The translations under genes were made by a program, and so were the position numbers. DNA of 64,000 nt, taken from assembly GCA_965649765.1 (NCBI GenBank), contig OZ287758.1:16740001-16804000 (forward strand), read 5' to 3'. Positions within the stretch are counted from its first letter, which is position 1; each line of letters opens with the position of its first letter. This stretch comes from Bispira polyomma (lineage: Eukaryota). Under the pieces are notes generated by a model. The model was not told where the DNA came from. It worked only from the letters and a program-made list of their open reading frames with translations, and made no database searches. Positions 1-64,000 of this stretch are shown here, piece by piece.

Positions 1-107
1 ATCATTGAAAACACAGATACTTAAAATTACCGACAGGCTCGTTCGTTGTTGTTCAATCCCTCAAATTTGGCTCGTATAGCAATCAAGTCGGGTCTCAATA
101 TTCCAGC

Positions 108-2366
108 TTGGGAATTACCCAAAATCATCCAGACAAAATTATTGTTCAATACCTCAAATTTGGTTTCCCACTATCACTTAAAAACCTTCACATTTTACTT
201 AATACAAACATTACTAACCATGCATCAGCTATACAACATGTAAAGGCGGTACTAGCTTACCTAACTAAAGAGAAACATAAGGGGGCGATATTAGGGCCAG
301 TTATAAATGTTACTGACAAAGAATTCCACTGTTCACTGTTCCTTACTAGACCCAAGGACATGGAGAAATGGCGAGTTATTTTGAATCTTTCTTACCCCCC
401 AGGGGTCTCGGTTATTGACCATGTGGACAATTTCTTTGATGGCACGGCCTTTTGTTTAAAATTTCCTAATATTGACCATGTTGCACAAGCTATTCGCAAC
501 ACAATGAATCCAGCTATGTTCAAGGTCGACGTTGCCCGCGCATTCTGGAACTTGAGCAATAACCCTATTGACGCAATGAAATTTGGCATTAAATGAAAAA
601 ATGAATACTTTCTAGATGCTGCCGTGGTGTTTGGCTGGGTGCATGGTAGTGCTGCATTTCAGCAATGATCTGACATAGTGGTGGATTATATGAATAGCCA
701 GGAATACCAATTACATTGTTATATCGATGATTATATTTGTATTACCACAGAGAATAAGGCAGAAAACGGTTTCTGTATATAAAGTAAATTGTTAAATGGC
801 ATTGGGCTTCCAATGAATCCAGACGGAGTCTGCTCCCCAGCAAATCACATGACATGCTTAGGCATTGAATCGATATCACAACAAACACAATTAGTATTAC
901 CAAGGAAAAAATACACTTAGTATGTAAGTATGTCATGGCTTTCTTGTTCCAAATTTCAATCCCTACTAGGCAGGTTTCTTTACATACACAAAGGTGTCAA
1001 GCCTGCTAGGTGCTTCATAAACAGATTACTAGAAGTATTTAGGTCATCTCCAGGTGCAAAAAGATTTCAAATTACAGACATTGTCAAACATGGCCTGGAC
1101 AAGTTCATCAATTGTTTGGCATAACATTTTGGGACAGGGGTTTCACAAAGACATCAATTGGTTCTGCCACTTCCTCGAATAATTCAATAGGGTCACAGAA
1201 ATGCACACAATCGATGGGGTAATACACCGAGTATATGTAGATGCTTCACTTAATAGTTTGGGAGCGTTTTGGGATAAACAAGTTTATTCAGTCGACATTC
1301 CACAGCAGTATACAGACTTATTTACAATAGTTCACTTTGAAATGGTTAATGTTATTGTGGCATTCAAAGTATGGGGCCCAAACGGGCCAACCAAAAAGTG
1401 TGTATACATTGTGGCAATTTAGCTGTGGTACATGTCCTCAATAGATTTAAGTGCAGGGATACTTTTCTTAACAGCTGCGCACGTTGTTACATATAAGGAC
1501 ATTGTGGTATGTTAAAGCACTCTGCTAGAGTGATCTATTTATAGATTTGGGGAAACCCCTAAGCTTCTAGAAGCTGTTTCTATTTTGTTTCTGTTGTGTG
1601 TTCAAATGTATATCTCATCTCTGGAATGTTCTAGCGATTGCTTACATATTCTAGAGCCTTCTCTAGTAGTTGTATATATAAGGGTTGACAGCCTGGCCAC
1701 AGACCAGAGTTTATTGACTTGATGTGCTACATGGACTGCTATACTGTACTGCTATACTGTGAAACATTTTATTTCTTTTCCTGTGGATATAAACTGATTA
1801 CTATATATGTTTTTATGGTGAACTCATTGGAGTGAACTAGATAAAAGTTGTGGATCTACCAGAGATTGGATTTACTGCATATTGGATATTTTTGCATCCT
1901 GGACTGGATAGCTTAGTTGTGCAGACTCTCTGGATATATACATTTTGTGTTCGTGGACACCAAACGGATAACAGGATACAAGCATTGTGTGGACACTGAG
2001 CGGATCCCAAGACAGATTGCTGGATACAGTGGACAAACTTGTTTAATTGTTATTTATGTGGACAGAACTGTGGTCAGGTCAGATTGGTTTCATTATTGTA
2101 TTATTGTGTGAACTATTAAGGGTATCTCAGTTGACTGTAATTCTGTAATTGTTATTTTATTTGTTAAATAAATTTATTAAGTGAAACTTTTTGTCTTTTC
2201 CTGTTACAACCTCAAAGCAACCGGTAATTTCTACCGCGCTTGCTCCCGTGACCGTAACAACGTACATTATAACTATTGCAGGCGACATATAACATTGAGA
2301 TTTCTATACAACACAAGGGTATTGACAATACATATGCTGATTTATTATCCCATTGGGGACATTTAA
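108..2366 (+). pseudogene. pol: RT/RNase H (pol) pseudogene of the decayed YR element, split by a solo LTR
   Basis: ORFs 108-596, 930-1124 and 1201-1422 align by eye to the Pol at 41235-43796. Removing the LTR rejoins FLNSCAR|TL*LLQATYNIEI...ADLLSHW. Confidence 0.85.
1485..2259 (+). mobile_element. Solo LTR (775 bp), probably Gypsy-type
   Basis: Termini TGTTAC...GTAACA. 4-bp TSD ACGT at 1481-1484 and 2260-2263. TATATAA at ~1675-1681 and AATAAA at ~2167. Confidence 0.85.
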
Positions 2367-3058
2367 AAAGTATTATCAAAACTGAAGTACAGTATCTCCT
2401 CACATGCACATGGCATGGCGTTGACCCACTTTGTCTTGTACCGAACTAAATTCTGACATTAAATTCTTGTATGTCACCCACTGGTAAATGGATTACTTCG
2501 AGATGCCAATGAACGGGTTGGTTTTTTACAATGCACCACTTACATACAAAATTAAAGAGTTTTCTCATGTGAAAAATTGTACCGGGTAATTTCATTCACT
2601 TCAGGTTTTCCAGGTGCAAGGCACTATAAGGCTATCATATTACTGGGCTTTTTTGGCTTCTACCGGCTGTTTTCGTTGGTATTAAGTACAGCTGCCTAAT
2701 TTCAACCATTCAGATTTTCTACTGAAAATGATGTTATATCTGGCCAAATGCAAGTAAAACTCACACTTAAGTGCATGACCACGTGTTAAGGTGACCTTAT
2801 TTTAGTAGTATAGTTTAACAACATTTTTTATATAAAATCTTTTCATAATATCTGTGTATTTTAATAAAGCCCAAATGATGTTATAAATTCATTATCATTC
2901 TGTGCTACCTATACTTACCTCTACATATCACCTTGGGTCATCTTGATCATTTACCTGGACAGCCTGGGGAAACTGCATACATTAACTCCAGATTCACTCA
3001 AGCAAATATAGAGCTACACCTTGATGCCTGCTTAGCAGGCATAGGAGCACGCTGTTAA

Positions 3059-3882
3059 AGCACCAGAACTTTGTATGTGTTTCAATAAAAATGCAGAAAA
3101 AAATAAAGATGTAAAAATAGAAACCTTATTTGAAAAAACGTTGTCGAAAAATTAAGTTTTTGAGCGGGAAAATAAAAATGTGTGCGGACCTTGCTGCTCA
3201 AATTGATTGCGCCCCGTTTTGACGGGCCGGCAACTCCGATCTTATTTTACTGGTGATAGGATCTGACGTATCACCCTAGGATCGAACTTATCAGCAATAC
3301 AATTCGACGGATTCATATCGCCGTCCATAAGGATCGAACGTATAAAAAGTCAAAGTCGGGACTGTTATGGTATAATATAGATGACAAAATGAGGTTATTG
3401 CAACTGAAATAAAAGAAATAATACCGGTTTAGACCTCATTTTTGATGAAGGTTTTTTGTAAATTACAGCAAATAATACTACGGAAGTGGGTTTGATGTCG
3501 CAAAGGTAGACAACTTTTAAACTGACAAAATAGGCTTAAAATATGTGTCTATATTCTTCCTGACCTTCCAGACCACCCCGCTTTCGCCCCCCGTCCTATA
3601 CGTTTTGACGGACCAGCATTAGGACAGGCCTGGAGTAGTATTAAAAACTATCCGACAGAACGTACAGAATAGGTGGTCAAACTTATTCGCCGAAGCTGAC
3701 CTCCCTGTTTTTAGAGGTGGGGGACACAAGTCGGGACACTTTTACAAAATATCAAACATGTTTGATATTCTTCCCGATCTTCCAGACCACCCCTGTTTTT
3801 GGCCCCCGTTTCGCCGGTTTTCCTGTTATCGATCACCAAGTCGGGAAGGTTGGGAACTAAATCCTCATAGTGGAACCTCCCT
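3059..3882. mobile_element. Putative non-autonomous DNA transposon flanked by TTAA
   Basis: TTAA at 3055-3058 and 3883-3886, with AG...CT termini. CpG-rich interior with repeated TTCCAGACCACCCC and a perfect 22-bp palindrome AATATCAAACATGTTTGATATT (3748-3769). Longer TIRs do not match. Confidence 0.4.
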
Positions 3883-6800
3883 TTAACAGCTCACCTCTAA
3901 CGTAACCTTTCATATACGTCATCGCTGTTATAATATGAACGGTATCACCCGGCGCACGTGCAAAAAGGACATAAAACTGTAGTATTTACTAGATTTTTCA
4001 AAGTTTTGATCTCAGGTTTAAGTAATATTTAAAGGTATAAAGTTGCTAAAAGGTATGATTAACTTGAAATATGGTTCTTAAACAACATAACTCGATATTT
4101 AGTGCTTTATAAATACGAGTTTGAAGTTAATTATGGTACCAACTCTGTGCTTGTTGGCTTTCAGATTTGTATTGTTACGTCATAACAGAAGGTTTCAAAA
4201 CGTAAACAAAGACTTATAAAGTTTGGGGTTGTTTTTATATAGTCATAGTAAACTAGGAAGTAATCACTGAAGTGTTAAAAACTTCTTACTTATATAAAGT
4301 ATAAGCCTTATGCAATGTTATTGGATACAAAAATCGATTTTTAGTGCCCTATTAGTATGTATTTAAAGCTAATTGTTTAAGGTGACGAGTCAGTACCTTT
4401 TTGTTTGTATTATATAATTTGCCGTCAATTTTCAATATTTTGGAGCTCTTTCTGACTGTTTTGTGCTATAGTTTGACCTATATAAGCATAATAATTATAT
4501 ATTATAAGTGGATGTAAAACAACCCCTAACTTCATTATTCATTGCCAGCCCTCGGGCCGGACAGCCCTTTGGCTGTTAATGATTAATGTTGTGGTGCTAA
4601 AAACGTATAACACCCTGCAAAATCATATTATTGTACTATTAATGTTGTCAAGTGTTCAAGTCAAGTGTTTTTACTTACAATAGAATGGTCAGTTGTTATT
4701 GAAGTTTAACCTTTGATATTGATATTAATACCTCAGACAAGAAGGTTATGTTTTTGACCATGTCTATTGGTGTCCTTTTTCCACAAAAAAACTACAGGAC
4801 AATGTTTGGGTCAATTAGTTTAATCAACTACTTTTAAAAGGGTGGTCCTCCGTAGCTAAAGCAAAGACCCTTTTAATGTTTGTACATCATACTTTTTTGT
4901 AAATTTCTGATAATAAATGTGAGCTGTGTGTAGCCGTGATTAACAGTTTAACTGGTTGTGATTGCTGGAAAGTTCTACATAAAAATAGGACTCTACAAGG
5001 ATTTGTATTGTGTATGTCACAACATATAAAAAACAAGAAAAGCTTCAACAAATGAGCCAGCATTCATTCAAGAATTAAAGTAGAGGAATTTGTCATTTCA
5101 AAGGGGTGCTATCCATTACAGCTTTGTAGTTGATATGGAATTATTTCTGACTTTAAAGATACAGTAGTTGTTAATAGTTTTGTATGTCTACAAAAAAGAT
5201 AGAGGATGGTGGTGTTCACTGATTTTGTAGTCCACAAAAAAAGTTTAGAGTAAAAGAGAACAAAGAGAAACCCTGTCCTAGATGGATTTATTGTAGTTAT
5301 TAATCTACAAGGGAATCTATATGGAATCTATAGTGGAACATCACTTTGGTGACCAGGATGTTGATCACCAGCCCTTTTGTCACCATTTTGCAAGGTACAA
5401 GTGGTCCAGTCCATTGCATTAGTTTAATAAACATTCAGTTCAATGGAAGTAAAATTATAAAATCCTCAGATGTACCTTAGATGACAAAACTTAGTATATT
5501 ATAATGATATCTACAGTGAAGTGTCTATCACCTAGGAAGTGATATATAACAAGAATATTTAGCTTTTCAGCCATTTATTTAAATTAAATTAAATTCATTA
5601 TAGAATCGAAGTACACTTTAATCAAGTCTTTTGTTTGTTAGCCTGGCCTTTTTAACCTCTATATGCTGGTTTCTAAGCCAGAAAGTTGTATATGTATTTT
5701 AAGACTTCTTAATTAATACTTAGCAATGTACAGGTTTGTGAATACCAATTTTGTGGAAACTGTCCAATTATGAAGAAAACTTACTTAACAGAAAAACTTT
5801 TGAATTTAAATCTAAGGTGTACTTTATTAAGATTCTCTTTGTGAATCTGACGTCAGAGATAAAGAGATACGATTGTGGATAGAAGTGCAGGGGAGTTACA
5901 TGGAATCAATGCCACTCTGACTCTATCTATCATATGTCACTGATCTAAGGCAGGAGCACACATCTATGTGACCTGTGGCTGTGATTTTTCCCAAACATTT
6001 CAAGCTCAACTCAGACTCTACTCTAAGTTGTAGTTCTTTAAGTTAAAGTTAACTGAAGACAAAATCTGACTGGATATTTGAAGTGAGTGCTGAGAGCTTT
6101 TTTACAGTGAAAGGTGTGACAAGAATTGGTTCTTTTGATCAACAGGGACTTAGACATGGCTTTCATTTGTGTAGAATCTGCGTTTAAACTTTAAATTGTT
6201 GTGGGATATCTAAGCTAAGGTTACTGGTATCTTTGGTATATTTGAGATCCTCACTAAGAGCTCTCTATTAAAATTAAAGGGAACATGTCTGGGTTTAGTT
6301 TAGTTTTGGGGTTTAAACTCGCTTTAAACGCTTTTTAGTTAGATCACAATGGGAGTTTACTAGTGGATGAAATTTGAGAATGGCAGTTGGACAAGGTTTT
6401 ACTTCTTCTCGCCTTTTATCAGGTCTACTGAAAACTTTCCCACATACAAACCAGGACCGAGTTATGAATCTACAACCTCAGATGTAAGGCCAGTATGTGT
6501 GTGTTGGGCAAATGTTATACATGTAATGAATTGTACCATAGCACATCAGTAGTTAAGGATGTCACTACCTAATAAAATTTACAGTGCATTGACAGTGAAC
6601 AATGCACATCGAAATTTACTTCTGGGAATTTTAGTAATTTAAGTTCATTATATTCATTTGATCCATATGATGTTTAACTGCATAGCATGACGCTAGAAGC
6701 ACAAGCACAACTGCCCATCAGATGGCAGATGAATCAGTACACACTGCGTCTTCTACATCTGATATCTCACAAAGGAAAGTAAATCTGAAAATCCTTCATG

Positions 6801-7371
6801 AACTTAAGTTTACATTATATTAAGGGTAAAGTGTCGAAGCATGTTACTGAACTGTCAAGTAAAACAATGTGCATAGCATATCAAGGTTTATTGGTAGCAC
6901 AGTTCCTCGGAGTAGTGCCTGAGGAAACTCAATTAACCGAACAAGTCATAGAAAGACAATACTGTGGTTAAATATATTTTATTTCATATTTACAGCTACT
7001 ATTACTAAGATATTTATGTACAGTTCTTTGACATGATATACACTTTGTGTGAGCATAAGGTCCCCATAACTCAACTGAGTTTAGGACTTTAGGTTAAACC
7101 AGAATAAGTTTAAGTAACCCTAACTAATAAAGAAGTTGAATTTAGAAAATTTGATTTAAGTTGAAACTTAAATATGACTTTGAAGATTAACAAATTAAAG
7201 TTTGACTTAGGGTTTAAGTGCAACTTTAATTACATGAGTACAATATGTACTTTAATAATACAGGGGGACCTTATGCCCACAGTTAATTCATTTAGTTTAC
7301 AGGTAATTAATATGCTACTTGCAATGTTAAACTGACTAGATGTTACAGTCATGCCACCAAACCCAAAAATT

Positions 7372-8357
7372 TTAGTGCGTATCTTGTAGAATAGTTTTGA
7401 AGGAATCGGCAACTTGAGTACCAGCATTGGCAGAATCCGAAATGTAACGCCAGACGCAATCGGACGTCCAGGTGCCTTGCCTTTGGATGTCCTGAATGGT
7501 GACATTATTGTTAAAGGCAAACGTGGCACCTGAACGCCTGAAGGCGTGAAAGGTCAAGCCAGAGTACTGCGGGCCCAGCATTAGTAAGACATTCTTAAGA
7601 TGCCTGCGAACCCTAGTATCAGTGAGGGGAGTCCAAATGGCATTCTGCTTAAATTGAAACAAGGGCAAATCTTTCCCTTTGGGAGAAATAGACAGTATGT
7701 TTTTTAAAGCTTGAACCGGACATAAAATGGAATTGGTTAAAGCTGGTATGGTGAGCAAACGAACGGCATTATTGTTCTGAAGGGTTTTAGACCATTTAAC
7801 AATGAGGACAGCATACCCTGGCTTGAAAAGGACATCAGCCCTTGCAAGCTGCTTAAGAGGAGAGTAAGCAGCAACCGAATGAGCACAGAGGTTAGACAGC
7901 CTCAGAAAGGAAAAGAAACTGGTAAGATAAACTGCTTTAAAAATTTGACCCATGTAAGTGATGTCACACTTTATAATAAGAGACCTCAACAACTGGACGT
8001 CGAAAATTGACTTAAGTTTTACTTGCAATGGTCTATGCATTGCCAAAGCTCTATTATAATAGGTGATTCTTTTATCAGAAAAAGCGTCTACAGATATATG
8101 GAAGAGGACACACTTTGCCTTAATGGCAGAAAGATGATTAAGAACTTGACTTGCCGACACACCATTAAACGTTAAAAACTCGAAATATGCTAGGAGATAT
8201 AACACAGTCACCTTATTAGGAGGCCATGACATAAAGGCTCCAAACGCCAAGAACAGCCTGAACATTCTGTTGTAGGCTCTGTTAGTGGCAGGGGTGAAGG
8301 CAAGTTCAAGTCTGTCACAAGCTTTCTGCATCAAGGAGATGGCCACAGGTTGTATAT
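7372..8357 (-). CDS. Tyrosine recombinase (phage-integrase family) of YR retrotransposon; probable second exon
   Basis: Catalytic set present: FLRLSN (R), KWSKT (K), HAFRRSG (HxxR), GTW, WRY (Y). Preceded by an acceptor-like GTTTTCCAG. Confidence 0.93.
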
Positions 8358-8380
8358 CTGGAAAACATGACTAACACGTG

Positions 8381-10810
8381 CTATATAAGTGAGTTAACTT
8401 TTAATAAACTGTGGCAAGCAGGCAGCCACTGGACAGGCCCAGCTAACCTAAATAACAACAAATGGTTGGCTTCAGTTTCAGTCCATCTTGACAGCAGATC
8501 TGCAATTTTATTTTCTTTACCCAAAATATGTATGACAACAATATCAATATTAAACTTGCTAGCTAACATGTATATATTCCTAGCATACGTGGCTAAGTCC
8601 GGATCTCTGGTGCGCCCTGTCTGTAAGACACTTACAACTGCCTGATTATCACATCTGACCAATATTCTACGACCTTTCCATTTATGAACCCACAATTTTA
8701 AAGCTACCAGGATGTTAAGCATCTCCAAAGAAGCAATATTGACCTCACTCATTTCTGGAGGAATGTTAATTTGGTACACTTGTTTCTCAAAAATACCCCC
8801 CATTCCAGTAAGGCAGGCATCTAATTCAATCTCACCAGTTATGGGCTTAGGCATGAAGAAAGAGACTCCATTGAACTGTTCTGCAAAAGTAGTAAACCAA
8901 TTTAAGTCACGCCTGAATTCAGGGTTGATGGTAATATACTTTCTGGTGTAATTATCTCTTAACAGTTCCAGCATCCTATTCAAAAAGACACGAGCATACT
9001 TTACACATTTAGAAATATACAATAACAAGCCAAGTAAAGACTGGAGCTCCCTCTTAGTGCAGAATTTTTTGGATTTCCATTCCTGACACTTTTATTTAAT
9101 TTCACTTAATTTCTCAACCGGGATGGAAGTAGTACCACGAATGGTATCCACCACTATGCCCAAGCAGACAACCTGCGTGCTGGGAGGAAGCAATTTTTTC
9201 TGACTTACTGTCAACCCCAATTCTTGTAGCAGTTCTTGCAATCTCAGGTAAGTTTTTTGAATCTTGCTGGGAACAGAAATCGCCAAGAAATCGTCGATAT
9301 AGTTGTGGACATTATGATTTACTGAGTGCATTATGAAACGCACGCCATCCGAAATTCTCTGAAAAATCGTGCTACCTTTACGATATCCGAACGGCAGAGA
9401 TCTGTCCACATAATAGGACTTCCACTTTAGACCTAGGAGGTCAACGTCGCCAGGGTCAATGGGTACGTGACGGAACGCCCTACTTATGTCGACCTTGAAT
9501 ATCTCGCATCCTCTACCCAATTTTACCACCTCACTAGTGAGATTATCAATAGATGGGTAAGACAGCAAAAATTCAACACCCAAGTAAGAGGAAGGAGATG
9601 CCCCCACATTAACCGACCCCCCTTGAGGCCAACTTAAGTCTACAATTACTCTCCGGTTAATTGAATTCGGTTTGTGTCTCGTCATAAGGGGAGAACAATG
9701 CAAGCCCGGAATGGGAGGTTTGTCAAATGGCCCCAACATGGCTCCTAACTCACATTCTTCTTGCATATAAGCTTCTACATGCTGTGGATATTCCTCAGCC
9801 GATTTATGGTTAATCTCACTGGATTCCAGTTTAACTGAATGATCCACGTCTAGGGGGAATCCATATTTTATGAGGAGAGGCAATTGCCAATCCCAGTAAT
9901 TTTTAAGGTATTTTTTCCAACTCTCTGGTCTTAACTGAGAGGGAACAGGGATTTGCAACCCTTCATAATTGTGTCTCCCATCAGCCCGAATTAAGTCATG
10001 CATTTCCAATATGGAAAGTTCGGGCCCTCCCCCACCATGATCTGCAATCTCACAGCCCAGAGCAGAGAGAGGAGTGAATCCATATGCATATTGACTTTGA
10101 GCTTGCCATTTTCTGTAAGTAGGATTTGAGGCAGCCTTAGCTAACATGCCTTTCTTATTTACTTTCTGTTTCAAAGCACAAGAGTATTTATCGGAACATT
10201 CGGAACTTCCCGGGCTGTCTTCGGAAGCAGTTTTACTCCTGGCCTTGCCTCGGTTAACGGGCTTGTCTCTAGTAACAGAAAGGAATCGAACGGGCTCGTC
10301 AACATTTTCACTGTCATCGACCGGCAACGACATTAGAGCGGTATACCTGTTAGCAAGAGGGAGGACAGCCACACCCCCATTGACCCGCCTCGCTTCGCCC
10401 CCATTCAATCTCGAACAACTGACCTCCTTTGTTATCCCCTTGTCTTGTTTCGCACACGTGTCAGGCTTCACAATGGGTGTCAATTGGCTCACAGAGGTAC
10501 CAAGGGGCCTCACCAAGGTGTCACTTTTGTTATGTACTATCTTCACCTTACTCTTGTCAAACCTTGCCTGTTTTACCTGTACATTATTAACACTTCTATT
10601 TACACACCCATACTTTTGAACTGGGCCATTCTTTTGCAACGCCTGGCTATAGCTCAAGCCTGGTCTGGTGCCCTTTACATATTTACACATTTTCTGACAC
10701 ACAGACCTCTCAAATAATTGTACATCCTTAAATTTAGTATTATAGACAAACCTACTTTTTTGCTCACCCCTTTTAGCCACTGCATCAACGCAGTGGCCCC
10801 TTAGTTTTTT
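8381..10810 (-). pseudogene. pol: Pol (RT + RNase H) with a single in-frame stop at 9092-9094
   Basis: ORFs 9092-10780 and 8381-9028 are in the same frame. RT motifs KVDISRAF and YIDD; RNase H motifs ELDAC, EMLN, CDNQ, ADLLSR. Confidence 0.93.
10776..10810 (-). promoter_or_regulatory. Predicted -1 ribosomal frameshift signal (A AAA AAC, 6-nt spacer, 8-bp hairpin)
   Basis: GCA AAA AAC TAA GGG GCCACTGC GTTGAT GCAGTGGC. The -1 frame reads KKLRGHCVDAVAKR into pol. Confidence 0.8.
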
Positions 10811-11871
10811 GCCCCTTTCTTATGACATTCATTAGTCTTGTGGCTACCCTCACATGTCTCACAATGATGTTTATATAACTGACCTCCAGTATTGTGAGAG
10901 CTGGGAAATCTACAATTTCCTTCCTGATAAAAGCGACAAAACATTGCACCTTTACGACTGCCAGATTTACTGCTACTAGAGTTACCTAGCCGTCCATTCG
11001 CCCCAGAGGAATTTCTACTGTTCGACACATGGCGCTGAGCATGGGCTCTTCGGATTCGATCCATCTTAGTTAGCTCTAGCCAACCTAACTTATCCATCTC
11101 CATACTTGTCAATACGACTGCATGGCAGGCCTTAGCTGACTCCCAAGAAAAATCCTGGGCATCCTCCATAAGACCCCCCATGTAATCCAGCATGGCATTC
11201 TTCACTTCGATCGACTTCTCCTCTTGGGCGATCCGAGCGAAACCACACACCCATTGCAACACGGTTAACTCATCGTAGCTAGGCCGAGACTTAGAACTAC
11301 CCGTCAGCACATAATTTTGAGGCCAGGCGGTGACCTTCTTTACCAATACCTCATTCGCCCCACTACGCTGGGACTTCAGTTTACCTTGCAAGGTGGTCTC
11401 ATTCAACGTTTTGAGATCTTTCAATATCTGCTCCACTTGGAGCTGTATTAGGGCATTCTGGTTTAAAAAATCTATGCCAGGAATTATACTGTCGGACGTA
11501 GCGATAGATGGGCTCTTACCTACGTCAGCAGAGCAACTAGCAGGCCTGACAACACTAGAACTAATCAAACTACTATTTGCCTGAACGGGGACCTGATGAC
11601 TTGCCTGACTACTGGTAAGGTTCGTCGCCAATGCTGCCTTATTCCTCTGAACCCGCTGGTCCATTTTCACCATTAATTCGTTCATCGAGTGCAGTTGAAG
11701 TAGTATAGCATTGGTAACTGCATCGCCGGACTCACCGTTTGCGGGTTCAGTGTCTGAGGCAGCATCGATCTCCTCCCCAGAGACAGAGTCAACAATTTTT
11801 GCAGTAACGTAATTTCGCCCGACAGGACGCTCATGTTTGGTTAAGCATTGACTACAATCAAAGACAGGCAT
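10801..11871 (-). CDS. gag: Gag-like protein (356 aa from the ATG at 11871)
   Basis: N-terminal CxxC..HERPVG motif, GKLKSQR, C-terminal Cys/His knuckles. Homologous to 40270-41265. Confidence 0.88.
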   Translation of the reverse strand: MPVFDCSQCLTKHERPVGRNYVTAKIVDSVSGEEIDAASDTEPANGESGDAVTNAILLQLHSMNELMVKMDQRVQRNKAALATNLTSSQASHQVPVQANSSLISSSVVRPASCSADVGKSPSIATSDSIIPGIDFLNQNALIQLQVEQILKDLKTLNETTLQGKLKSQRSGANEVLVKKVTAWPQNYVLTGSSKSRPSYDELTVLQWVCGFARIAQEEKSIEVKNAMLDYMGGLMEDAQDFSWESAKACHAVVLTSMEMDKLGWLELTKMDRIRRAHAQRHVSNSRNSSGANGRLGNSSSSKSGSRKGAMFCRFYQEGNCRFPSSHNTGGQLYKHHCETCEGSHKTNECHKKGAKN

Positions 11872-13130
11872 GACTAGATGGTGTTTCAACTAAAATATTG
11901 TAAATTATAAAAACGTAAACACCATAAACAAAATGTCACCCAAACAAATTTTAAACTAGTTGTTGCTCTGCTGACGAAACGATAAAGGCGGGAGAATTTG
12001 AAAAAGGAGAGCCTTATATAGTCGTACACCATCCCATAATAGTAGAACAGGCTGGTACCCCAGAACTGAGGCCACGAACGCTGAGGGCGTTCGCTTACAA
12101 ATCTAGCAGTGTAACATGGTGTCAATTGATATTGAATCTGAACAACAACAAAAACCAGTAGAGATTAGTGTTTGCCTTGTTTGTTACAAAAAATAATTGT
12201 TTTAATTTATACTAAATTATCTGGAACCCGACAATGATTCTGATAAAATGGATTCCCTTTAGATGTAAATTAAATGTAAGCTTCAGACTAACATTATGTC
12301 AACAGGCTGCTACTAAATTTCTTTAACATGCTGACCACGTAAAGGCAGAAAAAAGCTTGATGATTAACTTGTTAACACAGGCAAAACTCCAATTCAGAAA
12401 ATGCTAGGGGTTCTTTAGTTACCCCAGCTGGTCTAGTCAGTAGGTTGTAAATGTTACTATATGTCCTGATGTGTATGTGGGCATTCACTTTATACTGTTA
12501 TCCTGACATTTCCATCTGTCAATCTTATCATAAATGAAATCATCAAGCCTGGACATGGGTTCAAACTCTATAAAATTTCAAGACATATTTCAAGCCTTTC
12601 GGCATGTTGAAAATAACCTGGGGATATCTACATGATGGGACTTTCCGGGGAAACCAGTTCTATGGAGATACTTGTCCACAGTTTGGGTACAAACATGGTA
12701 GTACTCTTTACAGTTTAGGATCTATATTAGATACATAATACAAGACCTTGGCTTTTAAGTTATGAATTATATTGTTAATTATATATGGTTTGGCTGAGTC
12801 AGTACAGCTCAAAAATCCTATCAGCCCCTCTTGTAATAGCACTGACATGGGTAAATCTACAAAACTGTCCATTTGACAGGTTAGTTTTCTTTTGTCTGTA
12901 TGTCCAACCTTTCCACCCATGTGGTCTCACTGTTTGATCCTCCCAGGCATTTGTGCGAAGCGGATACATGTTTAGGCCTCCCATTTATATTGAGAGGCCA
13001 TCGACACTGTGGGCGCCATCAGGTTGACACATGGATCGTCTGATGCCCCCCGCCCCTCTTTCGAGTCAGGGTGAGGAAGCATAGGCTCTCCTTACTGACA
13101 GTAAAATCAGGTGTCTCGAGCATAGTGCTA

Positions 13131-13205
13131 CACCTAGCAGTATTATGCAATCGGGGCCTTACCTGCCACCTAGCAGGATTATGCAATTGGGGCCTTACCT
13201 GCCAC
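13131..13205. repeat. Tandem duplication of a 36-bp unit
   Basis: CACCTAGCAG(T/G)ATTATGCAAT(C/T)GGGGCCTTACCTGC twice, with 2 mismatches. Confidence 0.9.
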
Positions 13206-16200
13206 TTCTGGTATCCCTCTCACTTACAATTTTAATGTTGAGTTGGAACACATAAAAGAACATGGCACCTGGATGTCGGATGCAGTTTGATCCTATTTGG
13301 TACACTACCAAGAGGCTCGACAGCGGGTGGCGTTACCTTTCAAAGCCCGCCTGCAGAAACCCTAAAACTGCGACTACTCTGCTTTTGTGTTTGGTGGTTT
13401 ATATATTTGAAAACATTTCTTATATAGATTTACAAACTGTACATTTACATTTACTAAACAAGTGAAGGCAAGGGTAACATGTTTCTCCGGAGTAAACTTA
13501 GAAATTTGATAATCATTACTTTAATTTATAGATAAAAACACTTATCATGAACTATGTAACCTTTAGTTATTTTAATTATTGCATGCATATGTTTAATATG
13601 AACTTACCTTTATTTAAGGTAACCTTAGCAAAGAGAATGCAGTATGGTTAACTTAACTTGCTAGAGTAGCTTCTTTTTTGCATGAAACCATATGTAAAAG
13701 TAAACAACCTTAACTGTAGGTTACCTTAACATAAATTATTTGGTAATGATAGACATGTATATAACAGGTGAAAATTGACAAAATCTTAGTCATGTGTTTA
13801 ATGTATTTATTAACATGTAAACAAAAAACATTCCCTCAACCTGTCTTGAGGGACTATATCAGATCTATGTGGATTCATCCCTGAGTTGCGTACAGGCGAT
13901 CTTGACTGGTATTTAAAACACTTAAAAAATTCAAATTCCCTGTCAAAGACTGACCAAACTGCCAACAATCTTATTTGCTGAAACTAAGAAAATAGTAAAT
14001 CTAGCAGTAAAAGAATATCACCCCTGAAAAAAAGTTTCAGATAGCGGTCACAACTGTCAGGTTAAAATGATGTAATTCACTACACAAATAGTAGATTGTA
14101 ATAACAGCAAAATTCTACACTATTGAACTTTTTGCTATGCATTAAGTCAAAGAGGTTTTGAATAATGAAGCTGGTGTCAAGTTACAGGTCCATTGGAATG
14201 GGAAGACACTTGCAAAGAAATACGACTTGCATGGGGTTTTCTGAGATGTGGATATCAATCCTGTAGGCAGCTAGAAATTGTTTGGAATAAAAACACGAAC
14301 AGCTCCATTGATGAACGACCCACAAAACGTTTATATTGGGAAAAAGAAAGGAGAAAGCTGAGAAGTAAGAATTGCTAGCCAGTATTGCATTACTGCTGTG
14401 GCCAAGTGGGTAACACACTCGCTTATGAAAGCAGAGGACTTCCCACTCATGTATTGTAGGCATATATATATAGTGGTGGTCCTCTGTGATTGAGTCCTAT
14501 CCCAAAGCTTTGGTAGATAACAAAATTGTTTCATCCACTGTTCACAAGTTAGGGAAATGAAAGTTACCGGTATTCAATGTACTACATGTGATTATTGTCA
14601 CAATTCAGTATCAAAATACATGGGTATTGAGTTTGAGATATAGTATTGTGTAAATGTACCATTTACTTATTATAATAAGAACATCATTTATTGTTATAGT
14701 TGTGGAAATGACCATACCCTAGACGGTAGAAGAAATCCATAATATATGCCTTGGCTTTTATACAATAGATAACGCCATGTGGTCTATTTTAACCAACCAA
14801 ATAAAGTTTTTGAATTTGAATTAATTTGGGGTTTATGTCACCTTCAATATCTTTGTACTTATTGTCATGGCCAGATATGTTGAGGGAGCAAACAATTGGT
14901 ATTTGTACTGGAATCCACCGATGAATGGAAATCACCTGGAAAGTAATTTCCACATGATGGAAGCAGTGGGAGTTGAGCAGACTGTCATCAGGGGTGAGAT
15001 GCTAGTGACATTATTAAAACACTTCTAACTACTAGACACAGGTATACTGTATACATAAAGGCTTATATATTTGATGTCATATGTCTCAGGTCAAACTTAT
15101 TGCAACAATGCAAATTGCTAAAATTAATATGGAATATAGAGTGCACAATACTACACCTTGGGCCAATATTGCAGATGTATACTGGCATCAGGAACACAGA
15201 TACAAGTGGCCTCTGTCCCTAGCCATATCTACCATCAGAAAATTCAAAGTATGGGCTGGGGACAGAAGCTCGGTCTAACCTTGGGCCAATAATGTGCCGA
15301 AGAACAATATTATCACTGTAGAATAGTTTGATGTGCTGGACATGTGACAAAATTGTTGTATGAACCACTGGATGCCATCAACACTATATAACACGGCCTA
15401 TATTCTCAAACTAAACTCAAACTCACGGTCAACTCAAATGACAGCTACGTGGAAGTCTTTGTACATTAAAATAATCCTTTTTTTAAATAGTGCGTTCAAC
15501 TCTAATTTGAGCTGTGGAATCAAGGTTTCCTTGACTTCACTCTAGGTAGAGATATGGGAATTCAGTTGAGCTCGATGTTTTTTGAGAATACAACTACTGG
15601 CTAGAAATATGTGCAGAAAACTGGGGCATTAGATGAGAATTTATCTCCTATGGAGCTTGACAGTAATAAATTAAGGCGGTAGTAAAGCATTAGGGAGCCA
15701 ATTTGCTGGAGCATTGAGTGCATCATTTTATCAAGCTTGAACTTAATGCAGCTACTATATTGGGGGCCTTGCTGGGAATAAAAAGAGTTGGATAATAATC
15801 AAAGCTAATCATTAACAGTGTGAGTAATATACCATTTACACGCTATCCCTCCAAACATCAAAGGATTGATGAGAAGAGGTAAAGAAAAGATGACACAGCA
15901 ACAGATAGTGTAGTTGTAGACTTAAGATGAGTGGGGGAAACTACATCTACCCCCTCATACCATCTTAATTAAATTTATTGGACTGAATTAATAGCTACTT
16001 ATTGCTTTGAAGTGAATCTAAATAAAATTGGGAGTGAGGCTGGCAGATGTGGGGTGTTTTATCACTGGGCAAGATCTTACAGGTTAAGGAGGAGTTGTGT
16101 GTTCTTGACTATGTTGACTATGTTGTTATCTCTGATGATCTCTATATGATGGCTGTATACTGTATGTTAAGAAATATAACAGAGTGTTTGCAGTTTTAGA

Positions 16201-19200
16201 AAGATATTTCATTTTTATTCGAAAATATGTCTATTGGTAAACAAATAGCTTCTAACAGTAGTTTTATAATAGTAATTTTCCAAATCCCCCATTTGAGATT
16301 CTGTTGTACTGCAAGTCAAGTGCAGTTCAAATGGTGTGCTGTGATGTATTACTGTGATGTATTACTGTAACACACATGCAGGCTCTTCTAACCAGGGCAC
16401 AAGAAACAGTTAAGAAATCAATCTGGGGAGAACCTTTTTCCAAAAGAAGGGATTTGTGTGACAAATTCATCTTCTGGAAGATAAGATATTTTATAATGTA
16501 CCCAGGGCCAACTAGTGTCCTTTTTTCTGTATTTCTCATGCAGGTGTCATAATTTTTAGGTTTTGACAGAAACCCTGTCACAGAAGAGATCTCTTCATGC
16601 AGATTAATGTAGTGTGTGGCATTTAACTCTGCCACAAAAGCTGACAAAAACATGAGAAAGATATTAAAGTAATCTCACCAAATTGTCTTGTAGGCGTACA
16701 GTTCAGTGATTTTATCACAAATAACTATTTGTAGTGAAGCTTATTTCAAATGATTTGTGTCACATCAGCACTGCTGATAAAATCAAATACATCCAGATGC
16801 TATATCAGGCAATGTGACAAAGTTTTGATGTTACATCATCATCTGCTTAGAGCTCTGGCTATACTTTCTACAAATATGTTTTTGATCATCGGCTCTGTTA
16901 TGTATATAAGGAAGTTGGCAGTGCACTTACAGAAAGCCAGAGATTTGCAGAGCAGACCAACTTAACCAAATTGTCTGTACCAATATCCTTTACCAGAAAA
17001 CAGCCTGCCGTGATACGACACAAAACTTGTTAAAGCGACATTGTGTTTTTAATCCCAAACTAAATCAATATTTTAATGTAATATCAATTAATAAATATAT
17101 GGCACACTACACTAGAAAAAAATGGCATGTTCCATAGATTTCCACTTTTTGTGGGAAGTTTACATATGTTGGCAAATACCCTTTTGACATACTCCCAAAA
17201 TATGTAGTGTTGCAAACCACCACATATATAATGTTAACACTACTAAAATATGTATGAATGATACTGTGAAAGAACTGGCAAGGTATTGTGTAGTCTGGTT
17301 TTAAAAAGCTGCTGCAAAATAACTGCTGCTTAACCAATATAGAACTCACACTTTTACTGGCTATTTTAGTGTTCATAACTATATCTCCTTTCAGAGTCAT
17401 AACTCAGTGGCTGATTTCATTTATATGAAGTATTTATGCAGTGCTTAATTAATACTTCATCCTCCAAAGCATTTGTTCTCCGAGAAAAGATAGTCCTACA
17501 ACATAGCAATGGTTGTCATCAGTAGGTAATGGTATGTTTAATCTTGCCCAAGGATGTTATCCCCTGTAACCATTATGATATTACTAGGAGTCGGAGCAGG
17601 GACCTTCTGATCATCAAACCAATTACCTTACCACTTGGCCATTGGAAACCACAATTGTCAACACTGATAACGTTGCACATTCAAAGTGAGGTTTGTGAAC
17701 CAGAGTCAAGATGGATGTGTCTGAGATAGGCAAGTTGACTTTGGTGTAAGGGATGTATCACCCCCTTGTCTCAGATCTAAGAACTAGACTATAGTCTCAA
17801 TTGGGGTAAAATTGATGACTATGTGGCAGTCAACAGGATGATGAAATACTGGGCTTTAGCTATTTTTGTTAGTTTATACATTAGTCTATTCCAATTTGTT
17901 CAGCAAATTCATGCTTATCCAAAAAAACCTTTCTTTTGATGAAATGAAGTAATTTAATATGGGAAGCTACCTTTTTTCAACCACTATTGTGTAATTAATA
18001 AACATATTGCAGTAAATAAAATGTACATATCTCTATGTTGAAGGATTGTGACAAATTATACAAATGTATCTTAAAACTCTTATATTACATCACTGATGTT
18101 TAAATCATGCTCATAAACTATTACATTTATTTTCTACAAAATCATAGTTTGTATAATGTTTTTAAATGTCATTGAATTATATTTGCACACAAGGTAGTCC
18201 AGCACATTGAACTTAAAGTACCAGAGCTCAAAAACAACTGACACAATATCCAGTGACAAGAAGATGTAATATACACTACAGTCTTTATCAGAAGAAGAAA
18301 GGCTGGCGATAAACAGGCTGGTTATCAATCAAATCTAGTGTCACAGTGAATCATGTGATCTCAGTGTGTTGATTAATGGCATGCTAGTTTCTGTAGGTCT
18401 ACTCCAACCACTCCATTTATTTACTGTTAATAAACAGCTCAGGGCTGGTATTCACAAAGATTCTTTGTCTTAAACTTTTGTCTCCAGCTATTTAGTTTGC
18501 TAAAAATATTATTGTTTGTTTATTATGTGTTTCAAGGTGTAAATATCTGAAAAACCATATCTGAAATATCTGAATAACTAATGCATATTTCAAAGCTTGA
18601 CTTAAAATTGACAAGATGTATTGATTTGAATTGAAGCAATCAACCTTTTTTGGAACCTAGTCCAGATATAACTGGGTTAGGAAACCTCTGCACAAGGACC
18701 TGTACGATATGGTAATCTCCCAGGACAGTCTTCAACCCTATTAAAATTTGAACAAAGAAATACCAAACATGGAAGCTGTCTCTTTTTATGGCTTAAACAT
18801 ATCAATTTACAGTCTCTACACTTTGTATATTTGTTATAGTGCGGGAAAATGAGGCAGGTTTAAGCATGTGGTAGTAAGTTGTATTAATAAAAGTTTTGTC
18901 TGATTTCCCTTTTAAAATCTTAAATTATGTTGTGATTCCTAAAGTTTTCAGAGCAGAGAGTCAGTTGTAATTGTAACTTTCAAAAAGGGAACACAAATTT
19001 ATATCATAAAGAACAATAAAGGGAATAAGATATATGATAGATATACATTGTATATCTATATATAACTGTTGGGGTATAATTTAAGTAGATTTTTGACTTT
19101 CTTAACTGTACTCCAATGTAGAACACTGATTTAGACCCTAATTTATACATAATTTGCACTAAGAAATTATTATAAGAAAAAAACAGAAGAACCGGTAGGA

Positions 19201-20583
19201 GCAAAGAGTGTGAGAATCCATCAAGTCCATGTGTCACTTTAAATCATGGCTTTGTCAGGGCTGTTTTGATGTATGATCTGGCTGATTCTTCAGGTCCCTC
19301 TAACTACTCCATTTATTTTACTATTTATAAACAGCTCAGATGTTGGCTGTGATCATTTCTTTTGTTTAATGAGTGGCAATGCTGGAGTGAAGTGCTCTTT
19401 AAATCTTTCAGAATGTCCATATAGTCTCAGCTGGCACTTCTTCTTACATCCACCAGTCTTTTAATTTAACACGGCTTAAGAACCTTCTGATTGAGTGTTT
19501 TTTTCCTCCTGATGTGAAAAAATGAATAGATCCAGTGAGACTTTACTTGGTTTTTTGTTATTTGTTCAGCAACCCCACTTTTCCCAAAGAAAACATTTAA
19601 TGGTGGGTAAATGGTTAGACGTTTGAGAAAAGTACATTGGGAGTATTAAAAATTAATGACAAGGAGGTTCAATAGTTACTTGTTTGAGGTGCAAACATGT
19701 TTATCAGCTGTAAATGTTTAGAAGTGCAGTGAATGCATTTGGGTTGAGTTTTTAGTTTTTTTGTTTCTTCAAATGATAGAAAATGGGTTTTCTACATATC
19801 AAAATACAAAAAAGCATGAAATTAATTATAAAGACAAACTGTGGGGCTTTTTGTGTCATTTCTGCCCCTGCGTTGTACAAAGTGTTATATTATTTCCAAG
19901 AGTAAGACCTAGAAAATGTAATAGATACAAATGTCCTCTCTACATGACTATGTGCAACTCTATAGCATCACTTCTGATTGGTTTTTGTCATAAGCTCATC
20001 ACTCAACTGCTAACACATCTACAGTTAGTGGCATCAGCCCATTGCTCAAAATAAAAAAGGCAGGGATTGCAAGTTTCACATTTCTGTAGCTTTTTGTACA
20101 ATGTGTAAATATATTGACAACCGGTAAAATGTTCAACTAATAATTAATTAATTAGTCATGCCACACAGCTTCAAAACAGTTATTTCAAGAACAGACTTGT
20201 TTCCGACAACAAATTTGTCAATTATTCACTGTCCACATAGGTTTTGTAGAATTACTATTGAGAAAGACAGTATTTCTGTCTATTTTCTGAATATTTTCTG
20301 TGAATATCTTTTGTCCAGAGAAATAAAGAAAACAACACTTTAGATGTCTTCAAAAATATTAATTTACCAACATCTCAAAAGTTAATTTGCACTCTAGATA
20401 AGATCAAATCAGATGACTATCACCTGAGTCAAGCAGCATGTATTTTACATGCTCAACTTTAACACTGATGACAATCATCTTTTCCCGTGTAAAAATTGTG
20501 CCTGTAATTAAAATGAACCTAGATTTGGATATGCCTTTTATACTTCCATAGGTAATTATCACTGTATATATTTAATTATGTAG

Positions 20584-22443
20584 CAGTCCAAAGTGGTGTG
20601 AAAAGTTATAAGTTAATAAGTAAGTTTATTATAAGACAGTAAAAGATTGCATTTGAGGTTTTTATTTACATGTTAGCTTATGTACAGGTTGACAATCAAA
20701 GTCAGTTAAAATTTCAGGATGGAATTTTAAGCCCCATCACGGCTACCATAAAATACAGCCAGGTCAAAAATAAAAACCCATAACAAAGCTAATAATAAGC
20801 TAAGAGACAATCACAAATATAAAGAATAGTGTAAACCCCTCAGTCACACCAGACTCTGGATTAGAACCAATAAAATAACCTCAAAAGAGGAAAATACATT
20901 TAAATACATTGATTACTATAAAAATGACTATCATTAACATCACCTTCAACTAGTTCATTGTGTGAATAATGTACTGAAATATACAACAAAGTTACTTTTG
21001 GTGACTACGATACTAAGAACAATTTCAGGGGATAAACTTCCCTGTTTACTGTAAATTCTGACATGTATTTGTGATACATGGATACTAATTGACGCTAGGT
21101 GATCGTGTGCAAAAAGGTGCCCTTGTGGGGACCACACGTGTACCCAAGTTATCGTCATTGTGTCTAAATTGGTACGTTGTGTTACTTATTCAACAAGTGG
21201 TATTAACTAGCTCAGTAAGCGTCCCTTGGATTGTTAACTTGAGTCATATGAAGCTGACCACTCTAATGTCGCGTATGTTATAACCCCATATGAGTCAATG
21301 TTCAACTATGCTTATAAATTGAAAATAAGTCCATACAAGAGAGTACATGCAACGTAGTAACAGCAGGACCCCGGGCCTTGGACACCAACCGCCTAGCAGG
21401 GTGAAGTCCAACCTCTCAGAGCCCCTTATTCCACTCTGGAACCCCAGTGGTGAACTCAGAGGAGGGAGTAAGAAGGAAGGACCCCAGACCCACACGGCCC
21501 GGAGCCCGGCCGCCACGTTGCCGTCAAACCCGCCTGGATAACCTTATGCATCAGACAACCTTAAAAATTTCTATAAATCTTTAATAACGCTGTGGTAAGG
21601 GGAGGTGGTGGGCTTCAATTTTCTAAATGTCCTGTTCACAGGTGAAAACACAAATTCAATATGGAGGATAGCTATCCTAGCTTAGGGGTCACTAATAGCT
21701 AATGCTGTGATTGGACAAGGCCCAGATGGACAGAAAGTTGGATAATGCTATTGCATTCGCTAGGGATTAAGGTAGTGTGATAGAAAAAGGAGGTTGGACT
21801 GATCTAGCAGTCCCCTGGGGTGGACTTGCTATGCACAGTCCAAAGTGGTGTGAAAAGTTATAAGTTAAAAATAAGTAAGTTTATTATAAGACAGTAAAAG
21901 ATTGCATTTGAGGTTTTTATTTACATGTTAGCTTATGTACAGGTTGACAATCAAAGTCAGTTAAAATTTCAGGATGGAATTTTAAGCCCCAAGCCCAACT
22001 AAGAAGGAGGGATAGCCGCAGCAAAGGTGAGAGGCACCACTGAAGCAGCTTGGGAGGTCTTCTGTAGGTAGGTCCATACAGCTGAAGACCTCCACAGGCC
22101 ATGGGACATAATATTCTGCAGTGATACGTTTTTATTGAAAGCAAATGTGACCCCCGACCTCCTAAATGTGTGGAACCCGTGTGAATGGTATGGAATGCCT
22201 ATGTGTTCTAAGACTCTCTGTAATGCAACTCTCACATGTGTCTCTATGACTGGGTAAAATGGTGGTGAGTTAACTGCAAACAGTGGTGCAGATGGAGGGA
22301 GAAGCCTAGACAAGATAAGCTGCTGTATAGCCCTTACTGGACATAAAATTTGGTTTTGAAGTGCAGGAATTTGTATAATGTGGGAGTCTGATCTGTTTTG
22401 AAGGTTCTTAACCCATTTCAAGATGACATTGCAAAGATAATAT
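20584..22443 (-). mobile_element. 5'-truncated split-direct-repeat YR retrotransposon (YR-B1-A2-B2) flanked by a 36-bp duplication
   Basis: Absent from copies B (~47150) and C (~62405). Near-identical direct repeats at 21836-21991 and 20584-20736. Host 36-mer duplicated at 20548-20583 and 22444-22479. Confidence 0.9.
21999..22421 (-). pseudogene. C-terminal fragment of tyrosine recombinase
   Basis: KWVKNLQ, LCPV, HTFRRSG, HGLW, WTY motifs. Confidence 0.9.
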
Positions 22444-24524
22444 ATAGGTAATTATCACTGTATATATTTAATTATGTAGAATGCAAAGAGTAAAAAGTGC
22501 AGAAGGGTTAAGCAGAAACCAGGGGGTTTAATCTATCCTAAGTCTTGCCTAAAGCTAAATTCATATTTTAGCTTACTTACAAAATTTCAAATATGTACAC
22601 ATTAAATAAACATAATGTACTCGTACAACTACACTCCAGAAAGGGCATTGGAATAAAGCTACATTCAGATACATTTTCTATTGTTAGTTCAACTTCCACT
22701 TCTTGATTCGTCATTAATAAAACTTGACTTTGTGATAGGACACCACTGCACATGAGAAACACCTTATACCATGATGTACATCTCTTGTTTCACACCAATG
22801 TAATAACATATCCTGACATCAGACTTTGGGTTTTAGTTATTACTGTGTGATTAGTAATATCTCTGCTTTAACTCTTGGTTTACTGAACCAGCACCTTAGT
22901 TATTAAATATTTTAAAATACCCCAAAATTTAATACATTAATCAACAAAACATGGTAGCATGAGTCAAACTTTACACCTTAATTGTTCACAATATTGGTCA
23001 AAGTCAAAGGTTATACCTTTGTGACATCACTCAAGTTAAAGAACTGTAGCGGTGATGTTCAGAGTCTCCACAATGTTGACATATGGAGAATTTCTGCTGT
23101 CACAGGGGATATATACTGATACACTTAGTGGCTGATCTAATGGAAATGTTGACTTCTCAAATTAACACTGAAACTGACAGAGGTGATGGGATTTGGAATA
23201 TATACTATGTTGTTTAAGTTTTAACTGCAAGTTACCACATTTCTGCCAATGTCAAAAGCAGTTATCATTTGCAAATCAACTGATATTTAGAGAACTATAG
23301 AAAACAAAGTTTTGATTAATTCCACAGCCATCCTCAACTGGGTTAGTGTGGCCTTGATATGATATCAGCTTTCAGTACTTCTTCCTATTTCCTTCTATTA
23401 CTTTAGACCCCAGTTCCAGCTATTTTCTGGAGGCAATGCTAATTTTAACAACATTTTCATTTGCCTCCAGCTTTCTGACAAATGATGAGGTCTGTCATTG
23501 CTAGCTCTTTGTGTCCTCTTAAGGTGACCCTATTGAATCCCCCCCCCAACAAAAGATTCGGTCTCCGCCCACCCACCACAAGGTCAGTCCCTTTATTTAT
23601 ATTCCAGGAGCTGCTGGTCTTTTTTCTACACTCTTTGCCCCTGTTTATGATATAAGAGATGACTCTATTAATCACTAAATAAAAATCTTGACATGGTCGT
23701 TGAGAAACCAATCAATATGCAGGAATCTCTTTTGTATGAAGATTAGCCTGGCCAAGACATTTCTATAGAGATCTGGCCCAGAGGTGATGTGAATTTTAAA
23801 CAGGTCCATCAAGTCTGTACTAACCCTTAGTGATTGGTAGAACATAGTGTAGCCCCACACCCTACCCCCCTCCACACCTCCCCCACACACCCCTTACTGC
23901 CTGGTTGAGCTGATTAGAACATTAACTAAGATGGAAAGAGTGTAGAATTAAAAGGAAGGAAGTGACTGGTAATTTATGGTAGACATGGGTAACTTGGTGT
24001 TAGATTGAGTTTTTACTATGCATATAGAAAGAATAAAGAGTTACTTGAGGCAACCGTAGCTTGAGGTTGTTGGCTGATACTCCAGTTGAAGTGAAATGTC
24101 TTTTTTTTGCTGTGGCTCGTTACGCTGGAGCTTATTTAAGGAACGTACATCACCCTAGTGTGATAGGAATACACACACTACCAGCATGTGTACTGTGTTT
24201 GTGTGGCTATGTAGTGGTTCATAAGCAGTGTACGAACTTAAGGGAAAAAAGGTGCTGGCCCACAGGACCACCAAGTTGAAAAAGTTACTGGTCCGTACAG
24301 AAAGTTGCCAGCCCGCATTGAAATATGAAAAGTAGCAATTAATAGCAATATTTCTTTCTGACTTGTGTAATGTGAATAAAGTGTTACAGTTTTCAAGAAA
24401 GGTAATTTATTTAACTATAGTTTATTATTTAGCCTTTCAGTTTCAGGCAGACTGGTTTCAGGTACAACTGTACAATAGTAAAAACAAACACATCATTCTA
24501 CAAGGTTTATAATTTTAAAAGTTA

Positions 24525-27500
24525 TCAGTCATCTTCTAAATCAATAAAGTCCTCCTCATCAAAGTCACTGCCGAACAGTGAGTCAGCATCACTGCCACTA
24601 GATTCACTCTCACATAGTGTTACACTTGCAGAACTTGCAGAAGCAACATGTTCACTAGAAACCAGCTCAGTTTCTCTGTGTACTTCCTGCAGTAACGTTA
24701 CTTTTCTGGCTCTGAGATTGGGCCTACGCTGTCGCTTTCTGAATGCCAAAGAGTTCCACAGGTGAATTGCTGGTGAGGGATCAAAGTCTTCAATTGATGG
24801 AGAGTTTAATTTAATACGCATGCTGTCTGTAAGAGCTGTAACACTTAATTTATTCCTGGTATCAGTCTTCACCAGCTTCATCGTGGAGAACCCCCTTTCA
24901 CATTCAGAAGATCATGCAGGTAGGCTGAGCACCAGGTCAATGACAGCCAGGAAATTGCTGCACTTGTCATGGAATCTGGTGTTGATCTCTGGCCATTTCA
25001 TGCCTTGCTTCAGGAGTTCACTGTAATGCAATAATGTAACATACTAAACTCAATGATTTATTTATTAAAGTGATTAAACTAGCTGTTTCAACACAACATG
25101 TTGGTCATATCATAATAGGAAGTTGGTTCAAACTTGGTTGCATGGGTGCAGTCTGCAGTGAACAGTCATTAACCAGTCTAAACCAGGTATACTAGTTGGT
25201 CAAGATTATACACTGCAAAATCATTGCACAAAGCTGTAACCAGTGGTACTGACAGTTAACTTTTATGTTACTCAGAAAGACCAGATTATATGACTACTTA
25301 GATTTTAGACCATGACTTTAAAGTTAGCAAAGAAATTAAAAAATACATAACACAAACACTGCATTTTAATATTTTTACTTTATTTGGTAAAATCTATACA
25401 AACTTTGAGTAAAGTGAGCTCTTCAGTAAGTTCCATTCTGGGAGGGCAAGTCCAATCTGCACGCCACTCATTTCCAGCACATCATTCCAATGATTGAGAA
25501 GAATTTTGATGAACTCATCTCCAAAATCTATCAGTTACAAAGAACAAAAAAAATATTAGAAAACAACAGACACATGGAATCGTTGTAGTCTTGTAGAACA
25601 GGCTTGCTTAGATTCACTGATGATGACTCATGACTGTCAATGACATCCCTAGTTTCCTGGGAACTAAAATTGGACGACAGACAGCTGACGGCAGATGTAG
25701 TACTCAATGACGTAATACAGAAACAATATACAATACTAGAAGAAGCAGACACTAGTCACACTATACTATATAGTAATGAATGTATCCAAGTATTATAAGA
25801 CTTCTATTAAGCCAACACCAATGTATTAAGTATAATAAGCAGACTTTATAAGACATTTGTATCCCAACACCAATGTATTAAGTATTATAAGACTTTTGTA
25901 TCCCAACACCATTTTAACGTAACATAAACTGTCAAGTGAACTGTAGTCTGGGCTCTGGAGTAGCGAAAAAGAAACAAATTAACAAAAATGAACATAACAA
26001 ACAGCTAAACATTATGTATTTTATAACCATTTTGCATTTCTAATGGCTATATAGCAATATTGGCTATCCTTGTTGCACCAAGCACATCATTTGACACATT
26101 TTTGTAACGATTTTCCAAAGCTGTTACAAGCTTTGCAACAGTTGCGAATGGATAGGTGAAATCTGCACCAGTGAGGGTTTCTCCCTGATAGGAACCGGAG
26201 TTGTTCACCTCATTCTGCATTCTTTCCAGGTAAAATCCAGGACTGAAAATTGGATTAGAAATTTAGTATTTATAAATTATTGCAATATAAACCGTTTGAA
26301 AGTTATAGTTTGGAAATCATTTTTTGCTATTTAAGAGCACAATTTAAAGCTAAAAATGCCAAACAAAAGTACAAAAATTACACAATAGTTACAATGCAGT
26401 GTGCACCAATCAATCAATCAATCAAGTATCCAAGTGCTTAATCTCTGTACTAGCGGATTCTAAGGCACACCATCCAAAACATATGGCATAATAAGAAGAA
26501 TATGAAGTGATGCAAGTCGTAACCAGGAAGACCATCGATGATTGAAGAAAAGTAACACTTTTTACCTTTTCACCAGTTTTGTCAAGGGCGTCTTGGTTGC
26601 TTCAAGCTCTTCATGACAGGAGTAGATACAAGAATCTGCTTTCTGCAGTTCCAACGACAGAGATGAAAGGACTGTTAACAGGTCTTGCATGAAATGGCCG
26701 TAGGCAATAAGGGGCTTTGATCTCAACATCTTCAGCATGGTTTTGTCTTTCGGGGCTAGCCTTGAATCTAGTTGCCAAGTCTAAAAATATACGGTGCGAA
26801 AATACTACTATATTTTGACTTGGGTTTCAATAAAAAAAATTCAGGGTTAGAGATGGTTTCATTAGTCCAATGTAGCGGGATGGTCCTCCAGTATTTTTCC
26901 ATTTTACAAGCGGATTTGGATTTGGTCTAATAATTTTTTTTTTATTTGGGTTTAACATCTGTTTCAAGTTTCAACAAATTGTATCAGCCATATCAGTTTT
27001 ACGGGCGGAGGAAACCAGTACTTACTAGTTGGTCAGAATTTTGCACTGGAACGATACCACTTTCAATGCATTTTTAGAACATGTTACATGAAGTAGGCTA
27101 TATTAGGTGTACACATTTCATTTTTGGTTTTACGCGAAGATCAGCTGGCAAAGATGTCCCTATTCTTACTGATTAGTCGGCTAGTCGTGACCAGTGGTTG
27201 TGACTGCCCTAAAATAGGCCTGCACTACGTCTACATTATAAAAAATAACAAACAAATAATAAAGGTGATTTGAATATACCTGTTCAAGATGTTGCACAAA
27301 TGCCTTATACCCTTTCCATAGGTTCCCTATTGCATGCAGGGTGTGGGACATCCATCGTGTGCCACCAATTCTAGTTGGCATGACTGAAGACATGCCAAGT
27401 GCCTGAAGAATAACAATAATAAATTTATGAAATAACCCTTTTCTTTTCAGATTTGTACAAATTTTACCCAATGGACGGCTGCCTCTATTAGAGTAAATTA

Positions 27501-28845
27501 TCAATATCTCAGCAGACAGAATATAATATTGTATCATTAAAAACTGACAACATCAAATTAAAAAACTGTGCCATCATGTCAGCTCACTTAACATCATAAT
27601 AACAGGCAGTTATCAGGTCATAAAATATATGAAAATTTTATAGGCTTTTTGCTTCAGTCAATCAATCACATGTATTGACATAACAGTGCTGTGACATTGC
27701 ATTAAACAGTCAGTAAATTAACTTCTCCAAGATCACTATTTACTTACTTTAAATGAAGCTTCTAGTCCTGACCTCTGAAGAGGGCTTCTGTGGTAAAAAC
27801 TGAACAAATTTGTCAACAATCATGTCAGCTTATCATGTTGCTTACTATTCTTTAACACATCCTTAAATGTCAGCTCAAGTCTATGTACAGGACACTGGAC
27901 CATTACAATAGAATGACTCCATTCCTGCCTCATCTTGGCAACGACACCATTCAGTTTTCCTATGTTTACACTTGCACCGTCCGCAGCAGAGGCAACAACT
28001 TTCCTGTAATAATTTGGTACGGTTTCATCATCATACTGTAAGTCCTTCAACGAATCCTTAATTGCTGTCAGTATTCCTTGAGCATCAGACTTTCGGGTTG
28101 ACTGCATTGACAAGAAACTAGTTTCAATCACACCACCAGTACACCATCGCACATACACAACTTCATTCTCCTTCACTGACACATCTGTCGAACTATCCGA
28201 AATTACTGTCAAAAATTTAGTGTCATCTAGTTTTTTCTTCAAATTCTGTACTTCGACCTCAGCAATAGCCCAAACAAACTGACGGCAGGCTTTGTCATTT
28301 CTGTAGGTGTCCCCAACATGTAACCCCTTTCGCTGATCCAGTTATAACATCCAGTTGAAGTTAGAAAAAGGGCGGTTATTTTTGGCTAATGCATGTGCGT
28401 TTCGAAACAATATTGATAATCTTTCAAATGCAGCAGAGTTCAATTTCTCAATTGCCTTTTCTGCTATAGTGTCCCCTGGTTTTTTACTTCTACCTTCAAC
28501 ATGCACTACTGCCAGTTTATGGCCCTGGCTGGTATCATGATCCACAAGGACTGACCTTTTTAAATTACTACATCCAGTGACAAAGTTGCCCTTAGAATAT
28601 TTTCTAAATAAACCCCTATCTGGCAAGTTGGAAATGCTGAGGTCCCCATAAGAGGCTCTACATGGTTTGCAATAAACCTTTGATTGTCCCTGGTCATGGA
28701 GTAACCATGAAAATTCCTGGTTCCATGAGGCCTGGAATGTCATTTTCCTCTTATTCCTATAATACTCTCTATCCCTATCTGGCTTTTCTTCTTCAGTCTT
28801 TCTTTTCTTTTCAGGGGGTTGGGTACAACCAAGGTACTTCCACAT
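24525..28845 (-). pseudogene. Six-exon hAT (ZNF862-like) transposase pseudogene
   Basis: Exons 28845-27748, 27402-27280, 26780-26566, 26242-26028, 25527-25404 and 25020-24525, with GT-AG introns in compatible phase. Motifs DSSTD, DGASVN, CPVHRLEL, TRW, ECERGFS. Four in-frame stops. Confidence 0.9.
25788..25912. repeat. Short minisatellite in a transposase intron
   Basis: About 3 imperfect copies of AAGTATTATAAGAC...CCAACACCAATGTATT. Confidence 0.75.
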
Positions 28846-31800
28846 CTCTTAAAGTTAAACTTTAGCAAGAAACAGTATATCAAAATATTGCCGATAACTC
28901 CCGCGTGTCCCAGTCTCCAGAATGCACACAATGTAACTCCTCACTAGTAAACTCCAACAACAAAACAATGTACCAAAATATCGCCGATAATTCCCACCTG
29001 TGCAAAAATGTAAACAATTGTAACTTCTCACAACTCCGCCAGATGGCGCTGGCGAGAAGGTTTTGAAAGCCAGCTTCTGATTGGAGGAATACTGAGAACC
29101 TCGACCAATGAGAAGAGAGATTAAAAATGTTGTTTACAAAATGGAAACAAAATGGCGACGACCGGTATTTTCATCAAATTGAAGGTATTTGTAGCATATA
29201 TATGCCTAGAATTTTAGAAAAGGCTTTTTATATTATTGTAAAAGTTCAAGGACAGTCGGACCGATTTGTTTTAAAAGTTGTAGGCCCGCGAGTATTTCCA
29301 TCGGTCTTGGACCGGCGGACCGGTGCCAATTTCTAACACTGTTCATAAGTGGCTATTCTCTCACATAGGGTTGGCTGTTTCTAACAATTCTATGAATGAC
29401 AAGGAGAGAATCTATCATTCTCTTATGTTGATTGGTAACATACTAAACAAACTGGTACTAGTTATTGCTTGCTAGTTATGAGGCTGCCCAACAATGGTTA
29501 AGACCTATCAATGGTTAGGCGCTATCAGGAACTTAATGGTAACAAGAGTACTCAGTAGATCGCAAACCTCTGCCATGAGGTCCACAATCAAATGGATCCA
29601 TGCATAAAGCTACACTCTAGACCTAGTACGCCATCTGATACCATATACCAAAGCAGATGACTAACTTTTAGACTAAATCACCCATTTCCTGGTAGCTTTT
29701 GAGGTATAAGGTGAATACTGGTTAAATTTTAAAGCATGTATGCAGTACTTACTTAACTTTATCAAAATTTGCTCCAACATTGAATGGTGTCCTCTTATGT
29801 TATATTTAAGTTTACGATGTATAATGATTTAGATGACAATGAAATATACTTCATTACCGGCAGCAAACGAGCAATGTTTATTTAATTATAGTCTTAACCT
29901 TAAAAGCCACCATTGTTATTAATCATTCAAATGAAACTCCAGGTCTATAAGATGTAATTTGCACCTGAGGATTTTTATAAGAAAAAACCAAATCTTAGCG
30001 AGGTAGGAAAGCACTTTAAATGATGCCTTTGTCAGGTCTGTTTTGATTTATGATGTGGCTGTTTTTCCAGGTCACTCTAGCAACTCTATTTATTTGAATA
30101 TTAATAAACAGCTCAGATGTCTGCTGTGTTCATTTATTTTGTGGCAATGCTGGAGTGAAGAGATTTGTACTCTGTCAAGCGTCTGAGGTATCAGGTTCAG
30201 GTTGTGTACATGTCACTTCGTCTAACATTTTTATGGACTTTGTCATTTCACTTTTATTAATAAATTTAGGTTTAGGGGTTAACACATGCAACGTTTGATC
30301 AGAGAAAATGTCATTTCCAAGCAACAATGTTGAATAAACAGTGCTACTGTAGATGACAAATGTATGTAACTCATCATAATTATTAGTACAACTAGTTTAT
30401 CTCCCTCAACACAACAGGAAAATTCATTGGTGGAAGAAACCAATACAGATTAGATTTCTATACTACAAAGCACTGTCCCAGAGCAAGTCTACTGCCAAGC
30501 TCCCCTAGTTTATACCAGGGTAGAGATTTAAACCCAAGAGCACAGAAGTGGATAATATGAATTTGAAATTGTTAAAATTTAAGTGCTACAATCGATGTCC
30601 ATGCATCATTTGTAGTGAAAAGAGTAATTTGATAGATAAAAAGGGTTAGTGATCAAAGAGTCCAGTCACAACCGGCAAACATGTGAGATCGGGTTTGAAT
30701 TTGTCGAAAGTCTGTAATCCTTTTTTTCAATCCTGATGCTGGAATGGAGACTACACCATTCAGAAAATGTGTTGGTATTATTAAAAATGGTCAGTGGATG
30801 TAAAAATATTGTGCACAAGCTGTAGTTTAAATAACGCCATACAATTACACCTCTGGACATAAAGCCAGTTATTTTACCTATACTATAGTTTTTGTTTATT
30901 GAAAGCCTAACAAAGTAATGGCTATTATGGTTGAAGCACCAGTACCTGTCCTTTATGTCAGCCAGTCCTTCTTTGTAATTCCTCGATTCCTGTGACAGAT
31001 CACACTGAACAGTTTAGTTGTGCTGTAAAGTTTCGTAGTATTAGTGTAGCCCTCTTTAGCTGAATAACAAGGTGTTTATCTCGTTCTTTTTGAACCATCA
31101 TGCTACAATTATTCTGTTTAGAGTAAAAATAATAGTGTTCAACACTAAGACATGTACCAACTTGTTGATATAATACTATTGTTAACTTTGTCACCAAATT
31201 TAAAACATGACAGAAGGAACAATTCAGACTGTCACTAAATATAACACAACTAGAAGGTGGGGTGAGTGTTTTACTGTCCAGGAACTGTGTATGCAATGTT
31301 ACTGACCTAATACAAAAACACACATACGCATATATGATACATATAAAAACATTTTTAAGACACTGTGATATTGAAAATATTTTATACCACTTATATTTCA
31401 GAAATAATTCATTTTAAATAGTTTTTCTGTTACAATATATTTTTGTAATATTTTATACTGACATACTATAATATTATTCTTTACTACAATCACAAAGGTA
31501 ATGTGTATATTTTTGCCTGGTCATTTTCTTCCAAATCATATTTACCTGTATAAAAAAGTTTGGAAAAAATGAATATGCCCTGATTATTAAAACAGATTAA
31601 CTGGTATTAATTCAAGATGGCAAAATGATGAAAAAAGTTAAAACCTATGCTGACTTGTTTAGTTTAGGTTTAATGTTGCTAATGCACTGGCAAAAGAAAT
31701 CAGGAAAGGGTAATTGGTCGAAGATTTCTGCTTTGCAAATCACAGGCTTTTGGCAAGTCTACCCTAAACTTTTCCACAGGGCCGTGATTTGAGCCCATGA

Positions 31801-32130
31801 CTGCCGAGGTTGGAGGCAATTGTGTTTACTTCCATAAACTATATTACTGCTCAAGTTTTGTCATTACATTCTCTTTTGTAGGTAGTATAGCACATGTAAC
31901 TCAAAATACCAGGGCTCAAAAACAACTAATACAATATCCAGTGACAAGAAGATGTAATATGTACTACAGTCTTCATCTGAAGAAGAAAGGTTGGCGATAA
32001 ACGATGTGGTTATCCATCAAATCTAGTGTCACAGTATATCATGTGATCTCAGTTTGTTGATTAATGGTATGCTAGTTTCTGCAGCTCTACTCCAACCACT
32101 CCATTTATCTGACTGTTAATAAACAGCCCA

Positions 32131-32272
32131 GGTCTGCTATTCACAAAGATTCTAAGTCTTATCTTTGTCTAAAGCAATTTAATTGGCTGACAATATTTTT
32201 TAGAAAGAATCTGTTTTGCTGAGCCTAAGATTCTAAGAATTGCATTCTAAAAATGTTTGTGAATACAGCCCC
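32131..32272. mobile_element. Small MITE (possibly PIF/Harbinger-like)
   Basis: Inverted ends ..CTGCTATTCACAAAG / TTTGTGAATACAGCCCC. The left half recurs at ~18441, ~39396 and ~51435. Confidence 0.5.
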
Positions 32273-32512
32273 TGATGTATAAATCAGGAGCTCTTTCAAA
32301 TAGTACAATGTATAGTTCTATTATGTTAAGGCCATAATAATAAAACCCCATTGTGATATTGTATTTGATTGTAACAATCTGGAAATGTTAAGGGGACTTA
32401 AGTGACTATTTGAACATGCAAATCAAATCAGTAATAACAAATTGGTAGACACATTGGATACTTTTCTCAAATAACAGGTAAGAATTGTAATTAGACTTTT
32501 ATAGCACTTAAG

Positions 32513-32680
32513 ACTAAGGTGGGTATGGCTTGGTGTACAGGTAGGTTTTAAGCTGCTTTCTAAAAGAGGCTAGAGAGGGGGAGGCACGAATCAACACAGA
32601 AAGGGCATTCCAAACAGTGGGAGCATTAAAAGCAAAGCTATAGCCAAACTGTTTGACAGACTATTGAGTAGAAGACTGTA
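32513..32680 (-). mobile_element. 3' fragment of L2/CR1-group LINE
   Basis: Minus frame reads QFGYSFAFNAPTVWNAL...SLASFRKQLKTYLYTKPYPP*. Confidence 0.7.
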
Positions 32681-33435
32681 CAAATTACAAAGTCATGAAT
32701 ATAATTATAGTAAACTTTACATACCTAAATGTGTTTCAACATGCAAACAGCTGAAAAACCAAACAACTAACGTATTTTTCAAAGCTTGACTTGAACGTTA
32801 ACAAGCTATATTAATTTAAATTGAAACAATCAGTTTTTTTGGAATCTAGTACAGATATTACAGGGTTAGGAAACCTCTACACCAGGACCTGTACAATATG
32901 TTACATCTCCCGGGACAGTCTTCAAAACTATTAACATTTAAACAAAAAAATACCAAACATGTCAGTATATAGAGGGTTAAAAAGATGCCTCATAATCTGG
33001 AATGGAACAAACTCTACTCTGTATTGATGTTTAGCCTAATATAAACCAATACCTCTGTGTTATCTGATGTGATATCAAACCCATATACTTCAAAAGAAGT
33101 GCGGCTGTAAAAGTCTCTGACTAATAATAGTATCAGCCAACTGTTCTATAACTACATACAATGCAACAACGGAAGCTGTCTATCTTTATGCCTTAAACAT
33201 AGCAATTTACAGTCTAAAAAGTTTGTATATTTGTCATTGGGTGGAAAAAACAGGCAGATTGAGTCTGTGATTGTAAGTTGTGATAATAAGAGGTTTGTGT
33301 GAGCTCACTTTTAACACTGTACATCATATTGTGATGGCTAGAATTATTGTAGAAGAAAGTCAGTAATATTTGGACTAGAAACAACTGACCAACAGTGAGT
33401 ACATGGCAAACTTTCCCATGTAAAGAAAACAGGAA

Positions 33436-33820
33436 AATCTAATCTAATAAACAAGCTACAGAAAATTTAAAATAACATGTGCAGAATAGTAAGCCATGTG
33501 GCCATCGCACACTCCCCTATTTAAACAATTACATTGGTTACCAATTGAGTTCCGTATTAAACTTAAGGTAATTGTCCTCATTTTTAAGACAGTCTGTGTA
33601 CGTCAATCTGTCTACTATGCTGTCTCTCAGCAATCTCACCAGAGGTAATCATCTCTCCACTTCTCGGTTTCCTACCCCAAAAATTAGCTGGTTCAAAATC
33701 ATTCTTAGTTGCAGCACCTGCTGAGTGGAACAGCCTCCCTACTAGTCTTCGGACTGAGACATCACAGGTTTCAGAAAAATTTCAAAGCACATCTGTATCA
33801 GCTTGCTTTCCCACCCTAGC
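33436..33820 (+). mobile_element. 3' fragment of L2-like LINE (copy A)
   Basis: KQLHWLPIEFRIK and AAPAEWNSLP motifs. Confidence 0.75.
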
Positions 33821-34051
33821 ATTCATCTGCTGGTCAAACTAAACTCTGATCACAAACCTTTTCCGTCTATTTTTTATCCTTTTGCACACTTATTAGGATA
33901 TGCGCGACAGAGGATGCCTGGTCATCGATTGTTTTGTTTAAAAACTAAAAATATTAACATTAATCCTACTATCCTTAGAGGTGCGAGGTTAAACATATAA
34001 AAGAAGATGCTTATAACAGCCAGGAAACACCTTAGTCCCCCTTAAACATAG

Positions 34052-34260
34052 AATTTGAATTTAATTAAGTTTTACATCGCTTTCAACAGCTTAGGTCTCA
34101 TCACGACGGCCGTATTCAATGGTGGAAGAAACCAGTACTGAAGCACTGTAAATCACTGACAATTACCTGACAAATTTTCCCGCTGGAAGGAACAATCGTG
34201 ATTCAAACCCACATTGGTGAGAGAGCAGTAGGCTTTTAATCACTAGGCCACGAGATCCCT
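34052..34260 (-). mobile_element. tRNA-derived SINE (copy A)
   Basis: Minus strand has A-box-like GTGGCCTAGTGA and B-box-like GGTTTGAATC, then a tail GGTTTCTTCCACCA...GCTGTTGAAAGCGATGTAAAAC. A related fragment lies at ~26945-27030. Confidence 0.65.
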
Positions 34261-37200
34261 CCCTTGAACATAGAATAATAGACAAATATGCATGAGCTAT
34301 AATATTAATATTAATGCAGAGTCTATAAGTTGGTGTTAGTTTCAATTTGCTTCATTTTTATTCCAAAAGGGCATTCTAATTTAGAAGTAGTTATTATATG
34401 TTAATACCCACAAATTTATCTTCTGTGTTAGTTTCAAACGGAAGAACTGCTAGGTCTGGAGTAAACAGTGGAAAAATCCATCAAGTACTGTGTCACGTTA
34501 AATCATGGCTTTGTCATGACTGTTTTGATTTATGATGTGGCTGTTTCTCCAGGTCACTCTCCCTACTCCTTTTATTTGACTATTTATGAACAGTTCACAT
34601 GTTGGCTGTGATCATTTCTTTGGCCTAATGACTGGCAATGTTACAGTGAAGAACTCTCTAAATCTGTCAGAATGTCCATATAGTCTCAGCTGGCATTATA
34701 CATTCACCACCCTTTTTAATTTCACATGGCTTAAGAACTTTCTGATTGAGTGACTTTTTATCTGTGTGAAGTAGTATTTTTCCTCCTGATGGTAAAAATT
34801 AAACAGAACGACTGAGATTTCGCTTGAGGTTTTTGGTTATTTGTTTAGCAACCCCACTTTACCAACATATAATACTCAAGGGTTAGTAAAAAGTAAGACG
34901 TTTTAGGACATTGGGAGTAGTAAAACATAAGGACAGGCAGCTTCAATAGTTACTTGTTTCAGGTGCAAAAATGTTTAGAAGCTGTAGATTTAAGAAGTGC
35001 ATTGGAGTGCAGTGAACGCACATGGGTTGAGTTGTTAGTTTTATTATTTCATCAACTGATAGAAAAATGGTGAAAAATATATTATAGACAATGAAATAAG
35101 TTTTCTACATAAGAAAATGCAAGAAAAGCATTCCATATCACATTAGAAACTGTACATGGTTGTACAAAAGGAGCAGGGATTGCAAATTTCACATTTGAGT
35201 AGCTTTTTGTACAATGTCTAAGTACATTTATCGCTGGTAAAATTGGGCATGCCACACAGCCTCGAAATATACGACTTTGACTGACAAAACTGCTGTTTTA
35301 ACTGGTCAACCGAATCACTGTATTTGGGAAAAATCAATGTCATCTGCCTTTTACAGGAAGTGGTGTTATATGCTAGAGTAAACTATCTTATGGACGACAT
35401 GTATGGACCATTTTTAAATACATAACATTTCTAACTTTAACACTTGTGACAGTCACATTTTCCTGTGTAAAAAATAATGTGACTAAATTTAAAATATACT
35501 TTGACATGTAACGATCATTGTGTGTATTTAATATTGTAGAATTCAGTAAGTATACATCATGTAAGGTTAAGTAGGAACAGGGAGGGCGTAATTTAATCCA
35601 CCCTTAGCTTTGATTAATAATAATCTGACTTATTTAAGACTTATTGCTAGTCATACAGATGGTTTGGCCTTAAACTGTTGGTGGGTCTTATCTACTACAG
35701 CACCACAACAGCTCACACCTGTGTACCTCAATCTGGGCTACACTTATTATAAGAGACAAACTTGGCTTTTTTAGCTATTTCTATTACTTCAAATCAAGTA
35801 ACAGTTTGAAAATTGAGACTTCATAACTATCTCATAAATGTAATGTAAGACACAAAACCCAGTCACTCCATCTACAGTACAAAAACTAAGCCTGTGTTTG
35901 AAAGGAGTTTCTAGCAGGCCTCAGCTTTACCCTAATTGCCTCTGTACCCCACCCACTCCTCTATAATCACTGTGTTAGGTTTTAATTAACACCCCACCAC
36001 ATACACACACTACATTAATGTCACCTCTCCTGACCTCCTCAATCCTGACGAATGGTACCAACTTATCCTCAGGACGAGGAGTGAAATAGAAAGTAGATCT
36101 TACATAGAGGAGAGTGTGTATGTGGGGAGAGGAGGGAGGGGTAACCGGACATGTCCCAACCCAGACCTTAGCATCACACAACGTCCAGAATAATTTAGGC
36201 TCATCTAACACTGACAAGCTTATGCTTTTTAATGCTGTTGTAGAAGTTATGTCCAAAATTGATTACATGCCAAGCTGAAACAATGGCAACTGTGTAGTGT
36301 ATTTCTAACATTCTGGTGTTGTGTAAGTAATGCTAGCACCATTTTGGGGTCATTTGAAAACTATGTCTAAAGTGAGTGCATTTGGAGACAGTTTAAAACT
36401 GTTGTGAAAGTTATATCCAAGATTTAGTGTTTACACGTCAGAGCTAAATGGCAATGTAAAATCTCATCTTTTGAGCCTGTATTCTCCAACCAAACTTAAA
36501 CTGAACTCCAAAAAAGACAAAGTGGTAATTAAGCCATACTAAAACATTCATTTCTGAAGAGAGTTCAGCACTGAATTCAAATATGCAGCTAGATTTGACT
36601 TCTGCCACAGATAGGGATACCTAAAATTTGAGCTTGAGTCTGAGTTGAGCTTGAGAATTTTGGAGATAACGGCTTCTGGAATGTTGTAACTGGAGGACCA
36701 AAGTAACTTTAATAACTTAAGAAGTCACTTAGTAAGTACTGGAGGTCTATTGTTAGAGATCTAAGTCGACAGGAAATCCAATTTATTATAATTCAAACAA
36801 AAATAAGAAAGTTATCATTTAAACACACATGTATAAATTTAACTTTAAAAATTAAACATACACAAGATATGTTGATCGGTTCAGGAATTACTTGTCAAGA
36901 GTAACTATAAGGGTATCAGTAAGTACTGGGGATTTCTAGTAATAAAACTATATATTTTTGTACCAGTTAAATGTGTCTATCGTATCTGCTCATCAAATTG
37001 TGAATTTTCAGAATTATTACCATACTATTAAAATTACCAAATTATTATTATTACACACTTTACACAAAATTACTTCCCATCATAACTCACAAATACGCAA
37101 TCAAGAGAAAAAGGTCTTGGTTAAAATAGGTTAGTATATTTAATTGTATAGAATCAAGTTGAGTGCTAAAAAGAGACAACAAGGTCTGTGTTAATGTGTC

Positions 37201-40095
37201 TTAATTAGAAGGCAGAGGCAATTACTAATCATACCAAAGGGAGTTTCATATGGTTCCAGAATCAAGACTAAATGTTCTTGTTTTGAAGACAGTTGTAGGA
37301 GACCTTATTGTGAATGGAAATAGTGGGGTAATAATCAAAGATAATCATTAACAGTGTGAGTAATATATCACTTACACGCTCTCCCTCCAAACATCAAAGT
37401 ATTGATGAGAAGAGGTAAAGAAAAGATGACACTGCAACAGATACTAACTTGTGTGTAGTTGTAGACTTAATGAGAGTGGGGAAACTACATCTACCCCCTC
37501 ATACCATCTTAATAAAATTTATTGGACTGAATTAATAGCTAATTATTGCTTTAAAGTGAATCTCAATAGAATTGAGAGTGAGACTGGCAGATGTGGGGTG
37601 TTTTATCACTGGGCAGGATCTTACAGGTTAAGAAGGAGTTGTGTGTTCTTGACTATGTTGTTACCTCTGATGGGATATGATGCCTGTATACTGTATGTCA
37701 AGAAATATTACAGAGTGTTTGCAGTTTCAGAAAGATATTTTATTTTTATTCAAAAATATGTCTGTTGGCGAAGAAATAGTTTCTAGCAGTAATTTTTTAC
37801 AGTAATTTTGCAAATCCCCCATTTGATATTTTGTTTTACTGCAAATAAAGTGCAGTTCAAATGGTGTGCTGTGATGTATTACTGTGACCAGGGCAAAAGA
37901 AATAGTTAAGAAATCAATCTAGTGGAGAACGTTTTTTAAAAGTAGGGATTTGTGTAAAAATACATCTTCTAGAAGATAAGATATTTTATAATGTACCCAG
38001 GGCCAGCTAGTGTCTTTTTTTCTGTATTTCTCACATGCATGTGTCATAATTTTCAGGTTTTGACAGAAACCCTGTCACAGAAGAGATCTCTTCATGCAGA
38101 TTAATGTACTGTGTGGCATTTAACTGTGCTACAAAAGCTGACAAAAACATCAGAAAGATATTAAAGTAATCTCACCAAATTGTCTTGTAGGCGTACAGTA
38201 CAGTGATTCTATCACAAATAACTATTTGTAGTGAAGCTTATTTCAAATTATTTGTGCACAAGAAATGGCAAGGTATTGTGTGGTTTGGTTTTTAAAAAAC
38301 TGCTGTAAAATAACTACTGGTTAACTAATATAGAACTCACACTTTTACTGGCTATTTTAATGTTCATAACCACATCTCCTTTTAGAGTCACAACTCTATT
38401 TTAAGCATTTATGCAGTGCTTAATTAATACTTCATCCTTCAAAGCATTTGTTCTCCGAGAAAAGATTGTATTACAACATAGCAATGGTTGTCATCAGTAG
38501 GTAATGGTATGTTTACATCTTGCCCAAGGATGTTTTCCTCTGTAACCATTATGATGTTACTAGGAGTCGGAGCAGGGACCTTCTGATCAACAAACCAATT
38601 ACCTTACGACTTGGCCATTGGAGACCACAAATTGTCTACACTGATAACGTTGCACATTTAAAGTGAGGTTTGTGAACCAGAGTCAAGGTGGACGTGTCTG
38701 AGATAGGCAAGTTAACTTTAGTGTAAGAGATGTAGCACTCCCTTGTCTCAGATCTAACAACTAGACTATAGTCTCAATTGAGGTACAATTGATGACCATG
38801 TGGCAGCCAACAGGATGATGAAATACTGGGCCATTTTGGTTAGTTTATACATTAGTCTATTTCAATTTGTTCAGTGAATGTTTATCAAAAAACCCTTCTT
38901 TTCATGAAATGAAGTAATTTGATATGGGAAGCAACCACTATTAGGGAATTAATAAACATATTGCAGTAAATAAAACATACATATCTCTATGTTGCAGGAT
39001 TGTCACAAACTATATAAATGTATCTTAAAACTCTTATTTTACATCACTGATGTTTAAATCATGCTCATAAACTATTACATTTATTTTCTACAAAATCATA
39101 GTTTGTATAATGTTTTTAAATGTCACTGAAATATATTTGCACACAAGGTAACCCAGCACATTGAACTTAAAGTAGCGAAGCTGAAAAACAACAGACACAA
39201 TATTCAGTGACAAGAAGATGTAATATACACTACAGTCTTCATCAGAAAAAGAAAGGCTGGCGATAAACGATGTGGTTATCCATCAAATCTAGTGTCACAG
39301 TGAATCATGCGTTCTGAGTGTGTTGATTAATGGCATGCTAGTTTCTGCAGGTCTACTCCAACCACTCCATTTATCTACTGTTAATAAACAGCTCAGGGCT
39401 GGTATTCACAAAGATTCTTTGTCTTAAACTTTTGTCTCCAGCAATTTAATTTGCTAAAAATATTTTTGTTTGTTTATTATGTGTTTCAAAATGCAAATAT
39501 CTGAAAAACCATATCTGAAATAGCTGAATAACTAATGTATATTTCAAAGCTTCACTTAAAATTGACAAGATGTATTGATTTGAATTGAAGCAATCAACCT
39601 TTTTTGGAACCTAGTGCAGATATAACAGGGTTAGGAAACCTCTGCACAAGGACCTGTGTGATATGGTAATCTCCCAGGACAGTCTTCAACCCTATTAAAA
39701 TTTAAACAAAGAAATACCAAACATGGAAGATGTCTCTTTTTATGGCTTAAACATAGCAATTTACAGTCTCTACAGTTTGTATTTTTGTCATAGTGCGGAA
39801 AAATGAGGCAGGTTTAAGCCTGTGGTAGTAAGTTGTGATAATAAAAGTTTTGCCTGATCTCACCTTTAAAATCTTAAATTATGTTGTGATTGCTAAAGTT
39901 TTCAGAGCAGAGAGTCAGTTTTATTTGTAACTTTCAAAAAGTGAATACAAATTTATATAATAAAGAACAATAAAGGGAATAGGATATATGATAGATATAC
40001 ATTGTATATCTATGTATAACTGTTGGTGTATAATTTTGGTGGGCTGACGCCCTTGCGACAGCCCCCCTCAGTTCTGGTGGCAGGTCACTGGGGGG

Positions 40096-40162
40096 CCAAT
40101 TAGGCCACCTGGGGTCACGGGGGCAAGTATAAAAGGGATTGCCGCCAACAGGCGCCATCATT
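40096..40162 (+). promoter_or_regulatory. Putative internal Pol II promoter of the YR element
   Basis: CCAAT at 40096-40100, TATAAAA at 40128-40134, Inr-like TCATT at 40158-40162. The other element has TATATAA at the matching position (12014-12020, minus). Confidence 0.6.
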
Positions 40163-40269
40163 AGTTAAAAACAGTTCATAGATACAAGTGTTTTTACAAT
40201 TGGGGCTTTTACTACCCAGGGCTTTTACTACCTAGATATTGTTTTACATTTTTAATTGAATGTGTAGTC

Positions 40270-41265
40270 ATGCCTAAAGAATACCCGTGTAGTGTATGTT
40301 CTGGTCGGCACGAACGTCCAGTTGGGAAGAAATGTAAATTTAATCCGTTGGACAGCGTCGCTGATGAGGTGGCTGCCGTTGATCCTGCTGTGCCTGCTGT
40401 TTCTGATTCCGTATCTAGTTTGATACTTCAACAACTGGTCGTGATGAATGAAAAGATGGACAGCATGGATCAACGAGTACAAGCTACTGAGGCGGCGCTG
40501 TGTAAACCCAGCGCACAGGCATGTAACACAGTTTTTAAATCTGTATCTAATGTCCCTAGTGTTAGTGAACCAGTGGTTGAGGCCGTTGTGCCCTCCCTAG
40601 ATTACCTGCGTTCAAATTCCGGCTTACAGAGTCAGGTAGACCAGCGCTTGCTGCAACTGCAACAACTCAATGATTTAACGGGAGGTAAACTGAAATCCCA
40701 AAGAGGTGGCGCGGAAGCTCCCGTTAAACGTCATGTTGATTGGCCACAAAATTTTGTCTTATCTGGTGTAAAAAAGGTTAGACCCACTTATGATGACCTT
40801 ACTTTGGTCCAGTTCGTCTCCGGGTTTGTTCGCTGTACGCAAGAGCAAAAAGAGTCCTCTGTCCGCGAGGCCATGTTGGAATATCTGGCATGTCTGATGG
40901 ATGACGCCCATGATTTTTCGTGGGACGCCGCCAAAGCCGCTCACGCCATTTTGTTAACCAACATGGAAATGGACCGATTGAATTGGACGGATGTCGAAAA
41001 GGTCGACCGGGTAAGGCGCGCTCATGCACAGCGTCATGTAACGTCCTCAGCTAGTGGGTCTGGCCTTTCTAAAAGCAATGTTGGCAGTAGGGGTAAAACC
41101 TCGGTGAAAACAGCTGGAGTAAATTGTCGGTTCTTCCAAGAAGGAACGTGCAAATTTGATGCCAGCCATCGCACTTCTGGACAGTGGTTCAAACACTGCT
41201 GTGAGCGCTGTGATGGCACGCATCAAACCAAGTTGTGCTCCAAAAAGTCGGTGTCAAAAAACTAA
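40270..41265 (+). CDS. gag: Gag-like protein (331 aa)
   Basis: CSVCSGRHERPVGKKC N-terminal motif, coiled-coil-like segment, GKLKSQR, and C-terminal CRFFQEGTC..H / HCCERCDGTH..C. Confidence 0.9.
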   Translation: MPKEYPCSVCSGRHERPVGKKCKFNPLDSVADEVAAVDPAVPAVSDSVSSLILQQLVVMNEKMDSMDQRVQATEAALCKPSAQACNTVFKSVSNVPSVSEPVVEAVVPSLDYLRSNSGLQSQVDQRLLQLQQLNDLTGGKLKSQRGGAEAPVKRHVDWPQNFVLSGVKKVRPTYDDLTLVQFVSGFVRCTQEQKESSVREAMLEYLACLMDDAHDFSWDAAKAAHAILLTNMEMDRLNWTDVEKVDRVRRAHAQRHVTSSASGSGLSKSNVGSRGKTSVKTAGVNCRFFQEGTCKFDASHRTSGQWFKHCCERCDGTHQTKLCSKKSVSKN

Positions 41266-41290
41266 GGGGCCACTGCAGTATTGCAGTGGC
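41256..41290 (+). promoter_or_regulatory. Predicted -1 ribosomal frameshift signal
   Basis: TCA AAA AAC TAA GGG GCCACTGCA GTAT TGCAGTGGC: heptamer at 41256-41262 and a perfect 9-bp stem at 41269-41290. Confidence 0.82.
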
Positions 41291-43796
41291 TGCTAAGAAA
41301 CTTGTACATAAAACCTGCTCTAGAGTTGTATATAATTCTACTTTTAGGGATTTTAAACTGTTTGATCATGTGTGTTGTAAATATAATGTGTGTGCTGGAC
41401 CCCGAGTTAACAGGTCATACCGGGACGTGTTGAAACAGGGCCTTGTGGTTACTGATACCAAGATTTGTGGAAACCGGGAAATGGGAAAAGTTAACACTGT
41501 TTCTGTTAATAAAACTCCCCAAGGTAGCAAACTCGTGTTCCATAATTCATCATTGCACAAGGTGTCGGGAAGAAAGCATTCACCCGTGAAGGTGTTAAAT
41601 ACATCAGCTGACAGGCGACGTGAGAAAACAAATCACCAAAAGGTGTTAAGAAAAACACCTTTGGGTGGTGTGAAAACATCCTTGAATAGGCGGGTCAGTA
41701 ACAATGCAAACCGTGTGTTACAAAACAAACCAATTGTGTCCAAAACAATTGAACTAAGTGATGGCGAAGGGTGCCCTAAACTTCTGGTTTCTCCGAGTGT
41801 GAAAACAATTGGCGCGGGTACCACTCCAAGTAATGCTAACAATAGTGGGTTTCGCCTTCCCATTCATAACCGGTTTAGTTGTTTAGACATTCCTGGTGTA
41901 GAACTTCCTGACTCGAGTGACACGTCAGGTAAGGTCGATTTCACACCTAATCCACCACCTAACAAGAGATCTAACCCGTGTGATGACAAGTATGTCCTGG
42001 ACCTCTCAGGAGGCCTTGATAAAAGACAGCGCTTAAATGCAGCTAAAGATAATGTGACCTATAAGTTGTGGGATATACAGTATAGTGGAAAGTATGGGTT
42101 CATACCCACTAGTTCCTGGGGTACCCCAGTGATTGATTGTTCCAATAACCAATTGATCACAGACGTGTTTACACTACATAAGTCCCTTAAATTGGATGGG
42201 AGACCAAATTATAAGGGTTTACAAGTCCCCATACACACCCAACTGACGGTCCCTGCCTGGGAAAAGTACTTAGCGAATTATTGGGATTGGGAACTCCCCT
42301 TACTGATAAAATTCGGATTTCCTCTTGACTGTAATGAAGAACACGAGTTCAAGTCTGACTTGAACAATCATGCTTCAGCCAATCAATATCCTGAACATGT
42401 GAACCATTACCTGAAAGAAGAATGTTCTATGGGTGCTATGTATGGACCTTTCGTCCATCCCCCAATTGATGATGTGCACACATCCTCCTTTATGACTAGA
42501 GACAAATCAAGCTCGGTTAACCGACGAGTCATAATCGATCTGAGTTGGCCCATCGGTCATTCGGTTAATGCAGCCGTGTCATCGAGTTCGTATCTGGACA
42601 AGGAATTTGTACTTACTTACCCTTCCATAGATGACATAACCCAACAAGTGTTGCAAAACGGTAGGGGCTCCTTGCTATTTAAAGCGGACATTAGTCGCGC
42701 ATTCCGTCACGTGACCATAGACCCCAGAGACATCAATCGCCTGGGCTTATACTGGGACGGCTACTATGTCGACGGCTCGTTGCCCTTTGGCTACCGACAC
42801 TGTTCAGTGATTTTTCAGAGAATTTCTGACGGTATAAGGTATATAATGGAAGGTGAAGGTCATCAAATCACCAACTATATAGACGATCTGTTATGTTCTT
42901 CTGTTCCCTCAAAAATCTATAAAACGTACCACCGACTGCAGGCCCTTTTGGCCGAGTTGGGTTTGACTCTCAGTAAAAAGAAGCTGGTTCCTCCAGCCAC
43001 CCGGGTAACCTGCCTAGGCATAGTTATAGATACAGTTCGGTTCACTACATCGATACCAGAGGACAAACTAGCTCAGGTTCAAAAAATATGTGGCAATTGG
43101 AGTGATAAAAAGCAGTGTACTAAGCGGGAGCTCCAATGTTTATTGGGTTCTTTGCTATATATTTCTAAATGCGTGAAGTACTCACGATTTTTTCTGAATC
43201 GGATGTTGCAACTCCTCCGAAGCAATCACCACAAAAGAAGTATGAAAATTAACCCTGAGTTCAAAAAGGACCTTAACTGGTTCATTGAGTTTCTCCATAA
43301 ATACAATGGGGTGACATTTTTTCATCATGCCCCCATTACTGACATTGTAGAGTTGGATGCCTGCCTAACAGGCATGGGAGGAGTGTATGACAAACAAGTA
43401 TATTACCTTCCCATTCCTGCTGCTATGCAGAAACATAATATTGCTTCATTGGAGATGCTTAACATTCATGTGGCTTTGAAATTGTGGGGCAAATACTGGC
43501 AAGGACGTAGACTGTTAATTAAATGTGATAACCAGGCTGTTGTAAGTGTCCTTACTCATGGTAGAACTAGAGATAGCGAATTAGCCCTGTACTCGCGGAA
43601 CATATTCATGCTGGCTAGCCAGCTCGATGTAGAGATACAGGTGGTTCATATTCTAGGAAATGACAATACCACTGCTGACCTCTTGTCTCGCTGGACAAAT
43701 TCAATTAAGGATAAGGTTCTCTTACAGGAGCTGGTGGGCAATGTCCAATGGTGTGCCGTGACAGAGGACCACTTACTGCTTAATCACCACATTTAG
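41256..43796 (+). CDS. pol: Pol (RT + RNase H), probably translated as Gag-Pol by -1 frameshift
   Basis: Open frame 41235-43796 with KADISRAF, SLPFG, YIDD, ELDAC, EMLN, CDNQ and ADLLSR. No downstream methyltransferase domain. Confidence 0.95.
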   Translation, partial: KKLRGHCSIAVAAKKLVHKTCSRVVYNSTFRDFKLFDHVCCKYNVCAGPRVNRSYRDVLKQGLVVTDTKICGNREMGKVNTVSVNKTPQGSKLVFHNSSLHKVSGRKHSPVKVLNTSADRRREKTNHQKVLRKTPLGGVKTSLNRRVSNNANRVLQNKPIVSKTIELSDGEGCPKLLVSPSVKTIGAGTTPSNANNSGFRLPIHNRFSCLDIPGVELPDSSDTSGKVDFTPNPPPNKRSNPCDDKYVLDLSGGLDKRQRLNAAKDNVTYKLWDIQYSGKYGFIPTSSWGTPVIDCSNNQLITDVFTLHKSLKLDGRPNYKGLQVPIHTQLTVPAWEKYLANYWDWELPLLIKFGFPLDCNEEHEFKSDLNNHASANQYPEHVNHYLKEECSMGAMYGPFVHPPIDDVHTSSFMTRDKSSSVNRRVIIDLSWPIGHSVNAAVSSSSYLDKEFVLTYPSIDDITQQVLQNGRGSLLFKADISRAFRHVTIDPRDINRLGLYWDGYYVDGSLPFGYRHCSVIFQRISDGIRYIMEGEGHQITNYIDDLLCSSVPSKIYKTYHRLQALLAELGLTLSKKKLVPPATRVTCLGIVIDTVRFTTSIPEDKLAQVQKICGNWSDKKQCTKRELQCLLGSLLYISKCVKYSRFFLNRMLQLLRSNHHKRSMKINPEFKKDLNWFIEFLHKYNGVTFFHHAPITDIVELDACLTGMGGVYDKQVYYLPIPAAMQKHNIASLEMLNIHVALKLWGKYWQGRRLLIKCDNQAVVSVLTHGRTRDSELALYSRNIFMLASQLDVEIQVVHILGNDNTTADLLSRWTNSIKDKVLLQELVGNVQWCAVTEDHLLLNHHI

Positions 43797-43878
43797 ATAT
43801 TGCTTTGTCTGGTTGCATGGTATTATGTTGATCAACCTTTACAAATGTTACTTTGTCTGCTCTGTGTTTGTGTTATAG

Positions 43879-44867
43879 CTAGAACTCCCCTGCAGCAGTT
43901 ATTATATCTAAATGCAACGAAGAAGCTTCACCTGACCTTCTGCAGGTCTACAGACAGATCTTATACTGCGATGTATAGGGTGTACCAAGCTTATGCATCC
44001 TTCTCGGATCTGCCTTGTGACCAGGTGACAGCTATTGATCTTCTTGCTTTTTTAGAATTGTTACACTTTAACTCTGTAAAACCTGCCCATATGGCCAATT
44101 ATTTATCTGCTATTAAAGCTAAGAGTATTGTATACAATGTGCCCATTCTTGCCTTCAGTGACCCTCGCTTGGCTTACTATCAAAAGTCTGTCCAATTAGC
44201 TGCCCCCTTAAATGTTCAGCTCAAAAAGATTATAGACATACCTCTTCTGACTAGTATTGTCAATGTCTCCAACACCACTTACATGGGTCCTATCTTTACA
44301 GCTGTGTATTTGGTCAGCTACTTTTCCTTCCTGAGGTTATCCAACTTAGTACCTCATTCCTGTCTTCAGTTTTCTGCTTTAAGACATCTATCAAGGGCTG
44401 ATGTTATGTTTCACAGGGACAAAGCTGTCCTTTTGGTAAAATGGTCCAAAACAATGCAGATTAATAATCAGATTAGACTTATTACTATCCCACGTTTGGT
44501 GGGTTCCCCTCTTTGCCCTGTGGGGTCACTGCAGGCTATTATGGCTCTTACTCCGTCTGAACCTAATTCACCCTTATTTCAATTGAGAGACAAATCTCAC
44601 TGGGTTCCGCTTACTGACACCCGTGTCCGCAGGCATTTCAAAACGATACTTGCCAGGCTCCAGTTGCAGGATTCTGGCCTCACACTGCACGCTTTCCGAC
44701 GTTCGGGTGCCACTTTTGCCTTTAACCATAACGTCAGCATTCAGAACATCCAAAAACATGGCACTTGGACGTCGGATTGCGTGTGGAGGTATGTTACCGA
44801 CTCAGTGGATGCGGGCCAGCAGGTATCGGACACATTTCGCCATCATCTTGCTACTTCTTCTTCCTAG
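43879..44867 (+). CDS. Tyrosine recombinase; probable second exon
   Basis: FLRLSN, KWSKT, HAFRRSG, HGTW, WRY. Homology to the other YR starts at ARTPLQ, directly after TGTTTGTGTTATAG. Confidence 0.93.
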
Positions 44868-47800
44868 CTTCCTACTTGCTGGGTTTGGGTGTTTCTACTC
44901 AAAATTTAGTCTATATTTTCATATTCTAGATAATTATGTAACTTTTGCATTACATGTAGTCACATGCTAGTCATGTATAGTGTCATATAGAATTTAAATT
45001 ACTATTTCACTTGCTAGTCATTTCATGTTACAACTATAAAGTTAACTTCACAGAGTAGTATTTTATTTCCTAGTAATTGTATGCTACAACTAGTAATTCA
45101 ACTTCATGAAATAACTGTTTCATTAAAAGGTAATAGAATCTGTAATTAACTGCAAAATTACAACTTAACTCTTCTTCTATACAATTTAAGGTCACCTCAA
45201 TTTCTTTAATTCCCCTATGGGTTAAAATTTTAGTATACTAACCTGTATTTAAGGTGATCTTTAGCCCCCTTTTGTAGTCTAAATTATAAGATCATCTCCA
45301 TTTATAAGTCCCCTACGGGCTTTGTAATTTCACTTATTTAACTGTGTTGGGGTGACCTTATCTTGTTCTTTGAAGTTATGTAAAATATTATTATTACTTT
45401 CACTCAATTTAGTATGACTTAAAGTTACAAATTATCATGACCTTAAGTCACGTTGTATATAGTAGTTTAACATAGACTAACAATAAAATATTTTACCGCA
45501 TTCTGCTTACTTACTATCTTGCCTTCTTGACCTCTGACCCTTTGGCCTGTCACGCGGGGGAATGAAGTAGATTTTGACTTTCTTAACTATACTCAAAAGT
45601 TGAACACTGATTTAGACCCTAATTTCTACATAATTTATCATAATTATAAATTATTATAAGAAAAAACAGAAGAACTGGTAGGAGCAAAGAGTGTGAGAAA
45701 CCATCAAGTCCATGTGTCACTTTAAATCATGGCTTTGTCAGGACTGTTTTGATTTATGATGTGGCTAATTCTTCAGGTCCCTCTAACTACTCCATTTATT
45801 TTACTATTTATAAACAGCTCAGATGTCGGCTGTGATCATTTCTTTTGTTTAATGAGTGGCAATGCTGGAGTGAAGTGCTCTCTAAATCTGTCAAAATGTC
45901 CATATAATCTCAGCTGGCACCTCTTCTTACATCCACCAGTCTTTTAATTTAACACGGCTTAAGAACCTTCTGATTGAGTGGCTTTTTACCAGTGTGAATT
46001 AGTATTTTTTTTCCTCCTGATGTAAAAAAATGAATAGATCCAGTGAGACTTCACTTGGTTTTTTTTTTGTTATTTGTTTAGCAACCCCACTTTCCCCAAA
46101 GAAAACACTTAATGGTGGGTAAATGGTTAGACATTTGAGGAAAGTACATTGGGAGTATTAAAAGTTAATGACAAGGAGGTTCAATAGTTACTTGTTTGAG
46201 GTGCAAACATGTTTATCAGCTGTAAATGTTTAGAAGTGCCGTGAATGCATATGGGTTGAGTTTTTAGTTTTATTGTTTCTTCAAATGATAGACACTGGGT
46301 TTTCTACATATCAAAATACTAAAAAAGCATGAAATTAATTGTAAAGACAAACTGTGGGGCTTTTGTGTCATTTCTGCCCCTGCGTTGTACAAAGTGTTCT
46401 ACTATTTCCAAGTGTAAGACCTAGAAAATGTAATAAATACAAATGTCCTCTCTACATGACTATGCGCAACTCTATAGCATCACTTCTGATTGGTTTTTGT
46501 CACAATCTCATCACTCCACTGCTGACACATCTACAGTTAGTGGCATCAGCCCATTGCTCAAAATGAAAAAAATGCAGTGATTGCAAGTTTCACATTTCTG
46601 TAGCTTTTTGTACAATGTGTAAATATATTGACAGCTGGTAAAAAGTTTAACCAGTAATTAATTAATTAGTCACGCCACACAGCTTTAAAACAGTTATTTC
46701 AAGAACAGACTTGTTTCCGACAACAAATTTGTCAATTATTGATTGTTCACATAGCTTATGTAGCATTACCATTGAGAAAGACAGTATTTCTGTCTATTTT
46801 CTGAAAATTTTCTGTGAATATTAAAGATATTCAGAGAAATAAAGAAAACAACACCAACATTCGACAACCAAAGAGCCACTACTAGATGTCTTCAAAAATA
46901 TTAATTTACCAACAAGTTATTTTGCACTCTAGATAAGATCTAATTAGATGACTGTCAATTAGCAGTCTGGTCATTTTAGCTGGTCATCCAAGTCAAGCAG
47001 CATGTATTAAACACTAAAAACATGCACAACTTTAACACTGATGACAATCACCTGTTCCTGTGTAAAAATTGTGCATGTAATTAAAATGGACCTAGGTTTG
47101 CATATGCCTTTTATACTTCCAATTATCATTGTATATATTTAATTATGTAGAATGCAAAGAGTAAAAAGTGGAGAAGGGTTAAGCAGAAACCAGGGGGCTT
47201 AATCTATCCTTAGCCTTGCCTAAAGCTAAATTCATATTTTAGCTTACTTACAAAATTTCAAATATGTACACATTAAATAAACTCGTACAACTACACTCCA
47301 GAAAGGGCATTGGAATAAGGTACATTCAGATACATTTTCTTTTGTTAGTTCTACTTCCACTTCTTGATTCATCATTAATAAAACTTGATTTTGTAATAGG
47401 ACACCACTGCACAAGAGAAACACCTTATACCATGATGTACATCTCTTGTTTCATACCAATGTAATAACATATCCTGACATCAGACTTTGCGTTTTAGTTA
47501 TTACTGTGTGATTAGTAATAACTCTGCTTTAACTCTTGGTTTACTGAACCAGCATCTTAGCTATTAAATATTTTAAAATACCCCAAAATTTAATACATTA
47601 ATCAACAAAACATGATAGCATGAGTCAAACTTTACACCTTAATTGTTCACAATATTGATCAAAGTCAAAGTTTAGACCTTTGTGACATCACTCAAGTTAA
47701 ATAACTGCAGCGGTCTTGTTCAGAGTCTCCACAATGTTGACAAATGGAGAATTTGCGCTGTCACAGGTGAAATATACTGATACACTTAGTGGCTGATCTA

Positions 47801-50800
47801 ATCAAAATGTTGACTGTCTCAAATTAACACTGAAATTGTCAGAGGTAATGGGATTTGGAATATATGCTATGTTGTTTAATTTTTAACTGCAAGTTACCAC
47901 ATTTCCACCAATGTCAAAAGCAGTTATCATTTGCAATTCAACTAATATTTAGAGAACTATAGAAAACAAAGTTTTGATTAATTCCACAGCCCTCCTCAAC
48001 TGGGTTAGTGTGGCTTTGATATGATATCAGCTTTCAGTACTTCTTCCTATTTCCTTCTATTACTTTAGACCCCAGTTCCAGCTATTTTCTGGAGGCAATG
48101 CTAATTTTAACAACATTTTCACTTGCCTCCAGCTTTCCGACAAATGATGAGGTCTCCCATTGCTAGCTCTTTGTGTCCTCTTAAGGTGACCCTATGGAAC
48201 CCGCTGCCAACAAAAGACTCGGTCTCCGCCCACCCACCACAAGGTCAGTCCCTTTATTTATATTCCAGGAGCTGCTAGTCTTTTTTCTACACTCTTTACC
48301 CCTGTTTATGATATAAGAGATGACTCTATTAATCACTAAATAAAAATCTTGACATGGTCGTTGAGAAACCAATCAATGTGCAGGAATCTGTTTTGTATGA
48401 AGATTAGCCTGGCCAAGACATTTCTATAGAGATTTGGCCCGGAGGTGATATGAATTTTAAACAGGTCCATCAAGTCTGTACTAACCCTTAGTGATTGGTA
48501 GTACATAGTGTAGCCCCACACCCTACCCCCCTCCACACCTCCCCCACACACCCCTTACTGCCTGGTTGAGCTGATTAGAACAGGAACTAAGATGCAAAGA
48601 GTGTAGAATTAAAAGGAAGGAAGTGACTGGTAGTTTATGGTAGACAGGGGTAACTTGGTGTTAGATTGAGTTTTTACTCTGCATATAGAAGGAATGAAGA
48701 GTTACTTGAGGCAACCGTAGCTTGAGGTTGTTGGCTGATACTCCAGTTGAAGTGAAATGTCTCTTTTTTTGCTGTGGCTCGTTACACTGGAGCTAATTTA
48801 AGGAACTTACATCATCCTTGTGTGATAGGAATACACACACTATCAGCATGTGTACTGTGTTTGTGTGGCTATGTAGTGGTACATGAGTGACTATTCTCTC
48901 ACATAGGGTTGGCTGTTTTTAACATTTCTATGGCTGACAAGCAGAGAATCTATCGTTCTCTTATGGAGATTGGTAACATACTGAATGAACTGGTACTAGT
49001 TATTGCTTGCCATGAGGCAGCCCAACAATGGTTAAGACCCATCAATGGTTATGGGCCATTAGGAACTTAATGGTAACATGAGTACTCAGTAGATCGCAAA
49101 CCTCTGCCATGAGGTACAAAATCAAATGGATCCATGCATAAAGCTACACTCTACACCTAGTACGCCATCTGCTACCATATACCAAACCAGATGACTAACT
49201 TTTGGGCTAAAACACATATTTCCTGGTAGTTTTTGAGGTATAAGGTGAATACGGATTAAATTTTAGAGCATGTACTCAGTACTTACTTAACTTTATCTAA
49301 ATTTGCACCAACATTGAATGGTGTCCTCTTATGTAATATTTAAGTTTACGATGTATAATGTTTTAGATGACAACAAAATATACTTCATTGACAGCAGCAA
49401 ACGAGCAATGTTTAATTATAGTCTTAACCTTAAAAGCCACCATTGTCATTAATCATTCAAATGAAACTTCAAGTCTATAAGAAGTAATTTGCACCTGAGA
49501 ATTTTTATGAGAAAAAACCGAAGCTTAGCGAGGTAGGAAAGCACTTTAAATGATGCCTTTGTCAGGTCTGTTTTGATTTATGATGTTGCTGTTTTTCCAT
49601 GTCACTCTAGCAACTCTATTTATTTGAATATTAATAAACAGCTCAGATGTCTGCTGTGTTAATTCATTTTGTGGCTGGAGTGAAGAGATTTGTACTCTGT
49701 CAAGGGTCTGAGGTATCAGGTTCAGGTTGTGTACATGTCACTTCGTCTAACATTTTTATGGACTTTGTCATTGAGTCTTTTATTAATAAATTTAGGTTCA
49801 GGGGTTAACACATGCAACGTTTGATCAGAGAAAATGTCATTTCTAAGCAACAATGTTGAATAAACAGTGCTACTGTAGATGATAAAATGTATGTAACTCA
49901 TCATAATGATTAACACAACTAGTTTATCTCCCTCAACACAACAGGGAATTTCATTTGTGGAAGAAACCAATACAGATTAGATTTTTATACTACAAAGCAC
50001 TGGCCCGGAGCAAGTCTACTGCCAAACTCCCTTAGTTTATACCAGGGTAAAGATTTAAACCCTAGTGCTACAATCGATGTCCATGCATCATTTGTAGTGA
50101 AAAGAGTAATTTGATAGATAAAAGAGGTTATTGATCAAAGAGTCCAGTCACAAAGGGGAAACGTGTGAGATCGGGTTTGAATTTGTAGAAAGTCTGTAAT
50201 CCTTTTTTCAGTACGGATGCTGAAATGGAGACTACACCATTCAGAAAATGTGTTGGCATTATTACGAAATGGTCAGTGGATGCAAAAATATTGTGCACAA
50301 GCTGTAGTTTAAATAACGCCATACAATTACACCTCTGGACATAAAGCCAGTTATTTCACCTATACTATAGTTTTTGTTTATTGAAAGCCTAACAAAGTAA
50401 TGGCTATTATGGTTGAAGCACCAGTACCTGTCCTTTATGTCAGCCAGTCCTTCTTTGAGATTCCTCAATTCCTGTGACAGATCACACTGAACAGTTTAGT
50501 TGTGCTGTAATTTTTCTTGGTATTAGTGTAGCCCTCTTTAGCTGAATAACCAGGTGTTTATCTCTTTCTTTTTAAACCATCATACTACAATTATTCTGTT
50601 TAGAGTGAAAATAATAGTGTTCAACACTAACTTGTTGATATAATACTATTGTTGACTTTGTCATTAAATTTAAAACATGACAGAAGGAACAATTCAGACT
50701 GTCACTAAATAATTAATTTTAAATAGGATTTTTCTGTTGCAATATATTTTTGTAATATTTTATACTGAAATACTATAATATTATTCTTTGCTACAATCAC

Positions 50801-51699
50801 AAAGGTAATGTGTATATTTTTGCCCAGTCATTTTCTTACAAATCATATTTACCTGTATAAAAAATGAAAAAAAAATGAAGATGCCCTGATTATTAAAACA
50901 GGCTAAAGGTATTAATTCAAGATGGCAAAATGATGAAAAAAGTTAAAACCTATGCTGACATATTTAGTTTAGGTTCAATGTTGCTAATGCACTGACAGAG
51001 AAATCAGAACAGGGTGATTGGTCGAAGATTTCTGCTTTGCAAACTATAGGCTTTTGGCAAGTCTACCCTGAACTTTTCCACAGGGACATGATTCAAACCC
51101 ATGACTGCTGAGGTTGGAGGCAATTGTGTTTACTTCCATAAACTATATCACTGCTCAAGTTTTGTCATTACATTCTCTTCTGTAGGTAGTATAGCACATG
51201 TAACTCAAAATACCAGGGCTCAAAAGCAACTAACACAATATCTATTGACAAGAAGATGTAATATGTACTACAGTCTTCATCTAAAGAAGAAAGGTTGGCG
51301 ATAAACGATGTGGTTATCCATCAAATCTAGTGTCACAGTGAATCATGTGCTGCGAGCCTGTTGATTAATGGTATGCTAGTTTCTGCAGCTCTACTCCAAC
51401 CACTCCATTTATCAGACTGTTAATAAACAGCTCAGGGCTGGTATTCACAAAGATTCTTATTCTTATTTTTTGTCTCAAGCCATTTAATTGGCTGAAAATA
51501 TGTTAGAAAGAATCTGATTTGTGTAGTTCTATTCTGTTAAGGCCATAATAATAAAACCCCATTGTGATATTGTATTTGATTGTAACAATCTGGAAATGTT
51601 AAAGGGACTTAAGTGACTGTCTGAACATGCAAATCAAATCAGTAATAACAGATTAGTAGACATTAGATACTTTTTTCAAATAACAGGTAAGAATTGTAA

Positions 51700-52020
51700 T
51701 TGGATTTTTATAGCGCTTAATCTCCCCTTTACGAAGGGGACTCTAAGGCGCAACAGCACAAAGACAGTAAACCAATTTTAATTTTGAGGGACAGAATAAA
51801 GGTCAAGCACCACAGAGAACGCCAGGGGATGATTAAGACTAAGGTGGGTATGCCTTGGTGTACAGGTAGGTTTTAAGCTGCTTTCTAAAAGAGGCTAGAG
51901 AGGGGGGCACACGAGTCACAACAGGAAGAGCAATTCAAACAGTGGGAGCATCAAAAGCAAAGCTATAACCAAACTGTTTGGCAGGCTTTTAAGTAAAAGA
52001 TTGTACAAATTACAAAGTCA
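51700..52020 (-). mobile_element. 3' end of L2-like LINE with 3' UTR (copy B)
   Basis: FRKQLKTYLYTKAYPP* followed by a tail ending GAGATTAAGCGCTATAAAA. Confidence 0.7.
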
Positions 52021-52654
52021 TGAATATATTTATAGTAAATTTTACATACCTAAATGTGATTCAACATGCAAATAGCTGAAAAACCAAACAACTAACATAT
52101 ATTTCAAAGCTTGACTTGAACATTAAGATATATTGATTTAAATTGAAACCATCAGCCTTTTTCTGTAACCTGGTACAAATATAACAGAGTTTAGATACCT
52201 CTACACCAGGGGCTGTACAATATGTTACATCTCCCGGGACAGTCTTCAAAACTATTAACATTTGAACAAAGAAACACCAAACATGTCAGTAGATAGAGGG
52301 TTAAAAATATGCCTCATAATCTGGAATGGAACATACTCTACTCTGTATTGATGTTTAGGCTAAGATAACTCGATACCTCTGTGTATTCTAATGTGATATC
52401 AAACCCATATACTTCAAAAGAAGTGCGGTGGTAAAAGTCTCTGACTAATAATAGTATCAGATAACTGTTCTATACATACAATACAACAATGGAAGCTGTC
52501 TATCTTTATGCCTCAAACAGAGCAATTTACAGTCTATACAGTTTGTATATTTGTCATTGGGTGGAAAAACAGGCAGATTGAGCCTGTGATAGTAAGTTGT
52601 TTGTGTGAGAACATTGTACATCATGGCAAACTTTCCCACGTGAAGGAAACAGGA

Positions 52655-52978
52655 AAATCTAATCTAATAAACAAGCTACAGAAAATTCAAAATAACCTGT
52701 GTAGAATAGTGAGCCGTGCTTTCCCACGCACTCACACTACTGCCCTGCTTAAGCAATTACATTGGCTACCTATTGAGTTCCGTATTAAATTTAAGGTAAT
52801 TGTCCTCATTTTTAAGACAGTCTGTGTACATCAACCTGTCCACTTATCATCTATGCTGTTTCTCAGCAATCTCACCAGAGGTAATCGTCTCTCCACCTCC
52901 GGTTTCCTACCTCAAAAGCATCACAGGTTTCAGAAAAATCTCAAAACATATCTGTATCAGCTCGCTTTCCCACCCTAG
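52655..52978 (+). mobile_element. 3' fragment of L2-like LINE ORF2 (copy B)
   Basis: KLQKIQNNLCRIV...LKQLHWLPIEFRIKFK...FQKNLKTYLY within ORF 52508-52978. Confidence 0.8.
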
Positions 52979-53210
52979 CATTCATCTGCTGGTCAAACTA
53001 AACTCTGATCACAAACCTTTTCCGTCTGCCATCTATCCTTTTGCACACTTATTAGGATATGTGCCACAGAGGATGCCTGGTCATAGATTGTGGTGCTAAA
53101 GAACTAAAACCATTAACATTAATCCTACTATCCTTAGAGGTGCGAGGTTAAACATATTAAAGAAGATGCTTATAACAGCCAGGAAACACCTTTGTCCCCC
53201 TTAAACATAG

Positions 53211-53419
53211 AATTTGAATTTAGTTAAGTTTTACATCGCTTTCAACAGCTTAGGTCTCATCACGACGGCCGTATTCAATGGTGGAAGAAACCAGTGCTGA
53301 AGCACTGTAAATCACTGACAATTACCTGACAAATTTTCCCGCTGGAAGGAACAATCGTGATTCAAACCCACATTGGTGAGAGAGCAGTAGGCTTTTAATC
53401 ACTAGGCCACGAGATCCCT
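53211..53419 (-). mobile_element. tRNA-derived SINE (copy B paralog of 34052-34260)
   Basis: Nearly identical to the copy A SINE. Confidence 0.65.
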
Positions 53420-55051
53420 CCCTTGAACATAGAATAATAGACAAATATGCATGAGCTACACAATATTAATGCAGAGTCTATAAGTTGGTGTTTGTTTCAA
53501 TTTGCATCATTTTTATTCCAAAAGGGCATTCTAATTTAGAAGTAGTTATTATACATTAATATCCACAAATTTATCTTCTGTGTTAGTTTCAAACGGAAGA
53601 ACTGCTAGGTCTGGAGAAAACATTGGAAGAATCCATCAAGTACTGTGTCACGTTAAATCATGGCTTTGTCATGACTGTTTGGATTTATGATGTGGCTGTT
53701 TCTCCAGGTCACTCTCCCTACTCTATTTATTTGACTATTTATAAACAGTTCACATGTTGGCTGTGATCATTTCTTTTGCCTAATGACTGGCAATGTTACA
53801 GTAAAGAACTCCCTAAATCTGTCAGAATGTCCATATAGTCTCAGCTGGCATTATACATTCACCACCCTTTTTAATTTCACATGGCTTAAGAACTTTCTGA
53901 TTGAGTGACATTTTATCTGTGTGGAGTAGTATTTTTCCTCCTGATGGTAAAAAATAAACAGAACGACTCAGATTTCACTTGAGGTTTTTGATTATTTGTT
54001 CAGCAACCCCACTTTACCAACATATAATACTCAAGGGTTAGTAAAAAGTTAGACGTTTTAGGACATTGGGAGTAGTAAAAAATAAGGACAGGCAGCTTCA
54101 ATAGTTACTTGTTTCAGGTGCAAAAATGTTTAGCAGCTGTAGATTTAAGAAGTGCATTGGAATGCAATGAACACACATAGGGTGAGTCGTTAGTTTTATT
54201 ATTTCATCAACTGATAGAAAAATGGTGAAAAACATATTACAGACAATGAAATGAGCTTTCTACATAAGAAAATGCAAGAAAAGAATTCCATATCACATTG
54301 GAAACTTTACATGGTTGTACAAAAGAAGCAGGGATTGCAAATTTCACATTTGAGTAGCTTTTTGTACAATGTCTAAGTACATTTATCGCTGTTAAAATTG
54401 GGCATGCCACACAGCCTCGAAATATACGACTTTGACGGACAAAACTGTTGTTTTAACTGGTCAAGCGAATCACTGTATTTGGGACAAAACCAAGGTCATC
54501 TGCTTTTTAAAGGAAGTGGTGTTACATGCTACAGTAAACGACGTATGGAACATTTTTAAATACATAACATTCCCAACTTTAACACTTGTGACAATCACAT
54601 TTTCCTGTGTCAAAATTAATGTGACTAAACTTAAAATATACTTTGATATGTAACGATCATTGTGTGTATTTCATATTGTAGAATTCAGTGAGTATACATC
54701 GCATAAGGTTAAGCAGGAATAAGGAGGGGGTAATTTAATCCACCCTTAGCCTTGATTAATAATAATCTGAAACAATGTTATAAGCCATATATTTAAGACT
54801 TATTGCAAGTCATACAGATGGTTTGGCCTTTAACTGTTGGTGGGTCTACTCCAGCACCACAACAGCTCACACCTGTGTACCTCAACCTCAAACTGGGCTA
54901 CACTTATTGTTGGAGACAAACTTGGCTTTTTTAGCTATTTCTATTACAACTCTAGTAACAGTTTGAAAATTGAGACTTCATAACTATCTCAGAAAAGTAA
55001 TGTAAGACACAAAACCCAGTCACTCCATCTACAGTACAAAAACTAAGCCTG

Positions 55052-56021
55052 TAGACATCACGCCCTAATAGGGGTCTGATCCTTCAGTTGGCTCAAATAA
55101 CTTTCATTATGTACTACCTTAATCCCTGGTGGCCAAATTGAAATAAGTTTCACTCTGTCCATCCACCCATACTTTTAACCATTCCTTTGTCGTGTTTCAC
55201 AATAATTTTCCCACATTTTACCCGCCATTATTACTCTCGACACTGAAGTATACACATGAGAAAATTGGCCACGTCCTCCCCTTTACCACAGCAATTTAAG
55301 GTCTTTTCATGTAACTGTTATCTCGACACACTTTATAGTCTGCTTCCTGGGCCGAATGGGGGGCTGATTCAGTCTTCTTTAACTCTCCCCTGAGCATCAC
55401 GTCTAGGGAGCTAGGGTTGAAAAAGGGCTCTGAGAGGCCGAATCTCTCCATGCCAGGCGGCTGGTGTCCAAGGCTCTCGCGGCCGACTTCGAGGTTTAGA
55501 GTAACAGTTAAGATAATTTATATATGTTGTAAAATATACACTTCGACGTTACAGGGTTGAAAGGGTTGTAATTTTTTGGCTAGTCCGTTTGTCATCACGA
55601 CTCATGTTTGTAAATGTTATGAAGGAGCACATGATGGTTCCGAGGATAAAAGAAATGTTCAGTGAGTCCTCTAACGAAGGTGCTGCACTGTTATATACTC
55701 TATATACCAAAGGGTCTGTCTTTTGTTTTAGTTGTAACAGTCATGAGTAATAATTAAATATTTTTTAAGATTTTATATTATTTTTAAGAGTTCATATTAC
55801 TGTTAGAATAGTATTATTGTTATGAGTGTTTTAAAAATTAGATTTACAATGTTCAAAATATATTTTTAACCCTTATTTTAACATAAACTAATGTCCTAAC
55901 ATGTACAGAAAATAAAACCTCAAACTAATGGAATTTGACACTTATCTTGCATCATATAAATTAACCCTTCAACATAGAAATTACCTCTGCTTCTAATTTA
56001 TCTTCACATTTTGGCAAACTG
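55052..56021 (+). mobile_element. ORF-less solo A-B unit of a YR retrotransposon (970 bp)
   Basis: Empty site AAGCCTG|TGTTTG in copy A (~35888-35900). Shares ACTACCTTAATCCCT, CCTCCCCT(T)TACCACAGC, GGGCTCTGAGAGG, TGGTGTCCAAGGC and TAACATGTA..AAAACCTCAAA, in order, with A2-B2 of 20584-21835 (minus). Ends ACTG. Confidence 0.85.
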
Positions 56022-56805
56022 TGTTTGAAAGGAGTTTCTAGCAGCCTTCTGCTTTACGATAATTGCCTCTGTACCCCACCCACTCCTCTATAATCCCTGT
56101 GTTAGGTTTTAATTAACACCGCACCACATACACACACTACATTAATGTCACCTCCCCTGACCTCCCCAATCCTGACAAATGGTAGCAATTTGTTCTTAGA
56201 ACGAGGAGTGAAATAGAAAGCAGATCTTGCAGAGAGGAGAGTGTGTGTGGGGGGAGAGGAGGAAGAGATAACTGGACATGTCCCAAACCAGGCCTTAGCA
56301 TCACACAACGTCCAGAATAATTTAGGCTCATCTAACACTAGCAAGTTTATGCTTTTTAATGCTGTTGTAGAAGTAATGTCCAAAGTTGATTACATGCCAA
56401 GCTGAAACAATGACAGCTGTGTAGTGTAAATCTAGCATTCTGGTGTTGTTTGAGTAATGCTAGCACCATTTTGGGGTCATTTGTTAGAGATCTGAGTTGA
56501 CAGGAAATACAATTTCCATAAAATATTATAATTGAAACAAATAAGAAAATTATAATTCAAACACATGTATAAATTTAACTCTAGAAAATAAACAAACACT
56601 AAGATATGTTGATCAGTGTTAAATCTGGTTAAATCAAGGTGAGTGCTTAAAAAGACAACAAGGTCTGCGTTCATGTGTCTTAATTAGAAGGCAGAGGCAA
56701 TTACTAATCATACCAAAGGGAGTTTCATATGGTTCAAGAATCAAGACTTAGGGTGCAATAGTAAGGCTTCATCTTCAAACTAAATGTTCTTGTTTTGAAG
56801 ACCAT

Positions 56806-59800
56806 TGCAGCTACTATATCAGAGGTCTTATTGTGAATAAAAAGAGTTGGGTAATAATCAAAGCTAACCATTAACAGTGTGAGTAATATACCACTTACAC
56901 ACTATCCCTCCAAACATCAAATGATTGATGAGAAGAGGTAAAGAAAAGATGACACAGCAACAGATACCAACGTGTGTAGTTGTAGATTTAAGATGAGTGG
57001 GGGGAACTATATCTACCCCCTCATACCGTCTTAATTAAATTTATTAGACTGAATTAATAGCTACCTATTGCTTTGAAGAGAAATTAAATAGAATTGGGAG
57101 TGAGGCTGGCAGATGTGGGGTGTTTTATCACTGGGCAGGATCTTACAGGTTAAGGAGGATTTGTGTGTTCTTAACTATGTGGTTATCTCTGATGGTATAT
57201 GATGGCTGTATACTGTAGGTTAACAGAGTGTTTGTAGTTTAATTTTATTTTTATTCGAAAATATGTGGGTGAAGAAATAGTTTCTAGCAGTAATATTTTA
57301 ACAGTAATTTTGCAAATCCCCCATTTGATACTTTGTTTTGCTGCAATAAAATGCAGTTCAAATGGTGTGCTGTGATGTATTACTGTGACCAGGGCAAAAG
57401 AAATAGTTAAGAAATCAATCCAGGGGAGAACGTTTTTTAAAAGAAGAGATTTGTGTAACAAATACATCTTCTATAAGATAAGATATTTTATAATGTACCC
57501 AGGGCCTGCTAGTGTCTTTTTTCTGTATTTCTCACATGCAGGTGTCATAATTTTTAGGTTTTGACAGAAACCCTGTCACAGAAGATATCTCTTCATGCAA
57601 GTTAATGAACTGTGTGGCATTTAACTGTGCTACAAAAGCTAACAAACACCTGAGAAGTATATTAAAGTAATCTCATCAAAATGTGTTGTAAGCGTACAGA
57701 ACAGTGATTTTATCACAAATAACTATTTGTGGTGAAGCTTATTTCAAATGCTTTGAGTCACATCGGCACAAGTGATAAAATAAAATACATCCAGGTGCTG
57801 TATGAGGCAATGTGACAAAGTTTGGCTGTTACATCATTATGTGCATAGAACTCTGGCTATACTTCTCACATTTTATGGTCTCCCCTCTTGAGGAATAATG
57901 TCTCTATAAAAGTATTAATGTCAATAGTAAAGACAATATTTGAATAGTTCATTTTCAGAAAAAACTGGCATGTTCCATATATTTTTATCTTTTGTGGGAA
58001 GTTTACATAAGTTGGCAAATTAACTTTTGACATCCTCCCAACCCACCACATGTATAATGTTAACACTACAAAACGCTAGAATAATTTAGAAAACTGCTGT
58101 AAAATAACTGCTGGTTAACCAATATAGAACTTTTACTGGCTATTTTAGTGCTCATAAACTTATCTTCTTTAGAGTGACAACTCAGTGGCTGAATTAATTT
58201 ATTTGAAGCATTTATGCAGTGCCTTATTGATACTCCATCCTCCATAGTCCTACAGCATGGTTGTCATCAGTACACAATGGCATGTTTACATCTTGCCCAA
58301 GGATGGTATTCCCTGTAACCATTAAGATATTACTAGGGGTCAGAGCTTTATTATTATTATACAAAATTTAAAAAGCGGTTTATATATATTACTCTAAAGC
58401 GCTTTACCTTACCACAAGGCCATTAGATACCACAAATGCTAAACACTGATAACATGTTGCACATTTAAAGTGAGGTTTGTGAACCAGAGTCAAGATGGAT
58501 GTGTCTGAGATAGGCAAGTTGACTTTAGTGTAAGAGATGTAGCACTCCCTTGTCTCAGTTCTAACAACTAGACTATAGTCTCAATTGGGGTACAATTGAT
58601 GACTATGTGGTAGTTAACTTGGTGATGAAATACTAGGCTTTAGCCATTTTTGTTAGTTTATACATTAATCTATTCGAATTTGTTCAGCGAATGTTTATCC
58701 AAAAAAATCTTCTCTTGATGAAATGAAGTAATTTGATATATGGAACAACCTTTTTTCAACCACTATTGTGTGATTAATAATCATATTGCAGTAAATAAAA
58801 TGTACATATCCTTGTGTTGAAGAATTGTCACAAACAGTGAAAATGTAATATCCTACTGATGTTTAAATTATGCTCATAAACTATTACATTTATTTTCTAT
58901 GAAATTTCACTTCGTTTAATGTTTTTAAATGTCTTTGAAATATACTTCCAATGACAACAGCAAAATATCAATGCTTTTGTAATCATAGTATAGGAAAAAT
59001 AAACCGCGAGGAAGAAGCAAAGAGTGTGAAAATCCATCAAGTCCATGTGTCACTTCAAATCATGTCTTTGTCAGGGAAAGTAAAGGAAATTTGTAAAGGG
59101 ATTTGTACAACCCCTTTGCTTCAAATTTGCACTGACTACCAATCAGCACCTGCCGAAAAAAATTGTCTGCCTGATAGTTTTTACACTGTGACACGGATTA
59201 CAGGTTTCAGGGAAAAAACTTAAAACACATTTGCAAAAACTTGTTTTTCTGCCCAAACATTCTTTGGTTGGTTTTGACTGAACTCTGATCACAAACCTTC
59301 AGACTATTCGTTTGGGATGTGCACCAGAGATGATGCCTGGTCATCGATTGTGAAAACTATAGAAGTAAGACATAAACATTAGGTTTAATATCACTCTCAA
59401 CACTTATGTATTATAGGACTCCATGCATTTCATTGGTGGAGGAAACCAATATAAATGTGATTCCTACACTACAAAGCGCTGGCCTTCAGCAAGTCTACTG
59501 TCAACCTTCTATCATATATACCAGGGTTGATATTTGAACCCACGACCACAGAGTCTCAAAGTAGCAGGACTAAAAAAACTGACACAATATATAGTGAAAA
59601 TATGATGTAATATGTACTACATCCTTCATCCATATCCATATTTACTTTGAAGACAGGATATGCTATTGTTTGATCCTTTCAGTATTGTTAAAAATATCCA
59701 TGGATCCTTTGAAAAAAACTTTGTATAGGAATGTTTTCTCATTGAATGAAGGTGACACATGAGTCGTTCTAGGTAATTCTGTAAATGGCTTTGGTTTAAA

Positions 59801-62800
59801 GGAATTAAATCATGAAAAGGAGCATAAATTTTTATTATTCTAGCATGACATGGCTGTGTCCGCGATTCTGATTTGGCAAAAGCTTTATTAAAAATAACCG
59901 TATACCCATAGACGGAAATAGACTAATATCATCAGTAATGCAATAATGCAGGAAAAACGCTGGAATCAGGTAATAATTTTAATTTGTCATTTTACAATAG
60001 TAAAAACCCATTCCAAAGCATGGTATACTGTAATTTTTACCACTCTTGGAACGTAGGAACACTCAGACTTTGCTTTCATGTTACTACGCCTCCAATCGTG
60101 GTAAAAAGTACTGTATACCATGCTTTGTCATGGTTTTTTCCTAAATTATACTGAGAAAATGTGCTTATTTATACTGGTGTTATATATATGTCATGATAGA
60201 CAAATTTTCCAAAAAATGCAATCAGATCTTAGGTAATGTGACAAGGTTAACTTAAAACTGAAAAAGCAGCCAGTATCTTAGATTTATATTATATCTGGGA
60301 AATTTGCCAGTCTATAGTATTGTATTATATATTTTTAATGCGCTTTATTGATGTGTGGCATCTTGTAAAGCCCAACAACCAAATCAATTAACCAATCATG
60401 TGTCCTACAACATTGCCTATGTGATAATCAGTATGCAATGGCATGTTCACATCTTGCCCACAGATGTTATATCACCAATAAACCCAGTGACATTAGCAGT
60501 AGTTAAATTGGCAACCCTTCGATCACCACACCAACTCCCTCACTAAGAGTTTCACCATTCTAATATTTGACCAACTTCCTAACCACTAAGCAACGAGAGA
60601 CAACAAAATTCCATTGAAAACTTTCAAAAAATAGAATGGGATATATGATATACATTGTACATATAACTATGAATATGTATAACTGTTAATGTATAATTTA
60701 AGTAGGTGTTTGACTTTCTTAGTTGTACTCCAAAAAGAACACTAATGTAGACCCTAACCTATACATACTTTGCATTTAAGAAGTTCTTATAAGAAAAAAC
60801 AGAAGAACCGCAAGGTAGGAGCAAAGAGTGTGACAATTGATCAAGTCCATGTCTCACTTTAAATCATGGTTTTGTCAGGGCTGTTTATGATTTTGATGTG
60901 GCTGACTCTTTAGGTCACCCTAACTACTCCAGTTAGTTTACTATTTATAAACTGCTGTAATAATTTCTTTTGTTGAATGAGTAGCCGTGTTAGTGAAGAG
61001 TGAAGAACTCTCTATATCTGTCAGAATGTCGATGCAGTCTCAGCAGACACTTCTTCCCACATTCACCAGTCTTTTTTGGTTTAACATGGCTTAATTAAGA
61101 ACCATCTGATGGAGTGGCTTTTTACCAGTGTGAAGTTGGGTTTTTTCTCTGGATGGTAAAAAATAAATAGATTCACTCAGACTTTACTTGGGGTTTTTCT
61201 TATTTGTTTAGCAACCCCACTTTACTAAAATAGAACTCTTACTGGTGGGTAAATGGTCCGATGTTTTAGGACAATACATTGGGAGTAATAAAAGTTAATG
61301 ACAAGCAGCTTCAATAGTTTGAGGTGCTGTAGATATTTAGAAGTGCAGTGAATTCACATGTTTTGAGTGGTTAGCCTTATTATTTCTTCAACTGATGGAA
61401 AAATGGTGAACAACATATTATAGACCATACAATAGGTTTTCTATATAAGAAAATGCAAGTAAAGCATTCCATATCACAATGGGAACTGCGGCATGCCACC
61501 AAAGATTGTTGAGAAAATGAAATGAATTGTAAACATAAACTGAAAAGCTTTTTTTGTCATTTCTGCCCCTGTATTGTATAAAGTCTTGTAGTATTTCCAA
61601 GTATAAGATCCAGAGAATGTAATAGATACAGATGTCCTCTCTACATGACTATGTGGAACTCTATGGCATCACTTCTGATTGGTTTTTGTCATAATCTCAT
61701 CACTCAACTGCTAACACATCAACAGTTAGTGGCATTAGCCCATTGCTCAAAATGAGCATGGTTGGACAAAAAAGGCAGGGATTGCAAGTTTCACATTTCA
61801 GTAGCTTTTTGAACAATGTGTAAATATATTTACAGACAGTAAAATGTTCAACCTGTAATTAATTAATTGGTCATGCCATACAGCCTCGAAACAGTTGTTT
61901 TCAAGAATAGACCTGTTTTCAACATTAATACAATTATGCTTCCAATTTTTTGAAAAAGCTATCAGAAATCCAGTATTTATGTAACAAATGTGCAACTGAC
62001 TGATTATTCACATAGTTTATGTAGCATTACTACTGAGGAAGGCAGTATTTCTGTATATCTTCTGTATATGTCTGTATTTATCTTCAGTGCAGAGGAATAA
62101 AGAAAATAACACCAACATTTGACAGCCAATGAGCGACTTCCAGATGTCTTCAAAATGATAATTTACCAACATCTCAAAGTTCTTTAGCACTCTAAATAAG
62201 ATCCAATCAGATGACTGTCAATTACCAGTCTGGTCATTTTAGCTGGTCACCCGAGTCAAGCAGCATGTATTTTACATGCCCAATTTTAACATTGATGACA
62301 ATCATCTTTTCCTGTGTAAAAATTGTGCCTGCAAAAGAGCCTAGATTTAGATATGCCTTTTATGCTTCCATAAGTAATCAGCCCTGTCTATATTTAATTG
62401 TGTAGAATGCAAAGAGTAGACAGTGGAGAAGGTTAAACAGAAACCAGGGGAATTTAATCCATCCTTAGCCTTGCCTAAAGCTAAATTCATAGCCTAGCTT
62501 ACTTTACACAATTTTAGAATATGTACATATTCACATTGTAGGTGAAGATACTTGGCAGTATATTATTGCTCTGGAAGGGGCATTAGGAAAATATGGCCAC
62601 ATTATGCTATTCAATCATACATTCACATACATTTTCTTTCATATACTCTTTACAGTGATTTTGTTATTTCACCTTCCACTTCTTGATTCATCCTTAATGG
62701 AACGTGACTTTGTGATAGGTCACCACTGCACATAAGAAACATCTTATACCATGAATTGGATCTCTTGTTTCACACCAATGTAATAACCTTTCCTGGCCTC

Positions 62801-64000
62801 CGACTGAGGGTTCTAGTTATTACTGTCTGACTAGTAATAACTCTACTTTAACTCTTGGGTCACTGAACCAGCACCTTCACTTTTAACTATTTCCAAATAC
62901 TCTAACATTAAACTCCTTAATCAACAAAACATGTTGGCCTTAGTCAGACTTTCCACCATGATATCATTTAAAGTCAAAGACTATACGTTGGTGACATCAT
63001 TCAAGTTAAACAACTGCAGAGTCTCCACAATGTCTACAAATGAAGAATTTCTGCTGTCACAAGTGGAAGTATACTGATACACTTTACTGGCTGAAGTAAT
63101 CAAAACGTTGACCATCTCAAATTACCACTGAAACTGTGAAAGGCGATGGGATTTGGAAAAATATTATGTTGTTTAATTTATAATTGCAAGGTACCTTATT
63201 TCTCCCAGTGTCAGAAGCAGTTATTATTTGCAAATCAACTTATATTTCTACAACTTTAGATGTCAAAGTTTAGGTTAATTCCACAGCCTTCTCTACTGGA
63301 ATAGTGTAGCCTTGATATGATATCAGCTTTCAGTACTTCTTCCTATTTATTTCCATTACTTTATACCCAGTTCTCTCCTCATTCTCTCAAATAGGGTTTG
63401 CTGTTTTTAACATTCCTATGGCTGACAAGGTGAAAATCTGTCAATCTCTTATAGAGATTGGTGCCATACTATATTAACTGTTACTAGTGTTTGCTAGACC
63501 CATTATTGGTTAGAGGCCATCAGGAATTTAATGGTAACAAGAGTACTACGTAAAATAAATATACTTCATTGACAGCAGCAAATGAGCAATGCTTATTTAA
63601 TCACAGTCTTAACCTCAAAAGCCACCATTGTTGTTAATCATTCAAATGAAACTATAGGTCTTTAAGATGTGATTTGCACCTAGTAATTCTTATTAAAAAA
63701 AAACAAAGCTTAGCGAGGTAGGAAACCACTTTAAATGATATCTTTGTTAGGTCTGTTTTGATTTATGATGTGGCTGTTTCCCCAAGGGTTTCTAACAACT
63801 CAATTTATTTGGCTATTTATAAACAGCTTAGATGTCTGCTGTGTTGTAGCGAAGAGATTTGTACTCTTTGAGCGTGTGAGGCATCAGGTTCAGGTTATCT
63901 ACATGTCACTTCTTCTAACATGTTTATGGACTTATCCATTGAATTTTTTTATTAATAAATTTAGGGGTTAACACATGCAATGTTTGATTAGAGAAAATGT
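56806..64000 (+). repeat. Segmental tandem repeat, copy C (more diverged, runs off the window)
   Basis: Collinear with copy A 15747-~30310 once the insertions are removed. Confidence 0.9.
59796..60144. mobile_element. Small non-autonomous element with a long subterminal palindrome (possibly Crypton-like)
   Basis: Arms 60015-60043 and 60098-60126 are complementary at 27 of 29 positions. Loosely inverted ends (AGGAATTAAATCATGA / TCATGGTTTTTTCCT). Not seen in copies A or B. Confidence 0.5.

Follow-up and report, generated by a model that had tools for sequence, protein, structure and literature searches.

A two-stem fold predicted at the B/A junction of Ngaro retrotransposons in Bispira polyomma

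Ngaro retrotransposons belong to the order DIRS and are bounded by split direct repeats, A1-ORFs-B1-A2-B2 (PMC9210276, PMC8547959). The elements described here share with published Ngaro the gag-like, RT/RNase H, tyrosine recombinase (YR) gene order, the split direct repeats and the occurrence of solo A-B units (PMC8547959), and no target duplication is seen. They would depart from the standard model, stated for DIRS-1, in which the YR acts on a double-stranded circle (PMC7192593). DIRS-1 of Dictyostelium is a member of the same order for which single-stranded cDNA intermediates have been shown; this cDNA is antisense, and the authors of that work continue to prefer integration from a double-stranded circle, the junction of which could not be amplified and may, they note, be self-complementary (PMC7192593). 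DIRS-1 differs from Ngaro in its inverted terminal repeats and ICR, in a trinucleotide shared with the target and in its antisense cDNA, and the part of the DIRS-1 text drawn on here makes no comparison with attC or CTX phage (PMC7192593).

Recombination of a folded single strand is known from integrons and from CTX phage. The attC site of integrons consists of an R box, an unpaired spacer of 5-6 nt on each arm and an L box, and a nucleotide skew in its unpaired parts reportedly helps to select the strand (PMC5027507). In CTX phage, the folded single-stranded attP(+) and a double-stranded target undergo one exchange by XerC/XerD, which replication resolves (PMC3442271, PMC4792948), a course like that proposed below for Ngaro, with no need for extrahelical bases or the I2 domain (PMC4792948). 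CTX relies on the host XerCD and one specific dif site, whereas Ngaro has its own YR and many weakly defined sites. The SE elements (SE-6945/SE-6283) are likewise tyrosine-recombinase elements that move one specific strand, but they are DNA elements of bacteria that have two recombinases and lack an RT (PMC9345347).

Here, we analyse hairpins in a 64,000-nt stretch of the genome of Bispira polyomma (GCA_965649765.1, contig OZ287758.1, positions 16,740,001 to 16,804,000), referred to as the window. The element family to which they belong is a known one; neither the junction site nor the mechanism was found in print, and no description of a folded Ngaro junction was found, in the literature searched; the founding Ngaro papers and reviews (Goodwin, Poulter, Butler) may hold an earlier mention.

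Four Ngaro-type elements and their hairpins

The source genome spans 1.035 Gb in 75 contigs, with ~35% GC. Much of the window from 15747 to 64000 is taken up by a degenerate tandem repeat (unit ~20 kb, 75-95% identity between units), which houses three of the four YR elements found (A, B, C and D; Table 1) and provides empty paralogous sites. Structural tests assign all four window hairpins to Ngaro-type retrotransposons (A1-ORFs-B1-A2-B2). The window copies are themselves reduced forms of this layout; relatives of all four show the full split direct repeats A1-ORFs-B1-A2-spacer-B2 (L158, L035, L163 and L167/L168), L158 being the full form of family A, with a B1/A2 junction, and L163 a full copy of the family of element C, to which that element is 98% identical.

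Elements A and B carry the ORF order characteristic of Ngaro: ORF1, labelled gag-like from its position, then RT/RNase H, then YR. ORF2 ends ~35-75 residues beyond the RNase H matches, and Pfam scans of 12 ORFs gave no match to a methyltransferase domain after RT/RNase H, in agreement with Ngaro and unlike DIRS-like and PAT-like elements. A DIRS-type arrangement of ITRs and ICR was considered and rejected, self-comparisons giving direct repeats only. The fronts of the YR ORFs (43797-43850 and 8370-8330) lie close behind the RT stop and have no obvious start codon. Elsewhere in the window, an ORF fragment at 28345-28848 on the minus strand, with a zf-C17orf113 match (4.3e-8), is probably a DNA-transposon remnant, and a 79-bp inverted repeat at 59972-60169 (76% complementary, arms 40 nt apart) is possibly a small foldback element.

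Table 1. Coordinates of the four elements in the window and of their parts
Feature	Position	Strand	Basis or remark
Element A, Ngaro copy, A-ORFs-B form without A2-B2	6900..12099	-	ends TGTAAG ... GGAACTG fixed across copies
ORF1 of element A	10801..11889	-	gag-like by position; no Pfam match
RT/RNase H frame of element A, one stop inside	8381..10819	-	RVT_1 1e-9, RVT_3 4.9e-6
YR ORF of element A	7372..8370	-	aligns with YR set; no Pfam match at 0.01
TATA-like box in A1 of element A	12013..12020	-	seen in sequence; putative
Inner stem, family A (first hairpin of the preliminary description)	12074..12094	-	inverted repeat, folded computationally
Right outer-stem arm, family A, CAGTTC	12063..12068	-	complementary to element 3' end; 6 consecutive pairs in natural junction L158
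Left outer-stem arm, family A, GAACTG (final six bases of B)	6900..6905	-	element end
Element B, Ngaro copy, A-ORFs-B form	40037..45564	+	A 40037-40199, B 44886-45564
ORFs of element B	ORF1 40165-41265, RT/RNase H 41214-43796, YR 43797-44867	+	Pfam/ORF reading; YR model matches Cre-type folds
Inner stem, family B, with A.A mismatch	40041..40064	+	inverted repeat, folded computationally
Right outer arm, family B, CAGTTC	40069..40074	+	imperfect pairing with 3' end: A.G mismatch at position 3
Left outer arm, element B 3' end, GGAATG	45559..45564	+	element end
Element C, 5'-truncated Ngaro copy	20584..22443	-	YR remnant, B1 ~21989-21836, A2 21835-21614, spacer, B2 ~20737-20584
B/A junction fold of element C (predicted), sole complete one in the window	21794..21843	-	outer stem of 8 bp, 21843-21836 paired to 21801-21794; internal loop; inner stem at 21831-21805 with one bulged A
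Element D, solo A-spacer-B unit, no ORFs	55052..56021	+	comparison with relatives and empty site
Stems of element D	inner 55057..55080, right outer arm 55085-55092, left outer arm 56014-56021	+	inner stem weakened by copy-specific change

A preliminary description of the window had reported a folded hairpin shared by four YR 5' ends. All four inverted repeats lie where it placed them, every stem begins 4-5 nt past the A-repeat boundary, as its claim of a near-terminal position implied, and CCTCAGTTCTGG is common to the first two hairpins (families A and B). It had also noted that the stems differ in sequence with pairing kept, and arms indeed prefer their own partner in a 4x4 duplex matrix of the four families. 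The A-repeat boundary is fixed in 30/30 copies of family A and 30/30 of family B (best-scoring matches, biased to intact copies). Folded as DNA, the hairpins at 12068-12099 (minus strand) and 40037-40070 reach -8.7 kcal/mol (z -3.4) and -11.4 kcal/mol (z -4.5), respectively, with 0/200 shuffles as good in either case. Taken alone, those at 21800-21835 (minus strand; z -1.8, 10/200 shuffles as good) and 55053-55087 (z -1.5, 19/200) are not significant, and a separate conserved 3'-end hairpin is not significant in any window element (15, 187, 15 and 200 of 200 shuffles as good).

Two of the four hairpins proved not to be 5' ends of coding elements: the one at 21831-21805 starts an internal A2 of a 5'-truncated copy, with B1 directly upstream in 28/30 loci of the family, and the one at ~55057-55080 belongs to a solo A-spacer-B unit without ORFs. 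Nor is the CCC run, taken earlier as a shared feature, conserved; it is present in 6 of the 17 non-redundant families of this genome and in 0/6 outside families. The D copy in the window owes its CCC to a change specific to that copy, GACC being the reading in most relatives. The hairpin does lie upstream of the TATA-like box in A1 (12020-12013 and 40128-40135 in elements A and B); however, since A is repeated inside full copies as A2, this position does not make the hairpin a DNA-only structure, as had been argued, and the hairpin in A2 would lie within the transcript of full-length copies.

The TCAGT that follows the hairpin is present as described, but its complementarity to the element's 3' end had been missed. 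Because TCAGT is the reverse complement of that end, the plus strand at a B/A junction can form an outer stem of ~6 bp. The hairpin is thus the inner half of a larger two-stem fold predicted on the plus strand at the B/A junction; such a site is not a 5'-terminal hairpin, as it requires the 3' end and exists only where B meets A.

Geometry and covariation of the predicted fold

Across families, B/A junctions are laid out as NNACTG, the crossover, ~5 nt, the inner stem, ~5 nt ending in T, and CAGTNN. In the predicted fold, a ~5x5-nt internal loop separates the inner stem from an outer stem of ~6 bp, the end of which coincides with the crossover. In element C, where the crossover falls between 21836 and 21835, it reaches -13.7 kcal/mol (z -3.8, 0/200 shuffles as good).

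Family diversity was sampled by searching for a Pfam family, an approach that may be biased towards some clades: 80 of the 102 PF00589 matches in this genome were taken as 9.8-kb stretches, yielding 32 YR clusters, of which ~14 were excluded for want of a pair of ends. Placement of the junctions relied on repeats or on ends common to copies, independently of the fold. The resulting set of 28 comprises 18 natural junctions and 4 split-end pairs from this genome, together with 6 junctions from metagenome contigs, the YRs of which are 31-38% identical to the query. These six represent the families with a usable junction among 44 metagenome loci (repeats or cross-copy ends fixed the position in 5, and likeness alone in L288); a scan of 16 further metagenome loci gave unconfirmed candidates or nothing, and the remainder were too short or redundant. 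Statistics were computed on 17 + 6 families after near-duplicates (D3, D4, S205, S252) and G203, which has no register, had been dropped. Candidate two-stem folds downstream of the YR were noted at other metagenome loci (L282:7720, L307:4460, L312:1797, L285:846 and L286 ~3810), and no relative of the YR alignment was found in viral contigs. A loose junction scan of 3.2 Mb (both strands, redundant) recovered the junctions along with many unrelated matches, and gave 8 in 0.76 Mb of shuffled DNA; it is not used as evidence.

Covariation in a wider sample, the check proposed in the preliminary description, holds across 23 families, with the outer stem ending at the crossover. Outer positions 1-4 are paired in 91/92 cells (23 families). 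Positions 5-8 are paired in 40/68 cells of the 17 own-genome families, compared with 20.6 ± 3.2 when ends are permuted (0/20,000), and the cognate duplex sum of the inner arms is -150 versus -82 ± 7 permuted (0/20,000), permutation tests of this kind ignoring relatedness, so that the counts overstate certainty. Position 5 takes the pairs A-T, G-C, C-G and T-A, with 8 pair-state changes on the YR tree (median YR identity 33%); one family has changed both sides of outer position 3 (arms AATG/CATT), and the six outside families have AATT/AATT in place of ACTG/CAGT with the geometry unchanged. The base preceding the right outer arm is T in 23/23 families. Along the unfolded strand the arms are 27-40 nt apart, with all values from 29 to 35 occurring, and the loop between the stems is constant (4-6 by 3-5 nt) in junctions that pass the two-stem rule. 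This rule, defined after the data were seen, is passed by 19/28 junctions versus 14/21,500 interior positions (0.07%). When 15 distinct natural junctions are aligned with MAFFT, 87% of pairs are formed, versus 66% shuffled and 20-45% slid, and the covariation score is 0.52 versus 0.16 shuffled; doubly changed pairs in the same alignment number 5, which 173/500 shuffles reach and which is therefore not exceptional.

The pattern is not uniform. Among the 9/28 junctions that fail the two-stem rule are those of B, which has an outer mismatch, and of F1, the inner stem of which is weak, both being young and abundant families; G203 lacks an outer stem in register. The inner hairpin alone ranks in the top 5% of element windows in just 9/23 families. 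No extrahelical base is constant: a bulge occurs in some families and an A.A mismatch in others, and A, F5, F8, G209, G220 and E308 have neither. A known RNA family or ribozyme at the junction was considered and rejected, as the 7 loci searched gave no Rfam family match. Conservation of the fold is well supported, and we hold it with high confidence; we infer that the fold also forms in vivo.

As attC is described in the sources cited above, the likeness comprises a predicted outer stem, an unpaired ~5x5 loop, an inner stem and a variable tip, with the crossover in or at the outer stem; in both, structure is kept while sequence varies, and one junction class only is seen. The two-box geometry with a 5-6 nt unpaired spacer appears as a predicted fold in 19/28 junctions. 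The attC core RYYYAAC/GTTRRRY, with its crossover in AAC, does not appear, the arms being ACTG/CAGT, AATG/CATT or AATT/AATT, nor do two or three extrahelical bases at fixed positions. The Ngaro cut would fall at the stem edge, beside the conserved unpaired T, not one base inside the stem, and the Ngaro site, unlike attC, is split between both ends after insertion, in an element that carries its own RT. The Ngaro YR model (mean pLDDT 82) also differs from IntI in being nearer to Cre (Z 18.7, rmsd 3.6, 274 aligned) than to the integron integrase IntI 2a3v (Z 15.8, rmsd 3.8, 252 aligned); the integron-specific domain is not among its top fold matches, which excludes nothing. The Ngaro site is attC-like in geometry but is not an attC. 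The earlier suggestion that the hairpin may belong to a folded, attC-like YR site is thus favoured by geometry and covariation more strongly than when it was made, while the arguments from the 5'-end unit, the CCC run and the TATA box fall away.

Insertion scars, strand choice and competing readings

Elements B and D were inserted without base gain or loss, judged against empty paralogous sites at 19082/19083 and near 35895, respectively, and a shared core or target duplication of at least 3 bp was found in 0/30 copies. The first five bases are intact at 53/53 free 5' ends of YR-selected copies, and A's first five bases come after just 1/51 curated free 3' ends; hence the second junction class (heteroduplex) of a two-strand exchange is not seen. 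An equivalent end-pattern test has been applied to integron attG sites (10.1101/2022.09.11.507474). A single junction class (53/53 5' ends, 50/51 3' ends) fits, indirectly, an attC-type single exchange; such an exchange could also work with an unfolded double-stranded circle, and the end pattern alone does not prove folding.

Among 132 left flanks, position -2 is A/T in 131 (T in 89), A occupies -4 in 71, and T or G occupies -1 in 93. This mainly one-sided target bias, A-N-W-K up to the cut, mimics the ACTG arm, the 3' arm of the element. The 132 right flanks show a weaker bias (+1 A in 66, +2 G in 45, TG at +1/+2 in 21 where ~7 are expected), and a weak mirror-image right arm 6 bp off (+8 A/T in 105/132, +10 T in 62/132) is borderline after multiple testing. 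Short degenerate genomic targets are shared with IntI, GWT for IntI1 corresponding to A-N-W-K here (10.1101/2022.09.11.507474).

Element C lies between copies of a 36-bp host duplication (22479-22444 and 20583-20548, minus strand) that is single-copy in the paralogous units. The duplicated segment is the host DNA following the element's 3' end; the 3' junction is clean and the 5' junction truncated, a scar that fits a half-finished one-strand reaction. A similar ~85-bp repeat surrounds L167, a copy with a clipped 5' end. Host duplication as a rule for truncated copies was rejected, being confined to C and L167 and found in 0/13 other truncated or unresolved copies.

Several forms of copy accompany these insertions. 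Among YR-selected copies with both ends (L201-L280), 26/41 have the A-ORFs-B form and 15 are full, and 8/10 young family A copies are without A2-B2; A-ORFs-B copies may have arisen by direct insertion of circles with one junction or by recombination between B1 and B2. Tandem A-spacer-B arrays with exact B/A junctions occur at L235:375-4244, L276:6909-9729 and L202:6805-8913 (element orientation), that of L235 upstream of the ORFs. In L162, otherwise a full family A copy, the B1/A2 junction at ~5505 (element orientation) has been deleted via a short shared word, and the whole fold with it. Ngaro copies are nested within other Ngaro copies at L100, L144, L169 and L240.

Tyrosine recombinases hold the 3' phosphate on the binding-arm side of the cut. 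With the enzyme on the 3' phosphate at the arm side, only the plus-strand fold places the B/A phosphate there, from which we infer that the plus strand is the one used. The target bias lies on the same side as the predicted plus-strand cut. The plus strand folds more stably in 19/24 natural junctions, by small energy gaps; wobble pairs in the outer stem are G.T in 10 cases versus A.C in 2, 9 of the 10 G.T pairs falling at one position in related families and so not being independent, and the loop bases (n=230) include 83 G versus 18 C.

On balance, we think it probable that the folded plus strand is cut once by the Ngaro YR and that replication or repair completes insertion. Reverse transcription would yield DNA with a B/A junction, the plus strand of which would fold into two stems; the YR would bind both stems of the folded strand and cut at the inner edge of the outer stem, i.e., at the B/A phosphate. 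The cut strand would then be exchanged once with a duplex chromosomal target, cleaved after A-N-W-K, and replication or repair would resolve the single-strand junction. CTX integration shows a folded strand to be usable without the integron-specific domain (PMC4792948). The antisense polarity of the single-stranded DIRS-1 cDNA counts against use of the plus strand; a folded plus strand might come from displaced, single-stranded plus DNA or be extruded as a cruciform by a supercoiled double-stranded circle.

The rival that survives best, which we nevertheless regard as unlikely, is that the fold acts in the RNA or first cDNA, marking B1/A2 for RT template switching and end regeneration, while the YR uses an ordinary double-stranded circle. 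B1/A2 is internal to full-length elements and would be transcribed, and the plus-strand G.T/G.U wobble suits RNA equally; yet the outer stem does not extend past the recombination phosphate, and the inter-stem loop has the size of a recombinase spacer. The abundance of the imperfect-fold families B and F1 and the single-stranded antisense cDNA of DIRS-1 (PMC7192593) speak for such a role, whereas mimicry of the outer arm by the chromosomal target at -2 and -4, not required of an RNA signal, and the lack of an Rfam family match at the 7 loci speak against it.

Somewhat less likely again is the absence of any fold, the outer arms being inverted duplex YR sites that covary via protein specificity and the inner repeat the site of another protein. 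Inverted arms are normal for tyrosine-recombinase sites, loxP for example, and the YR model is Cre-like; but the arms of a tyrosine-recombinase core site are 6-8 bp apart, whereas those of Ngaro stand 27-40 nt apart at all values from 29 to 35, out of helical phase, and constant spacing exists in the folded form. The weak, borderline mirror-image arm 6 bp away in the target would suit duplex arms; the persistence of inner-arm pairing while sequence turns over would not.

A third reading, in which a cruciform from the double-stranded circle undergoes two successive exchanges without overlap homology, as with Tn916/Tn1549-type integrases, we hold to be improbable. Copies missing A's first 5-7 bases and carrying them after B would be expected, and these were seen at 0/53 5' ends and at most 1/51 3' ends, even if both strands fold with similar energy, target duplication is absent and the Tn1549 integrase is among the structural matches of the YR model (Z 14.1). 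A last reading, which takes the hairpins for products of chance or functionless inherited remnants, is very improbable and already largely refuted: short hairpins are common and two of the four in the window are not significant alone, but two covarying stems stand at a fixed place in 19/28 junctions versus a 0.07% background, in a pattern that spans YRs of 33% median identity and two unrelated arm sequences.

Implications for tyrosine-recombinase retrotransposons

In the literature searched, integration of tyrosine-recombinase retrotransposons is a model only, with no biochemical demonstration. The fold offers a defined substrate of ~50 nt, predicts both the strand and the scissile phosphate, and comes with natural compensatory variants, so that oligos and a single purified protein would suffice to test the question. 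In practice, it can also serve to locate exact Ngaro ends.

Tentatively, and as a possibility that we rate as doubtful, Ngaro could be a eukaryotic integron-like system, in which A-x-B cassettes use one folded site and one strand exchange into minimally specified DNA. If so, A-ORFs-B copies, solo A-spacer-B units and tandem arrays would be direct reaction products, and the YR would be a structure-specific, homology-free, nick-only animal integrase carrying 5-7 kb.

If the preferred reading, a single cut of the folded plus strand by the YR, is true, it would account for insertion without target duplication or overlap homology, and the Ngaro YR would be a eukaryotic recombinase guided more by structure than by sequence. 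Recombination of folded single strands, as in integrons and CTX phage, would then also operate in animal genomes.

What the first reader, a model, noticed from the sequence alone, without database searches (positions are those of the whole stretch)
40037..45564. Intact, recently inserted YR retrotransposon with no ITRs, ICR or split direct repeats
Seen: boundaries proven by two empty paralogs, with zero target bases gained or lost and all ORFs open. No copy of either terminus was found elsewhere in the element by eye. The TATA box is ~90 nt inside the 5' end and AATAAA (45482) is ~80 nt inside the 3' end, with similar spacing in the 6900-12099 element. A transcript from the integrated copy would therefore lack both termini. 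Established: DIRS1 rebuilds its ends using ITR/ICR, and PAT/Ngaro use A/B repeats. Inference: either a repeat-less lineage that needs YR excision and transcription across the circle junction (predicted GGGGAATG|TGGTGGGC), or dead-end resolution products.
Basis: partly seen in the sequence, partly recalled or inferred. Interest (0 to 1): 0.8.

Follow-up and report, generated by a model that had tools for sequence, protein, structure and literature searches.

The report
Ngaro retrotransposon copy lacking tail repeats
This is an intact-looking copy of an ordinary Ngaro-type tyrosine-recombinase jumping gene that lacks the tail repeats other copies of its family carry, so it is a known kind of element in a cut-down form and not a new repeat-less lineage.

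Summary
Window 40037-45564 is a 5,528-bp insertion with exact boundaries against two empty paralogs, no target duplication or loss, three open ORFs (gag, RT/RNase H, tyrosine recombinase) and no internal copy of either end.

The "repeat-less lineage" reading does not hold. Elsewhere in this genome the same family has the classic split direct repeats, A1-ORFs-B1-A2-X-B2, where X is a 487-bp unique spacer. It occurs at 28 or more loci.

Short and long copies are interspersed on the family tree. Mini A-X-B elements and a B-A-X-B-A-X-B array also exist. The second element in the window (6900-12099) is likewise a short form of its own split-repeat family, and relatives in another species show the same layout.

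The window copy is therefore a short-form derivative that lacks the template for rebuilding its ends. Either it lost A2-X-B2 by B1 x B2 recombination after insertion (favoured), or it was integrated from a one-junction circle. These data cannot separate the two. Read evidence could not be obtained.

An earlier follow-up in this scan reached the same conclusion on other DNA of this genome.

The parts
40037..45564 (+). Whole short-form element (A-INT-B), 5,528 bp
   Evidence: Exact boundaries against the empty paralogs. 23 near-full copies in the genome share the termini TGGTGGGC...GGGG(A)AATG.
40037..40199 (+). A repeat (163 bp). It holds the 5' terminal hairpin, a conserved CTCAGTTCTGG box and TATAAAA at 40128-40134.
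   Evidence: In long copies this segment recurs directly after B1 as A2. The hairpin and box are conserved, with compensatory changes, in four families.
40270..41265 (+). gag-like ORF, 331 aa, with a Cys/His motif near its C-terminus
   Evidence: It is 44% identical to the gag of the second window element. No Pfam hit.
41235..43796 (+). pol ORF, 853 aa (reverse transcriptase plus RNase H), in the -1 frame relative to gag
   Evidence: Pfam RVT_1 E=1.9e-07 and RVT_3 E=1.5e-04. 187 unnamed relatives at up to 57% identity. No methyltransferase domain was found.
43800..44867 (+). Tyrosine recombinase ORF, 355 aa, in the same frame as pol after a single TAG
   Evidence: Weak Pfam Phage_integrase hit. 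Atlas neighbours are eukaryotic phage-integrase-family clusters scoring 0.98-0.99. HxxR and W..S.....Y motifs can be read in the translation.
44886..45564 (+). B repeat (679 bp, the whole 3' UTR) with AATAAA at 45482-45487
   Evidence: In long copies it recurs after X as B2. B1 and B2 differ at 0-6 sites within a copy.
19076..19089 (+). Empty paralogous target site 1 (junction 19082|19083)
60693..60706 (+). Empty paralogous target site 2 (junction 60699|60700)
6900..12099 (-). Second YR retrotransposon, from a different family (44-52% aa identity) and also a short form. Its pol frame is broken.
   Evidence: In the genome, 10-11 of 26 copies of this family are followed by its A (1-153), about 735 bp of spacer, and its B (4737-5200).

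Best explanation
The element is a short-form copy (A-INT-B) of a Ngaro-type tyrosine-recombinase retrotransposon. The complete form of this family is A1(163)-INT(4686)-B1(679)-A2(163)-X(487)-B2(679). In the complete form, the internal B1|A2 junction carries the roughly 180 nt that a transcript running from the A promoter to the B poly(A) site lacks. It therefore plays the role that the ICR plays in DIRS-1, as the template from which the ends are rebuilt before the recombinase inserts the element without a target duplication.

The window copy has no such junction. It can still encode gag, RT/RNase H and YR, but it cannot regenerate its own termini, so it is a dead end in cis and possibly a protein donor in trans.

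Most likely it was inserted as a long copy and lost A2-X-B2 by homologous recombination or single-strand annealing between B1 and B2. These are two 679-bp direct repeats only 650 bp apart, and recombination between them leaves exactly A-INT-B with both original ends and an untouched target.

Shown: the anatomy, the family architecture, the junction, the identity of the repeats within a copy, and the polyphyly of short forms. Inferred: the transcript ends, the role of the junction, and the deletion route.
For: Family architecture:
- Long copies L002, L007, L008, L014, L019 and L020 have A2-X-B2 directly after B1.
- The B1|A2 junction is present at 28 or more loci at 96% identity or better.
- X is unique, non-coding and conserved at 95-100% among long copies.

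Repeats and relationships:
- B1/B2 and A1/A2 share copy-specific variants and differ at only 0-6 of 678 sites and 0-2 of 163 sites. The repeats were therefore identical at insertion, as LTRs are.
- Short and long copies are interspersed on the tree.

The same pattern elsewhere:
- A second family in the window shows it.
- Relatives in another species show it, with 100%-identical repeats.

Support for the deletion route:
- Short forms (16 of 23, plus 11 in the sister burst) far outnumber mini A-X-B forms (2 of about 30 X loci). This is expected if recombination rate follows repeat length and proximity: B is 679 bp with copies 650 bp apart, A is 163 bp with copies 5.4 kb apart.
- A B-A-X-B-A-X-B array, the reciprocal product of unequal exchange, exists in L033.
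- The tight young burst is 15-16 long to 11 short, while the older set is 6 long to 16-17 not long (Fisher p=0.02-0.04).

Precedents:
- Solo AB repeats occur in Cafeteria Ngaros (PMC8547959).
- Xenopus Ngaro copies lose their split repeats (PMC9210276).
- Only 7 of 15 VIPER copies have split repeats, and SIRE equals A2 + unique + B2 (PMC6681497).
- The DIRS-1 ICR is experimentally essential (PMC7192593).
Against: - Within the closest 23 copies, short copies are not older than long ones. Private substitutions are 6-38 in short copies against 17-42 in long copies (Mann-Whitney p=0.06-0.11).
- All 6 copies with three open ORFs are short.
- 11 short copies are 99-100% identical to a long copy of the sister burst. 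Deletion would therefore have to be fast, about 500 times the per-site substitution rate.
- No transcript, circle or read evidence could be obtained.
- Copies of the sister burst were typed from match coordinates only, because no more genome sequence could be fetched.
- The full homogenisation of B1 and B2 is not explained by a simple transcript that runs from A1 to the AATAAA of B2.
Confidence: 0.5

Rival explanations
1. Born short. Reverse transcription of a read-through RNA from a long master often yields a circle with one B|A junction, [A-INT-B], the analogue of a retroviral 1-LTR circle. The recombinase inserts that circle at the junction. The short form would then be a primary, frequent and cis-dead product of each round, and only a minority of progeny would regain A2-X-B2.
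For: - Short copies are at least as young as long ones and include all six fully open copies.
- 11 short copies sit inside a burst at 99-100% identity.
- Short copies have exact termini and the same A/T-first 3' flank as long ones.
- The same 55-70% short fraction is seen in two unrelated families.
- No permuted A-X-B-A-INT-B copy occurs among 49 full copies. Long copies therefore have a fixed order, and circles are not shuffled freely.
Against: - If short circles arose by reciprocal resolution of a two-junction circle, mini A-X-B insertions should be about as common, but only 2 of about 30 X loci are minis.
- The long fraction is higher in the younger burst, which fits decay over time.
- No circle or junction-spanning read was examined.
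Confidence: 0.33
2. One reading: short copies are a self-sustaining repeat-less lineage. The recombinase excises them as circles, transcription runs across the new B|A junction, and that RNA carries full-length information.
For: - Insertion leaves no target change, so precise excision is chemically possible.
- A few all-short pairs occur on the tree, namely L005/L006, L010/L015 and L009/L012.
- Short copies keep open ORFs.
Against: - Short copies are polyphyletic, and each main clade also contains long copies or a copy with a truncated A2 (L013).
- The junction needed is already supplied in cis by long copies at 28 or more loci.
- The conserved A1-B1-A2-X-B2 layout, with identical repeats, in four families and two species argues that this layout is the replicating form.
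Confidence: 0.06
3. Assembly artefact: the tail A2-X-B2 exists at this locus, but the assembler collapsed the two B repeats.
For: B1 and B2 are near-identical 679-bp repeats, a classic collapse substrate. Reads could not be checked.
Against: - The same assembly resolves 28 or more long copies, and even a three-B array with identical units.
- The short:long ratios are similar in two families with different repeat lengths.
- The assembly is highly contiguous: 75 contigs for 1.04 Gb.
Confidence: 0.04

Closest known systems
Ngaro superfamily of tyrosine-recombinase retrotransposons (A1-[ORFs]-B1A2B2; Goodwin and Poulter 2004, as summarised in PMC8547959, PMC4157794 and PMC9210276)
   Same: The gag, RT/RNase H and YR order; no methyltransferase domain; internal repeats downstream of YR; A1=A2 and B1=B2 within a copy; no target-site duplication.
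   Different: A family-specific unique spacer X lies between A2 and B2. It is 487 bp here, about 735 bp in the second window family, and 1,157 and 1,187 bp in relatives from another species. The window copy itself lacks A2-X-B2. Placement on a tree with named Ngaro references was not done.
VIPER and its derivative SIRE in Trypanosoma cruzi (PMC6681497)
   Same: The same three forms occur: coding copies with split repeats (7 of 15), coding copies and a database consensus without the 3' repeats, and a small A2 + unique + B2 element (SIRE). These correspond to the long, short and mini (A-X-B) forms here.
   Different: VIPER is confined to kinetoplastids and its unique piece is about 30 bp. Here X is 487 bp and minis are rare, not abundant.
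DIRS-1 of Dictyostelium (ITRs plus internal complementary region; PMC7192593)
   Same: The logic is the same: the transcript lacks the ends, an internal copy of the circle junction supplies them, and YR inserts the element without a duplication. Deleting the ICR abolishes retrotransposition, which is the basis for calling the short form cis-dead.
   Different: There are no inverted terminal repeats, no complementary ICR and no methyltransferase. The junction copy is in direct orientation (B1|A2).
Solo LTRs and 1-LTR circles of LTR retroelements; solo AB repeats of Cafeteria Ngaros (PMC8547959)
   Same: The derivatives arise by recombination between the element's own direct repeats. The repeats are identical at insertion and can be used for dating.
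   Different: Here the common derivative keeps all coding sequence and loses only the tail, because the B repeats flank the short A2-X segment and not the genes.

Membership tests
Ngaro-like YR retrotransposons | Encodes gag-like, RT/RNase H and tyrosine recombinase proteins, with YR last | tested here: met
   ORFs. Pfam RVT_1, RVT_3 and a weak Phage_integrase hit. Atlas neighbours.
Ngaro-like YR retrotransposons | No methyltransferase domain after RNase H | tested here: met
   No such Pfam hit at E<=0.01. RNase H ends about 30 residues before the pol stop, and the YR ORF starts 4 nt later.
Ngaro-like YR retrotransposons | Split direct repeats A1-[ORFs]-B1-A2-B2, with the internal repeats downstream of YR | tested here: met
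   Met for the family: 6 of the 23 closest copies, 15 or more of the sister burst, and 28 or more junction loci, with an extra spacer X. Not met by the window copy itself.
Ngaro-like YR retrotransposons | Insertion without target-site duplication | tested here: met
   Two empty paralogs.
Ngaro-like YR retrotransposons | RT and YR group with named Ngaro references in a phylogeny | not tested
   No named reference sequences were available from the tools. All 187 protein relatives are unnamed.
DIRS1-like | Inverted terminal repeats plus an internal complementary region matching both ends | tested here: not met
   No inverted match of either terminus above shuffled controls.
DIRS1-like / PAT-like | Methyltransferase domain in pol | tested here: not met
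Crypton (YR DNA transposon) | YR only, no reverse transcriptase | tested here: not met
   RT and RNase H are present.

The most novel reading that the evidence does not exclude
Short A-INT-B copies are not decay products. They would be either the main primary product of each replication round (one-junction circles inserted by the recombinase) or, more radically, still mobile through recombinase excision and transcription across the re-formed junction. Most coding-competent Ngaro copies in a genome would then be made without the structure needed to copy themselves.
Probability: 0.35. Interest if true: 0.45.

Novelty: new member of a known kind. Interest (0 to 1): 0.22.

Why it matters
The biological weight is modest. 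The result prevents a false claim of a new retrotransposon architecture. It also shows a practical trap: single-copy inspection, or a consensus built from the commoner short copies, hides the split direct repeats and leads to misclassification. The same has happened for VIPER and a Xenopus Ngaro consensus (PMC6681497, PMC9210276).

The genome offers a clean data set for asking how split-repeat elements rebuild their ends and how often they fail. It has two families, each with dozens of young long, short, mini and array forms, exact empty sites and repeats identical at insertion. It also shows that a sizeable unique spacer between A2 and B2 is a conserved part of the layout in this group.

Tried and rejected
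- Hidden ICR, ITRs or internal copies of the termini in the window copy: none above shuffled controls.
- X as a diverged copy of internal sequence or as a coding region: no similarity to the element beyond chance, and stops in all six frames.
- Diagnostic B1-versus-B2 differences that could type the B of short copies as B1, B2 or chimeric: none exist, because the repeats are homogenised within each copy.
- Age test of short against long copies by private substitutions: inconclusive.
- An exact-pattern search for the junction undercounts, because the G-run length varies.
- The original Ngaro paper (10.1093/molbev/msh072) is not held.
Full report
**What is in the window**

Window 40037-45564 (+) is a GC-richer block, 43-46% against about 35% around it. 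It carries three open frames:
- a 331-aa gag-like ORF (40270-41265);
- an 853-aa pol in the -1 frame (41235-43796), with Pfam RVT_1 and RVT_3;
- a 355-aa tyrosine recombinase (43800-44867), with a weak Phage_integrase hit.

The Atlas neighbours of the recombinase are eukaryotic phage-integrase-family clusters from Basidiomycota, Chordata and Mollusca. No methyltransferase domain is present.

The window also holds a roughly 20-kb segmental repeat in three copies. The element sits in only one of them. The flanks align to 18783-19082 | 19083-19381 and to 60699 | 60700 with no base gained, lost or ambiguous.

TATAAAA is at element position 92, and AATAAA ends 77 nt before the 3' end. Neither terminus recurs inside this copy in either orientation. 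The best local scores are at or below those of shuffled controls.

**What the family looks like**

A search of the window's own genome (1.04 Gb, 75 contigs) found 23 near-full-length copies at 94-100% identity. All share the termini TGGTGGGC...GGGG(A)AATG.

- Six of the 23 (L002, L007, L008, L014, L019, L020) continue directly after the last base with element bases 1-163, then 487 bp of unrelated sequence, then element bases 4850-5528.
- The complete element is thus A1(163)-INT(4686)-B1(679)-A2(163)-X(487)-B2(679).
- X has no similarity to the rest of the element, has stops in all frames, and is 95-100% conserved among long copies.
- A 323-bp probe across the boundary finds 28 full-length matches at 96% or better. 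An exact-pattern search undercounts because the G-run length varies.

A sister subfamily is marked by an 85-bp duplication in X (X'). It contributes 15-16 long copies and 11 short copies at 99-100% identity. The short ones were recognised because their match stops exactly at the end of B. These copies were typed by coordinates only, since no more genome sequence could be fetched.

Other forms also exist:
- mini elements A-X-B with nothing else (L031, L032);
- an array INT-B-A-X'-B-A-X'-B (L033);
- one copy with B followed by only the first 65 nt of A2 (L013).

No permuted A-X-B-A-INT-B copy was seen among 49 full copies of the two families.

**Generality**

The second element in the window (6900-12099, minus strand) is 44-52% identical in protein to the first, and its pol frame is broken. 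It is also a short form. In the genome, 10-11 of 26 copies of its family are followed by its own A (1-153), about 735 bp of spacer, and its own B (4737-5200).

Two relatives from a different assembly (ENA ERZ22147071; pol 46% and 56% identical) have 100%-identical A1/A2 (165 and 163 bp) and B1/B2 (374 and 401 bp), with spacers of 1,157 and 1,187 bp.

Across these four families the junction is conserved. It has G(A/G)GGAA(C)TG|TG(G/T), then a hairpin whose stem differs in sequence but keeps pairing, then C(T)TCAGTTCTG(G). This fits a conserved recombination site.

**Properties of the repeats**

Within each long copy, B1 and B2 differ at 0-6 of about 678 sites and A1 and A2 at 0-2 of 163. Copies differ from each other by up to about 5%. 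Every one of the 68 informative B columns shows the copy-specific state in both B1 and B2. The repeats are therefore identical at insertion, like LTRs. The B1-B2 divergence of 0.6-0.9% dates the six long copies.

This also means there are no B1-specific or B2-specific markers with which to type the B of short copies. How both Bs become identical over their whole length is not explained by a simple A1-to-B2 transcript. I leave that open.

**What the window copy is**

On a maximum-likelihood tree of the 23 copies, short and long forms are interspersed. The window copy groups with one long and one short copy. Short copies are therefore produced repeatedly from lineages that have the tail. They are not a separate repeat-less lineage.

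By analogy with DIRS-1, where deleting the internal junction copy abolishes retrotransposition (PMC7192593), a copy without B1|A2 cannot rebuild the roughly 180 nt missing from its transcript. I read the window copy as coding-competent but dead in cis. This step is inferred and not shown.

**How the short form arises**

Two routes give exactly A-INT-B with intact ends and an untouched target.

(a) Recombination or single-strand annealing after insertion, between B1 and B2, which are 679-bp repeats 650 bp apart.
- For: short forms greatly outnumber minis, which would need the 163-bp A repeats 5.4 kb apart to recombine.
- For: an expanded array exists, as expected from unequal exchange.
- For: the young burst has a higher long fraction than the older set, 15-16:11 against 6:16-17 (Fisher p=0.02-0.04).
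- Both fractions fit one loss rate of about 500 times the per-site substitution rate. That rate is my own estimate, and I regard it as plausible for close direct repeats on general knowledge.

(b) Insertion of a one-junction circle, the analogue of a 1-LTR circle.
- For: within the closest set, short copies are not older. Private substitutions are 6-38 against 17-42 (p=0.06-0.11).
- For: all six copies with three open ORFs are short.
- For: short copies occur inside a burst at 99-100% identity.
- Against: if such circles came from reciprocal resolution, minis should be as common as short forms, and they are not.

I put (a) at about 0.5 and (b) at about 0.33. Self-propagation of short copies gets about 0.06 and assembly collapse about 0.04. 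That the element is a short form of a split-repeat Ngaro-type family I hold at more than 0.9.

**Comparison with what is known**

Ngaro elements are defined by A1-[ORFs]-B1A2B2, the absence of a methyltransferase, and YR-mediated insertion (PMC8547959, PMC4157794, PMC9210276). The family meets every structural criterion tested. Phylogenetic placement with named references was not possible.

Copies and consensus sequences lacking the 3' repeats are documented for Xenopus Ngaros (PMC9210276) and for VIPER, where 7 of 15 copies have the repeats. The small SIRE element equals A2 + a 30-bp unique piece + B2 (PMC6681497). That is the same trio of forms found here. Solo AB repeats are reported in Cafeteria (PMC8547959).

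The only feature I did not find described is the size and conservation of the spacer X (0.5-1.2 kb).

An earlier follow-up in this scan, on other DNA of this genome (s1-632729), reached the same verdict. I reached mine before reading it.

**Limits**

No read-level evidence could be obtained. The transcript ends, read-through of the B1 poly(A) site, circles and possible repeat collapse at this locus are therefore untested. Copies were only aligned, counted and dated.

Noticed in passing
window 41256-41290: The gag stop is preceded by the slippery heptamer A_AAA_AAC in the gag frame. About 5 nt further on lies a perfect 9-bp stem-loop (GCCACTGCA...TGCAGTGGC). Pol is in the -1 frame. This looks like a classic -1 frameshift signal.
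   Followed up: no
window 43794-43880: The YR ORF is in the same frame as pol, separated by one TAG. A long pyrimidine tract ending in AG at about 43878 precedes the conserved part of YR. YR might be expressed by readthrough or splicing.
   Followed up: no
L002:7189-7675, and X' in L031/L033: The A2-B2 spacer X is a unique non-coding segment kept in every long copy. A sister subfamily carries an 85-bp internal duplication (X'). The first ~300 nt of X still match at 72-81% in more distant families of this genome. Simple folding gave no structure signal.
   Followed up: partly
L031, L032 (mini A-X-B); L033 (array): Mini elements of about 1.3-1.4 kb consist only of A, X and B, with exact element ends. 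One locus has three identical B units separated by two A-X' units.
   Followed up: partly
26 insertion sites in L001-L033: The first flanking base after the 3' end is A or T in 26 of 26 insertions (chance about 6e-06 at 63% AT). The last base before the 5' end is mixed. No microhomology between the junction and the target was seen at the window site.
   Followed up: partly
window 40040-40090; window 12050-12096 (-); L034:10005-10060; L035:9946-10000: A hairpin a few bases inside the 5' end keeps its pairing through different stem sequences in four families. It is followed by a conserved CTCAGTTCTGG box.
   Followed up: partly
L005: This copy is inserted inside the pol region of a related YR family that is 67-77% identical, in the same orientation. 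This recalls the preference of DIRS-1 for inserting into its own kind.
   Followed up: no
L013, L024, L025: These copies have one exact end and one truncated end: B followed by only 65 nt of A2, a 3' truncation inside YR, and a 5' truncation inside pol. They could be later deletions or insertions of incomplete linear cDNA.
   Followed up: no
window 15700-64000: A segmental repeat of about 20 kb is present in three tandem copies at 80-97% identity. It provided the two empty sites.
   Followed up: partly
window 24-1484; 13207-13344; 22023-22427: Further retroelement remnants are present: a distant RT (29% identical to pol) and two YR fragments (37-39% identical).
   Followed up: no
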